NCBI GenBank assembly: GCA_038045385.1
Contig: JBBSYE010000007.1
Location: forward strand, 44,761-108,760
DNA: 64,000 nt
Source of the DNA: Nanobdellota archaeon
Lineage (GTDB): Archaea > Nanobdellota > Nanobdellia > Pacearchaeales > GW2011-AR1
Direction of reading: 5' to 3'
In this document: one piece after another, positions 1-64,000 of the stretch
Layout of the letters: each line of letters begins with the position of its first letter
How positions within the stretch are numbered: position 1 is the first letter of the stretch
Program-made: the position numbers and the translations under genes
The notes under the pieces: model-generated
Database searches by the model: none
What the model was told of the DNA's origin: nothing
Seen by the model: the letters and a program-made list of their open reading frames with translations, nothing else

Positions 1-678
1 ATTGATATCTCTCCCGCCCTATTAAGCAGATTCGACGTTATCTTCATTGTCCGCGACATACCAAATAGAATTCAAGATGAAGCTATTGCATCCCATGTTC
101 TTGATGAACACAAACAAGAAGTTATAAGAGACGTTATAAATCCAAAACTATTAAGAAAATATATCGCCTATGCACAAAGACTTCTCCCTAAGCTAACAGA
201 TGAAGCAGCTGATGAGATAAAAACATTCTACGTCTCCCTAAGAAATCAATCCATTCGTACCGATGCAGATATAAAACCAATACCAATAACTGCCCGCCAG
301 CTAGAAGCAATAATCAGGCTATCAGAAGCGCACGCCAGAATGAAACTAAGTAATAAAGTCACAAGAGAAGATGCAAGACAAGCAATAAGACTTCTAAAAG
401 CCTCTCTAATGGAAGTTGGTTATGACGAAGACACAAAAACATTTGACATTGACAAAATCACAACAGGAATAAGCACCTCAAAGCGAGGAAAAATAGTTGC
501 AGTAAAAGAAGCCATATCTCGCTTAGAATTAAAAATAGGAAAACTTATACCTCTTGAAGAGCTAGAACGCGAGTTAGGCGAAACATTCAATAAAGATGAT
601 CTCGATGAGGCAGTAAATCAACTATCTAAATCAGGAGATATTTTCCGACCAAAACAAGGATATATTCAAAAACTATAA
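1..678 (+). CDS. mcm: MCM replicative helicase, C-terminal part (5' truncated by window)
   Basis: Frame open from base 1: IDISPALLSRFDVIF (Arg finger), ITARQLEAIIRLSEAHAR (sensor 2), C-terminal winged helix. Confidence 0.95.
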   Translation: MDISPALLSRFDVIFIVRDIPNRIQDEAIASHVLDEHKQEVIRDVINPKLLRKYIAYAQRLLPKLTDEAADEIKTFYVSLRNQSIRTDADIKPIPITARQLEAIIRLSEAHARMKLSNKVTREDARQAIRLLKASLMEVGYDEDTKTFDIDKITTGISTSKRGKIVAVKEAISRLELKIGKLIPLEELERELGETFNKDDLDEAVNQLSKSGDIFRPKQGYIQKL

Positions 679-708
679 ACATTATAAACTAAAAAGATAA
701 AAAATACC

Positions 709-1323
709 ATGCCAGAACAAGAATTCAAGCGCCATATAGCCTACAAATTCTCAATCGGAGATATAATATCCGGAAAAATAGTCATGGACGGCGAAAGATT
801 CAAACTAATTGAAATAGGCCCAAAGCGAGTTTCAAGAGTCAATATTATAGCCAATGTAATAGACAAATTCATCCAAGATGGCGAGAAAAAATATGGAACT
901 TTAACTCTTGATGACGCTTCTGGCCAACTAAGAGTAAAAGTTTTCGGAGAAGATCTAGCAAAACTAGAACAATTCATTCAGGGCGACACATTAATGATAA
1001 TAGGACTAGTAAGGCTATGGAATAATGAACTTTATCTCACTCCCGAGATAATAAAGAAAAAAGAACCCTCATATCTTTTAGTAAGAAAACTTGAATTAGA
1101 TGCTGAAAAGCCAAAGATGTTAGAAAAAAACGAAATGCAACAACTAAAAGAATCAATTCTCTCTCTAGTAAAACAAGAAGACGATAAAGGCGGAGTCGAA
1201 ATAGAGAGAATGATTTTAGATTTCAAAGCTTCTCCAGATGTAATAAATCAAGAAGTCAAAAAGCTATTAGAAGAAGGCATAGTCTACGAACCTCGTCCAG
1301 GCAAACTTAGATATCTAGGATAA
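709..1323 (+). CDS. OB-fold nucleic-acid-binding protein (RPA2-like) with C-terminal winged helix
   Basis: RVNIIANVIDKF, TLTLDDASGQLRVKVF, C-terminal GIVYEPRPG. Confidence 0.8.
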   Translation: MPEQEFKRHIAYKFSIGDIISGKIVMDGERFKLIEIGPKRVSRVNIIANVIDKFIQDGEKKYGTLTLDDASGQLRVKVFGEDLAKLEQFIQGDTLMIIGLVRLWNNELYLTPEIIKKKEPSYLLVRKLELDAEKPKMLEKNEMQQLKESILSLVKQEDDKGGVEIERMILDFKASPDVINQEVKKLLEEGIVYEPRPGKLRYLG

Positions 1324-1324
1324 A

Positions 1325-1747
1325 ATGAATGTATCAAAGCAATTCATTGCATTGAAAGCCGTAATTGAACATAACGGAAAAGTGCTAATTCTTCGTGAAT
1401 CAAAAAAATATGAAGAAGGCGCAAATTTTGGAAAATATGATATATGTGGGGGCAGATTAAAAGTAGGGGAAAATTGGAAACAAGCCCTAGAGCGTGAAGT
1501 TGAAGAAGAAACTTCCTTAAAAATCTCAATCAAACAACCATTCTATGTTGGAGAATGGTATCCGATGATAAAAGGAGAACAATGTCAGATAATTGCAATA
1601 TTTTTTAAGTGTTCTCTAGAAACAAAAGAAATAAAATTGAGTGCTGACCATGATCATTATGAATGGATCACTCCAGAAGAATATGAAAAATATAATTTAA
1701 TTCCCAATCTCAAGCCAATGTTCGAAGAATACTTAAAAATCAAATAA
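1325..1747 (+). CDS. Nudix hydrolase
   Basis: Nudix box GGRLKVGENWKQALEREVEEET. Confidence 0.9.
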   Translation: MNVSKQFIALKAVIEHNGKVLILRESKKYEEGANFGKYDICGGRLKVGENWKQALEREVEEETSLKISIKQPFYVGEWYPMIKGEQCQIIAIFFKCSLETKEIKLSADHDHYEWITPEEYEKYNLIPNLKPMFEEYLKIK

Positions 1748-2356
1748 TTATCTAAACTTACCAAAAAAACCTTTCTTCTCTTGTCTATTAATTCGCAAAG
1801 CAATCCACACTAGTAAAACTAATGCAAATAACAGAAGCAAAAATCTTCCTAAATTACCAAGATTTTCCCAATTCACAATAGTTCCATAAACGATTGCACC
1901 TATTCCCGAAGCCATCAATGCAGAACCTACAGGCTCAACACTTAGAATAGTAAAGCCAACTATCAGAACAATAATCCCAATAACCAAAGCAATAATGAAT
2001 ATATTTTTATTATATTTCTTCATAGCTTCATTAAATTCTTGCTGACAGAAATTACATTCCTTAAATCCCGTAATACAACCCGCATCATCATAATCATATA
2101 AAACTTGCCCCCCTTGAACAGAGCACTGCTGTTCCTGTTCTCTAATTCCGCTAACAATACTACAATTCTCAGTTCCAGGCAACTTGGTAGGATAAGAATA
2201 TCCAAAATATTCCCCCCCAGGCCCGTATCCAGCAGCACGACAAGAGTCAAAATTCTCATATCTCGGAGTATCATAGAACGCTCTTATCCCATTATGCAAA
2301 AGAAACATAAATACAATAAATATACCAATTCCAAGAACAATATTCTTAACATTCAT
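1748..2356 (-). CDS. Membrane protein with Cys-rich extracellular loop
   Basis: N-terminal TM, loop with several Cys, three C-terminal TM helices. Confidence 0.7.
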   Translation of the reverse strand: MNVKNIVLGIGIFIVFMFLLHNGIRAFYDTPRYENFDSCRAAGYGPGGEYFGYSYPTKLPGTENCSIVSGIREQEQQCSVQGGQVLYDYDDAGCITGFKECNFCQQEFNEAMKKYNKNIFIIALVIGIIVLIVGFTILSVEPVGSALMASGIGAIVYGTIVNWENLGNLGRFLLLLFALVLLVWIALRINRQEKKGFFGKFR

Positions 2357-2387
2357 ATCTCGTTAAAGCAGAAAGACTATATAAAAC

Positions 2388-2711
2388 TTAAGCATATTTA
2401 TTATTCATCAGCCTTTCCAGTCCTACAAGAATTTCCCTAACCTGCTCAATCTTTACTTCTTTAGGATGTCTATTAAAGAAAAAATATAGTTTACTATCTT
2501 GTGTAGCTTTAAGCAATAAAAGTTCGGTAACGCTCTTTCCATCAACATATTCATCCCTTTGTCCATCAATCTCTTTAGCAACATAAAATTCATTAGGATA
2601 ATCCTGAAGTAAGTTGACAACACCCATACAAGGTCTAGCGTGCAATCCCTCCTCAATTCTAACAATGCAACTAGCTTCGTAAAAATCCGACTGTTCTTTT
2701 ATATCTAACAT
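2388..2711 (-). CDS. HPr-family phosphocarrier-like protein
   Basis: GLHARP (His15 motif) and VDGKSVTELLLL (Ser46 motif). Confidence 0.8.
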   Translation of the reverse strand: MLDIKEQSDFYEASCIVRIEEGLHARPCMGVVNLLQDYPNEFYVAKEIDGQRDEYVDGKSVTELLLLKATQDSKLYFFFNRHPKEVKIEQVREILVGLERLMNNKYA

Positions 2712-2760
2712 AAAATTGCATAAAGCTCAATTTTATAAAGGCTCTCCTTCCACTTACTAG

Positions 2761-3171
2761 ATGGAATCATACGAACAGCTACTTGACGAGGCATACAATC
2801 AAATCAAGCAAGTTCAATCATCAGGCGAACGCTTTGAAATACCAAAGGTTGCAGGCAAGGTAGAAGGAAAAAACACAATAATCACAAATATAACTGCAAT
2901 AGCCTCTTATATCCGTCGTCCAATTGAACAAATAGCAAAATTCTTACAAAAAGAGCTTGCAGTTGCAGGAGAAATATCAAACGAGCGACTTATATTAAAA
3001 ACGAAGCTCAATTCTCAGCGAGTAAACGAAAAAATTGAGGCATACGTAAAAGAGTTCGTTCTCTGCTCTGAATGTAAAAAACCAGACACTGAGATTGTGT
3101 TAGAAAAAGGCGTCAAGTTTAAGAAATGCCTTGCTTGCGGAGCTAAAACTCCAATTAAAAGCAAAATCTAA
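2761..3171 (+). CDS. eif2b: Translation initiation factor aIF-2 subunit beta
   Basis: RFEIP, FLQKEL, Zn finger CSECKKPDT...CLACGA. Confidence 0.95.
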   Translation: MESYEQLLDEAYNQIKQVQSSGERFEIPKVAGKVEGKNTIITNITAIASYIRRPIEQIAKFLQKELAVAGEISNERLILKTKLNSQRVNEKIEAYVKEFVLCSECKKPDTEIVLEKGVKFKKCLACGAKTPIKSKI

Positions 3172-3577
3172 CATGGAAAAGAAAAAATTTATTATCAAAC
3201 CTTCTCCTGATCCGTTCGGCTTTCAAATACAAGAAGAAAATCACGATGAAAGAGAATGGCCAATACATAGAGTATATGCTCAACAAGAAAGCCGAGAGTA
3301 TAGAATCTATCAACATATTACGATAAATAAAGGCCCTCGTCATAGCATCGGTTGTGAAGATATAACTAAAGTTATAGAAGCAGAAGGAATAAGCAAAAGA
3401 AATGAAGCAGAGCATTTTATGATCTCTATTCTAGCTCGCTTTGTCGAAAATCATCCCGATCTCCTTGGCCTCAACGAACCAACTAAATTAGAAGTATTAG
3501 ATGAAAAACAAGAAATTCTATACGGCTCTCGAGTATATTACCCAGAAAGAAAGATAATTACTATAGCAAAAAGATAA
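3131..3577 (+). CDS. Hypothetical protein (true start probably ATG 3173)
   Basis: ORF track; no recognisable motif. Confidence 0.55.
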   Translation: MLAELKLQLKAKSNMEKKKFIIKPSPDPFGFQIQEENHDEREWPIHRVYAQQESREYRIYQHITINKGPRHSIGCEDITKVIEAEGISKRNEAEHFMISILARFVENHPDLLGLNEPTKLEVLDEKQEILYGSRVYYPERKIITIAKR

Positions 3578-3916
3578 TCTAAGAATTAATCAAAATTACT
3601 CTGGGCAGTTTATCTTTAAATAACAAAAAACAAATAACTTTATTAAGAAGATTGTATATAAATTGGAATCACTAATGACGCCAGAAGAATTAATTGCTTT
3701 AACTGAGAAAGAAATTTTATCTCGTTTCGGTTCAAGAGATGTTAATGGACATATTATTGTTGAACATGCCGATGGACAATATGCACTATCAGGCAGACCT
3801 ACATGCTCCGATTGCTATTATAATAGCCTAGGAAAAATAATTGAAGCAAGCCCCTATTTAATCCAACAAAAAAGATAATTATAATAGCAAAAAGATAATC
3901 TAAGAATTAATCAAAA
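3550..3916. repeat. 46-bp direct repeat (3550-3595 and 3871-3916), 44/46 identical
   Basis: aaagataatta-NN-atagcaaaaagataatctaagaattaatcaaaa read at both positions. Confidence 0.9.
3663..3878 (+). CDS. Small hypothetical protein with CxxC, between the direct repeats
   Basis: 71-aa ORF, CSDC, TATA-like tttattaa upstream. Confidence 0.5.
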   Translation: MESLMTPEELIALTEKEILSRFGSRDVNGHIIVEHADGQYALSGRPTCSDCYYNSLGKIIEASPYLIQQKR

Positions 3917-4241
3917 CAACTCCGATAAGTGCAAAGAGGATTCCAACTCCCTGTGTTATAGTAATAGTTTCACCAAAAGCAAGCAAGCCAATCAAAATAA
4001 CTGCAATTGAATAAAAGACCATCTGCAAATTACCCACAATTCCAAGATTCCAACCATTCATAAAGACATATACAAAGAATACAACTTGAGCAACATAGAG
4101 TAATATGACTAACAACATAAAAGGATTTTTGAATGCAAGCCAAAAATTCCGATTAATGGCAATCTTTTTTATAATTCAGTCAGCAATCGCAACTGCAAGA
4201 CCTGCAAGAACAATCGCAACTATATGCAAGAAGTTAACCAT
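3900..4241 (-). pseudogene. Small DMT/EamA/SMR-like membrane protein with in-frame TGA at 4176-4178
   Basis: MVNFLHIVAIVLAGLAVAIAD*IIKK... continues in frame into the called 72-aa ORF ending FGETITITQGVGILFALIGVVLINS. Confidence 0.7.
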
Positions 4242-4340
4242 AATCAACCATATTTTCTATCTTAATAAAGATTATTCTACTTTTTTAAGGCAAGAAACAT
4301 TTATAATATACCAAATTCAAATCTCACTAAGGAGGAAAAT

Positions 4341-4514
4341 ATGGCAAAACCAAAAATGAGCTTCTACGATGTCAAATCTAAAAAGAAATTTGACTCAGAA
4401 AACTATCGTGTAGTGGAAAAAGCTGGACGATTTTTCGCAGTTACAAAATCGCTTGTTGGCACACACGAATGCTGGCGCGTATTAGGCAAGGATCAAGCTG
4501 CAAAGCTTAAGTAA
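4341..4514 (+). CDS. 57-aa CC1/Cren7-like small chromatin protein (absent from ORF track)
   Basis: MAKPKMSFYDVKSKKKFDSENYRVVEKAGRFFAVTKSLVGTHECWRVLGKDQAAKLK; GGAGG at 4331-4335; tttataata near 4300. Confidence 0.8.
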   Translation: MAKPKMSFYDVKSKKKFDSENYRVVEKAGRFFAVTKSLVGTHECWRVLGKDQAAKLK

Positions 4515-4518
4515 TAGT

Positions 4519-4818
4519 ATGATGTACGTTAAAGTACACCGCTCATACAGGAATGTCGTTGCTATTTGTGATTCAATTTTATTAGGAAAAAAATTTGAAG
4601 AAGGTAAGCGACAATTTGAAGTTCGCGAGAATTTCTTCAAAGGCAACGAGCATACCTTCAACGAAGTTACTAAAATTATGGAAATAGAATCTAGAGAAGA
4701 CGCTACTTTCAATATTATAGGCCAAGAATCAATAAAGGCTGCTAAAGAAGCCAGCATTATCACAGAAGAATCAATATCCACTATCAAAGAGATACCTTTC
4801 GCTTTAGTTCTAGGTTAA
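4519..4818 (+). CDS. DUF424 family protein
   Basis: VVAICDSILLGKKFEEG, ATFNIIGQESI. Confidence 0.85.
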   Translation: MMYVKVHRSYRNVVAICDSILLGKKFEEGKRQFEVRENFFKGNEHTFNEVTKIMEIESREDATFNIIGQESIKAAKEASIITEESISTIKEIPFALVLG

Positions 4819-5840
4819 AGATATTTAGTTTTACCTGTATTAACAATTAGCATTTTTTTATCTTTAGGCAACTGTAATTTTAACTGAAGCATTAAAGCTA
4901 AACCTGCAATTCCAGAAGGTTCGCAAACTATTTTTTGAGAGCTAGCCAACTCAATAGCCTCATCAAGAAAAGAATCTTTGATAAGATGGACATTTGATTT
5001 GGGACCACAATAGCCCGCATACCGATAAAAACGAATCCATTGTTCATCATAGTGGACAAAGGGCAAATGTGGCGAGTAAAGCTTCTCTGCAGCCTTAGAC
5101 TTTGAATTATTTGTAGTAGCCCCAAGAAAATTGCAATTTCTTAAACGCCCAACATCACCTTTAAATCTTGGATCGTGATGAATAGTGGAAACTTCTTTTT
5201 TTACAATATTAAGAATATTCTCATAAAGATTTCCAGTACCAAAAGGAACAAAAACATAATCGGGACTTGAATTAATAATCTCATAACTCAACCAATCATA
5301 AAATCTTGTGGTAGAATCAAGCGCTTCAGAAGAAGTTATATCAAAACCATTAGGATTATGAGTAATATTAAGTATATCCTCCCAATTCAATGCTTTTTTT
5401 GATAAATCAGCCTTATAAATCTCACAACCTATTTTTTTTAAATAATTTAAAACAAAACTCTGAATAGAAGAATCAACAATAACCTTTAAATTCGGCAAAC
5501 CATATTGACGCAAATAAGACTGAATCGCGACAGCCGCCGAACCGGAAGAAATTATAGACATTGAAGGCAAACCTCCCTGAAGCTGTCCTCTTTTCTTAGC
5601 AATTAAAAAATCCCTATAAGTAACAATAATTTCCCAAGCCATTCTATCTTTATGCGTTCCAGTCGGATTGACACTTTCGTCCTTTAACCAGACATCCGTA
5701 AATCCAGGGACTTTAATCCGATAAGTCGGAGTTGCCGGAAATTTTGGATTTTCAGGAGGAAATTCCGGATTAGCAGGATCATTTTCTGAAGCAACTTTAA
5801 TTGATTTTAAAATCGCTTCCTCATTTCTAGATAAAGCCAT
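4815..5840 (-). CDS. PLP-dependent fold-type II enzyme (threonine synthase/dehydratase-like)
   Basis: LKDESVNPTGTHKDR, SSGSAA, VPFGTGNL, EPSGIAG; start moved to MALSRN to avoid overlap with aIF-1A. Confidence 0.85.
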   Translation of the reverse strand: MALSRNEEAILKSIKVASENDPANPEFPPENPKFPATPTYRIKVPGFTDVWLKDESVNPTGTHKDRMAWEIIVTYRDFLIAKKRGQLQGGLPSMSIISSGSAAVAIQSYLRQYGLPNLKVIVDSSIQSFVLNYLKKIGCEIYKADLSKKALNWEDILNITHNPNGFDITSSEALDSTTRFYDWLSYEIINSSPDYVFVPFGTGNLYENILNIVKKEVSTIHHDPRFKGDVGRLRNCNFLGATTNNSKSKAAEKLYSPHLPFVHYDEQWIRFYRYAGYCGPKSNVHLIKDSFLDEAIELASSQKIVCEPSGIAGLALMLQLKLQLPKDKKMLIVNTGKTKYL

Positions 5841-5914
5841 AAACCAAAGAGCAAAAGAACCAATAAAAAGCTTTCTAGAGACACATTTAAATAACACTCC
5901 AAATAACAATAAAT

Positions 5915-6268
5915 ATGGAAAACAACTTTGGAGATTTCGAAGAAATAAAAGAAAATTCTCCTCAACTTGAGCAAGTACAAGGATTTGCAAGAGCTCGCAT
6001 GCCTCGCGGTACTGAAAAAATAGGAGTTATATTGCAAAGATTAGGCGGAAATCGCATGGAAGTTCTATCAACAGACGGAAAAACACGCAATTGTCGCGTT
6101 CCAGGAAGATACAAAAGAAAACTATGGCTAAGACCAAAAGACACAGTTCTCATTGAGCCTTGGCCTGACGATAATGAAAAAGGCGAAGTTATCTATAAAT
6201 ACTCTCCAACAGAACTGACTCAGTTACGCAAGCGCGGCCTTCTAGATAGCCTGAAAGTAGAATTCTAA
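5915..6268 (+). CDS. eif1a: Translation initiation factor aIF-1A
   Basis: LGGNRMEV, DGKTRNCRVPGR, LWLRPKD. Confidence 0.95.
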   Translation: MENNFGDFEEIKENSPQLEQVQGFARARMPRGTEKIGVILQRLGGNRMEVLSTDGKTRNCRVPGRYKRKLWLRPKDTVLIEPWPDDNEKGEVIYKYSPTELTQLRKRGLLDSLKVEF

Positions 6269-6299
6269 GAGCTTAAATATCCTCATTATTTCTAATTTT

Positions 6300-6797
6300 A
6301 TGGAAACAATATATGTTCAAAGGATTGGAGAAATAAAAAAGCAGAAAGATGAACTTGAGAAAAAACTCAAGGTTAGCTTAGAAATAAAGGGGAAACAGGT
6401 AACAATTAATGGGCCTTCTCTTGAAGAATATGAAGCCACGGTTATTCTAGAAGCAATCAGCTTTGGATTTTCAATTCAAGCCGCGCTAATCTTGAAAGAA
6501 GAAGATGCTATCTTTAGAAAGATAAATATAAAACATGTAACAAGAAGAAAAAATCTAGCTATCGTTAAAGCCCGTCTTATCGGCACAGAAGGAAAAACAA
6601 AACGCACACTTGAAAACCTTGCAGACTGCAAGATACTAATCAAAGACAACGAAATAGGCATAATTGGCCCAGCAGACGAAATTGAAGAAGCCACGACGGG
6701 AATTGAAATCTTAATCCGTGGCTCAAAACAATCTAATGTATATAATTATTTAGAAAAAATGAATAAAAAAAGAAAAGATAAAGTAAAAATTGCCTAA
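6300..6797 (+). CDS. KH-domain rRNA-processing protein (Dim2/Pno1-like)
   Basis: AISFGFS, KARLIGTEGKTKRTLE, GSKQSNVYNYLE. Confidence 0.9.
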   Translation: METIYVQRIGEIKKQKDELEKKLKVSLEIKGKQVTINGPSLEEYEATVILEAISFGFSIQAALILKEEDAIFRKINIKHVTRRKNLAIVKARLIGTEGKTKRTLENLADCKILIKDNEIGIIGPADEIEEATTGIEILIRGSKQSNVYNYLEKMNKKRKDKVKIA

Positions 6798-6800
6798 AAG

Positions 6801-6854
6801 TTATCTTTTTTTCTTTTTAGACGTTTTTTTCGTTGATTTTTTCTTTGCAGCCAT
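6801..6854 (-). CDS. 17-aa Lys-rich micropeptide MAAKKKSTKKTSKKKKR
   Basis: ATG..TAA in frame; GAGGTG just upstream; TTTAAATA about 45 nt upstream. Confidence 0.7.
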   Translation of the reverse strand: MAAKKKSTKKTSKKKKR

Positions 6855-6911
6855 CTTTGTACACCTCTTTTAGTTAACAAACAAAAGTAAAAAGATTATT
6901 TAAACATTACT

Positions 6912-6957
6912 AAAAAATAAATAAAAACAAAACACAGAAAAAAAGAAAAATAAAATA
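6912..6957 (-). terminator. Oligo-T tract, probable archaeal terminator after the 13-aa micro-ORF
   Basis: A-rich run on + strand (aaaaaataaataaaaacaaaacacagaaaaaaagaaaaa), i.e. T tracts on - strand. Confidence 0.5.
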
Positions 6958-6968
6958 CCGACGAGGAG

Positions 6969-7010
6969 TTATCTCTTCTTTTTCTTAGCCTTTTTTTTCT
7001 TTGCAGCCAT
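6969..7010 (-). CDS. 13-aa Lys-rich micropeptide MAAKKKKAKKKKR
   Basis: ATG..TAA in frame; GAGGTG just upstream; TTTAAATA at 7042-7049; T-rich tract downstream. Confidence 0.7.
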   Translation of the reverse strand: MAAKKKKAKKKKR

Positions 7011-7241
7011 CTCACACCTCAATAACCAATATATTCTCTTGTATTTAAAATGTTCGGAAAAATTGTTTTTGAAAATTATTTTTACGTTCCCCATTTATAG
7101 AACAAAAATATTTAGAAAGGAGGATTTTAAAGAGATAAATAAAAATTTTCTTTATAAACAGCAACCTTTAAATAACAATTTTATCCTCTTAATTCTATGT
7201 CCCCTTAGCTCAAAGCTAGAGCAACATTTATATAATTATGA

Positions 7242-8021
7242 ATGCAGATAATAAGTATGTATTTAAAATTAAATGAGGGTATTCTAAGAAAAATAGTCTC
7301 AAAAGCAATCGAAAATTCAGGAAATATTAGAAAATTACAAGATGAAACTGGAATATCAAAAAGTAGTCTTTCATTATATAAAAATGAAAAAAGAGCAATA
7401 AAAGATGAAAAATTGAAATTGCTTCTCAACATCTCGGGAATTAAAATAAAAGATGAGAATATCAAATATAAATTAGAAAATAACTGGAAACAAAAGAAAG
7501 GAGGAATAAACTGTGTTGAAAGTAAAAAAAAGAAAGGAACATTTGAAAATCAGCTAATTTTAGCAAGAATAAATAGTGCAAAAAAACTAAAAGAATGGCA
7601 CAGAAAAATGAAGACCGGACAGCCCGAAAAATACTATGAAATTCAGCATGCGAGATTTAAGAAAGCAGCAGGCAAAAAATTTAAAACTATTTTAGGAATC
7701 TTTGTAAGAAATAATTTAGAAAAAGATATTGCAAATAGGTTAGCTGAAATGAAAATTGACTATGAATATGAACCTATGATAAGAATAGAAGGCAAATGTT
7801 TTTTTCCTGATTTCTTAATAAACAAAAAAATAATCATTGAATGTACTATGTGGAAAGGTTATGATAAAGCAACAAAATTAAAAAATAAAATCAACCTATT
7901 AGAAAAACATTATAAGATATTTGTATTCGTTCCAAAACCTTTATATAAGTACTATCAGCAACTTAATAATTATCTAATATCTGATTTAGATAATATATGT
8001 CCCGGTAGCTCAGCTAGGTAG
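7242..8021 (+). CDS. HTH + PD-(D/E)XK endonuclease-like protein (DUF559/Vsr-like C-terminus); likely start 7257
   Basis: IRKLQDETGISKSSLSLY HTH; EKDIANRL..IDYEYEP..FFPDFLI..IIIEC. Confidence 0.7.
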   Translation: MQIISMYLKLNEGILRKIVSKAIENSGNIRKLQDETGISKSSLSLYKNEKRAIKDEKLKLLLNISGIKIKDENIKYKLENNWKQKKGGINCVESKKKKGTFENQLILARINSAKKLKEWHRKMKTGQPEKYYEIQHARFKKAAGKKFKTILGIFVRNNLEKDIANRLAEMKIDYEYEPMIRIEGKCFFPDFLINKKIIIECTMWKGYDKATKLKNKINLLEKHYKIFVFVPKPLYKYYQQLNNYLISDLDNICPGSSAR

Positions 8022-8087
8022 AGCATTCGGCTGTTACAATTTTTTGTAGAAACCGAAGGGTCGGAGGTTCGAGTCCTCTCCGGGACG
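7999..8087 (+). tRNA. tRNA-Asn(GTT) with 15-nt canonical intron (8037-8051)
   Basis: Acceptor GTCCCGG/CCGGGAC, anticodon stem TTCGG/CCGAA around CT-GTT-A, T arm GGTTCGAGTCC, BHB-like pairing CTGT/GTAG. Confidence 0.95.
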
Positions 8088-8130
8088 TTCTTCTCATAAG
8101 AATTAAAAACATACTTTTCTAACAATAAAT

Positions 8131-8796
8131 ATGATATTAGACAAATATGCTCGTGCCGAACATGAACACAAACCAAAAAAAGTAGAAATAGTAATAATTA
8201 TTGCTATCGGTGTACTTCTAATAGCTTCCCTATCCTCTGAAACGATATTTGACATTCCAAGCTATGTCCCTATCATTCTTATCATTGGTTTTATCATAAT
8301 GAAATTCGCCCATATATATCATGAAGGCGGAACAATAATGGAAGATTATGTTTCTCTCGGCGCTTTAATAATTTTTATAATCCTCCATATAATCCTAGGC
8401 GGTGCAATAAATGCAATTCTCGTTACGGTAATTATCTTCATTCTCTTATATTCAACAGGAATAATGATTTGGGTACGTCGCTCATTAAATTCACAAAATG
8501 GAATTCATGTAATTATAAGCTACGTCCTTGCAGTCGGAATGATAATTTTTCTATTTGCAGGAGCTTATTATCAAAACAACGATTTATTCAACAATATAAC
8601 TTCAAATTCTCCACTTACGTTTGAAGAATCTCTTTATTTGAGCGCAATAACATTTACAACAGTTGGCTTCGGCGATATAACTCCTTTAGAAATAAATAGA
8701 CTTTTAGCCTCAATAGAAGCGCTTTTAGGAACTGTTCTAAATATTGCTTTTATGGGTTATATTTTCGCTTCAAATAGGAACAGGTCTCCATATTAA
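8131..8796 (+). CDS. Potassium channel family membrane protein (Ion_trans_2)
   Basis: Selectivity filter TFTTVGFGDITP; multiple TM helices. Confidence 0.9.
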   Translation: MILDKYARAEHEHKPKKVEIVIIIAIGVLLIASLSSETIFDIPSYVPIILIIGFIIMKFAHIYHEGGTIMEDYVSLGALIIFIILHIILGGAINAILVTVIIFILLYSTGIMIWVRRSLNSQNGIHVIISYVLAVGMIIFLFAGAYYQNNDLFNNITSNSPLTFEESLYLSAITFTTVGFGDITPLEINRLLASIEALLGTVLNIAFMGYIFASNRNRSPY

Positions 8797-9866
8797 TGAA
8801 ATCCGTCCTCATCGGTCTTTCAGGCGGAGTTGATTCAGCAGTATCTGCATTATTGCTAAAAAAACAAGGCTATAAAGTAATAGGCGCATTTATGAGAAAT
8901 TTCTCAGATAATAAAAATCTTAAAGGTGAATGCCACTGGGTTGAAGATAAAAAAGACGCAGAAAAAATAGCTTCAATTCTAAAAATTCCTTTACTCACAT
9001 TCAACTTCGAAAATGAATACAAAAGAGACGTTATAGAACCAATGTTCAACTCATATTCAAAAAATCTAACTCCAAACCCAGATACAAACTGCAATCGCTA
9101 CATCAAGTTCCCATTATTGTGGAAAGAAGCACAAAAAAGAGATATAGACTTCATAGCGACAGGCCATTATGCAAAAATTATTAAGAAAAAAAACAAATTT
9201 GAGCTACATCAAGCAATAGACAAAGAAAAAGACCAAACTTACTTTCTCTACAAATTGAAAGAGCAAGACCTCAAGCACACGTTATTCCCAATTGGTAATC
9301 TTAAAAAATCTCAAGTCCGTGAAATAGCAAAAAAAGCCAATCTCCCAGTCTATAACAAAAGAGGCTCTCGAGGAATATGTTTTGTCGGTAAAATGGATAT
9401 GAAAACATTCCTAAAACAAAGAATAAAAGAAAAGAAAGGAATAATAAAAAACCCTGAAGGAGAAATAATCGGCACTCATACTGGCACGATGTTTTTTACA
9501 ATAGGCGAAAGAATAAAAGAAAATGAGGAAATCCATCTAAATGATAGCGCAAGAAATAAAGCAAGCAAAAAATTCTATGTTGCAAAAAAACAAGGCAACA
9601 CTCTTATTGTAGCCCCAGAAAATAATCTCTCTTTAAAAAGAAAGCAATTCATAATCAAAAATCTCTCATTTATTAACAAAAATCAATCCCTAAAAAACAT
9701 TAAAGTCCGCATTCGCCATCGTGGAAATTTAATTTCAGCAACAATAAAAAAAGAAAAAAATCAAATCACTTGCACTTTAAAAAACCCAACACAAGGCATC
9801 GCAGAAGGTCAATCAGTAGTTATATACAAAAATTCAAAAGTTCTCGCCGGCGGAGAAATTAGATAA
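8796..9866 (+). CDS. mnmA: tRNA 2-thiouridine(34) synthase MnmA
   Basis: SGGVDS, TPNPDTNCNRYIKF, ATGHYA, KDQTYFL, SRGICFVG. Confidence 0.95.
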   Translation: MKSVLIGLSGGVDSAVSALLLKKQGYKVIGAFMRNFSDNKNLKGECHWVEDKKDAEKIASILKIPLLTFNFENEYKRDVIEPMFNSYSKNLTPNPDTNCNRYIKFPLLWKEAQKRDIDFIATGHYAKIIKKKNKFELHQAIDKEKDQTYFLYKLKEQDLKHTLFPIGNLKKSQVREIAKKANLPVYNKRGSRGICFVGKMDMKTFLKQRIKEKKGIIKNPEGEIIGTHTGTMFFTIGERIKENEEIHLNDSARNKASKKFYVAKKQGNTLIVAPENNLSLKRKQFIIKNLSFINKNQSLKNIKVRIRHRGNLISATIKKEKNQITCTLKNPTQGIAEGQSVVIYKNSKVLAGGEIR

Positions 9867-10115
9867 TTATCTTCTAATTATTTTACCGACAGCATCAGGC
9901 GCCTTTTCAGGCTGGTGCCTTTCATCAGCAAGAGCAACCAAATCAACAACGCCCTCTTCCAAAAGCTCCCCTAATGGACGCTCACCGATAGGGTCTCTAC
10001 CTGCATATATTGATTCAGGAACAACATAATTTCCACTTTCTGCATCATAAGCCAAATTAGAAAAATGTAAAGGATGCCTTGGATCTCCGTGATTATTACC
10101 TCTTGGCATATCCAA
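9867..10115 (-). CDS. Hypothetical protein
   Basis: 82-aa ORF with TTTAAATA upstream. Confidence 0.5.
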   Translation of the reverse strand: MDMPRGNNHGDPRHPLHFSNLAYDAESGNYVVPESIYAGRDPIGERPLGELLEEGVVDLVALADERHQPEKAPDAVGKIIRR

Positions 10116-10190
10116 TATAAGAAAACACCCTATTTAAATCTTAATAAAACAAGTAAAAAGGTTTAAAAATAACTATTTTAGAGTAATTAC

Positions 10191-11102
10191 ATGATAGAAT
10201 CTGTTGATGATGACGAAAAACCCCTCAAGTTAGAGCAACGCGTCCGTCAATTAGATAATGCAAAAAGACCGGCAAAACATATAGCAAGAGAACTATCTGA
10301 ATTATTAGGTGCAAGTAGAAAAACAATTGAGACATATATCGGTGCAAAAAGAAAGGGGTTTAAATCTTTAACAGAAGAAAGAAAAAAAATAGCAAAAGAT
10401 AAAGGATTTTCTTCCTACAATGCAAGAACACTAAAATTGAGTGGATTTACATCTTATATGGAACTCCAAGAATATCAAGCAAAAAAAGCAGGATGGTCTT
10501 CTATTAATGATTATAGACTTTGGTTAGCGACAAATAGAAGAAGTATCGTCAGAGAAGGAATTACATTAGAAAAACAAGCAATCTTCGAGGAATCGCTAGA
10601 ATATTTACCAGAAAATCCAAATATAATTGCAGAATATCCAGAAAATTTAGAATTTGAGAATGAAGAAGTATTAAAAAAAGCAATGCAAAAATTATCAGAA
10701 AGAGAACTTATCATTTTAAATGAAGTTTCAAATCAAAGAACATATAAACAAATAGGCATAAAAATTGGAATAACTAGTGGAAGAGTTGAGCAAATATATA
10801 ACGAATCAATGGAAAAAATATGGTCTAATCTAAGACCAGGCATCCCGTATAAAAAAGAAAGAAGACAAGAGAAAATTGAAGATGGTGAACTTTTATTTGC
10901 ACATCTTATGTTAAAATCTCTACCAAGACCTGAAGGAAGGAAGAAAAGACCAAGAGAAGCATTAAATGAATTAAAAAGGACATATGAAGAAGCATGGGGA
11001 AGAGAAGCGCCAAGATGGATAACTCAAGTAGATAAAATAAAAATGTATCAAAAAAGAATAAAATCAATTCGTGAACGCGTATTTTCTCGTGAAGCTGAAT
11101 AA
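10191..11102 (+). CDS. Protein with sigma-70 region 4 HTH and N-terminal GF(S/T)S repeats
   Basis: AMQKLSERELIIL...RTYKQIGIKIGITSGRVEQIYNESMEKI matches the region 4.1/4.2 consensus. Confidence 0.75.
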   Translation: MIESVDDDEKPLKLEQRVRQLDNAKRPAKHIARELSELLGASRKTIETYIGAKRKGFKSLTEERKKIAKDKGFSSYNARTLKLSGFTSYMELQEYQAKKAGWSSINDYRLWLATNRRSIVREGITLEKQAIFEESLEYLPENPNIIAEYPENLEFENEEVLKKAMQKLSERELIILNEVSNQRTYKQIGIKIGITSGRVEQIYNESMEKIWSNLRPGIPYKKERRQEKIEDGELLFAHLMLKSLPRPEGRKKRPREALNELKRTYEEAWGREAPRWITQVDKIKMYQKRIKSIRERVFSREAE

Positions 11103-11132
11103 AAAAAGAAAAAAGGGAAAAAATAAAAAAAT
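11101..11132 (-). terminator. Oligo-T terminator downstream of ftsZ
   Basis: aaaaaaagaaaaaagggaaaaaataaaaaaa on + strand. Confidence 0.5.
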
Positions 11133-11147
11133 TAACCTCCCTTGAAG

Positions 11148-12230
11148 TTATCTGAATACCTCGATGCCTAAATCAGACATCTCGGAACGCGCTCCAGGAG
11201 CAGGCTCGCGGTCCTTTCCAAGAACGTAAGGAGATTTAACGCCAGTCATTATTGTAATAACTCGCACTTTTCCTCCGAAATCCTTGTTAATTCTCGCACC
11301 CATGATAACCTGCGCATCTGGACTTAAGTTTTCAGTAACCAACTGGCCAACGCCAGAGAATTCATCAAGCTTAAAATCAGGACCGCAAGTAATATGGATT
11401 AAAGCACCAGTCGCACCACGATAATCAACATCCAACAAAGGGTGAGTCAATGCCTGCCTTACGGCTTCGTCAACTCTCATTGATGTATCAGACTCTCCTA
11501 CTCCAATAACTGCTACGTGACCGCCTTTCATAACTGCTGAAACGTCCGCATAGTCTAAGTTAATCAATGAAGGCAAGGTAATTGTTTCCACAATTCCTTT
11601 TATCATTGTACTGACCAGCTCGTTCGCAACTGCGAAAGCCTGTTCCATAGGCAAATTACCAGCAATATCTACAAGTCTGTTATTATCAATAACGATTGCT
11701 GTGTCAACAACCTCACGAAGTTCCTGCAAACCAAATTCTGCCTTGTCTAATCTCGCTCTCTCACATTCAAAGGGCATAGTGACTACCGCAATAACGACAG
11801 CACCGCTCTCTTTAGCAAGTTGCGCAATGACAGGAGCACTTCCAGTTCCAGTTCCTCCACCCATACCAGCAAGAATGAAGACCATATCGGCATTACCGAC
11901 AGCTTTCTTCAAATCAGATATCGCCTCTTTTGCAGCCTCTCTACCCTTTGAAGGTAAACCGCCACATCCAAGACCTCTCGTCAATTCCTTACCAATAAGA
12001 AGCTTCTCATCAGCCTTAGTGATACTAAGGTGTAAAGCATCAGTGTTAACGCCATAAATTGTAGCGCCACTGATTCCTTTATTGAAAAGCCAGGTTATCG
12101 TGTTACATCCTGCACCTCCAGCACCAACTACTTTGATATTCGCCTTTCCAGCACGAAGTTCGTCGAAGTTAATACTATAAGCACTCGCATTCTGTATCGC
12201 CTCTTTTGCAAAATCTAAAACCATTTTCAT
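11148..12230 (-). CDS. ftsZ: Cell division protein FtsZ
   Basis: VGAGGAGCN, GMGGGTGTG tubulin signature, INLDYADV; GGAGG RBS upstream. Confidence 0.97.
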   Translation of the reverse strand: MKMVLDFAKEAIQNASAYSINFDELRAGKANIKVVGAGGAGCNTITWLFNKGISGATIYGVNTDALHLSITKADEKLLIGKELTRGLGCGGLPSKGREAAKEAISDLKKAVGNADMVFILAGMGGGTGTGSAPVIAQLAKESGAVVIAVVTMPFECERARLDKAEFGLQELREVVDTAIVIDNNRLVDIAGNLPMEQAFAVANELVSTMIKGIVETITLPSLINLDYADVSAVMKGGHVAVIGVGESDTSMRVDEAVRQALTHPLLDVDYRGATGALIHITCGPDFKLDEFSGVGQLVTENLSPDAQVIMGARINKDFGGKVRVITIMTGVKSPYVLGKDREPAPGARSEMSDLGIEVFR

Positions 12231-12370
12231 AACCTCCTTTCAATCTTTATCATTCCCGCTAACAATCCAAGTTTAAATATTTGATTGTTCCACACAACAA
12301 AGATAGTCAGAATAATCTCTCTCTAGCAAACCTTCATCGCCCTTATATAATGACTCACTTAACTAAAAAA

Positions 12371-13003
12371 ATGGATCAAAATAACTATAATTTTGTAACA
12401 TTTGAACAAGCAATTCAAGACTATTTAGCCGGAAATGAAAAAGCAATAGAACCAATATCAAAATTATGTGAAATTTATTCAAAAAGAATAGCAAGTAGAT
12501 ATGGAAAAGTGTGTTTTGAAGACGTTGCTCAAGAGAGCCTATTAAAGATACATAAAAACGCACATACCTACGACCAAAATCAACCAGCAAAACCTTGGAT
12601 AATTTCAATAGTACGAAATACTCATTTTGATATGGTAAAAAAAGATGAGCGAGACAAAAGACGCAGAATTTCTGCATTAAAAAGAATGGATACAAGCAGA
12701 AGATTTCAAGGAGATAGCAAAGATACCCTTGAGGATATCACAAACAGAGAAGAGTTTATTGAAGAATTAGCAGATAGAGAATATAATCAAGAAGAAATTG
12801 CAAAAATAACACGCATTCTTGAAACTATGAACAATCCCGCTTCAAAGACTTTCAAAGACCATCATTATAACGGCCTATCTTACGAGGAAATAGCAAGAAG
12901 AGAAAATATACCTTTAGGCACAGTAAAAAGCAGAATAAATTTCACAAAAAAGAGAATAATTAAAATTGATACTGAAAATTTAAAAAATAAAAAACAATTT
13001 TAA
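12371..13003 (+). CDS. ECF-type sigma-70 family protein (regions 2 and 4)
   Basis: FEDVAQESLLKIHKNAHTYDQNQPAKPWIISIVRNTHFDMVKK; GLSYEEIARRENIPLGTVKSRIN; TTATATAA at 12343-12350. Confidence 0.88.
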   Translation: MDQNNYNFVTFEQAIQDYLAGNEKAIEPISKLCEIYSKRIASRYGKVCFEDVAQESLLKIHKNAHTYDQNQPAKPWIISIVRNTHFDMVKKDERDKRRRISALKRMDTSRRFQGDSKDTLEDITNREEFIEELADREYNQEEIAKITRILETMNNPASKTFKDHHYNGLSYEEIARRENIPLGTVKSRINFTKKRIIKIDTENLKNKKQF

Positions 13004-13054
13004 TATATCAATAATGTGAAATTAAACTTATATACCGATAAATCAACTACTAAT

Positions 13055-13714
13055 ATGCTCGATAATCATGCACTGCATGGAGATTCTGCTACATTAGATG
13101 AAGGCTTAAAGGCTGGAGATTTGTATAGGGAAGCAATATATAACCATATTGATGGGGATGTTAGGGCTATGGAAATAATCTCCGACTTCTGCATGAAAAA
13201 AGCAAAAATGATAGTTAAAAATTATAGCAATATTGATTATCAGGACATTGCCCAAGAAGCATTATTGCAAGTGTATAAATCGTTACGTAGTTATGATGCA
13301 AGAAAATCCGCAGGCCATGTCTGGCTTGGACAAATTGTTACAAACAAATACCGAGATGCCTTAAGAAGAGATAAAGTTAGACCTAAAATTTCTTTAGATG
13401 CTAAACTTCGCAGTAGAACAAATGAAAAAACGGAAATGTCGCAAATGGACTCATTATTTTCTGACGAAATTGAAGGATTAGACAAATTAATGGAAACTGA
13501 AGAAATAGAAGGAGTAGAAGAAAAAATAAACGCTGAAATAGAAGAAGAAAAACCAATAAACAGAATAGCTAGAATGAAGCTCTTTCATGGGACAAAATAT
13601 GAAGACATTTCAAGGTCTCTAAAAATTCCAGTAGGAACTATAAAAAGCACATTACATCGCAAAATGAAAAAAATAAAGAAACTATTTCCAAGCGAACGTC
13701 TTTGCCATCAATAA
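13055..13714 (+). CDS. ECF-type sigma-70 family protein (regions 2 and 4)
   Basis: YQDIAQEALLQVYKSLRSYD..HVWLGQIVTNKYRDALRR; GTKYEDISRSLKIPVGTIKSTLHR; TTATATA at 13028-13034. Confidence 0.88.
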   Translation: MLDNHALHGDSATLDEGLKAGDLYREAIYNHIDGDVRAMEIISDFCMKKAKMIVKNYSNIDYQDIAQEALLQVYKSLRSYDARKSAGHVWLGQIVTNKYRDALRRDKVRPKISLDAKLRSRTNEKTEMSQMDSLFSDEIEGLDKLMETEEIEGVEEKINAEIEEEKPINRIARMKLFHGTKYEDISRSLKIPVGTIKSTLHRKMKKIKKLFPSERLCHQ

Positions 13715-14683
13715 AGGAAATAAAATAGTTGCATCCCCAAAAACCTTAATATTTTTTCCTTTGGAAGTCAACTTTCCCCAAGAAACTGCTTCGTCAGGCA
13801 TTGCACCCGCATCAGAACCATCATACTCTGAAGCAGTATTAATGTAAACTCCATAATCTGCACCATTACGTAGCATATTTGCATTTAATATCGCATGTTT
13901 AGCAACTCCAGAACCTAAAATCAAAACGCCAGATTTTTTTAGCCCAATTGTAGCATTATTCAACTCTCTAGTGTCCGCAACTATATCAATTACCATATCT
14001 GGGCGTTTGAAAGAAAAGAAATAAATATTATCTCCTAAAGCCCCATCAGTAATTGCAGGACAAAATATTGGAATTTTATTTTTAAAAGCCCAATAGCAAA
14101 TACTTTCCTTATTGTTTATTCTTTCTCCCAAAGCCCAAATTAATTTACTAGGAGTCAAGATAGCTCCAGCCTTCTTACCCTCTAGATATAAATCTTCTAA
14201 AATTGGCTGAACAAATTTTTCAAATTCGACATATCTATTATTCGGAACAAAAATATTTCCAATTCTATTTATCCCCTTTTCCCTCAATTCAGCCCCAGAA
14301 GCACGAAAATCTCCAATATAGAAATCACCAAGACACTTAATTATATCTTCCTCAATAGCTCCTGCAGTTGTAACAATCACTCCTATCTTGCGATGTTCAA
14401 CTAAATATCTAAAACTCTCCCGCAATCCAGAACTAACCATATTACTCGTATATCCCAAAAATATGAACGCCTTCTCTTTTATCATCTCATTCACAATTCC
14501 AATAGCTTGAGAAAAATGCGTAGCCTGATAACCCATACTTGAGAAACTATCAATTATTTTATCATAATTAACGCCTTGATTAAAATCATAACCTTTTACT
14601 TTCACGCCCTTAGCTTCAAAGCTCTTCCTAAGCAAATTTTTCCTAGCTATTTTTTCATTATCCATTACAAACAAAAATAACAA
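13682..14683 (-). CDS. dys: Deoxyhypusine synthase (likely start MDNEK, 14665)
   Basis: GYTSNMVSSGLRE, GINRIGNIFVPN, DGSDAGAMPDEAVSWGK. Confidence 0.95.
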   Translation of the reverse strand: MLFLFVMDNEKIARKNLLRKSFEAKGVKVKGYDFNQGVNYDKIIDSFSSMGYQATHFSQAIGIVNEMIKEKAFIFLGYTSNMVSSGLRESFRYLVEHRKIGVIVTTAGAIEEDIIKCLGDFYIGDFRASGAELREKGINRIGNIFVPNNRYVEFEKFVQPILEDLYLEGKKAGAILTPSKLIWALGERINNKESICYWAFKNKIPIFCPAITDGALGDNIYFFSFKRPDMVIDIVADTRELNNATIGLKKSGVLILGSGVAKHAILNANMLRNGADYGVYINTASEYDGSDAGAMPDEAVSWGKLTSKGKNIKVFGDATILFPLLMAKTFAWK

Positions 14684-14695
14684 CCCCTTTTAAGA

Positions 14696-14932
14696 CTATC
14701 TCTTTGCAATTTTCCATAAATCATCAAAAAACACAGAAAAAGAAGTGCTAACCGAAGAAGAAAATATATGGACACAAGTCAAATCTTTGCTATAAGAAAA
14801 AATGAAAACATTATCATCAATAATCATTATAGAAGAAGGCGTAAATTGCGCTATTTCTCTGACTTCAGTATATCCTATACGTTTAAAAAAACTCCAATAA
14901 TTCCAGTTTTCACAACCTCGGAAATTATAGAA
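14696..14932 (-). pseudogene. Start-less C-terminal remnant of a TrmB-family regulator
   Basis: ...TEVREIAQFTPSSIMIIDDNVFIFSYSKDLTCVHIFSSSVSTSFSVFFDDLWKIAKR* resembles the end of the TrmB ORF at 38766 (FEKLWKIAKK). Confidence 0.65.
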
Positions 14933-14945
14933 TTATTATAAAAAT

Positions 14946-15971
14946 CTATTCCGCCACGCCAAGTCGCTTCCTCACAACCTCTAAATCTCGCTTCATAAAA
15001 TGCCCTCCAGCAGCAGGAATATGTCCTCCGGCGGAAGCATTCTCCAAATCCTTTAAAGCACTCTGAAGCAAATCAACCATGCTTTGAGCCATATTTTGTC
15101 GTCTAGCACTAACAAAACAATACATCCCCTCATTTCTAACAAGAATATAAGTCTTATCTTGCTCACTTCCAGAAACGATACTACTCACTAACCCTCCGAC
15201 TTTAAAATGCGGACTGAACTCCCAATACCATCCTCCCGGAATCTTTCTCCTCTCACTAACGAATCTCTTAAGCAATATATCCAACTCATCCTGAACCTTC
15301 TCCGCAAAAGGCTTAATGTTTCCAATTTCTCCAAAATTATTTCCAATAGAATCATAAACTCTCTTTATATTATCCTTAAAATAAACTAAAGCAAGAGACA
15401 AAGTCCATTGTAAACTCCAAAAGGAGCTTTGACGTAAAGTTAAACTGGAAAACTTCTGCCCATAATTATCAAAAGTCTTAATCATCCATTCAGAATTTTT
15501 CTCATAACAAAAATCTGAAATGCAAGCACAAGCAACAATCCAGTCACAGCTTGATAAATCCATTACTTCAGAAAACATCTCATAACAAAAATAAGCGGCA
15601 CAATAACCATTCTCGCATTTCAAATATACAGTTCTAGGCGAATTCTTATCACTAGGAACCATATGATGATCCAAAACTAAAACTTCAGCAAAGCTTTCAA
15701 GAGCCTCTAAAAGACCATTATCATGTCCTAAAAACAAATCTGTAAAAACAACTTTGGTAATTCCTTTCTCTCTTAACTCCTCCGCTAAATCCAAATTAAG
15801 CTCATCATAATTAACAAAATAAATATTTTCTGTCTTGAAAAATTTATTCGCAATAAATGCGCTAGCTAATCCATCTAAATCTATATGACTAACAAGCGCA
15901 ACATTATCTTCCTTGCTTACTCCATTAACATATTCAAGAAATCTCTCATTTGTTCCAATATCTAGATTCAT
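14946..15971 (-). CDS. DHH/DHHA1 phosphoesterase
   Basis: HIDLDG, TDL, LDHH, AGGHIPAAGG. Confidence 0.9.
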   Translation of the reverse strand: MNLDIGTNERFLEYVNGVSKEDNVALVSHIDLDGLASAFIANKFFKTENIYFVNYDELNLDLAEELREKGITKVVFTDLFLGHDNGLLEALESFAEVLVLDHHMVPSDKNSPRTVYLKCENGYCAAYFCYEMFSEVMDLSSCDWIVACACISDFCYEKNSEWMIKTFDNYGQKFSSLTLRQSSFWSLQWTLSLALVYFKDNIKRVYDSIGNNFGEIGNIKPFAEKVQDELDILLKRFVSERRKIPGGWYWEFSPHFKVGGLVSSIVSGSEQDKTYILVRNEGMYCFVSARRQNMAQSMVDLLQSALKDLENASAGGHIPAAGGHFMKRDLEVVRKRLGVAE

Positions 15972-16672
15972 GCCTTCTCCAAAATTTCAGCCCTTATTCC
16001 CTTTTCTGTACAAAGACTAACAAAGCTCTCTGCATCCTCTCTTGTTCCCACAACAGAGCCATAATGCATCGGTATCGTTAAATATGGCTTAAGTAAACTT
16101 GCAGCCTCAACCGCCTCATCAACATCCATCACATACATTCCAGAAACAGGCAAAAGAGCGATAAGCTTCTTACCTTTCTTTCCATATCCTGTAAGTCTTT
16201 GCATTTCCGGAATAAAATCGCTATCTCCTGCGTGATAAAAAATCACATTCCCAATTTTAATCAAATACCCAAAATATCCTTCTGATTTAGGATGAAAAAC
16301 TTTCTTGCTCTCCACATCTCTATATTTGTTCAAGTTATAAGCTGGAACTGCCTCAATCTTAATATTACCAAATTCAACTTCATCATTAACCTCTATCGGT
16401 TGCACCTCAAGGTTTTCCACTTTCATAACATTACTCTGAATATGTGCAGGCCCTATAACGATAGTCCCTTTCTTAGCAATCTTCTCCATATCTTTAACAC
16501 TACAATGATCCGAATGTTCATGAGTTATCAAAATCAAGTCTACCGGCTTGATATCAGAAACAACTTGATAAGGGTCTATAGCCATTCTCATATCTCCCGC
16601 ATCTAGAATAAAACCAGAGTGCCCAAGATATTCTATTTTGATACCATCAATATCCATAAAAAACACCAGCAA
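15968..16672 (-). CDS. MBL-fold metallo-hydrolase
   Basis: YLGHSGF, THEHSDH, YHAGDS, IPMHYG. Confidence 0.9.
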   Translation of the reverse strand: MLVFFMDIDGIKIEYLGHSGFILDAGDMRMAIDPYQVVSDIKPVDLILITHEHSDHCSVKDMEKIAKKGTIVIGPAHIQSNVMKVENLEVQPIEVNDEVEFGNIKIEAVPAYNLNKYRDVESKKVFHPKSEGYFGYLIKIGNVIFYHAGDSDFIPEMQRLTGYGKKGKKLIALLPVSGMYVMDVDEAVEAASLLKPYLTIPMHYGSVVGTREDAESFVSLCTEKGIRAEILEKA

Positions 16673-16693
16673 GACTAACTTTTAAAGATAACG

Positions 16694-17980
16694 CTAGTCA
16701 GAAAAACCCTCAACTTTCTTAGCAAATTCAAAAAGTCTCTTTTCTTCTCCTGAAGCACAAATAATCTGCATTCCCACAGGCAATCCATTAAGCTTCCCAA
16801 TAGGCAAGGACATAGCACAAACGCCCCCAAGATTAGCAGGTATTGTCAACATATCAACAATGAAAAGATCTTCAGCCTTTGGTCGAGTATTGCGTTTCCA
16901 TGGCAATATAGGCATAGTAGGGCAGATGATACAATCTACACTCCTAAAGACTTGGTTAAAAGAATCTTTAATCTTATTTTTCACTCCAAGAGCTTTTTGA
17001 TAATATCTTCCCTTGAACTCTGCCTTGCTTATCTCACTTCCCCCAAAAATTCTTCTTAAAACTTCTTCTCCAGCACTTTCCTCAATCTTAATACCATAGC
17101 GCCTACCATCAAGCCTTCTACTAGCAGAAAAAAATTCAGTCCAAACAATTGGATGATAAGCCTCAATCCCCAATTCAGATCCATTAATCTCCACCACTTC
17201 AGAAGACAGCTTTAACTTCCTAGTGAGCTTATCAACAAATTCATCAACAAAACTCTGCACTTCGCTATTAACTCCAGCCATCTTCATAATTCCTATTCTA
17301 TCTACATTTTTCTCTTTACTCTTTCTGTCAAAACTTCTCGAGTCCCGCTCATCTCTTCCAGAAATAACCTCAAAAACTTTCTCGGCACTTTCAACATCTC
17401 TAGCAATAGTCCCAATCTGATCCAAGCTCATCGACAAATCAATCAATCCATATCTAGAAACAGCCCCATAACTAGGCTTCAAGCCAACAACGCCACAACA
17501 AGATGCTGGCACGCGAATAGAGCCTCCAGTATCACTTCCAAGAGCAACATCACAAAAGCCAGCAGCAACAGCAGCCGCACTTCCTGAACTAGAACCTCCA
17601 GGCACAAATCCTAAAGCGGCTGGGTTTTCGGTAGCCCCAAAAGCACTATTCTCGCCACTCCATCCACAAGCAAACTCATCACAATTAGTCATTCCGATAA
17701 TTACCCCATCTTCTTTCTTTATTCTCTCAATGACAGTCGCATCATAACTGGATTTATAGCTCTCAAGCGTCTTTGAAGCACAACTAGCTTTCAAACCTTT
17801 AACATTAATATTACTTTTTACCGCAATTACCACGCCTGCAAGCTTACCCTTCTTTTTCTTAGCATCTATCGCTCTAGCTTCCTCAATCAGACTCTGATTA
17901 AGCTCCAAAAAAGAATTTATCTTCCTATCTTCCTTTTTTATCTTATCAAGATATTGCTTTACCTTTACCTCAACACTCAT
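16694..17980 (-). CDS. gatA: Asp/Glu-tRNA amidotransferase subunit A
   Basis: Amidase signature GGSSSGSAAA, LGSDTGGSIRVPA. Confidence 0.93.
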   Translation of the reverse strand: MSVEVKVKQYLDKIKKEDRKINSFLELNQSLIEEARAIDAKKKKGKLAGVVIAVKSNINVKGLKASCASKTLESYKSSYDATVIERIKKEDGVIIGMTNCDEFACGWSGENSAFGATENPAALGFVPGGSSSGSAAAVAAGFCDVALGSDTGGSIRVPASCCGVVGLKPSYGAVSRYGLIDLSMSLDQIGTIARDVESAEKVFEVISGRDERDSRSFDRKSKEKNVDRIGIMKMAGVNSEVQSFVDEFVDKLTRKLKLSSEVVEINGSELGIEAYHPIVWTEFFSASRRLDGRRYGIKIEESAGEEVLRRIFGGSEISKAEFKGRYYQKALGVKNKIKDSFNQVFRSVDCIICPTMPILPWKRNTRPKAEDLFIVDMLTIPANLGGVCAMSLPIGKLNGLPVGMQIICASGEEKRLFEFAKKVEGFSD

Positions 17981-18018
17981 AATTCTTAAACAAAGAACTC
18001 CTATAAAAGCATATCGCC

Positions 18019-18348
18019 CTAGTAGTTATCTTCTTCCTTAGAATCAAAACTCTCTTCATTAATTAGAATAAGCGCCTGTCTTAATTTCTCAGGTCTCTGT
18101 TTTAATAAGACTTCAATTTTCTCCCTTCTTGGAGCAGACAAATCAATCTTAACTCTAACAAGTTCAATAACCTTATCCAAAATCCTATTATCAAGAGAAC
18201 TTATCTTTCCGCTAATCTCGCTACCAAAATCGCTCTCTTCCTCAATTTCGCCCTCGTCAAGCTCGTCAAACTCTTCTTGAGCTTCAACTTTCTTGTTAAC
18301 TTTCTTCTTTACAGAAGATTTTCTAGTAGATGTTTTCTTCATATTCAA
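18019..18348 (-). CDS. Hypothetical protein, basic N-terminus followed by acidic stretch
   Basis: KKTSTRKSSVKKKVNKK then EEFDELDEGEIEEE. Confidence 0.6.
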   Translation of the reverse strand: MNMKKTSTRKSSVKKKVNKKVEAQEEFDELDEGEIEEESDFGSEISGKISSLDNRILDKVIELVRVKIDLSAPRREKIEVLLKQRPEKLRQALILINEESFDSKEEDNY

Positions 18349-18405
18349 AAGTCAATTTTTTCATTTAAAAACCTTGCCATAAGGCGAAATTAGCTCAAAA
18401 ATCAT

Positions 18406-19236
18406 TTATATTTCTTTGATGTATTCAATTAAACATCCCGGGGAGACCCATTTCTCGTCGGCATAAACATCTTTTCCTATATATTCTTCCCAATCACTAG
18501 CAAGACGTTTTATTTTCTGCTCATAAATTGGCTTTAAAGAGTCATCCAAATAATCAAATGGACAATATTTAGTCACTCCTTGCCCTCCTTTCCAAACGGC
18601 AAGTTCAACCATGGCGACCTCATTATTGAAAGTTTTTCTCGGGGCAGCATCTCCAACAATATCTCCAGCCTTCACAATATCTCCATTCTGAACTTTAAGA
18701 TTAACAACATGCTCAAATGAAACTATAAAATCAGATCCTTCTGGATAAAAATTTACACCCCAATCATTAGTATGCTCAAAAAATACAACATCTACTCTTC
18801 CTCCAACAGGAGCTCTAACGTCAGTTCTCAAAGGTACATGAAACCAATATTCTATGTTTCTACTTGAGGGCTCTCTTTTTAATTGCCCTTCTGCCCCAAA
18901 CTCAACAAAAACCCAATCATTCAAAATATTTTCATCTTCAAAAAGAAGTTTTTTAGTAAATATCAAATCTCCTGCAAGATTTCTCGTCTTGTCCCATTGC
19001 CCAATATTAACCCCAAGTCCTTGAAGAGCAAATCCCATTGAGATTTCAGCAGTCCCAACATCCTCAATAGCTTCATTAATAATCTCATTTTCTTCAATTG
19101 TCTGCTCTTCGAGCGCACCAGAATTATACTCTGCATCTTGATTATTAACAACATTATCTCCTTTATCAACAAAAAATAAAAACCCTAATAAAAGAACTGC
19201 ACAAACGGCAATTACAATCACCAAGATAACCTTCAT
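18406..19236 (-). CDS. Membrane-anchored M23/LytM-fold protein, probably catalytically degenerate
   Basis: N-terminal TM; VRAPVGGRV, FEHVVNLKVQNGDIVKAGDIVG, CPFDYL; no HxxxD or HxH. Confidence 0.7.
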   Translation of the reverse strand: MKVILVIVIAVCAVLLLGFLFFVDKGDNVVNNQDAEYNSGALEEQTIEENEIINEAIEDVGTAEISMGFALQGLGVNIGQWDKTRNLAGDLIFTKKLLFEDENILNDWVFVEFGAEGQLKREPSSRNIEYWFHVPLRTDVRAPVGGRVDVVFFEHTNDWGVNFYPEGSDFIVSFEHVVNLKVQNGDIVKAGDIVGDAAPRKTFNNEVAMVELAVWKGGQGVTKYCPFDYLDDSLKPIYEQKIKRLASDWEEYIGKDVYADEKWVSPGCLIEYIKEI

Positions 19237-19266
19237 CTCTTCAAGAAGTAATTAGAAGTTAAATAT

Positions 19267-19773
19267 CTATCCAACAATATTCCCGTCACCATCAAAATCC
19301 ATATCTCTCTTCTTAGTTAATTCTTCTGGAACACGATACTCAACCCATCTAACTCTCTTCTTTTCAATAGTTTCCTTTAAGTTTCTCTCATGCTCATTTA
19401 ATTTAGCCTTTCCAGATTTAACTTCAACAAAAACAACCTCATCAATCTTCTTCTCATCCATTCCTTTGAAAACAATAAAATCAATTGGCTTGCCTATAAA
19501 ACGACATTCAGTCGGCAAATAATCAAAATCCGGCAAATAAGGCGCAAGTTGTTCTGAAAATTGTCCGCCCAATACCGCGCGAGATTTAGCAATCGCATCT
19601 TTTCTATATTGAGGCATTAAATCATTCTCCCATTCCCCATGTTTTCTACTAGCGCCAATTCTCTGCCCAATAAAAAATGCAATGAAAACCGCAATAAGAG
19701 CAATAATCAAGAAAATAATAATAGTCAAGTCAGCCATATCACCACTCGATCTTCTCAACATCTTTCTGCTCAT
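19267..19773 (-). CDS. Membrane-anchored Holliday junction resolvase-like endonuclease (Endonuc_Holl)
   Basis: SRAVLGGQFSEQLAP, FIGKPIDFIVFKG, FVEVKSG. Confidence 0.88.
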   Translation of the reverse strand: MSRKMLRRSSGDMADLTIIIFLIIALIAVFIAFFIGQRIGASRKHGEWENDLMPQYRKDAIAKSRAVLGGQFSEQLAPYLPDFDYLPTECRFIGKPIDFIVFKGMDEKKIDEVVFVEVKSGKAKLNEHERNLKETIEKKRVRWVEYRVPEELTKKRDMDFDGDGNIVG

Positions 19774-20008
19774 AAACGATCTCTTTTAACTCATAGAAAG
19801 AAATGCTCTCTTCAGTCTGATCGTTAAAATATCTAATTTGATAATCTTTATCCGTCTTCGGATCGAATAGTTCTATGGCCATCTCTTTTGTCTGTCCATG
19901 ATCAATAAGAACATAATGTGAATCAACTTCATAACTATGCCCATCAATCTTCATCTTATCTCCCTTTACAATTTTCCCAATCGGCTTAGACGCTTTAATG
20001 GTTACCAT
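19739..20008 (-). CDS. Hypothetical small beta-rich protein
   Basis: Coupled to gatC and the downstream gene. Confidence 0.65.
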   Translation of the reverse strand: MVTIKASKPIGKIVKGDKMKIDGHSYEVDSHYVLIDHGQTKEMAIELFDPKTDKDYQIRYFNDQTEESISFYELKEIVYEQKDVEKIEW

Positions 20009-20232
20009 GAAGCTTTCTCCGCAATAATAAAATCCTCATTCTTATTCGGCGCATTATCAAACATTATTTCCTTGAATTTAGAATCACATTTATCTCCCTT
20101 TCCCTCGATACGAGTAGAATCAACTTCAACTTGATCGTGAACTATCTTACTCTCTCCAAGAGACTTACCAAATCTCTCAAGAATTTCATGTGCCTCTTTT
20201 CTAATCTCTTCCCTTCGTTGTTCACTTAACAT
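20002..20232 (-). CDS. gatC: GatC-like amidotransferase subunit
   Basis: IRKEAHEILERF...FKEIMFDNAPNKNEDFIIAEKASW; gatA/gatB in the window. Confidence 0.75.
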   Translation of the reverse strand: MLSEQRREEIRKEAHEILERFGKSLGESKIVHDQVEVDSTRIEGKGDKCDSKFKEIMFDNAPNKNEDFIIAEKASW

Positions 20233-20277
20233 AAAATAAAAGATAAAAGTCAGTTAATAAATTTAACTTTCTTCACT

Positions 20278-20838
20278 TTATCTAGAACTTCCAAAACTCA
20301 AGTTTATTACTGCCGGAAAATAAGAAGGATCTTTAGAAGCTCCTAAAGCAAACAAAGCAAACTTCTCAAAAGATTCAGAAAGAGAAAGTCTTGGTTTCAA
20401 GGCATATTGCACAACACGATCGCCATCAAAACATCCTCCACTAACAATTCTATCACTAACTTTTCTAGGATAAAAATATTCTCCGCTGATTTCGGCAACT
20501 CCATTAAATTGACTAGCAACTGCAAGATAATCTAATAAAATAGATCTTTCCTTATCGGCTAAATCTCCTCCGAAATCATTCGTAAAAGCTAACAAATCTA
20601 TCTCCTTGTACTTCAAATCACCATTTTCAACTACCGAGCCCATTAAAGCAACATCTGTATTAATTTCATTGAACCTATTGATTATGGAATTTACTCTAGG
20701 AACATCCAAAGGCCTAAGAAGTTCAGGCAATCTAAACAATTTCTCTTCAGTCATTAAAATTCTACTCTCTTTAATTTGCCCTTCAGGAAACGATGCGCCT
20801 TTGAAAACTCGAATCATAAAAACCAAACAATATTGCAC
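20278..20838 (-). CDS. Hypothetical protein, possible Pol-beta-like nucleotidyltransferase fold
   Basis: ALMGSVV...EIDLL (GS..D/E-x-D). Confidence 0.45.
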   Translation of the reverse strand: MQYCLVFMIRVFKGASFPEGQIKESRILMTEEKLFRLPELLRPLDVPRVNSIINRFNEINTDVALMGSVVENGDLKYKEIDLLAFTNDFGGDLADKERSILLDYLAVASQFNGVAEISGEYFYPRKVSDRIVSGGCFDGDRVVQYALKPRLSLSESFEKFALFALGASKDPSYFPAVINLSFGSSR

Positions 20839-20851
20839 TTTAAAAATCTTC

Positions 20852-22177
20852 TCAAGGAGTTATTCTATCTCTATCTCTTGGGAACATCGTAGCCTCACGA
20901 ATATTATCCAAACCACATAAAAGCATAGTCATTCTTTCAAGTCCTATAGACCAACCGCCATGAGGTGGCGCACCAAATCTAAAACTATCAATATAGTCTT
21001 TAAAATGCTCAGGATTCAATCCTTTTTTCTTAATACGCGAAATAAGCAAATCGGGCAAATGAATTCTCTGTCCCCCGGAACTTATTTCCAATCCCTTATA
21101 GATTGCGTCAAATCCTTCCGAATATTCCGCATTTTCCTTTCCATCTTTAGGCATTATATAGAAAGGCTTACAATTAGCAGGCCATGAATGAACAAATAAA
21201 ATAGTATCGGGAAATAGTTCTCCCAATTTCTTCTCAGCTTCAGGGTTCAAATCATCGCCAATCTCAATCTTCAAGCCATGCTTCTTTAGCAAATGAATAG
21301 TCTCATCATAATGAATATATTTAGCATCCGGCACTTTCAGCTTTACTCCAAGAATCTCTAAATCTCTTGCATTATGACTCAAAACTTGAGAAATAATATG
21401 TTTAACAACTTCTTCTTGATGCTTCATTACAACCATCTGATCCGCAAAAGCCATTTCAATATCCATCTGCCTTATCTCATTTATATGGCGAACAGTATTA
21501 TGCTTTTCAGCTCTCCAAATAGGACAAATCATGCAAGTTTTTTCCATAGAACAAGCAAGCATCTGCTTATACAATTGTGGACTCTGCGCCAAATAAGCCT
21601 TCTTCTCAAAATATTTTACTTCAAATAAATCCGTTCCACCTTCAGAGGCCGCGCTGATAACGCAAGGAGGTTGCATCTCAATAAAACCCTTCTCGTGAAA
21701 ATGCTCAAGAAAAGCCCTAGGGATTGTGCTTTGAATTCTAAATATCGCCCTAGTTCTAGAACGATGAAAATCTAAAAATCTATAATCAAGTCTCTTCGGT
21801 AATTCAGTCTTTGAAAAATCACTAGTATCAATTGGCAACTGCTCTCCGGCCATTCCAACTACGTGAAAACTCTCAGGAACAATCTCACGTCCTCCAGAAG
21901 CCTTATCACTCTTCTGAATTTTCCCGCGAATAATCACAGCACTCTCTCTATTCACATTACCCATAGCCTTCAAGACTTCCTCAGGAACTCCGCCCTTGAA
22001 TCCTACAACTTGAATCTCTCCTTTAGTATCCCTAACAATTACGAATCTTATTTTACCAAGGTCACGAATCTCATAAACCCATCCCCCTATAGTCATCATA
22101 CGACCTTGATCTTTCGCACTTATCGAAGATATTTCCGCTCTCTCGCTTTGAAACTCACTAAAGTTCATATCCCACAT
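20852..22177 (-). CDS. aspS: Aspartyl-tRNA synthetase (archaeal type, probably non-discriminating)
   Basis: LAQSPQLYKQ, WRAEKHNT, EISSGGQRIH, FPRDRDRITP. Confidence 0.95.
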   Translation of the reverse strand: MWDMNFSEFQSERAEISSISAKDQGRMMTIGGWVYEIRDLGKIRFVIVRDTKGEIQVVGFKGGVPEEVLKAMGNVNRESAVIIRGKIQKSDKASGGREIVPESFHVVGMAGEQLPIDTSDFSKTELPKRLDYRFLDFHRSRTRAIFRIQSTIPRAFLEHFHEKGFIEMQPPCVISAASEGGTDLFEVKYFEKKAYLAQSPQLYKQMLACSMEKTCMICPIWRAEKHNTVRHINEIRQMDIEMAFADQMVVMKHQEEVVKHIISQVLSHNARDLEILGVKLKVPDAKYIHYDETIHLLKKHGLKIEIGDDLNPEAEKKLGELFPDTILFVHSWPANCKPFYIMPKDGKENAEYSEGFDAIYKGLEISSGGQRIHLPDLLISRIKKKGLNPEHFKDYIDSFRFGAPPHGGWSIGLERMTMLLCGLDNIREATMFPRDRDRITP

Positions 22178-22247
22178 AAATAAAAGGCATTTTTAAGTAT
22201 TCGCATTCTAGGATAAAGATTAAAACTCCTCAAAATCATTCTAGTAG

Positions 22248-23435
22248 ATGACATTCTCATTTACAATAACGCACCAAGATAAAAACTCACGCGCCAGAGC
22301 CGGGATAATAAAAACCCCTCATGGAAAGCTGGAAACCCCATATTTGATACCTGTTGCAACGAGCGGTTACATACGAGCAATAACCCCAAAAGACATAGCA
22401 AAACTCAAAATTCCCTGCCTGCTAGCAAACACCTATCACTTACATTGCAAGCCTTCTGAAAAAATAATCAAAAAAAAGGGAGGATTACATAAATACATGA
22501 AATTCCCAAAAATAATATTTACAGACTCTGGTGGATTTCAAGCCTTCTCTCTCGGAATAGGCAGAGAAACAGGCGGAAGAAAAATAGGCTTCTTCACAAA
22601 TAACCGAAAAGTAGAGCAAAACACTCAAGGGATAGCAAAAGTCACAGAGCGTGGCGTGACCTTTAACTCAATCTATGACAACTCCAAGAAATTTATAGAT
22701 TCAAAAATTTCAATGCAAATCCAATCAGATTTAGGCAGCGACATAATAATGGCGTTTGACGAATGCACTTCCGCAACAAGCAGTAGAAAATATATCGAAG
22801 AATCAATGCATCGTTCTCATCGTTGGGAAAAACTATCATTAAAATACCGCGATAAAAAGCAAGCCCTCTACGGCATCATTCATGGTGGCTGGTTCAAAGA
22901 TTTAAGACTAGAGTCAGCAAAAGTCATTAACTCATTGCCCTTTGATGGAATAGCAATTGGCGGTTCTTTAGGTTCAGACAAAAAGAGTATGTACGAAGTT
23001 CTTGATTATGTCATTCCAGAACTTGACGATCGCCCACGCCACATGTTAGGCATTGGTTGGGTTGACGATTTGTTTGAGTGTGTAGAGCGCGGAATGGACA
23101 CGTTTGATTGTGTCGAAACAACTCGAGTTGCAAGACATGGCTACTTATTCATTTCCCCAAAATCCGGAGGCAATAAAAAAAATAAATTCCGCCTATCAAT
23201 AAGAAAAAGTTTCTATGAAAAAGACAAACGTAAAATAGACCCAACTTGTAAATGCGAATTATGCAAAAAATACACTCGCTCACAAACCCGAGAAATGTAT
23301 AAAGCAAAATCTCCAGAATATTATAAACTAGCAACAATACACAACATAACTTTCATGCTAAATCTCATGGAAAAAATCAGAGAATCAATCAAAAAAAGCA
23401 AGTTCAGTAAGTTAAAAAAAGAATGGATTAATTAA
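22248..23435 (+). CDS. tgt: tRNA-guanine(34) transglycosylase, bacterial/queuine type
   Basis: TDSGGFQ, FDECT, RHMLGIG, CKCELC..HN Zn site; no C-terminal PUA domains. Confidence 0.92.
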   Translation: MTFSFTITHQDKNSRARAGIIKTPHGKLETPYLIPVATSGYIRAITPKDIAKLKIPCLLANTYHLHCKPSEKIIKKKGGLHKYMKFPKIIFTDSGGFQAFSLGIGRETGGRKIGFFTNNRKVEQNTQGIAKVTERGVTFNSIYDNSKKFIDSKISMQIQSDLGSDIIMAFDECTSATSSRKYIEESMHRSHRWEKLSLKYRDKKQALYGIIHGGWFKDLRLESAKVINSLPFDGIAIGGSLGSDKKSMYEVLDYVIPELDDRPRHMLGIGWVDDLFECVERGMDTFDCVETTRVARHGYLFISPKSGGNKKNKFRLSIRKSFYEKDKRKIDPTCKCELCKKYTRSQTREMYKAKSPEYYKLATIHNITFMLNLMEKIRESIKKSKFSKLKKEWIN

Positions 23436-23911
23436 CTTATCAAAACACAAATATAAGAGGCTCCAATTGGAATCGGTCCGGTACCTCCAACTTGAGTATT
23501 GGTACAAATTACTTCCCCAATTTTTTGCTTAGTGCTTCCCGTCGGACAGCTGAATGAACCGCTACATGTTCCAGTTCCCCACCAAACAGCACAAGCCCTA
23601 GTAGTTACGCAAGGTGATCCAATAGCGGAAGCTATACTATCGCTTCCAGCAGAGATAATGCTCCATGAACTTCCGCCCCCACTAGCAAGACAGTTAGTCC
23701 CATCAGTCTGACAAAACTTCCCAAGAGTTGTCTGAAGATTAGTATCTCCTGAAAAATATCCTTGAATTGATGATAAAGAATGCCCCGGGTTTGGAACAGT
23801 TCCTAGAGAAAAAGTATACGCATAAACAAAAATTCCTCCTGCAATTAAAATTAAAATCCCCACAATAAGAAAAACATACTTCTTCTCTATATTAACCTCA
23901 ATCTTCATCAA
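23432..23911 (-). CDS. Membrane-anchored protein, MKIEV..NPGH family, Cys-rich C-terminus
   Basis: N-terminus paralogous to 31762..32235. Confidence 0.75.
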   Translation of the reverse strand: MMKIEVNIEKKYVFLIVGILILIAGGIFVYAYTFSLGTVPNPGHSLSSIQGYFSGDTNLQTTLGKFCQTDGTNCLASGGGSSWSIISAGSDSIASAIGSPCVTTRACAVWWGTGTCSGSFSCPTGSTKQKIGEVICTNTQVGGTGPIPIGASYICVLIS

Positions 23912-23932
23912 AAAAAATAGATTAAAGAATAT

Positions 23933-25378
23933 TTAAACTTTTAGAGAACGCTCAATTATCTCCATAGCCTTCTTCGCATCTATCTTTCCCTTAAAATGAG
24001 CCATAACTTGACCCATATAAGCATTCGCTCTTAGCCCCGGCCTATCCCGAATAAGCTTAACAACAAATTCCTCAAGTCCATTAGCGTCTAATTTCTCTAT
24101 CTTTATAGCATTCTCAAATGCAACTCCTTCAGATAATTTAACCATTATCTGTTTTACATCACTAATATCAATCTTTTTCGCTTTTACAAGTTCCAAAATT
24201 TTCTCAAGCATTCTCTCGCTTAAAACATTCTCAATATCGTCAATAGTTTTCTTATTCTTCCCAGCTATTTCAGCTCTCCAGAGAGTCACCATTTTAGCAA
24301 CAAGATTTGCATCCTTACTATAAATCTTACAAAGTGTAGTAAAACTATCAAGATAATCTCTAGAATCCAAAACCAAATTAATCAATTCATCTCCAAGTCC
24401 CTTTTTCTTCAACTCATCTCTAATTTGCGTCTTTAGTTTTGGCAAATTCTTTTTTATCTTATTTATTTTCTCAAGTCCAATCTTCAACAAAGGCAAATCT
24501 GTTTCAGGATACATTCTCGCTTTCCCAGGTAATGGCCTCATAAACTCCGTCTCCCCATTAGCGAGTGCATTTCTTACACTACCGGAAATTTTCTTTTCTT
24601 TCAAATCCCTAGTTTGTCTCTCAACTTCTTTATCAATAGTAGCAACCATCATAGCCGGATCTTGAAATCCTTTAATCTCCACTCTCTCATGTCCTTTAAT
24701 GCTAACATTAACGTCCTGCCTGATAGTTCCAATGCCTCTTTTTACTCGACAAGCCCTCAATATCTCGCCCAATTTAAGCGCAGCCTCTTTAACTTGTTCT
24801 GCGGAATAAAGCTCTGGGGCTGTGCCGATTTCCACAAGCGGAATACCCAATCTATCAAGTCTAAATATAGCTTTCTTCGCATCCCTCGAGATTAAACGAG
24901 CAGAATCTTCTTCAAGCGCAACACTCTCAATAGCAACATTTCCAAAACTAGTCTCAAGAAAGCCATCATGTCCAATAAGAACAGTACGTTGAAATCCGCT
25001 AGTATTAGACCCATCAATAACAGTCTTCCTCATTATCTGGCTAGCAGGATAAATCTCACAATTTAGAAGTAAAGCAATCTCTAAACAAATTTCAAGTGCT
25101 TTCTCGCCTATCATCTTTGGAGGTTCTTCATCAAGTTCAACAAGAGAAATCGTATCTTTGTACCCCTCATAATGAAACTCTCTTTCAAGAGAAGCCTCAT
25201 GAGCAACAGCTTCATCTATCTCGCCAGATTCTCCAGCCACCGCATGTAATTTGCGCACAACAGTATAGTCTGGTTTATCACTACGTAAATAAGAAGGAGC
25301 TCCAGAAAATAATTTCTCGCTATCTAGCTGCTGATGTATTTCAAGTCCTGCTTTAAATCCAAGTTTTGAATAATCCAT
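23933..25378 (-). CDS. gatE: Glu-tRNA(Gln) amidotransferase subunit E
   Basis: GLEIHQQL, RKTVIDGSNTSGFQRT, RPLPGKARMYPETD; short form, apparently lacking the AspRS-like insert. Confidence 0.95.
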   Translation of the reverse strand: MDYSKLGFKAGLEIHQQLDSEKLFSGAPSYLRSDKPDYTVVRKLHAVAGESGEIDEAVAHEASLEREFHYEGYKDTISLVELDEEPPKMIGEKALEICLEIALLLNCEIYPASQIMRKTVIDGSNTSGFQRTVLIGHDGFLETSFGNVAIESVALEEDSARLISRDAKKAIFRLDRLGIPLVEIGTAPELYSAEQVKEAALKLGEILRACRVKRGIGTIRQDVNVSIKGHERVEIKGFQDPAMMVATIDKEVERQTRDLKEKKISGSVRNALANGETEFMRPLPGKARMYPETDLPLLKIGLEKINKIKKNLPKLKTQIRDELKKKGLGDELINLVLDSRDYLDSFTTLCKIYSKDANLVAKMVTLWRAEIAGKNKKTIDDIENVLSERMLEKILELVKAKKIDISDVKQIMVKLSEGVAFENAIKIEKLDANGLEEFVVKLIRDRPGLRANAYMGQVMAHFKGKIDAKKAMEIIERSLKV

Positions 25379-25412
25379 ATAAAATTATGAAAAGCCATAT
25401 ATAAATCTCTTT

Positions 25413-26162
25413 CTAATTTTTATGAACTAATCTTTTATTAATATCAATTATTGAATCCCTCAATTTTAAACCTAAATAAGAATAAAAGCGACTAACTTCC
25501 GAAGTATTTCTATTATTATTGCCTTCATAACTTCTCTGTGCATTATTCAATAAATCTATGTAATCTCTTCTATCAAAAGTCTCAATTACAATTGGAGGAA
25601 GTTTAGCTTTCATAAGCATACCATTTTGAACTAGCCTAGCAAGTCGTCCATTTCCATCTCTAAACGGATGAATACGAGTAATATGAAAATGAGCATGAAA
25701 TGCCTTATCTATTGGGAGAAATAAATGCCCATTAGAATCAATAAACTTTTGCATCTGTTCATCAACGTTTTGAGGATATATTCTTTGCATACCTAAAGCT
25801 CTAGTCATTGGATCAGATAAACCTCTATAAGCTACAGGCTTAACCGATGGCTCAATAATTGAAAGGGTATCAAAAAGCATTTCTTCATTTAATCCACCAG
25901 TATAATTCATAGCAAAAAAATTGGTTGCCACGTTAAGATTTTTTACCATTTCTTTAATGTTCTTCCCACGATGACTTTTCTTCCCATTTTTAGGAAATTC
26001 TATATCTATTGAATGTTTGACTGCCTCAACGTTAAGATCGTGATTGAATGTGTGGCGAACAGCTAAATCATATCTTGGATCAACTTCTAATCTATGCAAG
26101 GCTAAAAAAATCTGTGAATCTATAGATTCTGGAACTAATCTTGTTAAATCTTTTATTCTCAT
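25413..26162 (-). CDS. Fic-domain protein
   Basis: Canonical HPFRDGNGRLAR. Confidence 0.92.
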   Translation of the reverse strand: MRIKDLTRLVPESIDSQIFLALHRLEVDPRYDLAVRHTFNHDLNVEAVKHSIDIEFPKNGKKSHRGKNIKEMVKNLNVATNFFAMNYTGGLNEEMLFDTLSIIEPSVKPVAYRGLSDPMTRALGMQRIYPQNVDEQMQKFIDSNGHLFLPIDKAFHAHFHITRIHPFRDGNGRLARLVQNGMLMKAKLPPIVIETFDRRDYIDLLNNAQRSYEGNNNRNTSEVSRFYSYLGLKLRDSIIDINKRLVHKN

Positions 26163-26231
26163 TAATTGACACTAAAGAAATCTCTATTTAAATCTTCCCT
26201 TTATAACTCCTAATAAGTTACTACAAAGATA

Positions 26232-27722
26232 CTAAAGTTTCTTCGCATTAGGCACAACGACTCTCAACTGCGCCGAACTTAAGCTTCTTCCAAAAAATCT
26301 TAATGTGCCTGAACTCTTCCCTCCAGAACTATCTCCCTCACTAACTCTTCCAAGCCAAGCCTGTCTGACAAATGCCCTTCCCTCTCTGAAAATATAATCC
26401 CTATCCGGAACGCACAAAGGCGACTCACTATATCCTGCCTCTCGCAAAACCCCATTATATTTCGAGCTAAGCAAAAACCTATCTAAGTCTGAAGAGCCAT
26501 CTCCATTAATACAATCTTGATTGTAAGGCACAAGTATAGCTCTTCTTCTCTCAACAGGCTTATCTCTATCTTCCAAAACCATATCCTTATAAAAGTCAAA
26601 ATCAACTCCAAATTCCCTAGAATCAAAACTCAATTTAGTAGCTTGAACTGCATTAGCCCTATCTAATAAAGGAGAATCTCTTATGGCAATCCAATAAACT
26701 TCATTATACGGAGAAAATACTCCTGCATCTCTCGTATAACTTCCTTCAATAGTTAAAGGATGGAAAAGACCAACCTCGCATCTCAATCCACTAAGTAAAC
26801 GCGAGCTTATAAAATCCCCGCCAATTCTCTCGCTCTTTTCAATTGCAACATCAAAACGTCCATTAATATAAGAAATTCTTCCAACTCTCTCGCTATAAAA
26901 CTCATCTTCAATAGTTACAGCCCCCTGTCCTATCTTTGCATTTCTAGTCCTGCTCAAAATAGCATTCGCCCATTTCTCTCCAAATCTTTTTTTACCTTCT
27001 AAAATAAAACCAACAAGTCCAGTCGGAACAAAATTGCCCCAATTATTACTCAAAAATCTTTCATATTCTGCACGATTATCTCCACAATACAATTGACATC
27101 CTTCCTTTTCATTTCCTTTTCTTATAGATGCAAGTTCTTTAATAACTGAATCTATTTCAACAGAATAAAGCAACTGCAAAAATCCAGTTTTCGGCTCTCT
27201 AATAAGTCCAATTGGCTCTCCAACATTAACCATATCTTGAGAAATTCCAAGCTCCTCGCTAGTTTCCCTTCTTAAAGCCTCCTCAACGCTTTCTCTAGGC
27301 TCAACAGAACCTCCAATAGTGTGAAAATGTCCTGGATAAGTAGCCATTCTCTCCGACCTTCTATCAATAACATAAAGCCCGTCTTTAGTATGCACAAGTC
27401 CACAAACTGAAAGAATATTTGGTCTTGGAGAACCAGTATTTGCACGCATATATCTTATAGCCGCAAAATCAGTTTTTTCAGCACTTATTTTTATATTTCC
27501 CTCTCTGTCGCTGTCAAGAGAGACAACCTGAAGATGCTTATCGTTGCGCGAAAGTCCAGAGGCAATTTTCTTTATACTTTCAAGAGAAGAACTTCCAAAC
27601 TTATCATTAAAATTTTCTCCAACATTAATATCAACAGCTTTAATATTTTCAGTAATTATTTCCGCATTAGAATCAAATCTTTTATTCAGTATATCAACTA
27701 GATTAGTAGCTTTATTTTCCAT
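26232..27722 (-). CDS. Nudix hydrolase fused to an uncharacterised C-terminal domain
   Basis: GGSVEPRESVEEALRRETSEELG; about 230 aa extra C-terminus. Confidence 0.75.
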   Translation of the reverse strand: MENKATNLVDILNKRFDSNAEIITENIKAVDINVGENFNDKFGSSSLESIKKIASGLSRNDKHLQVVSLDSDREGNIKISAEKTDFAAIRYMRANTGSPRPNILSVCGLVHTKDGLYVIDRRSERMATYPGHFHTIGGSVEPRESVEEALRRETSEELGISQDMVNVGEPIGLIREPKTGFLQLLYSVEIDSVIKELASIRKGNEKEGCQLYCGDNRAEYERFLSNNWGNFVPTGLVGFILEGKKRFGEKWANAILSRTRNAKIGQGAVTIEDEFYSERVGRISYINGRFDVAIEKSERIGGDFISSRLLSGLRCEVGLFHPLTIEGSYTRDAGVFSPYNEVYWIAIRDSPLLDRANAVQATKLSFDSREFGVDFDFYKDMVLEDRDKPVERRRAILVPYNQDCINGDGSSDLDRFLLSSKYNGVLREAGYSESPLCVPDRDYIFREGRAFVRQAWLGRVSEGDSSGGKSSGTLRFFGRSLSSAQLRVVVPNAKKL

Positions 27723-28569
27723 CAGTTTTGTCTCCTTCTAAACTTACATAAATACAGCTTATATCATCATGAATCTTGAATCGAGGATAAGAGATTTTTT
27801 CGAGATCATCATTTTCTGTTTCTCTTACATGTTTTAATAGCCCTTTAATGCCTTCCTTCAATAAAAAATTTCCCATTCTGCCATAATCAGTGTTTTCAAC
27901 AGAAGGTTTTCTTGAAGGGAACAGTAAACCATCACTAAAAATACAAAATGAAGCTACTTCACTAAGAGGAATATTTCCCTTCTCCATAAAATTCAGAGCC
28001 TTTGGCTCGCCATTCAACATTCCATAATTAACATTTGCGCGTCTTCTCACATCAATAATACTTTGCCTTATCTCAGAATCAAGTTTAACTCTGTCCTGCT
28101 TCAAAGCCTTTCTTTCTAATAGCGCAAGACTTGGCTTATCATGATTATAAGCTTCAACAACGCGCATTACACTAGAATTATCAAAATAAATAAGATTACA
28201 ATCTCCCAATTGAGCCCATTCAAGGATCCCTTTCTCCTCTAATATTTTTACAGCAAAAAGAGCGCAACCCCAAAGTTTCGCTTTATCTCTAAAGTTTATT
28301 CCTGCAGAAACCATACTCTCTCTTAGTTCAACATTAGCTCTCTCAATTATTTCTGCCAATCCATTGACAGAATCTCTATCAAAAACATTCTTCACTATCT
28401 GAGAAGCAAGATATCCTCCAGTTTTTCCATCACGATTTTTAAAACCATCAAGAGAAGTCGCTCCATCAATAACAACATACAGATTATCTTTTACAAGAAT
28501 AGCGTCCTCATTAATTTCTCCAGAACCTTTATCCAAAAGTGTTTCTATTTTTCTATAATCTCGTGACAT
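27712..28569 (-). CDS. PP2C-family phosphatase-like protein
   Basis: INEDA, VVIDGAT, LGDC, FSDGL, HDDIS. Confidence 0.85.
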   Translation of the reverse strand: MSRDYRKIETLLDKGSGEINEDAILVKDNLYVVIDGATSLDGFKNRDGKTGGYLASQIVKNVFDRDSVNGLAEIIERANVELRESMVSAGINFRDKAKLWGCALFAVKILEEKGILEWAQLGDCNLIYFDNSSVMRVVEAYNHDKPSLALLERKALKQDRVKLDSEIRQSIIDVRRRANVNYGMLNGEPKALNFMEKGNIPLSEVASFCIFSDGLLFPSRKPSVENTDYGRMGNFLLKEGIKGLLKHVRETENDDLEKISYPRFKIHDDISCIYVSLEGDKTDGK

Positions 28570-29488
28570 TCAGCATCGCTCCTACCACCTCGCCTATGCC
28601 TCTATCAATATCATACTCGTGTTTCCAACCTTCCTGCCTTAGCTTTCCACTACTTAATAAACTTCTAAAAAGTTCTCCTGAAATCGCAGGTCTATAAACC
28701 ACTTCAACTTTTTTCCCGATAATATTCTCAATTTTTCCAACAAGCTCTTTAACACTTGTTTCTTTTTCCGTAGAAACATTGTATTCTCCGCTCAAATTCA
28801 AAGAATGTAATGCTGCATTAACCACATCTTTAACATAAACATAATCTCTAGTTTGATTTCCATCACCATTAACCCCTAATTTCTCGCCCTTCAAAGCCTT
28901 ATCTGCAAAAATAGCGATAACTCCCGCTTCCCCTTCTGGATTTTGCCTCGGACCATACACATTACTAAATCTCAAACAAACATAATCCATTCCGAAAAGA
29001 TTTTTATAAAGATTCAAATAGCTTTCAACAGTCAGCTTTGCAAGCCCATAAGGTGAAAGTGGCTCTTTCAAAGACAGTTCATTACAAGGCAATGAAGCCT
29101 TAGGAGAATACAAAGCCCCTCCAGTTGAAGCGAAAACAAATTTCCCAACCTTGTGCTTAGCCGCAGTATCAATCACATTCAAACTTCCAGAAATATTAAC
29201 CTTGGCGTCAAATCTAGGGTCGGCAAGAGCCCTTCTGATATTTATTTGAGCAGCTAAATGAAAAACCGCATCAAATCTTCCAACATTAAAAATTATATCA
29301 AGATTATCCATTATATCCATTTCAATAAACCTCGCCCTTAAGTTAATGTTTTCTCTTTTACCAGTAGAGAGATTATCTATAACAGTCACTTCATCGCCTC
29401 TCTCTATAAGTGCATCAACAATATGACTTCCAATAAATCCCGCTCCTCCAGTAACTAGATATCTCGCCATAAATTCAAGCATAATCAA
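28553..29488 (-). CDS. galE: NAD-dependent epimerase (UDP-glucose 4-epimerase-like)
   Basis: VTGGAGFIGSH, YGLAK, NVYGPRQ, TRDYVYV. Confidence 0.9.
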   Translation of the reverse strand: MIMLEFMARYLVTGGAGFIGSHIVDALIERGDEVTVIDNLSTGKRENINLRARFIEMDIMDNLDIIFNVGRFDAVFHLAAQINIRRALADPRFDAKVNISGSLNVIDTAAKHKVGKFVFASTGGALYSPKASLPCNELSLKEPLSPYGLAKLTVESYLNLYKNLFGMDYVCLRFSNVYGPRQNPEGEAGVIAIFADKALKGEKLGVNGDGNQTRDYVYVKDVVNAALHSLNLSGEYNVSTEKETSVKELVGKIENIIGKKVEVVYRPAISGELFRSLLSSGKLRQEGWKHEYDIDRGIGEVVGAMLNVTRL

Positions 29489-29709
29489 AGCTTTTTAACT
29501 TTATCGCCATTTGAATTAGCATATCCAAAATCAATATGTTCAATGCCCTTTGGACCAATTCTTGCACCGTTAAAAGACAACCCGTCCAAGGGTTCCTCAG
29601 GAAAAAATTTATTTATTCTTAAAATTAAATATCCAGGTTCTGCCCTCTCGTCCTCTGTAGTTGCCTCAAATCTAACTATTTTCCCAGGAAAATCAGAAAG
29701 TATTACCAT
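29485..29709 (-). CDS. Hypothetical protein
   Basis: Translationally coupled between the NTP transferase and galE. Confidence 0.55.
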   Translation of the reverse strand: MVILSDFPGKIVRFEATTEDERAEPGYLILRINKFFPEEPLDGLSFNGARIGPKGIEHIDFGYANSNGDKVKKL

Positions 29710-29710
29710 T

Positions 29711-30421
29711 TCACCAACTCCTATTCACCTGCTCATAAGCCGATGGTGTACCTATATCAAACCATCTCCCTTTAAAAACGAATCCATATACATCTTGAAT
29801 GCTCAATAAATGCTCAATAAAAAATCCAGGCCCGTCCAGACTTTTCCCTCGCGAGATATATTCTGACAATTTCGCCAAATCTTCTCTAGTTAAAGCATAT
29901 ATCCCTGTAGAGCCAAAAGAAGATTTAGGATTCACAGGCTTCTCCTCAAAAGAAACAATCTTCTCCCCTTCAAGACCAACCACTCCAAAATTCTTCAGCT
30001 CTTCACGAGGCATCTCAAAAACCCCAGTAGCTGTCTTTCCCTTCTTTTTAAAAAAATCAATAAACGGCTCAAGGGCAAAATCAAATAAATTATCTCCTAA
30101 AATAATTAAAGTATCATCATCAATCTTCTGATTTTTAATAGCGAACCAAATATCTCCAATCCCTCCTAAACGAGTTTCGTTGCTTGTAGTTCCATCATTT
30201 AAGACTGCAACACGCGAACCATATCTTTTAGCCCAATCTGAAAACTGACTATAAAAACTCGCGTTTGATACGATGGTTATTCTAAAAAAATTAGCAGGAA
30301 GAGAATCAATAATATAATCAATTATCTTCTTTCCTCGGACAGGAAGTAAAGCTTTAGGAGTTTTAAGCGTCAGAGGATGAAGCCTTGTAGCATATCCTGC
30401 ACAAGGAATGATTACTTCCAT
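29711..30421 (-). CDS. Sugar-phosphate nucleotidyltransferase
   Basis: AGYATRLHPLT..PKALL, FEEKP, WFDIGT. Confidence 0.92.
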   Translation of the reverse strand: MEVIIPCAGYATRLHPLTLKTPKALLPVRGKKIIDYIIDSLPANFFRITIVSNASFYSQFSDWAKRYGSRVAVLNDGTTSNETRLGGIGDIWFAIKNQKIDDDTLIILGDNLFDFALEPFIDFFKKKGKTATGVFEMPREELKNFGVVGLEGEKIVSFEEKPVNPKSSFGSTGIYALTREDLAKLSEYISRGKSLDGPGFFIEHLLSIQDVYGFVFKGRWFDIGTPSAYEQVNRSW

Positions 30422-30454
30422 AAAATAAACCTTAAAAACTTTATATAAACATTA

Positions 30455-31714
30455 CTATACTAAAATTTTGCTAAACTCTCCAGCAAAATTCTCAAGCATT
30501 TTTTCTTTTATCTTTTCAGGAGTTTTCCAAGAGCGATGCCCAAGAACCCAGCCAAGTTTTACAAAGGCAGTTTCAGGCAACATATCTTCAAGAAAAACAA
30601 CTCCTGCTTCTAATAAATCGCGACCAGTAGAATAAACATGTCCATCCACACGCCCATAAAAAGTTTGTGTAGTCATGCAAACAAAAAACCCTGCCTTCGT
30701 AAGTTTCTTAATTACCGGAATCCAAGAGTTTTTACCTATCGTTGGAACATGTCCCATTCCAGTTCCCGCAATTACAATTCCCTTAATCCCTTTAAGAGAA
30801 TAATATTCAAGAATATCTGGCTTCTGTCCCGGATAATAATGAAATAAAACAATCTTATCGCTAAAAATTGCGTCCAATTCATTTTTATTTTTGCTTCTCG
30901 CATTAAATGAAGATAAAAATTCAATTCTATCTGTAAAAATTTTAGCAATAGCTGAAGTGTTAATCGACTTGAAAGCATCTCTCCTAGAAGAATGCATTTT
31001 CCTAGTCTTAGCTCCAGAAAGAGCATAGCAAAAATCATCATTCATTCCTGCATGCCCCACAATAACAACTTCAGCACAATCACTCAACGCAAACTTAGCA
31101 GAACATCTCAAATTCAAATCAGCATCGCTACTCGCTCTATCAATACTTCTTTGGCTATAAGTCAAAACAACCGGCTTATTCAGCTTACCAAGAAAGAAAC
31201 TCAAAGCAGCCGAAGTGTAATGTAAAGTATCCGTTCCATGACTAACAATCACACCTTCAATTTCATTATCATCCAACATTTTCTTCACGCATTCAGCAAG
31301 AGAAATCCATTCATCAGAAGTCATATTTTCAGAAAGCATTGAAAACGGAATTTCTATCTTAACATTCGCAATCTTAAATAACTCTGGATAAACTTTTCTA
31401 AAATCTTCCTCAGTTTTCAAAGGCGCAACTCCCCCAGTTCTTGCGTCAAGCTTACTAGCAATAGTTCCTCCAGTAACTATCAATCCTATAGTCGGCAATC
31501 CTTTTTTATTCCTAATCTCTTCGATTCTATTTACTTTGCCCTCAAATTTTCTAATTAAAATACTATCCAGAATATGCTCACGAGGAACTCCAATATTATA
31601 CCCTGAGTCAAGTTTAACAAGCACAATTCCTGCATCATGGCTCTCCAAAATCGTACACTCTAACTCTCTATCACTTAGTCGAAGTTTAACAAAATCTCCC
31701 GGATTAAAATTCAT
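30455..31714 (-). CDS. gatD: Glu-tRNA(Gln) amidotransferase subunit D
   Basis: KLDSGYNIG, TGGTIAS, HGTDT, RKMHSSRRDAF. Confidence 0.95.
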   Translation of the reverse strand: MNFNPGDFVKLRLSDRELECTILESHDAGIVLVKLDSGYNIGVPREHILDSILIRKFEGKVNRIEEIRNKKGLPTIGLIVTGGTIASKLDARTGGVAPLKTEEDFRKVYPELFKIANVKIEIPFSMLSENMTSDEWISLAECVKKMLDDNEIEGVIVSHGTDTLHYTSAALSFFLGKLNKPVVLTYSQRSIDRASSDADLNLRCSAKFALSDCAEVVIVGHAGMNDDFCYALSGAKTRKMHSSRRDAFKSINTSAIAKIFTDRIEFLSSFNARSKNKNELDAIFSDKIVLFHYYPGQKPDILEYYSLKGIKGIVIAGTGMGHVPTIGKNSWIPVIKKLTKAGFFVCMTTQTFYGRVDGHVYSTGRDLLEAGVVFLEDMLPETAFVKLGWVLGHRSWKTPEKIKEKMLENFAGEFSKILV

Positions 31715-31761
31715 AACTAACGCAATAAAACAAGCTATAAAAGATTATCTAATGAACAAAA

Positions 31762-32235
31762 CTAAGAAATGCATCTAACTTGACAGCTCGGCTGTCCTCC
31801 ACCAAATCCAGGACAATTAGATGTCGATCCTCGCTCAACATTAACATACCATGTTGACGTACCAGGGTTACCAAAAACTTCACATCTAAATCCTGTGCTA
31901 CAATGAAGATCGTTAATCTGTGTTATCGCACAAAAAGTCTTGACTCCAGGAATAGTACAACTAGCACTTGTTCCTCCTGAAGGAACGGCACAATTAAGTT
32001 CGCCCACCGAAGTAACTGTCGCGGAAGGAATCACACAATCCCAAGCGCTTCCAGTCCAACTTAAAAATTCTCCAGTTGCACAAGGACTAGGCGGAGCAAC
32101 ATTATCAAGTGTATGTCCGGGATTTGGAGCCGTTCCTGGTGTCAAAGAATAAACAAATATTGCTCCGCTAATTAGCAACAAAGCCCCAACAATCAAAAAG
32201 GCATATCTCTTTTCAATTGACACCTCAATCTTCAT
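31762..32235 (-). CDS. Membrane-anchored protein, MKIEV..NPGH family, Cys-rich C-terminus
   Basis: N-terminus paralogous to 23432..23911. Confidence 0.75.
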   Translation of the reverse strand: MKIEVSIEKRYAFLIVGALLLISGAIFVYSLTPGTAPNPGHTLDNVAPPSPCATGEFLSWTGSAWDCVIPSATVTSVGELNCAVPSGGTSASCTIPGVKTFCAITQINDLHCSTGFRCEVFGNPGTSTWYVNVERGSTSNCPGFGGGQPSCQVRCIS

Positions 32236-32300
32236 ATAATAAAGAATAAATCCATATATTTAAATTATCTTATCTGCTTTAAAATACATGAAAAGGGCGA

Positions 32301-32651
32301 CTGAAAAAGCTTTTAATTTTAATACTAATTATTGTCGTTCTCGCAATCTTATTTATAACATACCAAATTTTAAAGATTAAAGAAGATGTTAAACTTTCTC
32401 CATCAATATCTTAAATTAATTTCGAAGAAACATTCGGCAAGCTAATAGATGAAAATGAATTAAGGTCCCAAATTGAAAAAGATATAGTAAGCGGAGAATT
32501 TTCCTCCGAACGCCAAACGAGAGAACAATATTGCGCAAGTGTTGCAAGAGCCGTGTATAGAAGTTATTGTGAAACTTATTGCCGTGAAAGATATGGTTGG
32601 TTTGACGGATTCTGTAGAGGCCATGCGGAGAACAATGCAGACCAGGAGTAG
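32301..32651 (+). pseudogene. Disrupted gene for a membrane-anchored Cys-containing protein
   Basis: CTG-KKLLILILIIVVLAILFITYQ..KLSPSIS* (TAA 32412-32414), then same frame INFEETFGK..YCETYCRERYGWFDGFC..QE*. Confidence 0.55.
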
Positions 32652-32705
32652 CGAGATTATGTTTAGATATAGTAGCCTTCCTAGTTGATTAAAAATTATT
32701 AAACC

Positions 32706-34154
32706 TTAATATTCTCTCGCAACATAAACAACTTCTTTCGCTTTATCGCCACAAACAACACATTTCCCGGAAACCTTCTGTTTTTCATCAAACCTAGTCC
32801 CTCTAACTTTAGCACCAACTTCTTTCTCAATTTTCTCCGCACACTTCTCCCCAGATTTATCAACAGAACAAAAACCACATTTAGCAATAGAACCACTCTC
32901 AATAACTTCCTTCAATTTATTCATATCTGAAGCTTGTTTAATTCGATCATCAAAAACTTTATCTGCTTGCTTTATCAAGTTAGCATCAAAAGTTTTTACA
33001 ACTTTAGCAATATATTTCCCAAGTTCTGAAATCAAGACGATCTCCTTAACATTCGAATCTCTTCTAAAAACAATAACTTTTCCTTCTTTAAGCTCACGCT
33101 CGCCTAAATCAATTCTCAAAGGAACTCCCTTAAGCTCCCATGTGTTAAATTTTTCTCCAACACTATTTTCAGAATCATCAATATGAACTCTATAGTCTCC
33201 AAGTTCCTTTGCTAACTCGTGAGCTTTCTTCATTAGCTTTTCCTCTTGTTTTATCGGAACGATTACAATCTGATAAGGAGCAATACTCCAAGGCATTCTC
33301 AACCCTTTGTCATCTCCATGTACGATAATAACGCTCGCAAATATTCTCGAGATAGCCGGCCCATAACAAGTTGAATAAGGTACCTTATCTTTACCATCTT
33401 TATCCTTAAAACTCACTCCAAAGCCCTTCAAAAAACTCTGGGAAATTAAATGTGTAGACGGCTGCTGAACAACTTTCCCGTCAGGATTCAAAACATCCGC
33501 CGCAAAAGTTTTATCCGCTCCAGGAAATTTATCCCAAGCAGGCCTTTGAAAAAATATGAAAGGTAATCCAAAACTATCATGCAAAACTTCCTCTGTTGTC
33601 TGCATATCTTCCTCAACTTGCTTCTCCGCATCACTTAAATTTGCATGTAAACAATGAGTCTCAATCCAATGAAATTCCCTGCTTCTTAAAAATGGTCTTG
33701 TTGCTTTAGTCTCGTGTCTAAAAACATTTGCTCTCTGATAAGTTTTGAAAGGTAAATCCTTATAAGATCTCAGCCAAAGTGCAAACATCTGGTAAAAAGC
33801 AGTCTCGCTCGTCGGCCTTAACGCCAGCCGCTCCTCAAACTCCTTATTGCCTCCATGAGTAACCCAAAATACCTCTGGCGTAAATCCCTTGATATGCTCA
33901 CTCTCTCTAGTTAAATTTCCTTCAGGTATTACCGTCGGAAACCAATAAGGCATATGTCCCTTCTTTCGCAAGTTAGCCTCAAAAATTGAATACATATTTT
34001 CCATAGCCATAACACTCCAAGGCTGAAATACTAAAAATCCCTTAACATTATATCGCAAATCCGCCAACCCCGCTTTCTGAATAACTTCACTATACCACTC
34101 CGAAAAATTACTTTTAGAAACTGAAAGTCCTTTTGTACCTTTATCAGCCATCAA
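32706..34154 (-). CDS. proS: Prolyl-tRNA synthetase (archaeal/eukaryal type)
   Basis: LALRPTSET, FRHETKATRPFLRSREF, WELKGVPLRI, C-terminal Zn site. Confidence 0.96.
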   Translation of the reverse strand: MMADKGTKGLSVSKSNFSEWYSEVIQKAGLADLRYNVKGFLVFQPWSVMAMENMYSIFEANLRKKGHMPYWFPTVIPEGNLTRESEHIKGFTPEVFWVTHGGNKEFEERLALRPTSETAFYQMFALWLRSYKDLPFKTYQRANVFRHETKATRPFLRSREFHWIETHCLHANLSDAEKQVEEDMQTTEEVLHDSFGLPFIFFQRPAWDKFPGADKTFAADVLNPDGKVVQQPSTHLISQSFLKGFGVSFKDKDGKDKVPYSTCYGPAISRIFASVIIVHGDDKGLRMPWSIAPYQIVIVPIKQEEKLMKKAHELAKELGDYRVHIDDSENSVGEKFNTWELKGVPLRIDLGERELKEGKVIVFRRDSNVKEIVLISELGKYIAKVVKTFDANLIKQADKVFDDRIKQASDMNKLKEVIESGSIAKCGFCSVDKSGEKCAEKIEKEVGAKVRGTRFDEKQKVSGKCVVCGDKAKEVVYVAREY

Positions 34155-34185
34155 TTACTAAAGAAAAAAGCATATTAAAAAGTAT

Positions 34186-34785
34186 CTAATGAGCAAATCG
34201 TAAGTCCTTAAGTGCCTGAGGAGTTTGTAAATCGCGAGTATCAAATTCCTCTCTATTAGGCAGTATTCTATTTCTATCCCAATCCATAAAGAGTCTTTCT
34301 CTAGCAATATCTTTTGGAACAACTTTTCTTTCGACTCCAGAAGGCACAAACTGATTTATTCTACTAATATCTTTTTGAGAATAATCTCCCCAAGGCTTAA
34401 TAGACCAAGCAGTATATCCCTTAGGATTAACCCGCATATTTTCAAGAAGTTGATACTTTCCTTCAATTGGAGAATTATCTTTATCTATCACCATAACGGG
34501 ATACCATAAAGTTAACGCGACATCGTTATCTTCAGCTTTTATCTCATCAAGCTCATTAAATAACGGATTGATAAGAAGATATGACAAAACATTTCCTATA
34601 GGTCCCGCCGCAGTATATTGGCTAAGCGGTCTACTATCCATACTTGAAAGATAAAATGAAGTTGCTTTTTCTGCAACAAATTGAGGATTAGCAGAAGCAA
34701 TTCCGCTTGAAAGAGAAACTAAAGAAGCTAAAACAAGAGACTTAGAATCACCAATCAACCTATCTAAAGAATAATCAAAGGCCAT
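34186..34785 (-). CDS. Hypothetical, probably secreted protein
   Basis: Signal-like LVLASLVSLSSGIASA; start trimmed to MAFDYS. Confidence 0.55.
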   Translation of the reverse strand: MAFDYSLDRLIGDSKSLVLASLVSLSSGIASANPQFVAEKATSFYLSSMDSRPLSQYTAAGPIGNVLSYLLINPLFNELDEIKAEDNDVALTLWYPVMVIDKDNSPIEGKYQLLENMRVNPKGYTAWSIKPWGDYSQKDISRINQFVPSGVERKVVPKDIARERLFMDWDRNRILPNREEFDTRDLQTPQALKDLRFAH

Positions 34786-34787
34786 AA

Positions 34788-35138
34788 TTAAGAGCAGATT
34801 ACCCTTACCCCATGGTCTCTTGCACAGGTAGTTCCACCACCACATTCAAAAATAATCGCATATTCTCCACCAATACAATTGTAACCACAATTACCTTTGC
34901 AAATTGGACTATTCGGATTACAAGCACCTTGAGGCATATTTCTTCTGCAAGCGCTAGTTCTTGGAGGACCATAAGGGTTAACATACTGTGAAAGCAAATT
35001 CTCAACAATAGGATTTGATTCTGTAACTACAATCTGTTTCTCAGAAAAATCAGAAGAGGAAGAAAATACATAAAAAAGACTAAAAGAAGCGATCACTGCC
35101 AAAAACACAAAAGCGAAAACCAAAGCTTTCTTTCGCAT
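34788..35138 (-). CDS. Small membrane-anchored Cys-rich protein
   Basis: MRKKALVFAFVFLAV..; about 8 Cys in C-terminus; start trimmed to avoid tRNA overlap. Confidence 0.6.
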   Translation of the reverse strand: MRKKALVFAFVFLAVIASFSLFYVFSSSSDFSEKQIVVTESNPIVENLLSQYVNPYGPPRTSACRRNMPQGACNPNSPICKGNCGYNCIGGEYAIIFECGGGTTCARDHGVRVICS

Positions 35139-35177
35139 ACATAAACAATATGTAACTACTATATAAATGTATTGATA

Positions 35178-35292
35178 TGGCCCTACGAGGAATCGAACCT
35201 CGCTCACCCGGTCCCTTCAGTCTTTCTTTCCAATTTCTTTCCCAAAGAAAGCCTTCCGAAGCCGAGTATTCTATCCGATAAACTATAGGGCC
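35178..35292 (-). tRNA. tRNA-Arg(TCG) with 43-nt canonical intron (35213-35255)
   Basis: Acceptor GGCCCTA/TAGGGCC-A, anticodon stem CTCGG/CCGGG around CT-TCG-G, BHB helix CTTC/GAAG, T arm GGTTCGATTCC. Confidence 0.95.
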
Positions 35293-35353
35293 AATATAAA
35301 AATAGATGAGCGAGGCTTTTTAAGTATATTGAAATATATACTTTAGAGGCTAT

Positions 35354-36469
35354 ATGAGTAAGACATTAACTGCAACAGCAATTTTGATAACAACAATGAT
35401 TGGGGCAGGTTTTCTAGGAATGCCTTATGTAATATCTCAATCTGGTTTCGCAATAGGAATTCTCGAGCTAGTCGCAATCGGTACAATCTTAATGGTTACA
35501 ATGCTTTATTTGGGCGAAATAGTTTTAAGAACAAAAGAACATCACCAACTAACTGGCTATGCCGAAAAGTATCTAGGACAAAGAGGCAAAAAAGCAATGG
35601 CCTTTTCTCTTGTCGTGGGAATTTACTCAGCTTTAATTGCCTATCTAATTGCTCAAGGAGAATCTTGGTCATTCATTATCACAAACACAACTTACTATGC
35701 ACTCCCTTTGGGCATAGCAATCTGGGCTTTAATGTCCGCCATCTCATATTTCGATATAAGAACTCTCAAGAGAAGCGAGACTCTAGTTCTTGCGTTAATC
35801 TGCATTCTTTTAATTTTACTCGCAATTACAAGCATTCCAAATCTCTCGCTTAACAATCTCCAAACAATTTCAATAAAAAATGCATTTTCCCCACTTGGAA
35901 TTATTTTATTCTCCTTTCTTGGATATAGCGCAGTTCCTGAAATAGCAAGAATTCTGAAAAAAGATAAATCAAAAATGAAACGTTCAATAATCTACGCACA
36001 TTCTTTTGTTCTCTTTGTTTATGCACTATTCACATTCCTAGTTCTTGGTGTTTATAGCACAAACACCCCAGAAGTTGCAACTCTCGCTTTAGGAAAACCA
36101 TTCGTTCTTTTAGGCATAATCACAATCTTCGGGGCTTATATCTCACTCTCAATAGCATTAATGGATATGTTCAGAAGCGACTACCAGTTTAAGAAAAATG
36201 AAGCTTGGGCATTTACAACAATAATCCCATTAGCACTATTCATAATTTTATCTCTAACAAACAATCTAAGCTTCACAAAAATATTAAGCTTTGGCGGAAT
36301 AATTGCAGGTGGTCTCGCCCTATTTTTAATTCTTGCAATGGTCAAACAAGCCAAGCTTCACGGCAATCGCCATCCTGAATATAAAATACCTTATTCAAAA
36401 GCATTTATTGTAATTTCAATTATAATCTTGGCAATCGGACTTTTCACTGAAATAAAAAATCTAATCTGA
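35354..36469 (+). CDS. Amino acid permease (aromatic/HAAAP-like)
   Basis: IGAGFLGMPY, about 11 TM helices. Confidence 0.85.
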   Translation: MSKTLTATAILITTMIGAGFLGMPYVISQSGFAIGILELVAIGTILMVTMLYLGEIVLRTKEHHQLTGYAEKYLGQRGKKAMAFSLVVGIYSALIAYLIAQGESWSFIITNTTYYALPLGIAIWALMSAISYFDIRTLKRSETLVLALICILLILLAITSIPNLSLNNLQTISIKNAFSPLGIILFSFLGYSAVPEIARILKKDKSKMKRSIIYAHSFVLFVYALFTFLVLGVYSTNTPEVATLALGKPFVLLGIITIFGAYISLSIALMDMFRSDYQFKKNEAWAFTTIIPLALFIILSLTNNLSFTKILSFGGIIAGGLALFLILAMVKQAKLHGNRHPEYKIPYSKAFIVISIIILAIGLFTEIKNLI

Positions 36470-37198
36470 ACGATTCATCCTCTTCGAGCTTCTAGCAGAA
36501 AAATCCTCAACTAATCTTATTTGATCTGATTTAGTCAAGCCTTTATCTGCCCTTTGTTTAGTTGCTTCAAATAGAAATAATGCACTCGCAACGCTCACAT
36601 TCAAACTCTCTACCATTCCCCTCATCGGAATCATAAGTTTCAAATCTGCAAAAGTCAAAGCCTCCTCAGATAATCCACTATGTTCATTTCCAACAAGCAA
36701 AGCAATCTTTCCCTCTAGTTTAGCATCAAACAAAGACTCGCCTCCAAGAGCGGTTGCAACAATTTTATATTTCATCTTCTTTAGCTCGCTCAAACACTCT
36801 TCAGCAGAGTGAAAAATATGAAAAGTCAACCATTTATTCGCAGAGCTAGAACTCTGCTTTCCAATCTTCTGAGGATTGTAAGGCTTCTCTTTATCAAAGA
36901 TTAAATACACCTCTTGAACGCCGAAAGCATCACAACTTCTAAAGATAGCTTCGGCATTGTGCGGATCATGTATATCCTCAAGAACAACAACAAATCCAGA
37001 TTGCCTATGAGCAACAACATTCTTTATTTTTCTCAATCTTTTTTCCGTTACCATCTCACAAAAAGAACAATTGAGCTTATGAACTTTCCCATAATCCTTA
37101 GTTTGCACTTTCCAAACTGAAGCATCAGCACTTAACTCCATAAATAGCATAGATATTAAATAACTCTCCCGCAATAAAAGCCATGTTACAATTAACAA
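36461..37198 (-). CDS. trmH: SpoU/TrmH RNA methyltransferase (likely start MVTEKR near 37054)
   Basis: LEDIHDPHNAEAIFRSCDAFG, GNEHSGLS, IPMRGMVESLNVSVA. Confidence 0.88.
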   Translation of the reverse strand: MLIVTWLLLRESYLISMLFMELSADASVWKVQTKDYGKVHKLNCSFCEMVTEKRLRKIKNVVAHRQSGFVVVLEDIHDPHNAEAIFRSCDAFGVQEVYLIFDKEKPYNPQKIGKQSSSSANKWLTFHIFHSAEECLSELKKMKYKIVATALGGESLFDAKLEGKIALLVGNEHSGLSEEALTFADLKLMIPMRGMVESLNVSVASALFLFEATKQRADKGLTKSDQIRLVEDFSARSSKRMNRSD

Positions 37199-38151
37199 AA
37201 AGAGGGATATTTTCTCCTGAAGGCAAATTCACAATCGACGGTAGAAATCCAAAAGGGATAAATATAGTTACGCATGGGCATACAGACCATCTAAAATCAG
37301 GGAGCAAATTATATCTAGCGACTCCAGAAACTTGCTCAATAATAAAATCCAGATTCAAAAAAGCACAAGTTCAAGAGCTAAGATATGGAAAACAGATTAC
37401 AATTGAAAATACGAAAGTCTCCTTACACCCTGCAGGTCACGTCTTAGGTTCTGCTCAAGTTCGCATAGAATCAGGCAATAATATCTCCGTAGTTACTGGC
37501 GATTATAAGAGACAGCCAGATCCAACATGTAAACCCTTCGAGCTAGTAAAATGCCACACTCTAATAACTGAAGCTACATTCGGTCACCCAGTTTATGAAT
37601 GGCCTGAAGAAAATCTAGTTTTAAATTCAGCAGCCTTCTGGATAAAGAAAAATCAAAAAGAAAATATAACCTCAATTATCCACTGTTATTCACTAGGCAA
37701 AGCTCAACGTATCCTCACAGAGCTAGAAGCAAGAGGAATAAAAAAAATATACGTTCAAGAATCAATAGAAACTTTCAATCACACATATAGAAAACATGGT
37801 CACAAACTAGCAAATGCACATTCATTGAATAAAGCAAAAGTAGGCTCAGTAATTATGTTATCTTCCAAGTCAGAACTAGAACTTGAAGGTGAGAAAGAAG
37901 AAGCATATTTTTCTGGCTGGGCTCTTCCAACTAGCGAAAAAAAATGGTTTTCAAGCAAACGTGGCTTCGTCATTTCAGACCACGCAGATTTCCCGACGCT
38001 AATAAAGACAGCCCTAGAATCCGAAGCAAAACAAGTTCTAACAATGCATGGATATACAAGAGAATTATCTCACGAACTAAGAAAACTAGGCCTAGAATCA
38101 AGTCCATTTGAACAACCAAAAATGCAACATCTAATCGAGCAATTTTTATAA
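37183..38151 (+). CDS. MBL-fold exonuclease (ligase-associated DNA damage response type)
   Basis: THGHTDH, PAGHVLGSAQV, TGDYKRQPDPTC, ISDHADF. Confidence 0.85.
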   Translation: MLQLTKRGIFSPEGKFTIDGRNPKGINIVTHGHTDHLKSGSKLYLATPETCSIIKSRFKKAQVQELRYGKQITIENTKVSLHPAGHVLGSAQVRIESGNNISVVTGDYKRQPDPTCKPFELVKCHTLITEATFGHPVYEWPEENLVLNSAAFWIKKNQKENITSIIHCYSLGKAQRILTELEARGIKKIYVQESIETFNHTYRKHGHKLANAHSLNKAKVGSVIMLSSKSELELEGEKEEAYFSGWALPTSEKKWFSSKRGFVISDHADFPTLIKTALESEAKQVLTMHGYTRELSHELRKLGLESSPFEQPKMQHLIEQFL

Positions 38152-38175
38152 AACAAGGGCCTTTCTTGAATATAA

Positions 38176-38733
38176 TCACTTTATGTCTAACAATTTTTCT
38201 ACAAGAGATCTCCTTTTATTTTCTCTTCCCCTTGCAAGAGATTCTTCTCGCTTATCTTCTCTCTCGTCCCTCCTCATTCTTTCATTTTTAAATTTAATAA
38301 CTTCAGCTTCGCTTTTCCCTTCCAAACGCATAAAAAAGTATTCAACATCATCGTGAATAGCAGCAAAACTAAATTTCCCTTTTTTCAAAACTAAAGAATA
38401 CTCTAGATCATCATGCACACTTTCGACATAACCATAATAACTATGTAGGCTAAATTTCCTTTCTCTTCTTTTTCTAACCTCTACTTTAATATTGGGCCTT
38501 AGTTTAGTGGAATAACATTTAGTAAATTCATACATATCTTTTACTTCAGATCGTCCTCCTTTATATTTCGGACCCGACCACTCGGGCTCATCAGGAAATT
38601 TTCTATCTCCAACCTCTTCTAGTTTCCATTTTTTAACAGATACTGCCTTAAGCTTCTCTAAGACCTTTGCAGTTTCTGCGTTATCTAAATTAACGACTTC
38701 CGTTGTTTCCATAAAAATCCTCCAAAAAACCAA
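38176..38733 (-). CDS. Hypothetical protein
   Basis: ORF; GGAGG RBS before METTEV. Confidence 0.6.
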   Translation of the reverse strand: MVFWRIFMETTEVVNLDNAETAKVLEKLKAVSVKKWKLEEVGDRKFPDEPEWSGPKYKGGRSEVKDMYEFTKCYSTKLRPNIKVEVRKRRERKFSLHSYYGYVESVHDDLEYSLVLKKGKFSFAAIHDDVEYFFMRLEGKSEAEVIKFKNERMRRDEREDKREESLARGRENKRRSLVEKLLDIK

Positions 38734-38735
38734 TA

Positions 38736-38765
38736 TTTAAATACTTGCCGTAAATTATTTACGAC
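38736..38765 (+). promoter_or_regulatory. TATA box plus palindromic operator upstream of the TrmB gene
   Basis: TTTAAATA 38736-38743; CGTAAAT-T-ATTTACG 38749-38763. Confidence 0.6.
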
Positions 38766-39500
38766 ATGATTGAAGAATTAAAGGAATTCGGCCTCTCAGA
38801 AAAAGAAGCTAAAGTCTACCTTGCAAGCCTTGAACTTGGAAACACAACAGCAAGCAACATAGCCATAAAGAGTAATCTTCCCAGAACACTAGTTTATGAC
38901 CTTTTAGAAAGACTTGTAAAACTCGGGCTTGTGTCCTATGCAATAAAATCAAATAAAAAATATTTCAGAACGAGTGCTCCAGAAGAACTATCACGAATAT
39001 TGGAAGAAAAACAAAAAGCAATATCTGAGATTATGCCTCAATTACAAAAAATGAACGAACTTCACGGCACACAAAGACCACAAATAGAGATATATGAAGG
39101 CAAAGAGGGCATGAAAACAGTTATGGATAATATTCTCCGTTCAAAAACAAAAGAATTCCTTGGATATGGGAGCTCTCGTTCATCTTATGAAATAATCCCC
39201 GCATTTATGGAAGAATGGCACAAAAGAAGAATAAAGCAGAAAACAATAATGAAAGTAATCTACAACAACACAAAACAAACAAGAGAAAAAATTAAGGATC
39301 TTCAGCCCTCACTTAAGTATTCTCATTTCAAAATAATGCCTATCGAACTTGAATCTCCAACTGCAACAATAATCTATGCCGATAAAGTTATTTTTCAATC
39401 ATGGACAAAAGAGCCATTTGCCGTGGTCATTGAAAGCAAAGAAATGGCTGAAAATCAGAAACGCTATTTTGAAAAGCTATGGAAAATCGCTAAGAAATAA
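38766..39500 (+). CDS. TrmB-family transcriptional regulator
   Basis: FGLSEKEAKVYLASLELG, PRTLVYDLLERLVKLGLVS, IYEGKEG. Confidence 0.92.
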   Translation: MIEELKEFGLSEKEAKVYLASLELGNTTASNIAIKSNLPRTLVYDLLERLVKLGLVSYAIKSNKKYFRTSAPEELSRILEEKQKAISEIMPQLQKMNELHGTQRPQIEIYEGKEGMKTVMDNILRSKTKEFLGYGSSRSSYEIIPAFMEEWHKRRIKQKTIMKVIYNNTKQTREKIKDLQPSLKYSHFKIMPIELESPTATIIYADKVIFQSWTKEPFAVVIESKEMAENQKRYFEKLWKIAKK

Positions 39501-39503
39501 AGA

Positions 39504-40847
39504 TTAGTCAAGCAATTTCTCTAACAATCTCTTAGCAACAGCAAAATCCGCTCTTCTACTCGTTGCTTTCATGACCTCTCCCATTAAAAAGTTAAGAACA
39601 TTCTTATCTCCAGATTTATACTTAGCAACATTCTCTTTATTTCCCTTCAATATCTTTTCTATTATCACTCTTAGTTGCTTTTCGTCACTAATTTTTCCCT
39701 CAACCTTAGACGGATCAAAACTCTTAGGAACAAACTTATTCAAAATCTGCTTGCCCTGAAGCTCAGTAATTTTTCTCTGCTCAACCAACTCTAACAAAGA
39801 AATAAAATGCTCTGGCTTAATATCAACTTTATCTAAAGTAGTTTTATTCCAATTTAACACGCGCAATAGCTCAACAGTAACCCAAGGTAAAGCCAGATTA
39901 ATAGAAATTTTCTTTGCAACTTGTTCAAAGAAATCCACAATGTCAATATTCTTCCCCAATACAAGCGCATCTTTTTCAGAAATTTTATAATTCCTTACTA
40001 TTCTCGCAAGTTTAGCCGAAGGCAACTCAGGAATTTCCTTGCTCAACTCTTGAACAAACTTCTTATCAATCCTCAAGTCGGTTAAGTCAGGATCCGAAAT
40101 AAATCTATAATCTTCCTGTTGCTCTTTACCTCGCATTCGCATAGTCTTTCCTTTAACTTCATCAAATCTTCTAGTCTCGCGAACCGATCCATCTCTAGTT
40201 TGCCTTTCAAGTTCAAATTCAATTGCTTTTCCGACAGATTCAATTGAATTTATATTCTTCACTTCAACTCTATCAGTTAACTTTGGGATATTTACGTTAA
40301 CATCAACTTTAATACCCGCATCAGAATCTGCAACTTTCAAATACGCGAGAGCGTGCACAAGCTTACCAAGCCATTCCATAACTTCCTCTGCGTAAGTAAA
40401 ATCAGGTTCAGTCACAATCTCAACAAGCGGAAGTCCCGAACGATTGTAATCTACCTTTCCAGAAGAAGGCTCCCAAGAAGCAGGATCTTCTTCAAGATGC
40501 ATACTTGAAATTCTAATTCCTTCAAACTTCCCATTAATCCCAAGAGGAACCGCATGCGCCCCACTTAGAGTATTCTGATATCCCTTAGGCAAATCAGGCC
40601 AATCATAATGTTTTCTTCTCCAAGGCATTCTATTAGAAACCTCACAATTTAACATTAAAGCAATCTTAACCGCTTTTCTAACTGCCTCTGCATTTGGCAA
40701 CATAGGCTTAGCCCCTGGCTGACCAGTACAAGTAGGACATACATTTACGTTAGCCTTATTTTTTTCACGAGAAGCAATGCATCTACAAAAAAGCTTCTCT
40801 TTAGTTGTTAAATAAGTATGTATCTCAAGCCCAATCATGCCTTTCAT
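39504..40847 (-). CDS. gatB: Asp/Glu-tRNA amidotransferase subunit B
   Basis: IGLEIH, RKHYDWPDLPKGYQ, DYNRSGLPLVEIVTEPD. Confidence 0.95.
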   Translation of the reverse strand: MKGMIGLEIHTYLTTKEKLFCRCIASREKNKANVNVCPTCTGQPGAKPMLPNAEAVRKAVKIALMLNCEVSNRMPWRRKHYDWPDLPKGYQNTLSGAHAVPLGINGKFEGIRISSMHLEEDPASWEPSSGKVDYNRSGLPLVEIVTEPDFTYAEEVMEWLGKLVHALAYLKVADSDAGIKVDVNVNIPKLTDRVEVKNINSIESVGKAIEFELERQTRDGSVRETRRFDEVKGKTMRMRGKEQQEDYRFISDPDLTDLRIDKKFVQELSKEIPELPSAKLARIVRNYKISEKDALVLGKNIDIVDFFEQVAKKISINLALPWVTVELLRVLNWNKTTLDKVDIKPEHFISLLELVEQRKITELQGKQILNKFVPKSFDPSKVEGKISDEKQLRVIIEKILKGNKENVAKYKSGDKNVLNFLMGEVMKATSRRADFAVAKRLLEKLLD

Positions 40848-40877
40848 AATCGCAAAAGAATAAACCAGTTTTTATAT

Positions 40878-41903
40878 TTACGCACCAAAATTTCTCTTCC
40901 TTCTAACAAACTCTTCAACCGCCTCTTTTAATTGCGTAGGCCCAAAATCAGGAAAATATAATTCGCTAAAATAAAGCTCTGCATATGCTCCCTGAAAAGG
41001 CATAAAACCGCTCGTACGTTGCTCACCACTAGTACGAATAATTAAATCAGGATCAGGAATCTCATCAGTATCAAGAAAAGATGAAATTTTACTCTCATCA
41101 ATCTCTCCAATTCCCGACTTAAGCATTTTATTTATCGCTCTAGCCAACTCATCTCTGCCACCATAATCCAAACAAAATTGAACATTAAAATCAGAAAAAT
41201 CCCGAGTTTCTCTCTCAAGTTCTTCAACTGAAGAAATTATATCTCTAGGTAATCTATCCTTTCTTCCAAGATGCCTAAATCTAATTTTCTCTTTCATAAA
41301 ACTAACTTTTATCTGTTCAATATTTTTTCTAAATAAATCAAACAAATAATCAACTTCCTCCTTATCCCGCTTCCAATTTTCAGTTGAAAATCCCCATAAG
41401 CTAACATACTTCACCCCAAGCTCCCGCGCCTCCTTAAAAAGAGCCATCAAATTATCCTCTTCTATTGCTTTCTCATGTCCTTTGCTAGATAGAAAACCTT
41501 TTTCCTTGGCCCATCTTCTATTTCCATCAGGAATTATAGCAACATGCAAAGGCAAATTCTTTCTTTGTAAAAAGAATCTTCCTAAATTAGTAAAGCTAGA
41601 TTTTTGATCTTTGATAAACCCGCTATCGACCGCAATTAAAAATTCATTATACGAATTACTCTTCTTTCTCCAAGCATAAGAAAATCCGCTAATCTTAGAA
41701 AATAACGGCCCCTTTTGAACTTCTACAAGAAATTTTTGCAGTTCTTTCCTTGAACCTTGAGCAACAACAAAAACGCTACCATCTTGACGATTACGCACAA
41801 AACCTCCAATTCCAAAAGAATCAGCAACTTTCTTGACAAATTGCCTAAAACCCACACCCTGCACGCGACCAAAAATATCAATCTTTAACTCTAGTTCCGC
41901 CAT
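40878..41903 (-). CDS. uppS: Acylphosphatase fused to cis-polyprenyl diphosphate synthase
   Basis: GRVQGVGFR..VRN; HVAIIPDGNRRWA, FSTENWKR, RTSGEQRTSGF. Confidence 0.9.
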   Translation of the reverse strand: MAELELKIDIFGRVQGVGFRQFVKKVADSFGIGGFVRNRQDGSVFVVAQGSRKELQKFLVEVQKGPLFSKISGFSYAWRKKSNSYNEFLIAVDSGFIKDQKSSFTNLGRFFLQRKNLPLHVAIIPDGNRRWAKEKGFLSSKGHEKAIEEDNLMALFKEARELGVKYVSLWGFSTENWKRDKEEVDYLFDLFRKNIEQIKVSFMKEKIRFRHLGRKDRLPRDIISSVEELERETRDFSDFNVQFCLDYGGRDELARAINKMLKSGIGEIDESKISSFLDTDEIPDPDLIIRTSGEQRTSGFMPFQGAYAELYFSELYFPDFGPTQLKEAVEEFVRRKRNFGA

Positions 41904-41941
41904 AGCAAGTAAAGCCAATATTAAGCTTAAAAACATTATCT

Positions 41942-42985
41942 TTACAAAATCTCGAGTTCAAGTCTTTCTTTAAATTCATCAAGTAAAGAAGTCTTTATCC
42001 TCATTCCAACTGCATCAGCATGTCCTCCGCCCGAAGCACCAGGAAAATGAACCAAAACTCTATTTAGCAAATCAAGAACATTCTTTCCCCGCATAGATAT
42101 ATTTGAAATCGCAGACTTAACATAGGCTACAACAATTATAGACTTTGGAAAATTATGAGAAAGTTTATTTGCGATTTCTGCACTCATGCTAGTCATGCCT
42201 GCATATCTAAAAAAAATCAACTTTCCTTTATGTCTTAAAGCTTCTGCATAAAGCTCGTCATATCTTTTGAAGAAAACTCGAACATTCTGCGCAAAATCAC
42301 TATCCGAATCCAACTCCTCGCGAGCAAGCTCCGGAGAAATACATGAAATAAAAAAGTCCTCTATACGTCTAACAGAAGAAAGACTATCTTTTATTCCAAA
42401 ACTTATCGCTCTAGCGAGTCTTCCTATCTCAGTATCATAATAAGCATCAAATGGCTTCTTCACATTACCCCAAAAACCCTTATATTTTTTGCCAAAATCC
42501 TTATTAAAAGAAGGTAAATAATGATCTGCAATACACCCTATCATAGCAATCCACATATCTTCCTTTCTCGCAGTCAGATTATAACAAATATTTGTAACTG
42601 GACTTAGCTCATCTCCAGAAAAGTGCGGATTATAATAATAAACAAAATCTCCCCATTCTACCCTTTCAGTTTTATGATGATCAATCCATAATATAGGCAC
42701 ATTAGCCGAAGTCAAAGTCGCAACAAAATCTGCTCCAAGAGAATGCCTATCAAGAACAACAACTAAATCAGCTCCGTGAGAAAGAGCCTTACCAGCATAT
42801 CTCTCATCAATTTCAGGATTACTCCTCACAATCTCTCCGCTTCCCCTAGCAAGCCATCTCCTCAAAAGTACAGAACTACAAAAACCATCAGCATCACTAT
42901 CATAAACAAAAAAAGGATTTTGCGAGTTTTCAAGCATCTCCCTAGTTCGAGCCAAAGAAATCAAATGCATATCAATCCATCTCAA
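41942..42985 (-). CDS. DHH/DHHA1 phosphoesterase
   Basis: DSDADG, IDHH, GGGHADAVG. Confidence 0.88.
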   Translation of the reverse strand: MRWIDMHLISLARTREMLENSQNPFFVYDSDADGFCSSVLLRRWLARGSGEIVRSNPEIDERYAGKALSHGADLVVVLDRHSLGADFVATLTSANVPILWIDHHKTERVEWGDFVYYYNPHFSGDELSPVTNICYNLTARKEDMWIAMIGCIADHYLPSFNKDFGKKYKGFWGNVKKPFDAYYDTEIGRLARAISFGIKDSLSSVRRIEDFFISCISPELAREELDSDSDFAQNVRVFFKRYDELYAEALRHKGKLIFFRYAGMTSMSAEIANKLSHNFPKSIIVVAYVKSAISNISMRGKNVLDLLNRVLVHFPGASGGGHADAVGMRIKTSLLDEFKERLELEIL

Positions 42986-43003
42986 AAAGGCTATTTAAGT
43001 TTA

Positions 43004-43729
43004 TCAGAAACTCTTCAAACTATAAACCACACTAACTTGCGCACTAACCTCAACATCTCTAGGAGTGATTGAAGATGCAGCAACTTTAACATCAGCTATC
43101 TCTCCGCTAGTTAAAGCTCCATCTCCAGCACGAGCATAATAAGGCATAGGATAATAATTAAATTCCTGCGATGAAACGCTTACTAGTTTACCAAGCTTTT
43201 TACCCAGTCCGCGAGCTTGTGCCTCAGCTTTTGCTCTAGCGTCCTTGCTTGCTTGCTCAAGTGCAATTATCTTATTCTCATTCTGCGCTTCCTGTGATAA
43301 TTCTAAAGATATTGTCGAAACATATGCTCCTGCGCCTATTCCTCGTTCAACAATATCAGAGACTTCATCAAAGTTATCAAGCTCAACAATAACATCCTGT
43401 CTCGTCACAAAGCCAATCTGTCTAGAATTCCCATTTGAATAATCATATTCGGGATAACTTGAAAATCCACTAAATTTAATATTTTCACTAGCAATAGACA
43501 AAGCAGAAACCAAATTATCCGTGATTCTAGTATTTTCCAGTTGCGATTGCCCCTGACTTACATTATGAGTTTCAACAACAAAATAAATCTTAATTCTATC
43601 CGGCTTAGCCTCAATAGTGCTACTACCTTGTGCGCTCACACTAGGCTGATCTCCAGCGAAAAGAAAAGCAACAACTAGAACAAGTGCAACAATAACTCCA
43701 ATAGTAATTAACTTATTTCGTTCCATCAT
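43004..43729 (-). CDS. SIMPL domain (DUF541) protein
   Basis: VSAQGSSTIEAKPD, ALEQASKDARAKAEAQARGLG, VEVSAQVSVVY. Confidence 0.85.
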   Translation of the reverse strand: MMERNKLITIGVIVALVLVVAFLFAGDQPSVSAQGSSTIEAKPDRIKIYFVVETHNVSQGQSQLENTRITDNLVSALSIASENIKFSGFSSYPEYDYSNGNSRQIGFVTRQDVIVELDNFDEVSDIVERGIGAGAYVSTISLELSQEAQNENKIIALEQASKDARAKAEAQARGLGKKLGKLVSVSSQEFNYYPMPYYARAGDGALTSGEIADVKVAASSITPRDVEVSAQVSVVYSLKSF

Positions 43730-44052
43730 TGTGAACGCTCCTTAACAAAACACACTATCGCAATTATAAAGGCTACTATCGCGAAATAAAAAAAGTAAAG
43801 ATACATGTTTGTAGGATAATCTCCAGGCACACATTGTGCAGTACATAAGTTTGAATTCCCAAATATACTAATTTTTATTGCCTCAGTCCAAGTCTTAGGC
43901 TCACAAGCGCTTCCACAAGAATTATATCCGATAGCATAATTAAAAGCAAAATATGAAGACACTAAAAGCAAAATTGCCAGAGCCAGAAAAAGATAACTTA
44001 ATTTAAATCTCATATTAGTTACTCCTCCAATTCCACAATAGAAAAACAACAA
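43726..44052 (-). CDS. Small two-TM protein with Cys loop
   Basis: CGSAC..CTAQC between hydrophobic helices. Confidence 0.55.
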   Translation of the reverse strand: MLFFYCGIGGVTNMRFKLSYLFLALAILLLVSSYFAFNYAIGYNSCGSACEPKTWTEAIKISIFGNSNLCTAQCVPGDYPTNMYLYFFYFAIVAFIIAIVCFVKERSQ

Positions 44053-44602
44053 GCACAGTTAAAGATCCAAGTAAAAACCAAGCCCAAATAGGCGATGCCG
44101 TCGCAAGAGGCCCATAATAACCAGTCAAATCAAGCTCTGATGCACTCTGCATAGTTTTCAAAGCGCCATCAGAAGCCACATTTGCCGAAGAACCCAAACT
44201 ATCGCCAGAAGCATAATTAGCTACTGCTTGATCTGAGGGAAATGCAAACTTCAATATTCCTGCACCAAGAATAGAAGCAACTATTGCAGGAATTACTCCC
44301 TTAGTCATACTCTTCGGGGAAATAATAATCTTTCTATCAGAAACTCTATAAATTGGAACTTTCTTTCCCTTAGAACTCCATAAAGACTTAGTCTGCTCAA
44401 TAAGCCCAGCGGAAACAAGTTTCTTAATTGTATAATCCATTGTGCTAGCAGGTATCTTCAATCTCTCAATCAGCTCACTCTGGCCCAACTCTCTTTCAGC
44501 CAAAAGCCCAATAACTTTCTTAGCAGTATTATTAGACAAAACTTCCGCTATTCTGGCGCTTCTCTCATCATGTAAATCAATCATCAAATAATTCTTACTC
44601 AT
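44015..44602 (-). CDS. ArsR-like winged-helix regulator with C-terminal TM helices
   Basis: IAEVLSNNTAKKVI, IPASTMDYTIKKLVSAGLI; two hydrophobic segments. Confidence 0.8.
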   Translation of the reverse strand: MSKNYLMIDLHDERSARIAEVLSNNTAKKVIGLLAERELGQSELIERLKIPASTMDYTIKKLVSAGLIEQTKSLWSSKGKKVPIYRVSDRKIIISPKSMTKGVIPAIVASILGAGILKFAFPSDQAVANYASGDSLGSSANVASDGALKTMQSASELDLTGYYGPLATASPIWAWFLLGSLTVLVVFLLWNWRSN

Positions 44603-44659
44603 CCGATCCAGAAGAGAAACATCTTTATAAATAAATCTAAGACTTCAACTGAACTTGAG

Positions 44660-44989
44660 TCACTCTCGCAAAATAGAATCAACATCATGTTTTTGAGTAA
44701 ACAACTCCAAACCCCTCAAAAAAGCCTTATTACCCTCATGACAATGTAGCTCTCTCATATCTTTACGAGAGATATCAAGAACAGCGATTCTTTTTTGCAA
44801 GTCTATTATTATAGGAATACGTTTATATTCCGGAAGATCAAGATTAGCTATTATCATCTGACTAGACTCATCTAATCTTGCATTTCTATCATAATTCATA
44901 ACAAAAGAAGCATAAAAAACTCCTTCTCCATGTCCTAGCTCATAATTTTTTTCAGTCATTTTATCAAGGTGAGTCACAATCCCTGCCAT
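44660..44989 (-). CDS. Hypothetical protein
   Basis: ORF track only. Confidence 0.5.
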   Translation of the reverse strand: MAGIVTHLDKMTEKNYELGHGEGVFYASFVMNYDRNARLDESSQMIIANLDLPEYKRIPIIIDLQKRIAVLDISRKDMRELHCHEGNKAFLRGLELFTQKHDVDSILRE

Positions 44990-45058
44990 ATATAAAGCTG
45001 TGTAATTACTATATCGCAGAATGAAAATGTTTAAAAAGCAACTCTATCTAAAGAAAAT

Positions 45059-45328
45059 ATGAATAAGTGGTCAGAATTATTACTAGGCTTGATTTTAATA
45101 ATAGTCCCAATAATAATTGCATTCTATTCGGCAACTTGGGGAATCTGGAACTTCTGGACTGCAGCAGGCGAGTTCTTCAAAGGAGGTTTGTTCTGGTTTG
45201 TAGTTATGATTGGCGCTCTTTTCATCCTTTTAGGAATTTCAGATTTGAAAGAAGATATGAATAAACCAAGAATGGCTCCTCAAACCCAGATGCAGAATCA
45301 AGCGCCAGTAAAACCTAGAAAAAAGTAA
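45059..45328 (+). CDS. Small membrane protein
   Basis: Two TM helices; TTTAAAAA upstream. Confidence 0.7.
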   Translation: MNKWSELLLGLILIIVPIIIAFYSATWGIWNFWTAAGEFFKGGLFWFVVMIGALFILLGISDLKEDMNKPRMAPQTQMQNQAPVKPRKK

Positions 45329-45841
45329 TTATCTTTTTATACAATTCTTACAAGCTTTAAACCTCAAGTTTACAAAATAACTCTTATCATTTGAAACAAG
45401 CTTAAACTTCTTCTTTATCAATTTGCTAAACCTGCAAGAACTTTTATGATAAACTCTAGCCTCACTAGAACCAACAAAATCAAATCTCTTATTCAATGAC
45501 TTAACTTTAGGCCTATCAACATAAACATATTCCGGAACTCTATGAATAACTGGTCTATCAACAATAACTTCAATAGGCCTTTCAACTTCTTTAATTATCT
45601 CTCTATCAATGTACTGCGTTCTTTGAAAGAAATGCAAGCCGAAAAGCACAGAAATAAAAATCAAATATAATATCCCTAGAATTAACACCACAATAAATTT
45701 CCCAAGTAAATCTAAATTCAATCGGTCATTCAAAATTATCCCAATAACTAGCGCGATAAAAAACATGACAATAGCAATAAAAAAATTAGTCAGCTTCCAA
45801 AGCCCATGAAAATGCTCCTCTGAATTCGGCGTGAATAACAT
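45329..45841 (-). CDS. Membrane protein with C-terminal Ada-like metal-binding domain
   Basis: FVGSSEARVYHKSSC...ACKNC. Confidence 0.7.
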   Translation of the reverse strand: MLFTPNSEEHFHGLWKLTNFFIAIVMFFIALVIGIILNDRLNLDLLGKFIVVLILGILYLIFISVLFGLHFFQRTQYIDREIIKEVERPIEVIVDRPVIHRVPEYVYVDRPKVKSLNKRFDFVGSSEARVYHKSSCRFSKLIKKKFKLVSNDKSYFVNLRFKACKNCIKR

Positions 45842-45875
45842 AATTTAACAAAGATAACAGATTATATAAAAGATA

Positions 45876-46247
45876 TCAAAATTCAAAAAATGCAAGCCTT
45901 GGATGTTTAAGTTTCTCCATTAGTTCAGACCTCACATTATCCATTTCTTCATCTTGAACCCTTCTTACTTTTGAAGACCTAAACCAAGAGAAAAATCCTT
46001 CTGGCTTAACAAGGTAACCGCTTACTACAATTCCTTGCTCGCATACATTGCGAAATCCCTCTGATGTATGGATAACTTCATCACTCTCACGCTGTTGATG
46101 AAGACAAACTACCACTTGTCCATTATCAAGAAGAACTTCAGATATATCATAATTACAACTACCTCTACCAAAATACATTCTAGTAGCTTCGAAATCCAAT
46201 GCGGGATCAACTAAAGTTGGGTAGTCATCCAAACGTTCTTTTGTCAT
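45876..46247 (-). CDS. Hypothetical protein
   Basis: ORF with TTTATATA upstream. Confidence 0.55.
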   Translation of the reverse strand: MTKERLDDYPTLVDPALDFEATRMYFGRGSCNYDISEVLLDNGQVVVCLHQQRESDEVIHTSEGFRNVCEQGIVVSGYLVKPEGFFSWFRSSKVRRVQDEEMDNVRSELMEKLKHPRLAFFEF

Positions 46248-46277
46248 AAATTATTCAGAAATAAACCCTATATAAAA

Positions 46278-46844
46278 CTATTTCTTATTTGCAATTCTCT
46301 TTAAAACTTCTTTAATATTCTTGTTCAGCTGTTCCATAGCATCTTCAAGTTGAGCCTTATTTTTAGTTCCAGTACAGACAAGCTTTCCATTAGAGAAAAG
46401 AAGAAATGTGGCAGTCGGGTTATCTAGTTTGTAAACAAGCCCAGGAAATTGCTCTGGCTCATATTCAGTATTCTCAAGTTCCAACGCTAAAATATTAAGA
46501 TTCAAATCAACATTAATAGTTCCAGAAGCAACAATATTCTGAACAGTTATCTTAGGAGTATCAGTAATCTTAACGCCAATCTTCGCTAACTGCTTGATAA
46601 CTTGAGCAATAACTTCCTTAACTTGAGCAATACTCTTAGTTCCAGTACAAACAAGATTTCCAGAAGAAAATACAAGAACCGCTGATTTAGGCTTCTTCAC
46701 TCTCAAAACAAGCCCTGGAAACTGCTCGGGATTATACTCAGTATTATTATGAGTCTTCGCAAGTTTAGTCAAAGACACGGGCTTCCCTAATGAAGAAGTA
46801 GCAACGATATTTTGTATTGCAAGATCAGATTTGGAGCTAGCCAT
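46278..46844 (-). CDS. tbp: TATA-box-binding protein
   Basis: Two repeats NIVA..EY(N/E)PEQFPGLV..FS(S/N)G.LVCTGTK. Confidence 0.98.
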   Translation of the reverse strand: MASSKSDLAIQNIVATSSLGKPVSLTKLAKTHNNTEYNPEQFPGLVLRVKKPKSAVLVFSSGNLVCTGTKSIAQVKEVIAQVIKQLAKIGVKITDTPKITVQNIVASGTINVDLNLNILALELENTEYEPEQFPGLVYKLDNPTATFLLFSNGKLVCTGTKNKAQLEDAMEQLNKNIKEVLKRIANKK

Positions 46845-46954
46845 TATTAGAATATCATTTATAAAGGAAATCGCTTTATAAAGCTTTGTAAGTTCACTCT
46901 GATTTTTTGGAGTCAGTAAAATACAGAGGTTAAAAAATAAAAAGATAAATTTTT

Positions 46955-47449
46955 CTAATCTTCAGACATTCCTATTTGAACATGGTTAACTACATGACCT
47001 TGTCTATGAGTAACTGGATGCCATGAACCCACAGATATATGGGGTAACTCTGCACCCTTTCCATTTGAAGGAAGAGATATTGAAATCCCTAGCAAGTCCG
47101 CGCCACAATTATATATCTCAATTGGTTTTCCTCTTAAGGTAGATAAATCAAATCCAAAGCATTTAGAATCTATCATGAAATCAACAATCTTATCTAATCC
47201 AGTTATTTCGATACAATTATTATTTCCCTTTACTCTAATCGATAAGCAAGAAAGACCATCAACAGCCTTCTCCTTATTTAAATAAGCCCTGCTACCCTCT
47301 CCAAATTCATAAAAATAAGCCTCTTCAATATTACCAGTTTCAATTCGAGCAGTTGCTAAATCTCTCTCAGAAACTTCTCTATTTAGTGGAGTATAAACAT
47401 TTCTTCCTTCATATCTTAACATTTTCATATGACTTCCTTTAATCGCCAC
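46955..47449 (-). CDS. Hypothetical protein
   Basis: ORF track only. Confidence 0.5.
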   Translation of the reverse strand: MAIKGSHMKMLRYEGRNVYTPLNREVSERDLATARIETGNIEEAYFYEFGEGSRAYLNKEKAVDGLSCLSIRVKGNNNCIEITGLDKIVDFMIDSKCFGFDLSTLRGKPIEIYNCGADLLGISISLPSNGKGAELPHISVGSWHPVTHRQGHVVNHVQIGMSED

Positions 47450-47529
47450 TATTTAAAACTTTCTATTTGTTACCACTATTAAATTAAATATAAAATTTCC
47501 TTATACATATACAAGAACAAATAACAATC

Positions 47530-47560
47530 TTTAAATACTTAGTAACTTAGTAACTTTGTA
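47530..47560 (+). promoter_or_regulatory. TATA box plus 8-bp direct repeats (probable antitoxin operator)
   Basis: TTTAAATA 47530-47537; acttagta-acttagta-actttgta 47537-47560. Confidence 0.55.
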
Positions 47561-47561
47561 T

Positions 47562-47810
47562 ATGGAATCAAAAACAATTAAAATAAGCTCCGAGAATTAT
47601 CGCTGGCTAGCAAGATTAGCGGCTGAAGCCCAAAAAAGAAAAGAACGTCCAGTTTCTTTAGATGAGGCTTTATCAGAAATAAAAACAAAAAAATCCAACA
47701 AAAAACTTCTTGAATTCGCAGGCATCTGGAAGATATCAGATAAAGAAGCAGAAGAATTAAAATCAAATTTAAAAAAAGGATGGAATTCATGGAAAACAAA
47801 GTCTGTTTAG
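47562..47810 (+). CDS. vapB: VapB-like antitoxin
   Basis: KTIKISSENY, LLEFAGIW; overlaps a PIN gene. Confidence 0.8.
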   Translation: MESKTIKISSENYRWLARLAAEAQKRKERPVSLDEALSEIKTKKSNKKLLEFAGIWKISDKEAEELKSNLKKGWNSWKTKSV

Positions 47811-48184
47811 ACAGCGATTTTCTTATTGATTTTCTAAGAAACAAAGAAAAAGCAGTAAATTGGATAAAAAAAAATCCCGACCTTGAGTTAGCAACAACAA
47901 TTATCACTGCTTTTGAACTCTACCATGGGGAATATAAAAATAAAGAAAAAAGTAATGTGCAAAGATTAGATAATTTACTGCAAACAATCACCTTGCTAAA
48001 TTTAAATGAAGTTATAGCAAAAAAAGCAGGACAGATAACTGCCCAACTGCAACATGAAGGTTTAATAGTTGAATTTAGAGATGTTCTAATTGCTACTACG
48101 GCAATAATTAATAATTACTCGTTAAAAACTGAAAATAAAAAGCACTTTGAACGCATGGTGCAATTCGGATTAAAGTTGATTTAA
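47780..48184 (+). CDS. vapC: VapC PIN-domain toxin
   Basis: CLDSDFLIDFLR, FELYHG, DVLIATTA, TENKKHF. Confidence 0.9.
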   Translation: MEFMENKVCLDSDFLIDFLRNKEKAVNWIKKNPDLELATTIITAFELYHGEYKNKEKSNVQRLDNLLQTITLLNLNEVIAKKAGQITAQLQHEGLIVEFRDVLIATTAIINNYSLKTENKKHFERMVQFGLKLI

Positions 48185-48187
48185 CAG

Positions 48188-49882
48188 CTATCTCTCGCTT
48201 TTCCTAATTCCCCTCTTAACTTCTTTCTCTATATCCTCTAAACTCGCAATATCCCTCACTCCTCTTTCAGGCCGGTAATGCGTAATACGAGGAAAACGCA
48301 AAGCGTGACCTGAAGAATACGTCGGACTTTTCTGAACATTCTGATAAGTCACAGAAACAATAACTTTAGGCTTCACATGAACATAATTCCCTTCTTCTTT
48401 AGTAACAAGTTTTTGCAAAATCTCATCAATCTCCTTGTAAGTCGTTCCCTCTTCAGACTTCTCTTTCAAACCAGAAGAAACCATTCCAACACTAAGAAAA
48501 TCTCCATTATGCCTACAAGCAACGTTAAAGCTAGTCAATCCTCCAGTACGCTTGCCCTTTCCATATTCCGCTCCGATAATAACTAAATCTAAATCGGCAG
48601 CTTGAGGTTTCAATTTGACAATCTGCCCAACATATCTTCCAGGTTTGTATGTAGATTCAAGATTTTTGAAAATAACTCCCTCTTCCCCTATTTTCAAAGC
48701 ATTTTTATAAAATTCTTCAGCCTTCTTAACATCGTCAGTAACAATCTGCGTCGCTAATTTGAACTTCCATCTTTCCTCTTTAACAATTGACTCTAATAGC
48801 TTTCGCCTATCTTTGAAAGGCAACTCAACACTATTCTCTCCATTATAGTAAAGAACATCAAAAACAACAACCTCCACAGGTAGCTCTCTAACCAATTTAT
48901 CAATATGATATTTTCTTTTTATTCTCTGGCTTATTCCTTCAAATGGTAAATATTTTTTCTTCTCTTTATTATACCCTACGACTTCAGAATCCAAAATAAA
49001 ACTCTTGCCTTTAACATAACTCTTAACATGCTCAACAACGTCCGGAAATTGCTTTGTCACATCCTCAAGTCTTCTAGTAAACAATTTAATCTCCTTTCCG
49101 TCAAAACTTATCAAAACTCTAAACCCATCATACTTATGCTCAATAGCTGCAGGTTTTCCACAAATCCTAAAAGCCTCATCAATCTCTGTAACTTTAACAG
49201 GCAGCATAACATTCATCGGCCTACCTGGAAGAAGCATTACATGTTCAAAAGCTTTCTTTCCCTTAAACGCCATCTCCAAAACGCGAGATAAATCCGTAAC
49301 AAGATCATAAGCATGCCTAACTTTATCATGCATCTCCAAGTCTTCAGAAAAGAAAGCTTCAACGACTGCATCAAGAAGAATAGCATCCGCAACTCCAATA
49401 CGCAAATCTCCAAGAATTGTCCTTATTATGTATCTCGCTTCATCCGAAGAAGCATTCATCAAAAGCTCAACTATAATATTCAATTTTTTATCAACTGCCC
49501 CATGTCCCTCAATTACACACAAAGACCGCAAACTAGCAAGAACGTGCTCCGCAGTCAAAGTTTTAGAAAATAAAGCCGATTGTTTCTTATGACTCCAAAG
49601 TGTAGCCGCAACATCTCCCAAGTCTCCTTCTTTACGAAAATGCTCAACTACTTTCTCGCTCTTCAATCCCGAAGATTTCGCTATTGCCTTTATTACAAGT
49701 TGCGTTGATACTCCAAATTCACGAACATCATATTCCGCAAATACCCTGCCCCTAAGAAGATAAACATATTCCTCATGTCCCCTAAAATGCGGAAGAAATT
49801 TAGCAAGTATAGAAGACTTCTCTAGTTTCCCAGTAGTCTTAGAAAGTTCATTATAAATAAGAACAATATCAGAGTATTTCAT
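48188..49882 (-). CDS. lig: ATP-dependent DNA ligase
   Basis: EHKYDGFR, ILDSEVV, EEGVIFK, ALRFPRI. Confidence 0.96.
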   Translation of the reverse strand: MKYSDIVLIYNELSKTTGKLEKSSILAKFLPHFRGHEEYVYLLRGRVFAEYDVREFGVSTQLVIKAIAKSSGLKSEKVVEHFRKEGDLGDVAATLWSHKKQSALFSKTLTAEHVLASLRSLCVIEGHGAVDKKLNIIVELLMNASSDEARYIIRTILGDLRIGVADAILLDAVVEAFFSEDLEMHDKVRHAYDLVTDLSRVLEMAFKGKKAFEHVMLLPGRPMNVMLPVKVTEIDEAFRICGKPAAIEHKYDGFRVLISFDGKEIKLFTRRLEDVTKQFPDVVEHVKSYVKGKSFILDSEVVGYNKEKKKYLPFEGISQRIKRKYHIDKLVRELPVEVVVFDVLYYNGENSVELPFKDRRKLLESIVKEERWKFKLATQIVTDDVKKAEEFYKNALKIGEEGVIFKNLESTYKPGRYVGQIVKLKPQAADLDLVIIGAEYGKGKRTGGLTSFNVACRHNGDFLSVGMVSSGLKEKSEEGTTYKEIDEILQKLVTKEEGNYVHVKPKVIVSVTYQNVQKSPTYSSGHALRFPRITHYRPERGVRDIASLEDIEKEVKRGIRKSER

Positions 49883-49930
49883 AAATGCTCCAAGAAAAAT
49901 GAATATTTAACTCTATTCGCCATCAGAACA

Positions 49931-49962
49931 TTTATAAATAGTTATACATAATAGTTATACAT
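49931..49962 (+). promoter_or_regulatory. TATA box plus perfect 13-bp tandem repeat (probable antitoxin operator)
   Basis: TTTATAAA 49931-49938; aatagttatacat at 49937-49949 and 49950-49962. Confidence 0.6.
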
Positions 49963-50188
49963 GACTTTACAAGTAAAAACGAAAAAATGGGGAAACTCTA
50001 TTGGAATAATAATACCTAGTGAGGCCGTTGAAAGATTCAATATAAAACCAGAAGAAAGATTAATGATAAAAATAGAAGGAAAAGAAAATTCCCTAAAAGA
50101 GCTTTTTGGAGCCATAAAATTTAAGAAATCTACTAAAAAAATTATAGCTGAAGCGAGAAAAGAGATGGAAAGCAAATGGGCGAGGTAA
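49961..50188 (+). CDS. AbrB/MazE-type antitoxin
   Basis: KKWGNSIGIIIP. Confidence 0.88.
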   Translation: MTLQVKTKKWGNSIGIIIPSEAVERFNIKPEERLMIKIEGKENSLKELFGAIKFKKSTKKIIAEARKEMESKWAR

Positions 50189-50550
50189 AAAAATGCTTAG
50201 ACACTTATGCTCTTGTTGAAATTGCATCAGGCAATCCAGCATTTAAAGAATATTTGAAATATCAAATAGTTATCACAGATATAACAATGGCTGAATGGTT
50301 CTTCGTTATTTTAAGAGAAGAAGGAGAAGCTGTCGCCAACTATTGGTATGAAAAAATGGAACAATATTGTTCTTCTGTAAATAGAGAAATTCTTATTGAA
50401 GCAGTGAAATTCAGACATAAAAACAAAAAATCAAACATATCTTTTTTTGATGCAGTAGGATATATATTTGCATTAAAAAATAACTACCATTTTGTTACTG
50501 GAGATAAAGAATTTGAGAATCTTGCAAATGTTGATTTCAAAAAGAAATAA
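50176..50550 (+). CDS. vapC: PIN-domain (VapC-like) toxin
   Basis: LDTYALVE, SFFDAVGY, VTGDKEF. Confidence 0.88.
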   Translation: MGEVKKCLDTYALVEIASGNPAFKEYLKYQIVITDITMAEWFFVILREEGEAVANYWYEKMEQYCSSVNREILIEAVKFRHKNKKSNISFFDAVGYIFALKNNYHFVTGDKEFENLANVDFKKK

Positions 50551-50589
50551 AGATAGTTAGCAATTTAAACCTAAAAATCTTAATAATCC

Positions 50590-52413
50590 ATGGAAGAAAA
50601 AACAAAAGTTAAATTTAGCGATAAAATAGACGCCCTAAAACTTGTTATGGGTTGGACTTTCAAAGCTTCTCCTCTCATGTTCTTTTTAATCGTCTTAATA
50701 ACAATTCTTGGCGGACTTATAGCGATAATTGAGCCATATCTTTTCAAACTAATTCTTGATAAAATAATCAGCTCAGATGGATCCACACCCAATTTAGCTT
50801 CAGCATTCGCAATAGGAATAGGCGGAATATTAATAGTGTATGCAATTGCAAGAATTACTCAAAGTATATTTTGGGACGCACAAAATGTAATAAAGAGAGT
50901 TTATGGTCAAGTTATAGATAAAGAAGCAGCCTTATTCATGATGGATAAGATTTCATCTCTTGATGCCACCTACTTTGAAAACCCAGAATATCACACAACA
51001 CTCTCAAAAGCAAACGACGCCCTTTGGAGAGCAAATGAATTTTTCTGGCAATCTACTTTTTTATTTGGACAATTAGTAAGCATCATAGTAATAATCGGAA
51101 CATTAATCTCATTCAGTCCGCTAGTTGTCCTTTTAGTCATTCTCGGCACAATGCCTTCAATAATCTTGGCTTTCAAAACAACAGATGTAGTCTGGAACGC
51201 ATTTGACGTCTATTCCCCAATAAGAAAAGAGGCAGGGTATTACAGAAGAATAATGACTGAAAGGCAGGATGCAATAAAAGAAATTAGATTATTTGGACTC
51301 CAAACACATTTTCTTGAAAAGTTCAGATTATTAGTTAATCAATTTGTAGCTAAGCAAAAAAAGGCTGCAATAAAGGAAACGTCCTTACTCGTACTTATGG
51401 GGATAATTGAAGGAATATTTTCACTAATTGCTGCTTGGATTGTTATAAAATCATTTATAGCTCAAGAAATTTCAATCGGCACCCTCACATTTCTTTGGGC
51501 TTTGCTTTTCCAATTCGCTGGGACTACAAGATGGGCAGTTCGAATGATTGGAGAAATAAACGAAACTGCAACATTTGTAACTCCTTTAGCAAAAGTAAGC
51601 AAATTTCGACCAATGATCATTGAAGTTGAAAATGCTAAAGAATTCCCAGAAAAACTTTCAATAGGGATTGAATTTAAAAATGTCTCTTTCAAATATCCCG
51701 GAAGTAACTCTTATGCTTTAAAAAAAGCAAGTTTTACAATAAAGTCAGGAGAAAGTATAGCCTTGGTTGGAGAAAATGGCTGTGGAAAAACAACCCTAGT
51801 AAAATTGCTAACTAGACTATATGACGTAACAGAAGGAGAAATCTTAATTGACGGAATAAACATAAAAAATTATTCAATTGAATCACTTCATAAAAATATA
51901 GGAATAATTTTCCAAGATTTCATGAAATATGAAGCTCTTGTTGAAGAAAACATCTCTTATGGAGACATAGGAAGAAAACAACGTTCGGCAAATGTTCAAG
52001 ATTCGGCAAAAAAATCAGGTGCATCTGAATTCATTAAAGATTTAGAAAGCGAGTACAAAACTCATCTCGGCAAGACATTAAAAGACAAAGGCACAGAACT
52101 ATCAGTTGGCCAATGGCAAAAGATAGCTCTCGCAAGAGCATTCTTCAAAGATGCACCAATTTTAATCTTAGACGAACCAACGGCCGCGGTAGATGCAAAA
52201 GCAGAATATGAGCTTTTCAAAAAATTTGAATCTCTCACAAAAGGCAAAACGACATTCCTAATCTCACATAGATTCTCAACAGTTCGCATGGCCAGTAAAA
52301 TTATAGTAATGGACAAAGGTAGAATTATAGAACAAGGGAATCATCAAGAACTACTAAGAAAACAGGGACAATATGCAAAGCTCTTCACTCTACAAGCAAA
52401 AGGTTACCAATAA
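50590..52413 (+). CDS. ABC exporter, fused permease/ATPase
   Basis: GENGCGKTT, LSVGQWQKIALARA, LILDEPT, ISHR. Confidence 0.93.
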   Translation: MEEKTKVKFSDKIDALKLVMGWTFKASPLMFFLIVLITILGGLIAIIEPYLFKLILDKIISSDGSTPNLASAFAIGIGGILIVYAIARITQSIFWDAQNVIKRVYGQVIDKEAALFMMDKISSLDATYFENPEYHTTLSKANDALWRANEFFWQSTFLFGQLVSIIVIIGTLISFSPLVVLLVILGTMPSIILAFKTTDVVWNAFDVYSPIRKEAGYYRRIMTERQDAIKEIRLFGLQTHFLEKFRLLVNQFVAKQKKAAIKETSLLVLMGIIEGIFSLIAAWIVIKSFIAQEISIGTLTFLWALLFQFAGTTRWAVRMIGEINETATFVTPLAKVSKFRPMIIEVENAKEFPEKLSIGIEFKNVSFKYPGSNSYALKKASFTIKSGESIALVGENGCGKTTLVKLLTRLYDVTEGEILIDGINIKNYSIESLHKNIGIIFQDFMKYEALVEENISYGDIGRKQRSANVQDSAKKSGASEFIKDLESEYKTHLGKTLKDKGTELSVGQWQKIALARAFFKDAPILILDEPTAAVDAKAEYELFKKFESLTKGKTTFLISHRFSTVRMASKIIVMDKGRIIEQGNHQELLRKQGQYAKLFTLQAKGYQ

Positions 52414-53118
52414 TCACAACCAACCCTTCTTCTTCACTCCATCTTCTGTAATAACAAAATCCAATCTCTTTTCAGGCAAGCTTCTATGTTTTCTCAAGAA
52501 CGCGCTTCTTCTCCCGTTATCATTTACCAGTTCAATAAGACACTTACTCCAATATTTCATCACATCCCCAGCAACCATTCTCACCCCATCATTCCAACTA
52601 TAAACCTGATTAGTAACAATCACAGGCAACTCCTGCTTCCTAGCAATCTCCGCAAGTATTCTCATCTGTCTCGCAAGTTCAGCATTAATATCCTGTAAAG
52701 CCTCGATACCTTTCTCTCTAGCTTCAGCAAAATCAAGCCTGTAAAGCATAGTCATTCCATCAACCACAATCAAGCTCGCCTGATCTTTGATGTGTCTCAA
52801 GAGCTGCTTAAAAGCATCTTTTTGCTCGTTAAAACTAGTGGGCTTAAGCAAAAATATATTCTTCAAAACTTCCTCATAACTATCCCCAGATAGTTGTTTA
52901 ATTCTCTCAACAGAAAACCCTCCTTCACTATCAATATAAATTACTTTATTTCCTTTTTTTGCTTGTGAAACCGCAGCCAACAAGCAAAAATTAGTCTTTC
53001 CAGTTCCAGAAGCCCCAAAAATAGCGGTAATTATTCCACTTTCATACCCGCCATGAAGCCACTTATTCAAATCGTAACTTCCAGCAGAAATCTTTTCCCG
53101 AGTATCCTCGATCATCAA
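52414..53118 (-). CDS. radB: DNA repair protein RadB
   Basis: GASGTGKT, YIDSEGGFSVER, LRKHR motif. Confidence 0.93.
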   Translation of the reverse strand: MMIEDTREKISAGSYDLNKWLHGGYESGIITAIFGASGTGKTNFCLLAAVSQAKKGNKVIYIDSEGGFSVERIKQLSGDSYEEVLKNIFLLKPTSFNEQKDAFKQLLRHIKDQASLIVVDGMTMLYRLDFAEAREKGIEALQDINAELARQMRILAEIARKQELPVIVTNQVYSWNDGVRMVAGDVMKYWSKCLIELVNDNGRRSAFLRKHRSLPEKRLDFVITEDGVKKKGWL

Positions 53119-53195
53119 AAAGAACTCTCCTTCTCAATATATAAAATAGATTATAAAAAATAAGTTATAAAAAAAATAAAAATAAACCTAGATGA

Positions 53196-53390
53196 TTATC
53201 TGCGACGCTTCTTCGCAGGCATCATCTCACGTGACATATGTCCTCCTACAAAACAATTTTTGCAAGTAAACGAGTGTACCAATAGAACGATTGCCGCAAT
53301 TATGACAATCCAATCTGAGTACGCTGTCTGCCAGAACATAAACACTAAAATGACAATCGCAATGATCGCCTCACACCAGCTGTTACACAT
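53196..53390 (-). CDS. Small membrane protein with Cys residues and basic tail
   Basis: GGAGG RBS upstream; two TM helices; CKNC. Confidence 0.65.
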   Translation of the reverse strand: MCNSWCEAIIAIVILVFMFWQTAYSDWIVIIAAIVLLVHSFTCKNCFVGGHMSREMMPAKKRRR

Positions 53391-53450
53391 TTTGCTAACC
53401 TCCTTATATATAACACAAAAGAAATCAGAGCTTATAAATCTATTACTTTA

Positions 53451-53705
53451 TTACTTCTTTAAGAGAGAAGCAAACGCACTAGCATCCTTATTTATCGCAG
53501 AAACTGCATCAGCAACTGCCTTTCTAATAGTTCCAGAACTCACTTGAATCTTCATAACTAGGGGCTTAGAAGGGTGATTTCTTCTCCAAGCAGCAAACTT
53601 AACGCCCTGCTCATTCAAATAAACCCTAATTATCTCCGCTATTGTAGAATTATCAATATTAAATTCAACTTCATCCTTTTCCTGTTTAACTATCTCAATA
53701 TTCAT
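53451..53705 (-). CDS. rpoL: RNA polymerase subunit Rpo11 (RpoL)
   Basis: TIAEIIRVYL, GVKFAAWRRNHP. Confidence 0.8.
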   Translation of the reverse strand: MNIEIVKQEKDEVEFNIDNSTIAEIIRVYLNEQGVKFAAWRRNHPSKPLVMKIQVSSGTIRKAVADAVSAINKDASAFASLLKK

Positions 53706-53806
53706 CTCCCAAAGGACAAAAAATGATTTATAAAACTATCTATTCAATCAAACTTGAACAAATCGGCAGATATAAATATCTATAAAATGCCTTTAAAATA
53801 ATTAAG

Positions 53807-54493
53807 ATGAAAAAAAAGTTTTTACTTTTTGGATTGGTATTAATTTCACTAGTTGTTGTAGTGCCGGCAACTACTGATGAACAACTGAATGATTTTTTTA
53901 ATATGTATGCAACTAGCTTTCAAATAACAACTCTCTGGGCCGGTGAAGCAACTACTCCCGATGGCCAAATAGCAAAATTAGCAATTGTAAATATAGAATG
54001 GACGGACAATGAAGGGAATACCTTTCAGGAAAGACGATTTTACGCAAACTTCCAAGGGTCTGGACCAGATGTTGTTCGCCACTTTAGCGATGGACAAAAT
54101 ATTGAAACTTTGATTAGCTATCCTTCGGGAGATTGCGAACAAAAAGCACCAGATGGCAGTTGTGGAGTGAAATCCTTTGACTTTATGTATTCTTACCCAA
54201 CAATAGGCAACAGCACAGTTGATAACTCCACTGGAGAATATCTTCGTGATACAATTGAAAGCAAATATCTCTACCATAATTACCATAAATACTCCATTCA
54301 AGTTGATCCTGCAACCGGTCAAGCAACTAGTGGAGTAGTGAAAGAGATAGTCACAGACGCTAAATTTAGAGGAAAGGCAGACATTGAAGATACACCTCCA
54401 AATCTCCAAAATAAACAATCAACTTTAACATTCATCAATCAAAATGGAATTATTTCAGAAGATACTACTAAATTTTATTATTTAGTCGGATAA
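53807..54493 (+). CDS. Secreted hypothetical protein
   Basis: Signal peptide MKKKFLLFGLVLISLVVVVPA. Confidence 0.65.
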   Translation: MKKKFLLFGLVLISLVVVVPATTDEQLNDFFNMYATSFQITTLWAGEATTPDGQIAKLAIVNIEWTDNEGNTFQERRFYANFQGSGPDVVRHFSDGQNIETLISYPSGDCEQKAPDGSCGVKSFDFMYSYPTIGNSTVDNSTGEYLRDTIESKYLYHNYHKYSIQVDPATGQATSGVVKEIVTDAKFRGKADIEDTPPNLQNKQSTLTFINQNGIISEDTTKFYYLVG

Positions 54494-54494
54494 A

Positions 54495-54728
54495 GTGAAA
54501 ATGAATAAAAAACATTACTATATTATTGGACTATTGATTCTTGGAGTTATTTTATTACTCATGTTTATGCAAACTACAAAAAACACCGAAACATCAGAAA
54601 GAGAAAACAATCTAGAGATATATGATGCAATTGATTCTTCTATTGGGGAATTTTTAAATTCCAAATTAACCCTTACTCTCTTTCAATTTATTCAATCAAC
54701 TGAATATCATCCCCAAACAACTTCTTAG
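54495..54728 (+). CDS. Small membrane-anchored hypothetical protein (possibly truncated)
   Basis: N-terminal TM; 3' end overlaps the convergent gene. Confidence 0.4.
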   Translation: MKMNKKHYYIIGLLILGVILLLMFMQTTKNTETSERENNLEIYDAIDSSIGEFLNSKLTLTLFQFIQSTEYHPQTTS

Positions 54729-55272
54729 AGTTCCCAGGCTCCATCTTCTTAGCCATCTCTTTCCTTTTCTGCAAACCCGCTAAAGTTATATCTTGCGGAT
54801 AACTCTTCTGCGAATCAGCAACTCTAGCACTAGGAATCTCCACACTCTTAATAGCCACTCCTGCAAAAGAGGCCTTACGCAATTTAATAGCCAAATAACT
54901 CTCAAGCTTTGAAATCAAAATATAATCATCCTTAGGCAGTTTACCATTTTCAATTGCAATAATTTGTTCCTCACTCACATTAAGAAGATTCGCAAGTTGA
55001 TGTCTAGTCAAATTCTTCAAGCGCCTTCCTTTGGAAATTGTCCAATGGAAATTCTCAATTAAGTCTCCGCGAACATTATTAGTCTTCAAGTCTATAATAG
55101 AATGCCTCATATTCTCTCTTGCCTCTGCAGACTTCCCAGGGGCTCTTGAAGGCGGAATATAAGTCTGTTGAATCAAAGGTCTACGCAAAATAATAAGTCC
55201 TTCCTCTTTAGCCTCTTGTTCCGTAACCTTAACTATGCCCCCATCTCTCAACGCTTCAACAATAACATCCAT
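54688..55272 (-). CDS. MBF1-like XRE HTH protein
   Basis: LIENFHWTI..LTRHQLA..IIAIENGKLP..KLESYLAIKL. Confidence 0.75.
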   Translation of the reverse strand: MDVIVEALRDGGIVKVTEQEAKEEGLIILRRPLIQQTYIPPSRAPGKSAEARENMRHSIIDLKTNNVRGDLIENFHWTISKGRRLKNLTRHQLANLLNVSEEQIIAIENGKLPKDDYILISKLESYLAIKLRKASFAGVAIKSVEIPSARVADSQKSYPQDITLAGLQKRKEMAKKMEPGNSKKLFGDDIQLIE

Positions 55273-55322
55273 AAAAAGTCAACCCAAATACACTTTAAAT
55301 GGTTTATTGCCCTCTAAAGCAA

Positions 55323-55994
55323 CTATCTAAGATAGCCCTCAATCTCTTCAACATCATGATAACCATAAAGAATCTTATCTTCATTTATCAATATCGCCGG
55401 CAAGTCAGAAATATCATGTGCGCGAAGTTGCACATCAACTGCACCAAGCCCAAGATCGCCCGCAATTGGAATAAGAACAACTGAATTTCCTCTATTTTCC
55501 TTAACTTCCTTCAAAACATTAGATATAACTTTCTGCTTTGACAAAGCAAGATTGTCAGAAGGATCGCCAGAGTAAAAATAAACTATAGTATCAAACGGAT
55601 CATTACACTTTTCCTTCAAAACAATACTATTCAACCACAATTCAGTCTTAAGCAAAACATATCTCTTCTTTTCCCTAGCAAGATCATCAGTAATCTGATT
55701 TGCTTCCTCATATTTCTCAAGTAAAAGCCCATCGCTATATATCTTATCGGCAAAAATAAAGTTCTGCTCTATTGCCGCATCACATTCTGCAGAGTTAAGA
55801 GTCTGGTAATAATAATTCTGCAACTTTAAATCTAGCGCTTCAATCTCATGTTCTAAATAGTTCGTGGCAATCTTATTAGTCCTTGAAAACTCTATATAGA
55901 AACCTATTGAAAATCCAACCATAAATATCACAAGCACAACTAGCAAAGACTCAACAAATATTCTAAACTTATTATTTATTATTTTGTATACCAT
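55323..55994 (-). CDS. Membrane-anchored protein with thioredoxin-like C-terminal domain
   Basis: N-terminal TM; IVYFYS, LPAILIN. Confidence 0.65.
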   Translation of the reverse strand: MVYKIINNKFRIFVESLLVVLVIFMVGFSIGFYIEFSRTNKIATNYLEHEIEALDLKLQNYYYQTLNSAECDAAIEQNFIFADKIYSDGLLLEKYEEANQITDDLAREKKRYVLLKTELWLNSIVLKEKCNDPFDTIVYFYSGDPSDNLALSKQKVISNVLKEVKENRGNSVVLIPIAGDLGLGAVDVQLRAHDISDLPAILINEDKILYGYHDVEEIEGYLR

Positions 55995-57202
55995 CTGATA
56001 TCCTTTCTCGCAAGTTTATATATCGCAATAATAAGAGGAACTACATATAGCGACCTATAGAAAAATGAGTAAGCGAGAATCTTTAAAACACTTTTGTTGC
56101 CCGTTTCAGAGTTCAAAAAGCCAATTTTATAATAAAATATAGCTAAAGCAAAGAAAGTCAAAGCGAAAAGCATCAAAAGTGTCAGATTCAAATTCAATTC
56201 AAGATATTGAAAGGGATTATATCCAAAAAGCGAATAATATCCAGAAAGTAAATAATAAGAACCCCTTACCCAAAAATATCTAATCACAAGTATAAAACCA
56301 AGTATCGCAAAGAAGAACGAAGCTGCCACATAAGGAATGACAAAATATCCAAATTCTCCTCTTCTAAACATACTCTTCCAATACTTCTGAACAGTCTGCA
56401 ATCCTCCAAGATTCCATCTTACTCTCTGCTTAACCCAAGTAGAAAAATCACTTGGCACAGTAGTATAAACAATAGCAGAATAAGACATTCTAGTATTATA
56501 TCCCCTACTTAGAATATTCCAGGTAATCTCAATATCTTCCGTTAAATTATGCGGATCAAAACCGCCTACTTCAAGCACAACTTTTCTCCTATAAATGCTC
56601 AAAGGACCATTAGTAACGTAAACAGAATTTACAAAATCCAAAAGTTTTCGCGTCCAAGCAATTACAGAATAGTCAAGCACTTGAAATCTCTCAAGCCATC
56701 CATTCTTATTTTTAACTAAAACTCTTGAAGTCACGGCCGCAACATTCTTATCCTCAAAATGCCCAACCATCTTCATCAGCGAATCTCTAGCAGGATAAGA
56801 ATCCGCATCTACAACCGCTATCAACTCCCCTTTGGCAATTTTAATCGCCTCATTCAGCGAACGTGCTTTGCCGGAATTTATCTTATCAAGCAAAATAACT
56901 TCCCCATGTTTCCGCGCAAAAGCCCGAACTATCTCCGCAGTCCCATCCTTACTACCATCATTAATAACAATTATCTCCTTTTTCCCCGTAGGATAATTAA
57001 TATTCAAAAGGGCATTTATTGTATCAGATATACTAGACTCTTCATTATAAGCAGGAACTAAAAAAGAAACACTTCTATACTTCCCAACAGGCGGACTAGA
57101 AAAAAGTCTCTTTCTATTATGATAATGTAAAAATAGAAATATAAAAAGGAAAAACATCCCAAAGAAAAAAAGGACAATATAAGTCGTAGTTACCCAGCCC
57201 AT
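55979..57202 (-). CDS. Processive GT2 glycosyltransferase
   Basis: VPAYNEE, NDGSKD, VDAD, TED, QRVRW. Confidence 0.93.
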   Translation of the reverse strand: MGWVTTTYIVLFFFGMFFLFIFLFLHYHNRKRLFSSPPVGKYRSVSFLVPAYNEESSISDTINALLNINYPTGKKEIIVINDGSKDGTAEIVRAFARKHGEVILLDKINSGKARSLNEAIKIAKGELIAVVDADSYPARDSLMKMVGHFEDKNVAAVTSRVLVKNKNGWLERFQVLDYSVIAWTRKLLDFVNSVYVTNGPLSIYRRKVVLEVGGFDPHNLTEDIEITWNILSRGYNTRMSYSAIVYTTVPSDFSTWVKQRVRWNLGGLQTVQKYWKSMFRRGEFGYFVIPYVAASFFFAILGFILVIRYFWVRGSYYLLSGYYSLFGYNPFQYLELNLNLTLLMLFALTFFALAIFYYKIGFLNSETGNKSVLKILAYSFFYRSLYVVPLIIAIYKLARKDIRWYTK

Positions 57203-57203
57203 T

Positions 57204-57734
57204 TTATTCTCCTTCTTTCCCTATCAAATCTTTCTCTTTATTGGAATGAAAATAATCATGAAAACTATCGCTCAAGTTAAGCTCCCAAGTTCTACCACTT
57301 CTCTTCTTTGTTATTAACCCCATTGAAGCAAAATTCCTAATGTGATCATAAGCCTTATTACCTCTAATTTTTATCAGCACAGACTGCTTAACCGGCTGTT
57401 TATATGCAATAACCGCCAAAGTCTCCTGTTCGGCTCTTGAAAATTCAGAGCTTCCCGTCGCAAGCTTATTTACAATATGAACGTACTCCTGCGAAACATC
57501 CATCTTCCATAAATCCTCTTTATTCACAATTTCTAATCCGGACTCTCTATATTTATCCTGAATATCCACAAGAACTCTTCTAAGTAGAATAGGATTCAAA
57601 TCCGTCAAAGTCACCAACTCTTTCACACTCAAAAAACGTCCAGCAATAAAAAGCGCAGCCTCGACCTTCCTAGTATGCTCTTTTCCTCTAGCATCATCCG
57701 CTTCATCAATACCCTTTTCAATAAATTCTTCCAT
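57204..57734 (-). CDS. scpB: SMC-Scp complex subunit ScpB
   Basis: VEAALF, ETLAVIAYKQPV, IRGNKAYDHI. Confidence 0.9.
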   Translation of the reverse strand: MEEFIEKGIDEADDARGKEHTRKVEAALFIAGRFLSVKELVTLTDLNPILLRRVLVDIQDKYRESGLEIVNKEDLWKMDVSQEYVHIVNKLATGSSEFSRAEQETLAVIAYKQPVKQSVLIKIRGNKAYDHIRNFASMGLITKKRSGRTWELNLSDSFHDYFHSNKEKDLIGKEGE

Positions 57735-57774
57735 ATAAAAAACAACTATTCCAAGTTTTTAAAGATATACAAAA

Positions 57775-58572
57775 TTAAGCAAGAGTTATAAGAAGCCCTT
57801 CAATTATCGCGGCAATCACAAGTAAAGGAATAATCACATACACAAATACTCTAAATGACTTAGTCAATTCATCAAGAAAGCTATTAATCTGAATAGCCCT
57901 TAGTTTCCTATCGCTTACAAAAAAGACTAAACAGAAAAGCACAAGTCCAAGCAAAACACAAAGAAAACCCCCAAAAAATAACAATAAATAAACAAAGTCA
58001 TAAGCTCTTGAAGGAACAAACATAATATCCCTTATAGAAAGGAAAAATGCTAAAAGCCCCATTGATATAGCTGAAAAGCTGAATAATGCTTTCCTTTTCA
58101 TTCTCAAGTTTTTACTATAGAATTTAAAGTATCTTGAAAAAAATCCGATTCCCAACCGCAACCCAAGCCCAAGAGAAATAAATATTGCAGGCAATTCAAA
58201 TACTCCATGAGGAAGTAGCCTCCAAATAACAGTAGGTCCAAGCTCTTTAGTAGCAATAGAAATTACATAGCCAACAATAGCACCATTAATTATAGCATTA
58301 AAAATTGGAACTATGGCAAAAAATGCCCCGAAGAACAAACCTACTAAAGAACTAAGGGCATTATTTTGAAATATAAACCAAATTAAAGCAAGTCCTTGCA
58401 AGTCCTGGGTCTTATCAAGCAAATCTTTGATAGTCGTATCAAGAAATCCTAATTGAGAAGAAAAAGCAAATCCAATTATTGCAGAAATTAAAAATAAATC
58501 AATTGCTAAAAATATATATTTTTTACTTGATACTATATAATCCCAACAAGCCCTATAAACTGACTTCCTCAT
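57775..58572 (-). CDS. SpoIIM/DUF95 family membrane protein
   Basis: IFQNN, LLPHGVFELPA, AAIIEG. Confidence 0.88.
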   Translation of the reverse strand: MRKSVYRACWDYIVSSKKYIFLAIDLFLISAIIGFAFSSQLGFLDTTIKDLLDKTQDLQGLALIWFIFQNNALSSLVGLFFGAFFAIVPIFNAIINGAIVGYVISIATKELGPTVIWRLLPHGVFELPAIFISLGLGLRLGIGFFSRYFKFYSKNLRMKRKALFSFSAISMGLLAFFLSIRDIMFVPSRAYDFVYLLLFFGGFLCVLLGLVLFCLVFFVSDRKLRAIQINSFLDELTKSFRVFVYVIIPLLVIAAIIEGLLITLA

Positions 58573-59270
58573 CTCCCAAACATCCTATTAAGCATATTTA
58601 TTTTTCCAGGAAATTTAGCTCGCAAGTAAAACCCATACACAACGCCAACTAGCAAACCGCCAAAATGAGCACTATTTCCAACAGGTAAAGAAGCCGCAGC
58701 AGATAATGCCCACAATCCAAACATAAGAACAACCATCGCCATCCAGAGCCTCATAGGTATAACAAAGAATACCAATACCTTCATTCTAGGCATTAAAACC
58801 GCCAGCAAGCCACCAAGGCCGAATATGGCACCACTTGCTCCAACCGCGGAGATAGCAAGATTCCCAAAAAGAGCTTCAGTTGACGGCACGCCACTACCAA
58901 CAGCTGCAAGAAATACATAAAACAAACCAGCAATTATCCCAGCGCTAATGTAAAAAACAAGGTATCGCCTCTTTCCGATTAACCTTTCAACAAAACTCCC
59001 CAAGAATAATAAAGAAATCATATTCACAAGTAAATGCGTAAAATTAACATGCATGAACATACTTGTAAGAACAGTCCAAAAATATCCATCAAAAAACAAT
59101 AAAGGATTAAGCACAAGAAAACCACTCAAACGAGCAAAAAAATCAGGATTTCCAGAAACATTAAAAAAAACTCCCACAAGCGAAAATACCAAAAACACAA
59201 TAACATTAATAGCAATTATTGAAGCAGTAACTCCCACGCCAGATAGAACGCCTCTTTTTTGAAGACTCAT
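58569..59270 (-). CDS. Rhomboid intramembrane serine protease
   Basis: SMFMH..HLLVNM, GASGAIFG, AHFGG. Confidence 0.93.
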   Translation of the reverse strand: MSLQKRGVLSGVGVTASIIAINVIVFLVFSLVGVFFNVSGNPDFFARLSGFLVLNPLLFFDGYFWTVLTSMFMHVNFTHLLVNMISLLFLGSFVERLIGKRRYLVFYISAGIIAGLFYVFLAAVGSGVPSTEALFGNLAISAVGASGAIFGLGGLLAVLMPRMKVLVFFVIPMRLWMAMVVLMFGLWALSAAASLPVGNSAHFGGLLVGVVYGFYLRAKFPGKINMLNRMFGR

Positions 59271-59947
59271 TTCTTCTTTGCTTTCCCCTTTGACTTCTTA
59301 ACAGGCTTCTTTATGGTTTTTGCCAATAACAACTTCTTAGCTTTCATTTTTGCAGATCTCTCAGCTTTCGCCTTAACAGCAGCTCTTTTAGAAGCTCTTG
59401 CCCTCAAAGAAGCATTCTTCCCACTTACCTCTCCAAATTCAGAACTAACAATCTCCAACTGACTTCTAGCCTTGATAATTTGCCTTTCAAGATCAGCAAT
59501 TAATTCTGCCGGTTCTCTTAACTGCAAAACTTCTCCGCATTCTGGACAAGCAAAATTAGCCAATAATGCCTGCTCTTCATTCATCTCAACATCGCAATTC
59601 ACACAATGATAATGCCTCTCCGAAGTTCTAATTTTCAGCTGATTTTCAAGCTCCGCAATATTTTTTCCAATAGTTCTTTTTAGGCTTGCAAAAGATTTCT
59701 CAACATCAAGAGTCCAATAATAAGTATACCATCCGCCATTCTTTCTATCTTTCTTTCCTACAAAGCTAACAAGCCCCTCATCAGCAAGTTTGTAGAGTAT
59801 ATTTCTGGTCTGATTAATATTCAAACCAAGTTTTTTAGCGATAATAAATTCGTTAACATTCTTTTTTCCATAAAGAAGATCTATTATCGGACTTGCAGTT
59901 GGGTTAGCTATAACGCCCACAAGATCCTTCAAAAGCTTAATTTGCAT
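59267..59947 (-). CDS. tfe: Transcription factor E alpha with Lys/Ala-rich tail
   Basis: INQTRNILYKL, GWYTYYW, CVNC..FACPECG. Confidence 0.9.
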   Translation of the reverse strand: MQIKLLKDLVGVIANPTASPIIDLLYGKKNVNEFIIAKKLGLNINQTRNILYKLADEGLVSFVGKKDRKNGGWYTYYWTLDVEKSFASLKRTIGKNIAELENQLKIRTSERHYHCVNCDVEMNEEQALLANFACPECGEVLQLREPAELIADLERQIIKARSQLEIVSSEFGEVSGKNASLRARASKRAAVKAKAERSAKMKAKKLLLAKTIKKPVKKSKGKAKKK

Positions 59948-60048
59948 ATAGCGTGCTGAAAAGCACTGAATAAAAAACTTTCTAATTTTTTGTTACTATT
60001 TAATAATGTAGATAAACCTATAAAAACACTCTTTAAAATTTAAGATAT

Positions 60049-60582
60049 ATGTTCTGGGATAAAAAGAAAAAAGATAATCTGCTACCTGATTTGCCTCCAA
60101 GTTCAAGGCCAACTCTTCCTACACAGAGAAGATTGCCTGATTTACCATCTTATGATTTGGAAAAAAGCGAAACTCATCAGCTACCTTCCTTCCCAGATTC
60201 TCCAATGAAAAAGGGCTTCAGTCAAGCGGCAATAAAAGAGGCAGTCTATGGCGAAAACAATCAAGAAGAAGAATCAGAAAGGGAAGAGTATCATCCGATT
60301 GAGATAACCCAAGTAGAAAAACAAATGATGCAAATGACGCCCATAAGAAGAGCGCAAGAAGTCAAGCCAGTTTATGTCCGCTTAGATAAATTCCAAGGAG
60401 CAAAAAAGATGCTTGAAGAAATGAGTGCAATGATATCAGAATCAGAGTTACTATTAAAAAAAATAAGAGAAGTGAAAATGCGTGAAGAGCAAGAATTAAG
60501 CGCTTGGGAAAAAGAAATGCAAGTTTTACGTGCAAGAATAAATAACATCTCAACAGACATATTTGAAAGAACTGAAGAATAA
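60049..60582 (+). CDS. Hypothetical protein, Pro-rich N-terminus and C-terminal coiled coil
   Basis: LPDLPP repeats; PVYVRLDKF..EEQELSAWE. Confidence 0.7.
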   Translation: MFWDKKKKDNLLPDLPPSSRPTLPTQRRLPDLPSYDLEKSETHQLPSFPDSPMKKGFSQAAIKEAVYGENNQEEESEREEYHPIEITQVEKQMMQMTPIRRAQEVKPVYVRLDKFQGAKKMLEEMSAMISESELLLKKIREVKMREEQELSAWEKEMQVLRARINNISTDIFERTEE

Positions 60583-60896
60583 TGGAATACTTAAAAATAA
60601 ACTATGCAGAAAGCATAAATGGGAAGAAACAACTTTTACAATCAGAGATTTCCCTTCTTGAAGCCCTAAAAAGAGCAAAAAACTATCAGACTTTAAGAAC
60701 TGAAGAATTCCAACTCAAAGAACTTTTAAGACAAAAATTAAATCTAATTCATTCTAGAATAAACGACATAATGCCCACTATCCCCGCAATGAAAGAAAAG
60801 AAAGAAAATCCAAGTTCAAGCTTTGTAAAGAAAAGAAAAGACATCGAATTAGAGATAGAATCATTAAAAGAAAGACTATCCCTTCTGTCAAGTTAG
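60582..60896 (+). CDS. Hypothetical coiled-coil protein
   Basis: Coupled to the upstream gene. Confidence 0.7.
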   Translation: MEYLKINYAESINGKKQLLQSEISLLEALKRAKNYQTLRTEEFQLKELLRQKLNLIHSRINDIMPTIPAMKEKKENPSSSFVKKRKDIELEIESLKERLSLLSS

Positions 60897-60925
60897 ATTT
60901 TTAAACCTCCGCTCAATAAAGCATC

Positions 60926-62716
60926 ATGGTTAAAAGAGAAGAGCTCATAGAATCATATATAAAATTCTTTACCTCTAAAAATCATAAACTCATTCCCTCA
61001 AGTTCTCTAGTTCCTGCTAACGATCCTAGTGTTTTATTTACAACAGCAGGCATGCATCCCCTAGTCCCCTATCTTTTAGGCCAAAAACACCCTCTAGGAA
61101 AAAGACTTGTAAGCGTTCAAAAATGCATCCGCACAGGTGACATTGAAGAAGTTGGCGATGCCACACACCATACATTCTTTGAAATGCTCGGCAATTGGTC
61201 ATTGGGCGATTATTGGAAAAAAGAATCTATCCAGTATAGTTTTGATTTTCTAACAAAAATTCTAAAAATTCCAAAAGATAAGCTAGCAGTTTCCGTATTT
61301 GCAGGAGACTCTAATGCATCATTTGACAATGAATCAAAGGAAATTTGGCGTTCATTAAAAATTCCAGAAAGCCGTATTCTCCATTTGGGTGCAGATGGTA
61401 ACTGGTGGGGCCCTGCAGGAGCGACTGGCCCATGTGGTCCCGATACGGAAATATTTTATTGGGCTGGTAAAGGCAAAGCGCCAGAAGATTTTAACCCAAA
61501 CGACTCAACAAAAGCTAGTGATGGAAAAGATTGGGTGGAAATCTGGAACAACGTCTTCATGGAATATGAAAAAATCTCAAACGGGCAATATCATCAAGCC
61601 AACCAGAAGAACGTAGATACGGGCATGGGCGTCGAACGCACTCTCGCAGCACTAAACGGCCTCGATGATAATTATCTAACAAATACTTTCCTTCCTATTA
61701 TAGAAGAAATAGAGAAATTGACTAATGTAAAATACACCAAAGATGTGCAAAGAGTATTCAGGATAATGGCTGATCACATCAAAGCTTCTGTTTTCATAAC
61801 TGCAGATGGAATAACTCCAAGCAACACAAAACAAGGATACGTTTTGAGAAGATTAATTAGACGTGTAGTAATGCATGGCCATAGATTCAACTTAAAAGAA
61901 TTCACAACAAAAATTGCAGAACCTGTCTTTAAAATATATCAAAAAGACTATCCTGAATTAAAAGAAAATAAAGAGAAGATTCTAAAGATATTGCACACAG
62001 AAGAAATAGAATTTAATAAAACACTAGAAAAAGGATTAATGATATTTAGAAATAAAGTAAAAGATAAGCAAGGAATGTTATCGGGCAAAGAAGCATTTCT
62101 TCTCTATCAATCATACGGATTCCCAATAGAATTAATAAAAGAAGAGTGTAAAAATAGGGGTCTTTTTGTAGACGAATTTGATTTTGAAGAAGAATACAGA
62201 AAACATAAAGAGCTTTCTAGAACAGCTTCAGCAGGAATGTTCAAATCAGGCCTAGCAGACAACTCCGAACAAACTACAAAACTACACACCGCAACTCATC
62301 TTCTAAATCAAGCACTTCGTCAAGTCTTAGGAGAAGAGGTAAAACAAAAAGGCTCAAACATAACTCCAGAAAGATTACGCTTTGACTTCAACTTCCAACG
62401 CAAACTCACAACAGAAGAAATAAAGCAAATTCAAGATTTAGTTAATGAAAAAATAAAAGAACATCTTGAAGTCGAAAGAAAAGAGGAAAAATATTCTCAA
62501 GCAATAGCAGAAGAAGCTCAAGCCGAATTCGGCCATAAATATCCTACTCAAGTCAGCGTCTACACAATTAAAGATAAAAGCAAGAAAGGCTGGTTCAGCA
62601 AAGAAATTTGCACAGGCCCTCATGTGAAAAATACAAAAGAAATAGGCCAGTTCAAAATAATAAAAGAAGAATCAGTCTCTGCGGGCGTAAGAAGAATAAA
62701 AGCAACAGTCAGTTAG
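60926..62716 (+). CDS. alaS: Alanyl-tRNA synthetase, short form without C-Ala domain
   Basis: LFTTAGM, HHTFFEMLGNWS, DTGMGVER, HTATH, EICTGPH. Confidence 0.95.
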   Translation: MVKREELIESYIKFFTSKNHKLIPSSSLVPANDPSVLFTTAGMHPLVPYLLGQKHPLGKRLVSVQKCIRTGDIEEVGDATHHTFFEMLGNWSLGDYWKKESIQYSFDFLTKILKIPKDKLAVSVFAGDSNASFDNESKEIWRSLKIPESRILHLGADGNWWGPAGATGPCGPDTEIFYWAGKGKAPEDFNPNDSTKASDGKDWVEIWNNVFMEYEKISNGQYHQANQKNVDTGMGVERTLAALNGLDDNYLTNTFLPIIEEIEKLTNVKYTKDVQRVFRIMADHIKASVFITADGITPSNTKQGYVLRRLIRRVVMHGHRFNLKEFTTKIAEPVFKIYQKDYPELKENKEKILKILHTEEIEFNKTLEKGLMIFRNKVKDKQGMLSGKEAFLLYQSYGFPIELIKEECKNRGLFVDEFDFEEEYRKHKELSRTASAGMFKSGLADNSEQTTKLHTATHLLNQALRQVLGEEVKQKGSNITPERLRFDFNFQRKLTTEEIKQIQDLVNEKIKEHLEVERKEEKYSQAIAEEAQAEFGHKYPTQVSVYTIKDKSKKGWFSKEICTGPHVKNTKEIGQFKIIKEESVSAGVRRIKATVS

Positions 62717-63672
62717 AACGGCGCTTCCTCGTATAAGGTTCCTTTCACACTTTCCTCAACTTCCAGTCTATCGCTAGAGCCTTCAGAAGAAAGCATTCCT
62801 TCTAAGAATTTAGATCTTGCTAAATCATGATCTTTGTAACAAATTGAAACTATCGGTAAAGAAGAAACTCTTGACACATAACCTCTTGCAGTTCCGTTTA
62901 AACGAGCAATTTCCAATTCAGGCAGAGAATAAACTCTAACCTCTTTAGAAGTAATCTCACGCCTTATAGTTAAATCCCCAACATCTAGTCCAATGCAGTC
63001 AACAATTTTCTCCGGCTCCTCAAATAATCCATTCAAAAAACTTGGAGTCAGTCTACTAGAATTCCTATAAGAAGAAGCCTCTGCCCTAGTAACAAGCTTT
63101 CGCCCATTATACTCTGCCTTCTGCTCAAGAGCTCGCGAAGTTAAATCTTTTAGCAATAAATAATCCAAGCGCAAACTATAACCCAAATTTCCAGCAAGCG
63201 ACTTATGCAATTCTCTTTCAGGACCTTTAAAAGAGCGAATATTTTTAAGCCTGTGTTTGTAAATTTCAAAAATTAATCTATAATCCGGATGTCTCAGCTG
63301 ACAGGAATCATAATTTCCAACTTGCTCATCACGCAAAATCATCTCTTTAGCATAAGAACAACCCTTACACTCTCTAGCAACTTTTCCAGGAACATCAACA
63401 ATATCCACTCTTGGAAAAGAACTGATAAAAGAATCTGAAGATAAAAACGGAGAAACGCTATCAACAAGATTGCCTCCATAAATTCCCGTAGATAGCAACT
63501 CAAAAAATAAACCTATATGTGAAGAACTAACATCATTACCGAACATATTCCACAAAGCTAACTGATCATCGCCCGGCCGATAAATCTTAGCTTTTTGTGG
63601 CTCAAGTTTAGCAAAATCATTATCCCCAAGAACTTTATCTATCAGCCCCCTAAACTTCTCGCCCCTTTCCAT
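62713..63672 (-). CDS. Hypothetical protein, possible divergent PD-(D/E)XK fold
   Basis: RVDIVD...ARECKG; weak. Confidence 0.55.
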   Translation of the reverse strand: MERGEKFRGLIDKVLGDNDFAKLEPQKAKIYRPGDDQLALWNMFGNDVSSSHIGLFFELLSTGIYGGNLVDSVSPFLSSDSFISSFPRVDIVDVPGKVARECKGCSYAKEMILRDEQVGNYDSCQLRHPDYRLIFEIYKHRLKNIRSFKGPERELHKSLAGNLGYSLRLDYLLLKDLTSRALEQKAEYNGRKLVTRAEASSYRNSSRLTPSFLNGLFEEPEKIVDCIGLDVGDLTIRREITSKEVRVYSLPELEIARLNGTARGYVSRVSSLPIVSICYKDHDLARSKFLEGMLSSEGSSDRLEVEESVKGTLYEEAPF

Positions 63673-63719
63673 AAATTGCTCTAAAGAGACTTATTTAAAA
63701 ATACTACTATAATAAAAAA

Positions 63720-63947
63720 TTATCTATCAGATATATATCCGCATACAATATGTTCTAAACTTTCTCTATCTCTACTATTAAGCCCTTTAAAGAATGAGCA
63801 ATATTTTCCAAAAAGTTCAATCTGCCTATTTCCACCAGTGTGAACTGCATCAAGATAAAGCTCTACAGCTTCCAAAGCTAATTCTCTAATATTTCTCCCA
63901 TCAGCAGTGCAAGTATTAAAATTATAACTCATAACAAAAAGAAACAA
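63720..63947 (-). CDS. Hypothetical protein
   Basis: ORF with TTTAAA upstream. Confidence 0.45.
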   Translation of the reverse strand: MFLFVMSYNFNTCTADGRNIRELALEAVELYLDAVHTGGNRQIELFGKYCSFFKGLNSRDRESLEHIVCGYISDR

Positions 63948-64000
63948 GGCTAGTTTAAAATCTTATCCAAAAAAGAAAAATAACATTATTACAACTGCCA

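Follow-up and report, generated by a model that had tools for sequence, protein, structure and literature searches.

The tail of the eukaryotic linker histone H1 and the protamines are polycationic, are disordered or become helical upon binding, and neutralize charge and condense DNA. The H1-like proteins of bacteria bind, as a class, polyanions, i.e. DNA, polyphosphate or RNA: Hc2 of Chlamydia is reported to vary in size through lysine-rich pentamers (PMC2848022), AlgP of Pseudomonas to bind polyphosphate granules (PMC9239181), and PhaF of Pseudomonas to bind RNA (PMC12818456). The NAPs of archaea are described as diverse, as usually encoded by single-gene units, and as including small lysine-rich candidates (PMC7613761); one such candidate, from the Methanomassiliicoccales, has 74 aa, is rich in lysine, and was identified in the nucleoid fraction by proteomics (Hocher et al. 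2022, PMC7613761). Among ribosomal proteins, eL41 is reported to have been long missed in archaeal annotation owing to its size (PMC7005279, PMC9932298), and alanine/lysine-rich extensions of ribosomal proteins are reported for Parcubacteria (PMC9297842).

Here we describe two lysine-rich micro-genes, A and B, in the genome of a Nanobdellota archaeon. They are located in a window of 64,000 nucleotides, i.e. the whole stretch of DNA that was analysed, and are proposed, from their sequence, to be tandem duplicates, each of them equipped with a promoter, Shine-Dalgarno (SD) motif and terminator.

Anatomy of the tandem pair

Both micro-genes lie on the - strand, in the 444-nt gap between two genes of the + strand (Table 1). 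Micro-gene A comprises 13 codons plus stop (ATG at 7010, TAA at 6969) and micro-gene B 17 codons plus stop (ATG at 6854, TAA at 6801). Both open with ATG-GCT-GCA-AAG-AAA-AAA, and their products consist, after the Met, only of the residues K, A, R, S and T, with a net charge of about +9 to +11. The two ORFs are present as the initial annotation had described them, including the TATA elements, GAGGTG motifs, shared start and oligo-T tract.

Table 1. Features of the micro-gene locus, with positions in the window
Feature	Position	Strand	Basis
Predicted promoter of micro-gene A: BRE-like CCGAA (7057-7053) and TATA box TTTTAAATA (7050-7042), including the element TTTAAATA (7049-7042)	7042..7057	-	Sequence reading
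SD motif GAGGTG of micro-gene A, 4 nt 5' of the ATG	7015..7020	-	Sequence; kept in G007
CDS of micro-gene A, MAAKKKKAKKKKR	6969..7010	-	ORF reading and relatives
Oligo-T tract 3' of gene A, between units A and B; archaeal terminator type, presumed terminator	6912..6956	-	Sequence
TATA box TTTAAATA of micro-gene B, starting 50 nt before the ATG	6897..6904	-	Sequence; G007 counterpart
SD motif GAGGTG of micro-gene B, 7 nt 5' of the ATG	6862..6867	-	Sequence
CDS of micro-gene B, MAAKKKSTKKTSKKKKR	6801..6854	-	ORF reading and relatives
T-rich tract 3' of gene B, reaching into the 3' end of the convergent Dim2-like gene	6755..6800	-	Sequence
Flank: Dim2/PNO1-like gene with KH domain, convergent with gene B	6300..6797	+	Pfam KH_KRR1_2nd and KH_PNO1_2nd
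Flank: 259-aa ORF, divergent from gene A, no family	7242..8021	+	ORF list; Pfam/NCBIfam

The promoter of micro-gene A is predicted by the archaeal BRE/TATA consensus. Archaeal TATA boxes are located about 25 nt ahead of the transcription start, and the distance from the TATA start to the ATG is 39 nt in micro-gene A and 50 nt in micro-gene B, and clusters at 48-52 nt among the 43 TATA-bearing copies of the family described below; 5' leaders of roughly 10-22 nt would therefore be expected. Both genes thus have the layout of a generic archaeal SD-led unit, i.e. a TATA box, an SD motif 4-10 nt before the ATG, an open frame and an oligo-T tract. The stop of gene B is separated from that of the convergent Dim2-like gene by 3 nt, and the 259-aa ORF matched no Pfam or NCBIfam family. 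If translated, A and B would rank with the smallest conserved genes that have a promoter, ribosome-binding site and terminator of their own.

An SD motif of this strength is unusual in this genome, as had been claimed. A strong 5-mer SD precedes 31 of the 601 ORFs of at least 150 aa (6 in a control window), and a TATA-like box is found 18-40 nt before the ATG in 215 of them (control, 51); the genome is mostly leaderless, as follows from the few strong SD motifs and the many TATA boxes close to the ATG. The promoter motif TCCGA..TATA, considered as a possible mark of highly expressed genes, has only two sites in the whole genome. The 18-mer ATGGCTGCAAAGAAAAAA, which is shared by the two units, occurs twice in the window (0.01 expected from shuffles) and is absent elsewhere in the 783-kb genome. 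A search with a pattern of fixed spacer between SD and ORF gave 0 matches, since the SD-to-ATG spacers differ (4 versus 7 nt). Genome-wide, 19 ATG ORFs of 8-45 aa have a K+R content of at least 55%, and only A and B of these carry both an SD motif and a TATA box. ORFs with SD motif, TATA box and T-run number two in the real genome, compared to a mean of 0.05 in twenty genomes simulated with an order-3 Markov model.

Conservation and distribution of oligo-lysine genes

The tandem pair is kept in synteny in the same-genus genome G007, from which A and B differ only by whole-codon indels and by mostly synonymous or K-to-R changes, and the islands of conservation between the two genomes coincide with promoter, SD motif and ORF. 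For gene A, the orthologue has one synonymous change and one whole-codon (3-nt) deletion; for gene B, it is 21 aa long and shows a 12-nt in-frame insertion, five synonymous changes, one T-to-A and one K-to-R change. The GAGGTG of gene A is conserved in G007, its counterpart in gene B is GGGGTG, and the sequence aligned to the TATA box of gene B is TTTATATA. That the spacer has diverged while the signals are kept, as proposed initially, is borne out on two scales: within the genome, A and B align only over a 33-nt block around their starts (82% identical), and between genomes the promoter block of gene A (7065-7040) is 85% identical to that of G007, compared to 43% in the spacer upstream. For a roughly 90%-identical relative (DNA contig, run X10), 0 changes are listed at 6961-7022, which covers gene A, and 18 substitutions and four indels at 7023-7150; on a contig of run X10, a 12-nt in-frame insertion is found at 6836, inside gene B. 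On a close relative's contig, no changes are listed at 7027-7062, over the promoter of gene A.

In two further genomes of the genus, MPKKKATKKKKKR and MPAKKKKHAKKKKR adjoin Dim2, both having a TATA box and an SD motif. With a broader SD-anchored pattern, five same-genus genomes gave seven matches, compared to six for the reversed control, and no family member; a full scan of 486 kb of genome G036 also revealed no oligo-lysine member. Homologues of the 259-aa flanking ORF adjoin Dim2 without a micro-ORF in G033 and G030, and with one in G382; in G004, both this ORF and the micro-genes are absent from the Dim2 locus. A mobile element was rejected as explanation, since the 259-aa neighbour adjoins Dim2 both with and without the micro-genes, and since no flanking inverted repeats were found beyond low-complexity A/T matches.

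A search for the MAAKKK pattern in 401 genomes of the order gave 73 matches, compared to two for its reversed control. The family was defined by filtering these matches to ORFs of 9-33 aa with a K+R content of at least 50%, and comprises 49 members in 44 genomes; five genomes have two copies each. An SD-like motif is found at -16 to -3 in 47 of the 49 members (compared to 62 of the 601 long ORFs of the genome studied here), a TATA-like box in 43, a TAA stop in 46, and a run of at least five T within 50 nt past the stop in 47; seven of the 43 promoters, from several genera, have CCGAA/T ahead of the TATA box. Variant N-termini are also found (MPKKK, MPAKKK, MAKKK and a leaderless MKKK), for example a MAKKK form of 38 aa in G010 and a leaderless MKKK form of 22 aa in G004.

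The pooled composition of the 49 members is 58% K, 21% A, 6.5% T, 4.6% R, 2.3% S and 1.5% V. The residues D, E, N, Q and I are absent, though a lysine codon can become a codon for any of them by a single substitution, whereas T and R, which are likewise one step away, are tolerated. The absence of D, E, N and Q alongside the tolerance of T and R shows selection on charge at the protein level, in addition to selection on the reading frame. In the syntenic slot that follows a class II aaRS gene, copies span 12-29 aa, and in the one that follows an M50 protease gene, 11-33 aa; it is argued from this variable length within one slot, together with the variable copy number, N-termini and mode of initiation, that the peptides would act through bulk charge rather than at a fitted site.

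The initial annotation had also pointed to the neighbouring genes, an argument that carries little weight across the family: a Dim2-like gene is the downstream convergent neighbour of only eight of the 49 members (counting both copies here), and genes for aaRS, M50 protease, Nre, HIT, Tyw1 or topoisomerase adjoin the others. In 33 members, both copies here among them, the downstream gene lies convergently on the opposite strand; in 16 it is on the same strand.

An SD-anchored scan of all prokaryote species detected the same kind of ORF at 65 bacterial and 17 archaeal loci, with lengths that run on to 90-100 aa. Some of these loci have 62-72% G+C, so that lysine codons are used there against composition. 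A 22-aa peptide of Eisenbacteria type is nearly invariant in 16 species-level genomes, and its copies share a conserved hairpin-like 3' sequence directly past the stop; some longer bacterial relatives have a V/A-K-K periodicity of four residues, with which an amphipathic helix could form. A member is present in at least one isolate of a bacterium in culture (locus L189). The bacterial and archaeal sets may have arisen by convergence and not belong to one family, and the occurrence in high-G+C bacteria suggests a general solution that has possibly evolved repeatedly.

The distribution bears on an alternative that we judge very improbable, namely that the RNA or the act of translation matters and the peptide is incidental, e.g. 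as a regulatory or antisense RNA against the 3' end of Dim2, a stalling sensor or a leader peptide. The predicted transcript of gene B must enter the 3' end of Dim2, convergent downstream neighbours prevail in the family as given above, lysine-codon runs slow ribosomes, and the Eisenbacteria-type copies have their hairpin-like sequence after the stop. However, the variation is synonymous (GCN, ACN, AAR) with the amino acids kept, the indels are whole-codon, and the exclusion of acidic and amide residues is a constraint on protein. Furthermore, the neighbours vary by genus, which leaves no constant antisense target, and the layout of an attenuator is missing, since a T-run follows directly in 47 of the 49 members and a same-strand downstream gene in only 16. 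The predicted transcripts fold no better than shuffled sequences (z of +0.74 and +0.72), and a search of Rfam 15 detected only two tRNAs in the window, the best local matches scoring 24.5 bits compared to a gathering score of 100. A structured RNA or known RNA family is ruled out by these folding and Rfam results, and an attenuator leader peptide was rejected because a co-oriented regulated gene and alternative RNA structures are both missing, and because the peptide sequence is kept.

Functionless chance ORFs in A-rich intergenic DNA are an explanation to which we give hardly any credence. At the 35% G+C of the genome, A-runs translate as lysine, and tiny ORFs are prone to over-interpretation, expression of A and B being predicted only. 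Set against this are the two full-signal ORFs where 0.05 are expected, the excess of MAAKKK matches over the reversed control within the order, the frame-keeping conservation across genera, and the same ORF type at loci whose composition disfavours lysine codons. On this evidence A and B are real genes rather than chance ORFs, with an anatomy that can be read directly and with transcription and translation that we infer. The earlier view of A and B as selected micro-genes, and not junk, has thereby passed the comparative test that it had named itself, i.e. frame-preserving homologues in related genomes.

None of the family ORFs is annotated. The minimum length of the family scan was 20 aa, above the 13 and 17 aa of the peptides in the window. 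Among the K-rich ORFs that the all-prokaryote scan had detected, 48 distinct ones (20-109 aa) gave no Pfam or NCBIfam match over cut-off, the best scores being those of HC2 (21.4 bits; cut-off 40) and NF038053 (19.7 bits; cut-off 80), and these only with ORFs of 90-100 aa. An exact look-up in a 15-billion-protein collection found 0 of 20 peptides of 22-52 aa (10 bacterial, 10 archaeal), i.e. standard gene callers are blind to such genes. For a 40-aa relative, a word-seeded homology search returned 676 candidates, none at E of 1e-3 or below, and for a 33-aa relative (P0001) a sequence search found no PDB chain at E of 10 or below. The ESM Atlas has unnamed clusters of 34-43 aa, the nearest named cluster being HC2 at low score. 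The motif is absent from roughly 8.4 million texts, among which no printed description was found, supplementary files being outside the search; small-ORF catalogues of the GMSC kind (minimum ORF 30 nt; PMC11364881) may list such ORFs in supplements.

Candidate functions

The function that we favour, tentatively but as a plausible one, is that of abundant, non-specific free polycations for DNA and RNA, i.e. of a miniature histone-H1-tail-like peptide. Each unit would be transcribed from its BRE/TATA promoter into a short leader with a strong SD motif, followed by 13 or 17 codons and an oligo-T terminator. The products, nearly pure lysine with A, T and S as spacers, would be free and abundant, and would bind polyanions, mainly DNA and also RNA, without sequence specificity; bound peptides would screen charge and compact or stabilize the nucleic acids. 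They would be the equivalent of a stand-alone K/A-rich tail of H1 or of the bacterial H1-like proteins, or a genetically encoded analogue of polyamines. For A and B we infer transcription, translation and high abundance as well as the binding partner and the physiological role.

Three functions had been suggested initially, and among these the H1-tail- or polyamine-like polycation fits best, on circumstantial grounds: the K/A/T/S composition without acidic residues, the two- to threefold length variation of syntenic orthologues, the drift of the longest relatives in the direction of HC2/H1-like profiles, and the failure to find known NAPs or spermidine synthase. The suggestion of a ribosome-associated peptide is weakened, since a genuine eL41 is encoded at another locus.

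With regard to NAPs, the genome, which is 89% complete, yielded neither Alba, HU nor spermidine synthase, and no histone match over cut-off. A 57-aa ORF in the genome gives a sub-threshold histone match, and another ORF of 57 aa (4341-4514), basic and beta-rich, has a weak likeness to Sac7d (Foldseek E of about 0.8, TM 0.43-0.45, pLDDT 69); given the degree of completeness and these two likenesses, the absence of known NAPs is uncertain. The TFE encoded in the same window carries a K/A-rich tail.

Several observations speak against a polycation. The family is patchy (MAAKKK type in 44 of 401 genomes), and general charge screening might be expected to occur more widely; the approximately 1.6 million DNA phosphates would demand very many copies of a +9 peptide; and the near-invariant Eisenbacteria-type peptide looks more like a fitted partner than like bulk charge.

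The near-invariance of this 22-aa peptide would suit a defined site, and is one point for a reading that we consider unlikely, i.e. tiny ribosome-bound proteins in a cavity or groove of the rRNA, analogous to eL41, bS22, bL37 or Thx, at another site. Stand-alone genes for minute, highly basic peptides are typically ribosomal, eL41 is a precedent for a gene missed by its size (PMC7005279, PMC9932298), the Parcubacteria have ribosomal proteins with alanine/lysine-rich extensions (PMC9297842), and strong promoters and SD motifs suggest high expression, as predicted here. The eL41 slot is, however, already taken. A genuine eL41 of 38 aa is encoded on contig C2 of this genome (- strand, from 38931), and an eL41 gene is also found in G004; residues 1-34 of the 38-aa protein match Thermococcus/Pyrococcus chains (6skf_Bk, E 5.6e-4; 6sw9_0, E 1.2e-3), and the identity of A or B with eL41 is ruled out by this separate gene. 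A search of the genome with PF05162 returned nothing at E of 10 or below, the same search being below cut-off in control archaea too. Syntenic orthologues of the micro-genes vary two- to threefold in length, have variable N-termini, occur in 0-2 copies and are apparently absent in close relatives, a variability that is unlike known ribosomal proteins. No ribosomal-protein gene is among the recurrent neighbour groups scanned, and the 33-aa relative has no match to a PDB chain.

Export of the peptides as antimicrobial or cell-penetrating agents, aimed by an episymbiont at its host or at competitors, is in our estimate very improbable. DPANN archaea are generally regarded as host-attached, short lysine-rich peptides are classic membrane-active agents, and the V/A-K-K periodicity of some longer bacterial relatives is compatible with an amphipathic helix. 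However, the 13- and 17-aa peptides have no signal peptide or hydrophobic face, no transporter, maturation or immunity gene is among the recurrent neighbour groups scanned, and the same kind of ORF is found in many phyla that we take to be free-living.

Returning to the preferred reading as free polycations, its extension to a general class is possible, though rather doubtful: a class of stand-alone oligo-lysine genes, 9-40 codons long and so far without annotation, that would exist in both domains and rank with the shortest conserved protein-coding genes known, encoding equivalents of polyamines or protamines that compact and stabilize DNA and RNA, serving as a main counter-ion of the nucleoid in ultra-small archaea like the present one, where known NAPs and spermidine synthase were not found, and tuned quickly in copy number and length by slippage at lysine codons. 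If true, a new and very simple part in the packaging and stabilizing of nucleic acids would be added for ultra-small cells with minimal genomes, and the principle of the H1-like tail would come to include a free peptide. The class lends itself to direct tests, as the peptides are cheap to synthesize and a cultured isolate is available (locus L189).

Comparison with described small basic proteins

Like the micro-genes, eL41 (eS32), bS22, bL37 and Thx belong with the shortest protein-coding genes known, and are extremely basic, encoded by stand-alone genes and easily left unannotated. The eL41 protein, whose site is the h27/h44/h45 pocket of the small subunit, has a conserved sequence with W and R and a fixed length, whereas the micro-peptides cannot be aligned to eL41, have a threefold range of length and are patchy in occurrence. 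Attenuator leader peptides share with the micro-genes that they are very short and rich in one amino acid, and that their own SD motif precedes and a terminator follows.

Protamines are rich in arginine, whereas the family has 4.6% R and 58% K; membership in the protamines was rejected for the 49 members on this ground, and the term 'protamine-like' used initially describes the wrong composition. The tail of eukaryotic linker histone H1 is K/A/S/T-rich like the micro-peptides, but forms part of a protein with a winged-helix globular domain. No sign of common descent with the H1 tail or the protamines is apparent.

The Methanomassiliicoccales protein, as far as it is described in the source, and the micro-peptides are small, basic and lysine-rich and belong to lineages in which the usual chromatin proteins have not been found; the micro-peptides are 5-6 times shorter than the 74-aa protein, and are known here from sequence alone.

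The bacterial H1-like proteins, i.e. Hc2 (PF07382), the Burkholderia-type NF038053, AlgP and PhaF, are of low complexity, with K and A and with T, S, P and V as spacers, like the micro-peptides. The 49 members are K/A-rich with small spacers and no acidic residues, and the length polymorphism of the H1-like proteins is also found, in the 3-nt and 12-nt in-frame indels relative to G007, the insertion in the X10 contig and the length ranges within the same slot. The binding of polyanions, a property of the bacterial class, is proposed for the micro-peptides. Unlike the H1-like proteins, the micro-peptides have a dedicated promoter and terminator and no profile match at cut-off; and where the H1-like proteins comprise 100-350 aa, some with a folded domain, the micro-peptides of 9-33 aa correspond to the 'tail' alone.

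Anatomy and conservation of the micro-gene pair

Two Lys-rich ORFs of 13 and 17 codons, micro-genes A and B, lie in tandem on the minus strand of a 444-nt gap separating two plus-strand genes (see table). The initial annotation of this locus (ORFs, GAGGTG motifs, TTTAAATA boxes, T tract and shared start) proved accurate in every checkable detail. The start of 18 nt is identical in A and B and absent from the rest of the 783-kb genome; beyond that, the two units can be aligned only over a block of about 33 nt around the starts (82% identity). A T-rich tract is found 3' of both ORFs.

Coordinates of the micro-gene pair and of other features (window positions unless a contig is given)
Feature	Position	Strand	Remark
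Micro-gene A	7010-6969	-	ORF MAAKKKKAKKKKR
Micro-gene B	6854-6801	-	ORF MAAKKKSTKKTSKKKKR
GAGGTG before A	7020-7015	-	4 nt 5' of ATG
GAGGTG before B	6867-6862	-	7 nt 5' of ATG
TTTAAATA box of A	7049-7042	-	
TTTAAATA box of B	6904-6897	-	
KH-domain Dim2/PNO1-like gene	6300-6797	+	flank
259-aa ORF	7242-8021	+	flank
57-aa basic ORF	4341-4514	+	
226-aa ORF	59267-59947	-	presumably transcription factor E (TFE)
tRNA gene, 91 nt	7998-8088	+	
tRNA gene, 115 nt	35178-35292	-	found by Rfam only, not by ARAGORN
eL41/eS32, 38 aa	contig C2, ATG at 38931	-	own genome, outside the window
eL41/eS32	contig C1, 70768	+	same-genus genome G004
57-aa ORF	contig C8, 26183-26356 (L270, 1483-1656)	+	own genome

The syntenic locus of a genome of the same genus (G007; flanking proteins 70-85% identical) keeps the tandem pair as MAAKKKKAKKKR and MAAKKKAMKKSAKKTSKKRKR, each with TATA box and Shine-Dalgarno (SD) motif. 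In a codon-by-codon comparison, gene A shows a single synonymous change and one deleted codon; in gene B, four codons are inserted and five changes are synonymous, alongside T-to-A and K-to-R. The promoter block of A is 85% identical and the spacer upstream of it 43%, which bears out the earlier observation that the spacer has diverged while ORFs and signals are kept. In DNA contigs of a closer relative (sequencing run X10), all 18 substitutions and 4 indels over positions 6961-7190 fall within 7023-7150, with no change in gene A or its SD; another contig of the run carries a 12-nt in-frame insertion inside gene B. Two more same-genus genomes encode MPKKKATKKKKKR and MPAKKKKHAKKKKR adjoining Dim2, with TATA box and SD. 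Frame-preserving homologues, which had been sought in related genomes, are thus present in G007 and in other genomes of the order.

The source genome (35% G+C) contains 19 ATG ORFs of 8-45 aa with at least 55% K+R, among which only A and B combine SD and TATA box; ORFs with SD, TATA box and T-run numbered two, against a mean of 0.05 in 20 order-3 Markov-simulated genomes. Among 601 ORFs of at least 150 aa, a 4-mer SD at -16 to -3 precedes 62 (control window, 36), a strong 5-mer SD 31 (control, 6), and a TATA-like box 18-40 nt 5' of the ATG 215 (control, 51). The latter spacing is a signature of leaderless mRNA, and the genome looks mostly leaderless, in agreement with the initial annotation, which had called a strong SD unusual here. 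The 3' end of the 16S rRNA (anti-SD) was not found in the assembly. A and B are very probably real genes; the function proposed below is an inference.

The flanking 259-aa ORF belongs to no family, and its 3' end overlaps a tRNA-Thr gene by about 24 nt. Its homologues adjoin Dim2 in three genomes (G033, G030, G382); from the Dim2 locus of G004 it is missing, together with the micro-genes. The two tRNA genes in the table are longer than usual and probably contain introns.

The family in the order and similar ORFs beyond it

The MAAKKK pattern gave 73 matches in 62 of 401 genomes of the order, versus 2 for the reversed control. All 73 sites were fetched, and 49 (44 genomes, five with two copies) were taken as the family, with ORFs of 9-33 aa and at least 50% K+R. 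An SD-like motif is present in 47/49, a TATA-like box in 43/49, a run of at least five T within 50 nt past the stop in 47/49, and a TAA stop in 46/49. The other 24 sites comprise a protein of 73-75 aa present three times, which we take to be eL43, long proteins with a Lys-rich N-terminus, two borderline ORFs (28 and 38 aa, 45-46% K+R) and a few chance ORFs. Four loci of order relatives (L025, L079, L081, L021) encode proteins of 110-297 aa that open with the same MAAKKK Lys-rich stretch, so the Lys-rich tail is also found fused to other proteins; in at least L025, this stretch is followed by a hydrophobic segment that probably spans the membrane.

Taken together, the 49 members consist of K 58%, A 21%, T 6.5%, M 6%, R 4.6%, S 2.3%, V 1.5% and traces of P, G and L; D, E, N, Q, I, H and aromatic residues are absent from all 49. 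A single base change turns a Lys codon into one for E, Q, N or I, yet none of these occurs, whereas the equally near T and R are tolerated, and Ala is the second commonest residue though two changes away. Selection at the protein level, for charge, would predict this composition, together with variation at synonymous sites and indels of whole codons. A functional RNA would predict none of them and is unlikely; the predicted transcripts of A and B fold no better than shuffled sequences (z +0.74 and +0.72), and no Rfam family came near threshold for these units. The selection suggested earlier thus appears to act on the peptide, judged by synonymous changes, whole-codon indels and excluded residues.

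Contigs of three genomes were also scanned without the N-terminal filter. That of another genus (G010, 511 kb) yielded a 38-aa MAKKK member with SD, TATA box and T-run, while in G004 (760 kb + 5.7 kb, 95% complete) the sole find was a leaderless MKKK ORF of 22 aa, its TATA box lying about 21 nt 5' of the ATG and a T-run 3'. No member was found in 486 kb of a genome of another family (G036), nor in five further same-genus genomes with a broader SD-anchored pattern. Members of the class are thus common, though patchily distributed, and they vary in start, length and copy number.

The GAGGTG-anchored search, proposed initially for DPANN genomes, was run prokaryote-wide (one genome per species; GAGGTG, 4-10 nt, MAAKKK) and gave at least 120 loci. 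Among the matches listed, 82 of 120 carry a Lys-rich ORF of at most 60 aa; by record titles, 17 are archaeal (Woese-, Pace-, Nano- and Aenigmatarchaeota, Bathyarchaeia) and 65 bacterial (Eisenbacteria, Verrucomicrobiota, Acidobacteriota, Nitrospirota, Chloroflexota and relatives, Gamma- and Deltaproteobacteria, Bdellovibrionales, many Patescibacteria, Omnitrophota, Fibrobacteres, Gemmatimonadota), grouped by ORF type, these low-complexity sequences being either one family or convergent. Many of the listed loci have 62-72% G+C, where Lys codons run against composition. A near-invariant 22-aa peptide is common to at least 16 species-level genomes, mostly Eisenbacteria (L111-L113, L137, L148, L164, L170, L174, L177, L181, L183, L186, L188, L203, L218, L222); it has one variable position and a K-to-R change in one copy, while its GCN and ACN codons vary synonymously. 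Directly past its stop lies a conserved GGACCTGGCACGTCC (4-bp stem, 7-nt loop) and, after it, a G+C-rich hairpin; the bacterial micro-gene may have here an element for its regulation or processing.

Neighbours, rejected identities and novelty

A leader peptide was rejected on the grounds that 33/49 members (A and B included) have their downstream neighbour on the other strand and that terminators follow directly 3'. A positional tie to translation genes was likewise rejected, since recurrent neighbours differ by lineage: a class II aaRS (12 of 49) or M50 protease (8) upstream, Dim2 as convergent neighbour (8), and HIT (7), Nre (7), Tyw1 (5) or topoisomerase I (4).

A Lys version of eL41 is out, since the source genome encodes a separate, genuine eL41, which matches solved Thermococcus and Pyrococcus chains (best E 5.6e-4, residues 1-34); its gene lacks an SD and is closely preceded by a TATA-like box. 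This protein escaped the Pfam eL41 search of the genome, and DPANN archaea may thus have more eL41 genes than are reported; two papers describe eL41 as poorly annotated in archaea (PMC7005279, PMC9932298).

A collection of 15 billion proteins contained none of the 20 relatives (22-52 aa) looked up, no curated family (Pfam, NCBIfam) matched relatives above cut-off, and the ESM Atlas returned unnamed clusters only, the nearest named one being HC2 at low score. The MAAKKK string was absent from the literature texts searched, and no description of such genes was found among the papers that the literature searches listed.

Putative function and chromatin context

Syntenic orthologues differ 2-3 fold in length (12-29 aa behind aaRS, 11-33 aa behind M50), copy number ranges from 0 to 2, and N-terminus and initiation mode vary; the sole strict rules are Lys-richness, small spacers and no negative charge. 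This points to a function that would depend on bulk positive charge and not on a fitted site. Among the functions proposed initially, an H1-tail-like polycation is therefore tentatively favoured: the micro-peptides may be free polycations that would screen charge and serve to compact or stabilise DNA, with RNA a probable further target. A peptide bound to the ribosome, at a site other than that of eL41, is possible but less likely. The polycation reading draws on the variation in length and copy number, on the drift towards H1-like proteins, on the known binding of such proteins, and on the source genome (89% complete), which yielded no histone above cut-off, nor any Alba, HU or spermidine synthase. 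Against it stand the patchy distribution of the class, the large number of peptide copies that would be needed, the near-invariance of the Eisenbacteria-type peptide, and two small ORFs of the source genome, possibly chromatin proteins that went unrecognised.

One of these, on contig C8 just after a 130-aa ORF that we take to be PIN-domain-like, is the sole source of a histone-like signal in this genome, below threshold (Pfam 16.9 bits versus a cut-off of 21.4; NCBIfam archaea_histone 14.3 versus 50). The other, the 57-aa basic ORF of the window, matches nothing by sequence in Pfam, NCBIfam or the PDB; modelled from its single sequence (pLDDT 69), it forms a beta structure of five strands whose best Foldseek rows are repeatedly Sac7d/Sso7d, at weak scores (E about 0.8-2, TM 0.43-0.45), and an SH3-like chromatin protein is possible, as a lead.

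The C-terminal K/A-rich tail (about 45 residues) of the putative TFE resembles the micro-peptides in composition, but is joined to a presumed DNA-binding factor. Bacterial histone H1-like proteins are approached by the longest ORFs, with members of 90-100 aa giving sub-threshold HC2/H1-like matches; H1-like proteins bind DNA, polyphosphate or RNA, according to three papers (PMC2848022, PMC9239181, PMC12818456). By this analogy, the micro-peptides would rate as H1-like polycationic proteins reduced to the free tail.

Follow-up and report, generated by a model that had tools for sequence, protein, structure and literature searches.

Gene content of the locus

The window, by which we mean the whole stretch of 64,000 nucleotides that was analysed, contains a gene for a 303-aa protein in which a sigma-70 region 4 is joined to an HTH-like N-terminus and an array of short GFxS repeats. 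The features of this gene, with the evidence for each, are as follows:

10162..10169, forward strand: TATA-box-like TTTAAAAA, 29 nt upstream of the ATG (sequence)
10191..11102, forward strand: CDS of the HTH / GFxS-repeat / sigma-region-4 protein (303-aa ORF; relative P0002 and 53 further relatives; paralogue in the same genome)
10218..10358, forward strand: N-terminal three-helix HTH-like domain, residues ~10-56, net charge +8 (AF2 helices, weak fold matches)
10344..10526, forward strand: four GFxS repeats, residues 52-112, with units starting at 52, 68, 81 and 97, net basic (motif; AF2 helix plus G-F-x-S turn in each unit)
10572..10646, forward strand: acidic linker, residues 128-152, net charge -5, family motif Q..FE..IE..P (alignment, charge, and pLDDT of 54-79, hence poorly ordered)
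10638..10841, forward strand: sigma-70 region 4, comprising 4.1 and 4.2, residues 150-217 (Pfam, hhalign, structural superposition)
10872..11090, forward strand: C-terminal helical domain, residues ~228-300, net charge +9 (conserved in alignments A1 and A6; pLDDT 90-95)

The element TTTAAAAA is found at 10162-10169, where the first-pass annotation had placed it. Upstream of the 74 non-nested ORFs of at least 100 aa in the window, TTTAWA starts between -29 and -26 in 20 cases, the modal TATA position within the window, and TTTAAA is also present at -29 in the paralogue. This pile-up points to TTTAAAAA being an archaeal TATA box in its usual place, so that a leaderless mRNA starting at 10191 is probable. 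At 0.27-0.34, the GC of the gene lies near, if slightly below, the window mean of 0.353, which suggests a native base composition and gives no indication of recent import. The encoded protein is strongly basic (pI 9.6). Its AlphaFold model has a mean pLDDT of 87.5, and a prediction of the homodimer (two copies, alignment A2) scored 0.00 against a mark of 0.42, a score that speaks for dimerisation as little as against it.

The host is archaeal, because genes for TBP, TFE-alpha, aIF2-beta, deoxyhypusine synthase and GatD/GatE also lie in the window. A recombinase of the RadA/Rad51 family (Pfam Rad51) and an ATP-dependent DNA ligase are likewise present, the assembly comprises 0.78 Mb in 8 contigs at 89% completeness, and DNA of the host is present in groundwater metagenome runs, with no RNA run listed. 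The host is consistent with a DPANN-type archaeon.

In the window the gene has MnmA and FtsZ as neighbours, together with two ECF-like sigma genes that lie 1.2 kb away at 12281-13003 and 13016-13714. FtsZ lies on the opposite strand between these sigma genes and the gene for the 303-aa protein, which is therefore not in an operon with them. Nor was there pairwise similarity between the 303-aa protein and the two neighbouring ECF-like sigma proteins (E 1.3 and 28). Adjacency to sigma genes was absent from the other loci inspected, namely that of the paralogue, L011, L013 and L031-L033. Within the host genome three genes encode both regions 2 and 4, two of them in the window and one on contig C2.

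Region 4 is of the sigma type and not ECF

Pfam Sigma70_r4 (PF04545) matches residues 164-210 at E 1.2e-5 with 25.2 bits, a small margin above the cut-off of 24.1. The ECF-type model Sigma70_r4_2 (PF08281), on which a neighbouring ECF-like gene scores 35 bits, gives 15.9 bits against a cut-off of 25.7, and this bears out the earlier assignment of the segment to the RpoD/FliA pattern instead of the ECF one. A better match to a generic LuxR/GerE HTH would have spoken against that assignment; GerE (LuxR-type HTH, PF00196) scores 15.6 bits against a cut-off of 23.5, and Sigma70_r4 outscores it in every relative scanned. Across the 55 family members described below, the GerE cut-off is reached by none (best 23.4 bits) and that of Sigma70_r4 by 34, a count which includes P0054, a plain sigma outlier with a region 2 and without repeats. 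Broader models remain below their cut-offs: the NCBIfam sigma-70 superfamily model TIGR02937 gives 29.8 bits versus 42.9, and the NCBIfam models for RpoH, SigB/F/G and FliA give 14-28 bits versus 133-457. These sigma models align the C-terminal part of the 303-aa protein only.

Profile and structure comparisons give the same picture. By hhalign, a family profile of 31 sequences (A2) and a FliA-type sigma profile (A4) align at 98.6% probability and E 1.4e-15 over 65 columns, which correspond exactly to region 4. Profile A1, searched against PDB sequences, retrieves FliA (2e-13), SigF, WhiG and many SigA/RpoD chains. Superposed on the AlphaFold model, WhiG (7lq4_A) gives Z 10.5 and an rmsd of 1.3 Å over 68 residues at 28% identity, and region 4 of Taq SigA (1ku3) gives TM 0.83 and an rmsd of 1.3 Å at 31% identity. 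LuxR-type chains reach Z 6-8 and match only from residue 163-167 onwards, without the 4.1 helix. Region 4 is thus genuine, sigma-type and non-ECF (group 1/3).

No match to Sigma70_r2 or Sigma70_r3 was found in the 303-aa protein by Pfam at E<=1. A genome-wide scan with PF04542 at E<=10 returned three other genes and neither the 303-aa ORF nor its paralogue, and hhalign gave 0.7% probability (E 0.087) between the N-terminal and sigma profiles, the best local match being to the HTH of region 3.1. The absence of region 2 remarked upon in the first-pass annotation is therefore seen by three routes, and no region 2 was found in the 14 relatives scanned, P0004 among them. A derivation of the repeats from sigma region 3 is unsupported, since hhalign of the whole family ends at region 4 and the N-terminal profile matches with the low probability given above. 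In HMMER the alignment to FliA continues upstream through the linker and into the last repeat (E 2e-13, profile positions 72-191).

Region 4 has diverged in the window copy. An alignment of region 4 segments shows that shorter family members carry TLEEIGKE.GVTRERVRQIEKKALRKL with an L.DLY tail behind it, very close to what the primary-sigma sequences P0057 and P0059 have, and the window copy has diverged to TYKQIGIKIGITSGRVEQIYNESMEKI. Its recognition helix reads ITSGRVEQI, as against VTRERVRQI in primary sigma, and we take three of the five residues through which sigma-A contacts the -35 element to be changed. With the recognition helix altered at several -35-contact positions, the target of region 4 here is probably not a TTGACA-like site. 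Moreover, P0002, the closest relative, has no Pfam match at E<=0.01. As the window copy itself lies just above the cut-off, region 4 function may be in the course of being lost or altered in this branch.

GFxS repeats and flanking domains

Four repeats, AKRKGFKS, AKDKGFSS, LKLSGFTS and AKKAGWSS, had been noted in the first-pass annotation, and their number is far above chance: four or more G[FWY].S matches occurred in 0 of 100,000 shuffles of the protein (mean 0.07). The glycines lie at residues 56, 72, 85 and 101, a spacing of 16/13/16 residues that recurs in P0002, and the array has a net charge of +8. Structure prediction of the repeats yields one helix plus a G-F-x-S turn per unit, with AF2 helices at residues 60-70, 76-84, 89-99 and 105-135 (pLDDT >95). 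The repeats are conserved in homologues, contrary to what would have undermined the first-pass annotation. The 8-residue motif is present in 51 of 55 relatives, in 1 to 11 copies, with at least two copies in 46, and the dominant spacing among relatives is 16 residues. From the 131 units at exactly this spacing the consensus is A-K-K-K-G-F-x-S-x-x-E-Y-x-E-H-L. In the model, Gly appears to end one helix and Ser-x-x-Glu to cap the next, and Phe too has the look of a helix-capping residue, such that the conserved residues look structural and the Lys/Arg run looks exposed. The conserved residues, if structural as they seem, say nothing direct about contact with DNA.

Pfam contains no model for the GFxS repeat, and none of its models matches the array in the 303-aa protein. 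In repeat-rich relatives, sub-threshold matches to positions 30-51 of CheR_N add up, and no stretch passes on its own. Modelled alone, residues 1-135 reach a pLDDT of 81, and the fold searches with them gave generic HTH or long-helix matches (best Z 5.6, Foldseek E >=0.75); a missing fold match is not proof of a new fold. Similarly, the ESM Atlas contained no usable feature match to residues 10-135 (TM <=0.39). Literature searches on sigma factors, sigma-70 region 4 and repeats in DPANN or other archaea returned no title or abstract on a GFxS repeat or on this architecture, and the supplementary tables on fam00359 in PMC8204110 might list relatives. Both the 16-residue repeat and the architecture as a whole thus appear to be undescribed.

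Upstream of the repeats, AF2 predicts three helices at residues 14-21, 28-39 and 43-54 with pLDDT >95. These helices agree with the description of the N-terminus as HTH-like; the HTH assignment as such is tentative. Residues 5-60 match assorted HTH domains generically (Z 4.2-5.4), and the N-terminal profile has a weak match, made up of five stretches of 9-13 bits that are not significant singly, to a designed HTH-like repeat (8vd6). Sequence and fold therefore give generic, weak support for an HTH in the modelled domain.

The C-terminal domain carries the motif EDGELL..H.. ... YK.RL..I...YF and is common to a ten-member subfamily (alignment A1). It has no match to a known family in Pfam, the PDB or the sigma profile, and a PDB profile search with it retrieved only designed coiled coils. 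That it is a second sigma-4-like HTH is unsupported (hhalign probability 0.1% against the sigma profile); BLASTP against the 4.2 helix of a neighbouring sigma gave E 1.3.

A rare family with exchangeable ends

An exhaustive search of representative proteins found 55 at E<=1e-3, 6 at E<=1e-10 and 2 at E<=1e-30, the query included. The full-length relative P0002 is also 303 aa long and 37% identical (E 3e-39). The paralogue in the same genome has 282 aa and 32% identity (BLASTP E 8e-17); it contains GFxS repeats, the same C-terminal domain and a stronger region 4 (40.8 bits with Sigma70_r4). Profiles were needed to find relatives: a single-sequence word-index search of proteins returned the query only, and a single-sequence search of the genomes of 60 relatives gave no match at E<=1e-3.

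The C-terminal partners of the N-terminal module differ widely. Besides region 4, an XRE-type HTH (HTH_3, HTH_26 or HTH_31) occurs in 11/55 relatives, and L018 joins an N-terminus of the window type to an XRE end. In P0025 an N-terminus of HTH plus repeats precedes TFIIB repeats (TFB core, 45.7 bits). The C-terminal partner in P0014 is an HNH nuclease (PHROG endonuclease VII, E 3.7e-9), and two neighbouring genes of genome G429 encode HTH-repeat-HNH proteins, one with 5 and the other with 11 repeat motifs. With region 4, XRE, TFB and HNH ends all represented, these sequences point to a chassis of HTH plus repeats that is recombined with varied nucleic-acid-directed ends and that always has an end of this kind as its neighbour.

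Among 151 genomes from the order, profile A2 matched 56 at E<=1e-5, most of them in region 4 only. Matches spanning both the N-terminal module and region 4 were confined to 5 of the 151 (G000, G167, G115, G067 and G139); in G126 the match begins at profile position 69, and 8 more genomes match in the N-terminal/repeat module alone. Sampling across the phylum with the N-terminal profile A3 gave matches in 8 of 401 genomes, all from one class. Each of the ten clusters inspected is a singleton or a pair. Relatives occur in MAGs labelled Nanoarchaeota, Woesearchaeota and Parvarchaeum, and profile A1 led to 3 loci. Judged from these counts, the family appears to be rare and patchy. The gene neighbourhood varies, with one context shared by G167 and G115 and another, of housekeeping synteny, by L032 and L033, where the gene downstream is replication-factor-C-like as far as the N-termini indicate.

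Viral contigs scanned with P0041 as the single query gave one locus, matched in the XRE part only; a single query of this kind does not show that viruses lack the family. PADLOC gave no match for the 303-aa protein, the paralogue or P0014, and PHROG matches are of the sigma type only, apart from the endonuclease VII end of P0014. P0004 bears the name 'RNA polymerase sigma factor (sigma-70 family)' in one public source, which looks like an automatic label based on region 4 alone. As the 303-aa protein and the 14 relatives scanned have no region 2, a sigma-factor name overstates what members such as P0004 are.

Possible function

The shuffled architecture proposed in the first-pass annotation is upheld: in a protein without region 2, a non-ECF region 4 is combined with an HTH and GFxS repeats. 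A region 4 of this kind, in a cell with TBP and TFE, accompanied by a second HTH, a basic array, an acidic linker and a basic C-terminus, argues that this DPANN-type archaeon has here a transcription regulator which binds DNA through several modules and is not a sigma factor, and this we regard as the probable function. The first-pass annotation had offered 'a new regulator or a sigma/anti-sigma mimic'. Of these, the regulator is the better supported, as an interpretation of the architecture, and the mimic finds no support, as there is neither similarity to the two neighbouring ECF-like sigmas nor adjacency to sigma genes at the other loci inspected.

As a regulator, the protein would touch DNA with both the N-terminal HTH and the HTH of region 4. 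The GFxS array would either run along the DNA backbone by way of its Lys/Arg-rich helix ends or act as a spacer between two reading heads. Binding would regulate transcription, most simply through occupancy of promoter DNA and, because region 2 is absent and the polymerase of the cell is presumably archaeal, without any sigma-like recruitment of polymerase by the 303-aa protein. Since the chassis is also fused to HNH nucleases, which need a DNA-targeting part, it would itself target DNA. We therefore infer that the repeats are a DNA-binding or spacing array; they could instead form a protein-protein scaffold or a plain spacer.

Parts of this evidence fit other functions. A promoter-element decoy or anti-initiation factor would use 'headless' promoter-reading modules to occupy promoters or to bind the ECF-like sigmas. 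It would explain why the promoter-reading part is kept and the polymerase-engaging region 2/3 is missing, and it sits well with the TFIIB repeats behind the HTH and repeats of P0025, with the two ECF-like sigma genes 1.2 kb away and with anti-sigma factors not having been found in DPANN (PMC8204110). However, the sigma genes are adjacent at none of the other loci inspected and share no sequence similarity with the 303-aa protein, and just 1 of the 55 relatives has a TFB core, which makes a decoy unlikely. We find it equally hard to favour a general DNA-organising or mobile-element-derived protein, in which a chassis originating from HNH homing-type nucleases would serve a non-specific, nucleoid-associated or element-maintenance role. 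The HNH-fused forms (in tandem in one genome), the patchy distribution in singleton clusters, the strongly basic protein (pI 9.6) and the variable repeat copy number would all be expected of such a protein. Against them stand the native base composition, the housekeeping synteny common to two relatives and the retention of two HTH modules of the sequence-specific type; in addition, the one viral-contig scan with one relative yielded nothing for it, there is no PADLOC match, and PHROG matches are sigma-type only.

Lastly, the protein could still engage polymerase, either as a functional sigma factor that has diverged far or as one half of a split sigma. The fold of region 4.1 and 4.2 is intact, the HMMER alignment to FliA reaches the last repeat and the linker (E 2e-13), and P0004 is publicly named a sigma-70 family factor. 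Yet region 2/3 is absent by Pfam, by hhalign and by the genome-wide scan, the profile-profile alignment ends at region 4, the transcription genes of the window are archaeal and the name of P0004 looks automatic, and we consider a sigma function very improbable. A regulator that binds DNA through several modules thus continues to be the reading we prefer.

Comparison with known systems

With region 4 of group 1/3 sigma-70 factors (SigA/RpoD, FliA/WhiG, SigF) the protein shares the fold and a detectable homology over 4.1 and 4.2, and family members keep the VTRERVRQIE.KAL.KL helix of primary sigma and the tail that follows it. It differs from these factors in lacking regions 1.2, 2 and 3, in its archaeal host and in its recognition helix (ITSGRVEQI), and it adds the N-terminal HTH, the repeats and the C-terminal domain.

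The model also superposes on 8hno_A, an 'archaeal transcription factor', with Z 9.2 and an rmsd of 0.7 Å over 50 residues. Tfx of methanogens is, we presume, another archaeal regulator with a sigma-4-like HTH. By analogy, the 303-aa protein probably works as do regulators of the LuxR/GerE kind or archaeal ones with a sigma-4-like HTH, with the HTH as a plain DNA-binding domain. Unlike LuxR/GerE proteins, it scores below the GerE cut-off, possesses the 4.1 helix, has no receiver or ligand domain, and bears a second HTH along with the repeats.

Modular DNA-binding repeat arrays are known from the NUMOD modules of homing endonucleases and from TALE repeats. The GFxS array resembles these in its short tandem units, in their variable number and in being joined to nucleases or HTH domains. 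However, no sequence or fold similarity to them was found, and the GFxS unit, a putative DNA-contacting one, has 16 residues and one helix. We raise, as a speculation that we think unlikely, that the GFxS unit is a new modular DNA-tracking repeat and that its chassis carries promoter-reading heads derived from basal initiation factors of both domains, the bacterial sigma region 4 and the archaeal TFB core, without the polymerase-engaging parts. Such proteins would be 'headless initiation factor' competitors that occupy archaeal promoters, with the number of repeats setting the reach between two DNA sites.

Sigma-70 genes have been reported in DPANN, mostly in Woesearchaeota, by Castelle et al. 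(2021, PMC8204110), who found no anti-sigma factors and left the mechanism open. The DPANN sigma-70-family genes of that study (fam00359) and the gene described here have in common a bacterial-type sigma sequence in Woesearchaeota-like archaea. They differ in that the DPANN sigma-70 genes combine region 2 with an ECF-type region 4, whereas the 303-aa protein has a non-ECF region 4 only. Sigma genes in DPANN are thus already known; the GFxS repeat and the present architecture appear to be new.

The role of bacterial sigma-like genes in DPANN, where the polymerase is archaeal and anti-sigma factors are not known, was left open in PMC8204110. The protein described here illustrates one clear fate of such genes, in which an archaeal protein of new architecture would use a primary-like sigma region 4 as its head for binding DNA. 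With it comes a 16-residue repeat, apparently not described before, that seems to have been swapped among proteins with a sigma region 4, an XRE HTH, a TFB core or an HNH nuclease.

Gene neighbourhood of the target

The gene for the HTH/GFxS-repeat/region 4 protein (the target) is preceded by a divergent small ORF, and the two TATA boxes are connected by an inverted repeat.

Features upstream of the target
9867-10109 (-), divergent 80-codon ORF, codons counted from the ATG at 10109
10133-10142 / 10158-10167, inverted repeat TTTAAATCTT / AAGGTTTAAA, connecting the TATA boxes of the target and the divergent ORF

The small ORF has a raised GC content (0.41) and found no match in Pfam, PADLOC or PDB. 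It looks like a genuine leaderless gene, because a palindromic TTTAAA (10133-10138) lies 29 nt ahead of its ATG; read in this way, the sequence suggests an intergenic region common to the ORF and the target.

Downstream genes and other features of the window

Further features
11148-12230 (-), FtsZ (TIGR00065, 378.7 bits)
12281-13003 (+), ECF-like sigma gene 1, regions 2 and 4 (TIGR02937, 59.5 bits)
13016-13714 (+), ECF-like sigma gene 2, regions 2 and 4 (TIGR02937, 54.1 bits)
G000:C2:9717-9920, third gene with region 2, on a separate contig of the same genome
35178-35292 (-), 115-nt tRNA (Rfam, 45.4 bits)
2391-2711 (-), 107-aa ORF, match to PTS HPr (PF00381, 34.7 bits)

The two ECF-like genes form a tandem pair on the same strand, both exceeding the TIGR02937 cut-off of 42.9 bits. 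These are sigma genes of the kind previously described from DPANN by Castelle et al. 2021 (PMC8204110). The called start of gene 1 is a TTG with TTTAAA just 12 nt 5′ of it (12269-12281), as against ~29 nt for most genes in the window; the real start may lie downstream.

The GC content of the FtsZ gene (0.43-0.45) is distinctly above that of its surroundings and, in contrast to the leaderless pattern of most window genes, its ATG is preceded by a Shine-Dalgarno-like GGAGG. The 115-nt tRNA, missing from the ARAGORN results, is probably an archaeal tRNA with an intron. PTS HPr is an unexpected component for so small a genome.

Other contexts of the GFxS repeat

Repeat arrays in genomes of relatives
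L038:1462-2565 and L044:1459-2310 (G429, contig C8), HTH, 11 or 5 GFxS motifs, HNH nuclease end
L024:1679-2269 (G170, contig C11), variant array with a 33-residue super-repeat

The two G429 genes are paralogous neighbours. In the L024 super-repeat a Q/R-V-N-P-E-T-G insert alternates with the 16-residue unit, the sequence being partly masked by N; G170 alone holds seven profile matches. In P0025, a 354-aa library match named TFIIB in a public source, an HTH and eight perfect 16-residue repeats are joined to a TFB/TFIIB core (PF00382, 45.7 bits). On reading its sequence, P0025 appears to lack the N-terminal zinc ribbon, an absence which, if true, would parallel the sigma architecture without region 2.

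Follow-up and report, generated by a model that had tools for sequence, protein, structure and literature searches.

The window analysed here is a stretch of 64,000 nucleotides from the genome of a tiny groundwater DPANN archaeon. It harbors two adjacent, intact genes of the bacterial sigma type, here termed sigA and sigB, which are located between the genes for FtsZ and deoxyhypusine synthase. In bacteria, transcription initiation is defined by sigma factors, whereas archaea are sigma-free according to the textbook. The features of the locus and the archaeal transcription genes in the same window are the following.

10191..11102, plus strand: 303-aa ORF with a sigma-70 region-4 helix-turn-helix (HTH) only (residues 164-210; Pfam Sigma70_r4)
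11148..12230, minus strand: ftsZ (Pfam Tubulin 150 bits, FtsZ_C 107 bits), divergent from sigA
12343..12349, plus strand: predicted TTATATA box of sigA, 28 nt upstream of the ATG at 12371, a leaderless-type promoter
12371..13003, plus strand: sigA, 210-aa ECF-type sigma-70 family protein (Pfam, TIGR02937, AF2, Foldseek)
12401-12694, within sigA: sigma2 domain, about residues 11-108
Residues 110-138 of sigA: disordered linker between sigma2 and sigma4
12788-12997, within sigA: sigma4 domain, about residues 140-209
13028..13034, plus strand: predicted TTATATA box of sigB, 27 nt upstream of the ATG at 13055
13055..13714, plus strand: sigB, 219-aa paralogue of sigA (Pfam, TIGR02937, AF2), with sigma2 at about residues 18-108 and sigma4 at about residues 166-210
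13682..14683, minus strand: dys, deoxyhypusine synthase (Pfam DS 381 bits), convergent with sigB
46308..46823, minus strand: TBP, two repeats (PF00352, 99.7 and 98.3 bits)
53472..53669, minus strand: rpoL, RNA_pol_L_2 match (PF13656, 29.1 bits, cut-off 27)
59630..59935, minus strand: TFE, TFIIE-alpha domain match (PF02002, 60.6 bits)

The reading frame of sigA (end 13003) offers possible starts at 12281, 12350 and 12371, that of sigB (end 13714) at 13016 and 13055. For sigA, the start at 12371 is backed by a homologue from a relative (P0002) that begins at the same residues. Position 12343, given as the start of the locus in a first-pass annotation of this DNA, belongs to the TATA box of sigA and not to its coding sequence. 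The overlap of sigB with the 3′-end of dys, reported there as well, amounts to the last 33 nt of sigB, the two genes lying tail-to-tail.

sigA and sigB are both real, uninterrupted genes and encode proteins of the ECF (group 4) sigma-70 fold. The profile models that the first-pass annotation had named gave significant matches for both genes, and its description of two tandem, complete ECF-type genes holds, with Pfam and TIGR02937 cut-offs passed in each case. The scores were 32.5 bits (sigA) and 35.3 bits (sigB) for Sigma70_r2 (PF04542, cut-off 24), 35.3 bits and a marginal 26.0 bits for Sigma70_r4_2 (PF08281, cut-off 25.7), and 60.0 and 54.1 bits for TIGR02937 (curated cut-off 42.9). No sigma domain beyond regions 2 and 4, such as region 1.1 or 3, was detected in the Pfam scan of the two proteins. 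In phmmer searches against the PDB, both align over their full length to E. coli sigmaE, AlgU, SigW and M. tuberculosis SigH. In the AF2 models (pLDDT of 78 for sigA, with sigma2 and sigma4 at 80-97, and of 81 for sigB), a low-confidence linker connects two helical domains; the sigma4 domains of the two proteins reach 80-96. Foldseek returned 23 matches at E<=1e-3, and the top ones listed are all ECF sigma factors. Among the NCBIfam equivalogs and subfamilies no defined ECF subgroup was reached, as all best scores stayed below the cut-offs (SigY 61.6 bits, cut-off 194; SigW 58.8 bits, cut-off 209; Sig70_bacteroi1 56.2 bits, cut-off 126.4).

The residues on which sigma function depends were mapped by alignment. 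Helix 2.2 of sigA contains D51, Q54 and E55, followed by Y67, W76 and N83, and sigB has equivalent residues. Y67, W76 and N83 correspond to F64, W73 and N80 of sigmaE (pockets and wedge), which, in the available text of PMC6648896, serve in capture and melting of the -10 element, helix 2.2 being the site of core binding. The recognition helix G-T-V-K-S-R is also present in sigA. sigA retains every canonical functional residue that can be mapped by alignment, and in sigB the helix for core binding, the residues of -10 pocket and wedge and the HTH of region 4.2 are likewise present. Among the 12 syntenic archaeal proteins described below, several of these residues are lost in the more distant orthologues: the wedge Asn is present in 5/12, the pocket Trp in 8/12, and the E and the I of region 4.2 in 5/12 each, compared with 92-100% conservation in 70 other, mostly bacterial, matches. 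Q54 and K186 are invariant in all 12 and Y67 is found in 11 of them, a retention which suggests that a conserved partner surface has been kept.

The surroundings of the two genes are archaeal. Relatives of Dys and of the polymerase subunit Rpo1 carry the titles Candidatus Pacearchaeota, Woesearchaeota or Nanoarchaeota. As the first-pass annotation had stated, tbp, tfe and rpoL lie within the window according to their Pfam matches, and TFB is encoded on another contig (C4); in the control genomes PF00352 matched in the 4 archaea only. The genome, which is 89% complete, contains one Rpb1-domain locus, part of an rpoB-rpoA'A''-nusA-S12 operon, and the encoded protein scores 976 bits with the archaeal A' model versus 307 bits with the bacterial beta' model. 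The Rpb1-domain search revealed no bacterial RNA polymerase in this 89% complete genome, so that the canonical partner of a sigma factor is missing.

The contig of 113,679 bases that harbors both sigma genes also carries TBP, TFE, rpoL, dys and ftsZ, and the GC content around the sigma genes is uniform (0.33-0.37). In a separate sequencing run (X6, one without a flag as potential source), three contigs bridge the ftsZ/sigA, sigA/sigB and sigB/dys junctions with 0 differences, and one 2642-base contig of run X2, which is possibly the source of the assembly, covers positions 11629-14270. With all junctions bridged by contigs of other runs, a chimeric assembly is excluded, in line with what had been expected from the dys overlap. 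The population variants listed fall in ftsZ and dys and none of them in the sigma genes.

Each of the two genes has what appears to be its own archaeal TATA box, spaced from the ATG as a leaderless mRNA would require. In 196/600 long ORFs of the genome a TATA-like heptamer starts at -30..-27 relative to the first ATG, compared with about 1-12 per 2-nt bin outside this interval. Because of this peak, the boxes 28 and 27 nt before the ATGs of sigA and sigB are taken to occupy the native promoter position, as the first-pass annotation had proposed for both. Its description of the products as domesticated sigma-like proteins is fair: they are encoded by real ECF-family genes on an archaeal contig behind promoters of the native kind.

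The sigma family alignment contained no conserved stretch to search with, and a search with sigA as query found no relative in the contig collection; a second scan for loci of relatives was therefore made with Dys as query. In six related genomes (G003-G008) and at two further loci (L064, L078), dys has a sigma-like ORF as its tail-to-tail neighbour. The order dys-sigma-ftsZ with a single sigma gene is found in G007 and at loci L053 (G004), L055 (G003), L064, L078 and L084 (G008); in G005 and G006 the sigma gene adjoins dys. This fixed slot, tail-to-tail with dys and adjoining ftsZ, indicates that the sigma gene has been vertically inherited in the related species. One locus (L066) has kept the dys-ftsZ synteny and lacks the sigma gene.

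The pair itself is a lineage-specific tandem duplication of this single gene. sigA and sigB are 27-28% identical to each other, and their best non-self matches, 73% and 48% identical, respectively, are located on one relative's contig. In a tree of 86 proteins, in which the non-syntenic rows are database hits of which only some bear bacterial names, P0002 (the 73%-identical relative) and P0122 (the orthologue of sigB) group as ((sigB,P0122),(G007,(sigA,P0002))) with SH-aLRT values of 97-99. A duplicate has been kept in at least two lineages. P0122 has region 2 only in the precomputed Pfam annotation and a degenerate C-terminus. The remaining syntenic archaeal sigmas form long branches without resolution, and this tree does not point to any particular group of bacteria as donor. 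All other non-self matches, bacterial ones included, are at most about 36% identical to sigA or sigB. Near-identity to one bacterial genome, part of what the first-pass annotation had regarded as a sign against its reading, was thus not observed, and the genes do not represent a recent bacterial import.

The sigma gene diverges many times faster than its neighbours. Across the 12 syntenic ORFs, the sigma proteins share 14-39% identity, compared with 68-83% for Dys, and the FtsZ proteins of relatives are 82-91% identical to that of the window. All 12 sigma ORFs are open, with branch lengths of up to 3 substitutions per site. For the orthologues of G005 and G006, the one usable pair within the lineage, a dN/dS of 0.65 was obtained, a value of very low power (7 nonsynonymous differences, 3 synonymous ones); Dys of the same pair gave 0.02. 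With 10 differences only, the result for the sigma gene would agree with weak constraint. Comparisons of sigA and sigB with the orthologue in G007 are saturated (38-41% amino-acid identity) and unusable for dN/dS.

In total, five sigma-related genes were counted among the about 940 genes of the genome. The 303-aa ORF upstream of ftsZ is the third of the neighbourhood (Sigma70_r4, 25.2 bits, cut-off 24.1), and two more are encoded on other contigs.

C2:9573-10265: 230-aa protein with regions 1.2 and 2 (RpoS model, 137 bits over residues 9-115)
C5:19050-19898: 282-aa ORF with region 4 only (Sigma70_r4, 40.8 bits)

The C2 protein retains a Y-A-x-W-W-I-R melting motif. The C5 ORF and the 303-aa ORF are paralogues (32% identity, E 8e-17). 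Weak TIGR02937 matches of 30 residues in 310-330-aa frames of many relatives were not counted as sigmas; the corresponding match in this genome (C4:15926-16018) falls inside the TFB gene.

As to possible partners, a scan of the genome at E<=0.1 for zf-HC2, the one anti-sigma family searched, gave no match. The pair is flanked by ftsZ and dys, and small ORFs are absent between sigA and sigB and behind sigB. This absence agrees with the available text of Castelle et al. 2021 (PMC8204110).

To look for sigma-dependent promoters, dyads of two 4-mers separated by 14-19 nt were counted in 554 upstream regions, with 20 shuffles as background. The enriched dyads comprised only TATA-box-to-ATG combinations and AT-rich palindromic ones of divergent promoters. 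Neither a GC-containing, ECF-like dyad nor any other DNA target motif of sigA or sigB was found among the 554 regions by this crude count, which a small regulon would escape. In the ftsZ-sigma intergenic region, conservation between this genome (G000) and G007 is confined to the ftsZ-proximal half, and the comparison revealed no operator common to both.

We favor, at a little under even odds (about 0.45), the reading that sigA and sigB are domesticated, sequence-specific transcription regulators of sigma fold acting within the archaeal TBP/TFB/TFE system. The HTH of sigma4 would bind duplex DNA near promoters, and sigma2 might add a second contact, either to DNA or to a protein. Since the genome of this archaeon encodes no bacterial core enzyme, the two proteins would not act through a canonical sigma cycle. 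This reading is favored by the ECF fold in an archaeal host, the native promoters, vertical inheritance with duplication, the intact ORFs and the lack of a detected anti-sigma factor, and also by the losses of wedge, pocket and region 4.2 residues in syntenic orthologues, which represent a departure from the canonical role. Against it stand the canonical residues retained in sigA, which a pure HTH regulator would not need, the near-complete conservation of Q54, K186 and Y67, the lack of a target motif in the upstream regions, and the dN/dS of the G005/G006 pair.

The same retained residues are an argument for true sigma-like initiation factors of the archaeal polymerase, which would serve a sigma-dependent promoter class beside or atop TBP/TFB/TFE; we consider this unlikely. 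The clamp coiled-coil of Rpo1 is homologous in structure to the clamp helices of bacterial beta'. According to the proposed mechanism, sigma2 would sit on this coiled-coil and capture melted non-template DNA, with an upstream element recognized by sigma4. Consistent with it are the D-x-x-Q-E patch, the equivalents of sigmaE F64/W73/N80 and the 4.2 recognition helix in sigA and sigB, the invariance of Q54 in 12 otherwise fast-evolving syntenic proteins, the presence of five sigma-related genes including the C2 protein with its melting motif, and a clamp coiled-coil (residues ~211-305 of Rpo1) that is invariant in 42 relatives. However, a complete TBP/TFB/TFE set is present, the sigma genes themselves are apparently driven by TATA promoters, the dyad search, of limited power, found no bipartite non-TATA motif, and wedge and pocket residues are gone from many syntenic orthologues. 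Furthermore, the gene is dispensable, since L066 shares the dys-ftsZ synteny and has no sigma gene. Complex prediction for sigma2 of sigA (1-112) with the Rpo1 clamp (1-345) gave a score of 0.00 in both runs, in which the controls were not folded, and so weighs neither for nor against such binding.

A wider version, in which the ECF-type pair and the RpoD/RpoS-like sigma2 protein of C2 together are working sigma factors of the archaeal polymerase, is quite improbable in our judgement. If true, Pacearchaeota-like DPANN would initiate transcription by a pathway of mixed bacterial and archaeal make-up, and the fast divergence would reflect a rapid rewiring of promoter specificity.

Extreme divergence relative to the neighbouring genes, the dN/dS of 0.65, the degenerate C-terminus of P0122 with its region 2 only, and the empty slot of L066 are also what might be expected of functionless or near-functionless remnants of a gene that was acquired from bacteria long ago and is now on its way to loss. 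This is very unlikely, as all 12 syntenic copies are open despite the long branches, key motif residues persist, the promoters of sigA and sigB are well placed, their domains fold confidently in AF2, and the duplicate has been retained. A role as effectors that enter a bacterial partner or host and redirect its RNA polymerase would explain why canonical core-binding and melting residues are kept in a genome that has no bacterial core, but neither N-terminus resembles a signal peptide or a membrane segment (translations judged by eye), no secretion genes are adjacent to sigA and sigB, and this highly improbable, purely conjectural option finds no support among the results presented here. Finally, an assembly or binning artefact, suggested by the status of sigma factors as bacterial hallmarks and by the bacterial nature of the nearest Atlas clusters, is refuted by the contig context, the uniform GC content, the bridging contigs, the identical gene order in genomes of at least 6 other species and the archaeal promoters in front of both genes.

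Sigma-fold genes have thus been kept intact in an archaeal lineage, in a fixed slot, with promoters predicted to be their own, and duplicated. Intact and duplicated genes, with all residues for core binding and for the melting of promoters preserved in some copies, amount to a natural experiment on the mixing of two initiation systems. The locus provides a delimited set of candidates, with sigA as the most canonical protein, sigB as a diverging duplicate and a series of single-copy orthologues for comparison. If the proteins are ordinary DNA-binding regulators, they are of modest interest as one more family of bacterial-type regulators recruited by archaea.

In comparison with bacterial ECF sigmas (E. 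coli sigmaE/RpoE, P. aeruginosa AlgU, B. subtilis SigW, M. tuberculosis SigH/SigL), sigA and sigB share the architecture of sigma2 and sigma4, the length of about 200 aa and the fold, and sigA also retains the D-x-x-Q-E of helix 2.2, the aromatics of the -10 pocket, the wedge Asn and the G-T-V-K-S-R helix. Unlike these factors, they occur in an archaeon with archaeal RNA polymerase only, have putative TATA-box, leaderless-type promoters, are accompanied by no zf-HC2 anti-sigma factor in their genome and belong to no defined ECF subgroup; the AF2 models show a disordered linker of about 30 residues and what looks like an extended N-terminus. The C2 protein shares sigma-70 family domains with them but resembles group 1-3 sigmas and not ECFs, and the two region-4-only proteins (10191-11102; C5:19050-19898) differ from them in having no sigma2 domain.

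Sigma genes in archaea are not new. Castelle et al. 2021 (PMC8204110) described sigma-70 genes in DPANN archaea, prevalent in Woesearchaeota (fam00359); in the available text, mis-binning was ruled out, a lack of anti-sigma factors was noted and the mechanism was left unclear. sigA and sigB represent the same phenomenon, on a contig with DPANN genes. As far as that text goes, the earlier work is a census at the family level which includes neither tandem ECF paralogues nor the dys-ftsZ slot, and the present description adds to it the predicted native TATA promoters, the state of the genes at the residue level and their very fast divergence.

The window of this DPANN archaeon carries two tandem genes of the ECF sigma-70 fold, sigA and sigB, which are real, intact and natively promoted. 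The first-pass annotation had proposed such a pair, and Pfam regions 2 and 4_2, TIGR02937, PDB alignments and fold all agree with it. Its locus of 12343-13714 begins too early, since 12343 is the first base of the sigA TTATATA box. With starts chosen from the sequence and from where the nearest homologues begin, the likely genes are:

12371-13003, + strand, sigA, 210 aa
13055-13714, + strand, sigB, 219 aa

The Pfam gathering thresholds served as pass criterion. Sigma70_r2 (cut-off 24) matched sigA with 32.5 and sigB with 35.3 bits, and Sigma70_r4_2 (cut-off 25.7) with 35.3 and, marginally, 26.0 bits. The NCBIfam superfamily model TIGR02937 (cut-off 42.9) gave 60.0 and 54.1 bits, so that the HMM search proposed by the annotation exceeded the cut-offs in both genes. 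In phmmer comparisons with PDB sequences, each protein aligned end-to-end with E. coli sigmaE, AlgU, SigW and M. tuberculosis SigH. In alignment-based AlphaFold2 models, sigma2 and sigma4 are predicted with confidence and the linker between them with low confidence (mean pLDDT 78 for sigA and 81 for sigB), and a Foldseek search of the PDB with the sigA model yielded 23 matches at E<=1e-3, the top ones among the matches listed being all sigma factors, ECF first. The two proteins share 27-28% identity.

Among 600 long ORFs of the genome, 196 have a TATA-like heptamer that starts 27-30 nt ahead of the first ATG, over a background of roughly 1-12 per 2-nt bin; this peak is the signature of leaderless mRNAs. 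TTATATA starts at -28 for sigA and at -27 for sigB. These positions match the genome-wide peak, and thus each gene has its own host-type promoter, as had been claimed from the box before each ATG.

The window lies on a contig of 113,679 bases in a genome of 783 kb and 8 contigs, estimated to be 89% complete. Family matches located all three archaeal transcription genes previously named for the window:

46308-46823, TBP
53472-53669, rpoL
59630-59935, TFE

Among the control genomes, the TBP family has matches in archaeal ones only. A single TFB gene lies on contig C4, and Rpb1-domain matches are confined to one locus, in an operon of rpoB, a 119-aa ORF, fused rpoA'A'', nusA and S12. The large RNAP subunit scores 976 bits with the archaeal A' model versus 307 bits with bacterial beta', the second subunit 1288 bits with the archaeal B model, and no bacterial core RNAP was found in this 89% complete genome. 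Relatives identified via Dys (deoxyhypusine synthase) and Rpo1 are titled, for example, Candidatus Pacearchaeota, Woesearchaeota or Nanoarchaeota archaeon. The A' and A'' parts form one 1143-aa protein (C5:4154-11191, locus L030), which has the same length in ~120 Pacearchaeota/Nanoarchaeota relatives (74-90% identity); the 119-aa ORF between rpoB and rpoA has no Pfam match.

Elsewhere in the window, 8796-9866 (+) encodes an MnmA-type tRNA 2-thiouridylase (tRNA_Me_trans, 247 bits), typically a bacterial enzyme; in a relative (L058), mnmA directly adjoins dys. Two tRNA matches to a model of 71 positions span 89 nt (7999-8087, +) and 115 nt (35178-35292, -), the longer of which may contain an intron. 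Over long stretches of 14001-22000 with - strand genes, the GC skew is about -0.3 to -0.4, which probably reflects coding-strand purine bias.

The sigma gene is vertically inherited at a fixed slot, was duplicated in the window's lineage and evolves very fast. The closest non-self relatives of the pair are two proteins from one 7,367-base contig, P0002 (73% identical to sigA) and P0122 (48% identical to sigB). All further hits reach at most about 36% identity, and those bearing names belong to bacterial ECF sigma factors; bacterial ECF clusters are also the nearest ones in the Atlas. In the same-genus genomes G003, G004, G005, G006, G007 and G008, dys has a single ECF-like ORF as its tail-to-tail neighbour, and none was detected beside dys in the fragmented genomes G001 and G002. 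A sigma-like ORF directly follows dys in 6/35 Dys loci of species representatives. The order dys-sigma-ftsZ is kept in the window's own genome, in G007 and at loci L053, L055, L064, L078 and L084; at L066, dys adjoins ftsZ at a distance of only about 110 bases, with no sigma gene. The tree is ((sigB,P0122),(G007,(sigA,P0002))) with SH-aLRT of 97-99, and the branches of the other syntenic proteins are very long and not resolved. On this topology, the duplication would predate the G007 split, with later loss of the B copy in G007, provided that sigB is not misplaced through long-branch effects. In G035, from another family of the order, two tandem 179-aa ECF-like ORFs (C1:26212-27238) lie about 7 kb from dys. 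Locus L068, titled Candidatus Omnitrophota bacterium, encodes a Dys 68% identical to that of the window and is probably a mis-binned archaeal contig.

For sigmaE, Fang et al. 2019 (PMC6648896) report that a conserved polar surface of sigma2 binds the beta' clamp helices, that flipped -10 bases enter pockets formed by F64 and W73, and that N80 is the melting wedge. In the HMMER alignment, these three residues correspond to Y67, W76 and N83 of sigA, and the helix 2.2 patch to D51, Q54 and E55. sigA retains all mapped residues and G183-T-V-K-S-R188 of region 4.2; sigB retains them except R188, which is T. Across 12 syntenic archaeal proteins (sigA numbering), Q54 and K186 are conserved in 12/12, Y67 in 11/12, D51 and E55 in 10/12 each, W76 in 8/12 (remainder F or Y), and N83, E173 and I174 in 5/12 each, whereas W76, N83, E173 and I174 are 92-100% conserved in 70 further database hits, of which the named ones are mostly bacterial. 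Therefore, the archaeal proteins have kept the fold and a small number of surface residues and have released several that are near-invariant in bacteria, sigA being the most canonical of the syntenic proteins.

We infer that sigA and sigB act in transcription. The favoured reading, to which we assign a probability of about 0.45, is that they would regulate it sequence-specifically within the archaeal initiation system, because no bacterial core enzyme was found in the genome, both genes are themselves under TATA promoters, dyad counts in 554 upstream regions detected no alternative promoter class, one syntenic relative (L066) dispenses with the gene, and many orthologues show decay of the residues used for melting. 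A true sigma-like mode of action, in which the proteins would work on the clamp of the archaeal RNAP, is the main rival and appears unlikely; in its favour, sigA and sigB retain the full set of residues for core binding and melting, and Q54 and K186 are invariant in all 12 syntenic archaeal proteins.

All 12/12 syntenic sigma genes are open reading frames, and the proteins are only 14-39% identical (near-identical G005/G006 pair excepted), against genus-level identities of 68-83% for Dys and, to the window's copy, 82-91% for FtsZ. In G005/G006, the only pair close enough for dN/dS, sigma shows 7 nonsynonymous and 3 synonymous changes (about 0.65, counts too small for firmness), dys 2 and 23 (0.02), and DHH about 90 and about 101 (0.18). 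Divergence between these genomes (loci L049 and L048) is mosaic, with dS rising from 0.03 for sigma and 0.11 for dys to 0.65 for DHH beside it, a pattern that points to recent recombination spanning sigma and dys.

That the genes are relics is a doubtful reading. Exported effectors and an assembly artefact are likewise less likely than regulation or clamp binding, and we regard export as very improbable. Bacterial DNA in an archaeal assembly has a negligible chance, since independent contigs from public groundwater runs span every junction with 0 differences, in keeping with the earlier judgement against a chimera: one contig (11629-14270) from the possible source run X2 and three (11652-12815, 12946-13509, 13543-14155) from X6, a run not marked as a possible source. 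GC content stays even throughout the locus.

Sigma genes in DPANN archaea are already in print. The passages of Castelle et al. 2021 (PMC8204110) on this subject describe sigma-70-classified genes (fam00359), particularly prevalent in Woesearchaeota, exclude mis-binning via phylogeny of co-encoded proteins, report no anti-sigma factors and call the controlling mechanism unclear. This was the one paper on the subject in a full-text search, which found no function assigned to these genes. The zf-HC2 anti-sigma domain has no match in the genome studied here. The present locus offers well-characterised candidates for a biochemical test of the sigma fold with an archaeal polymerase.

TIGR02937 exceeds its cut-off in 21/41 related genomes, this one included, where four loci lie above and one below it. 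Further sigma-related genes are:

C2:9573-10265 (L001:1372-2064), + strand, 230-aa protein with sigma-70 regions 1.2 and 2 (Pfam r1_2, r2)
window 10191-11102, + strand, region-4-only ORF of about 290 aa
C5:19050-19898, - strand, region-4-only ORF of about 290 aa, about 8 kb downstream of the RNAP operon

The region-4-only ORFs are paralogues (32% identity, E 8e-17) with a mid-protein helix-turn-helix and no assigned domain in the remainder. The 230-aa protein, flanked by a winged-helix and a metallophosphoesterase gene, matches the RpoS model with 137 bits over residues 9-115, keeps the Y-A-x-W-W-I-R melting motif intact and resembles bacterial proteins far more closely than sigA and sigB do.
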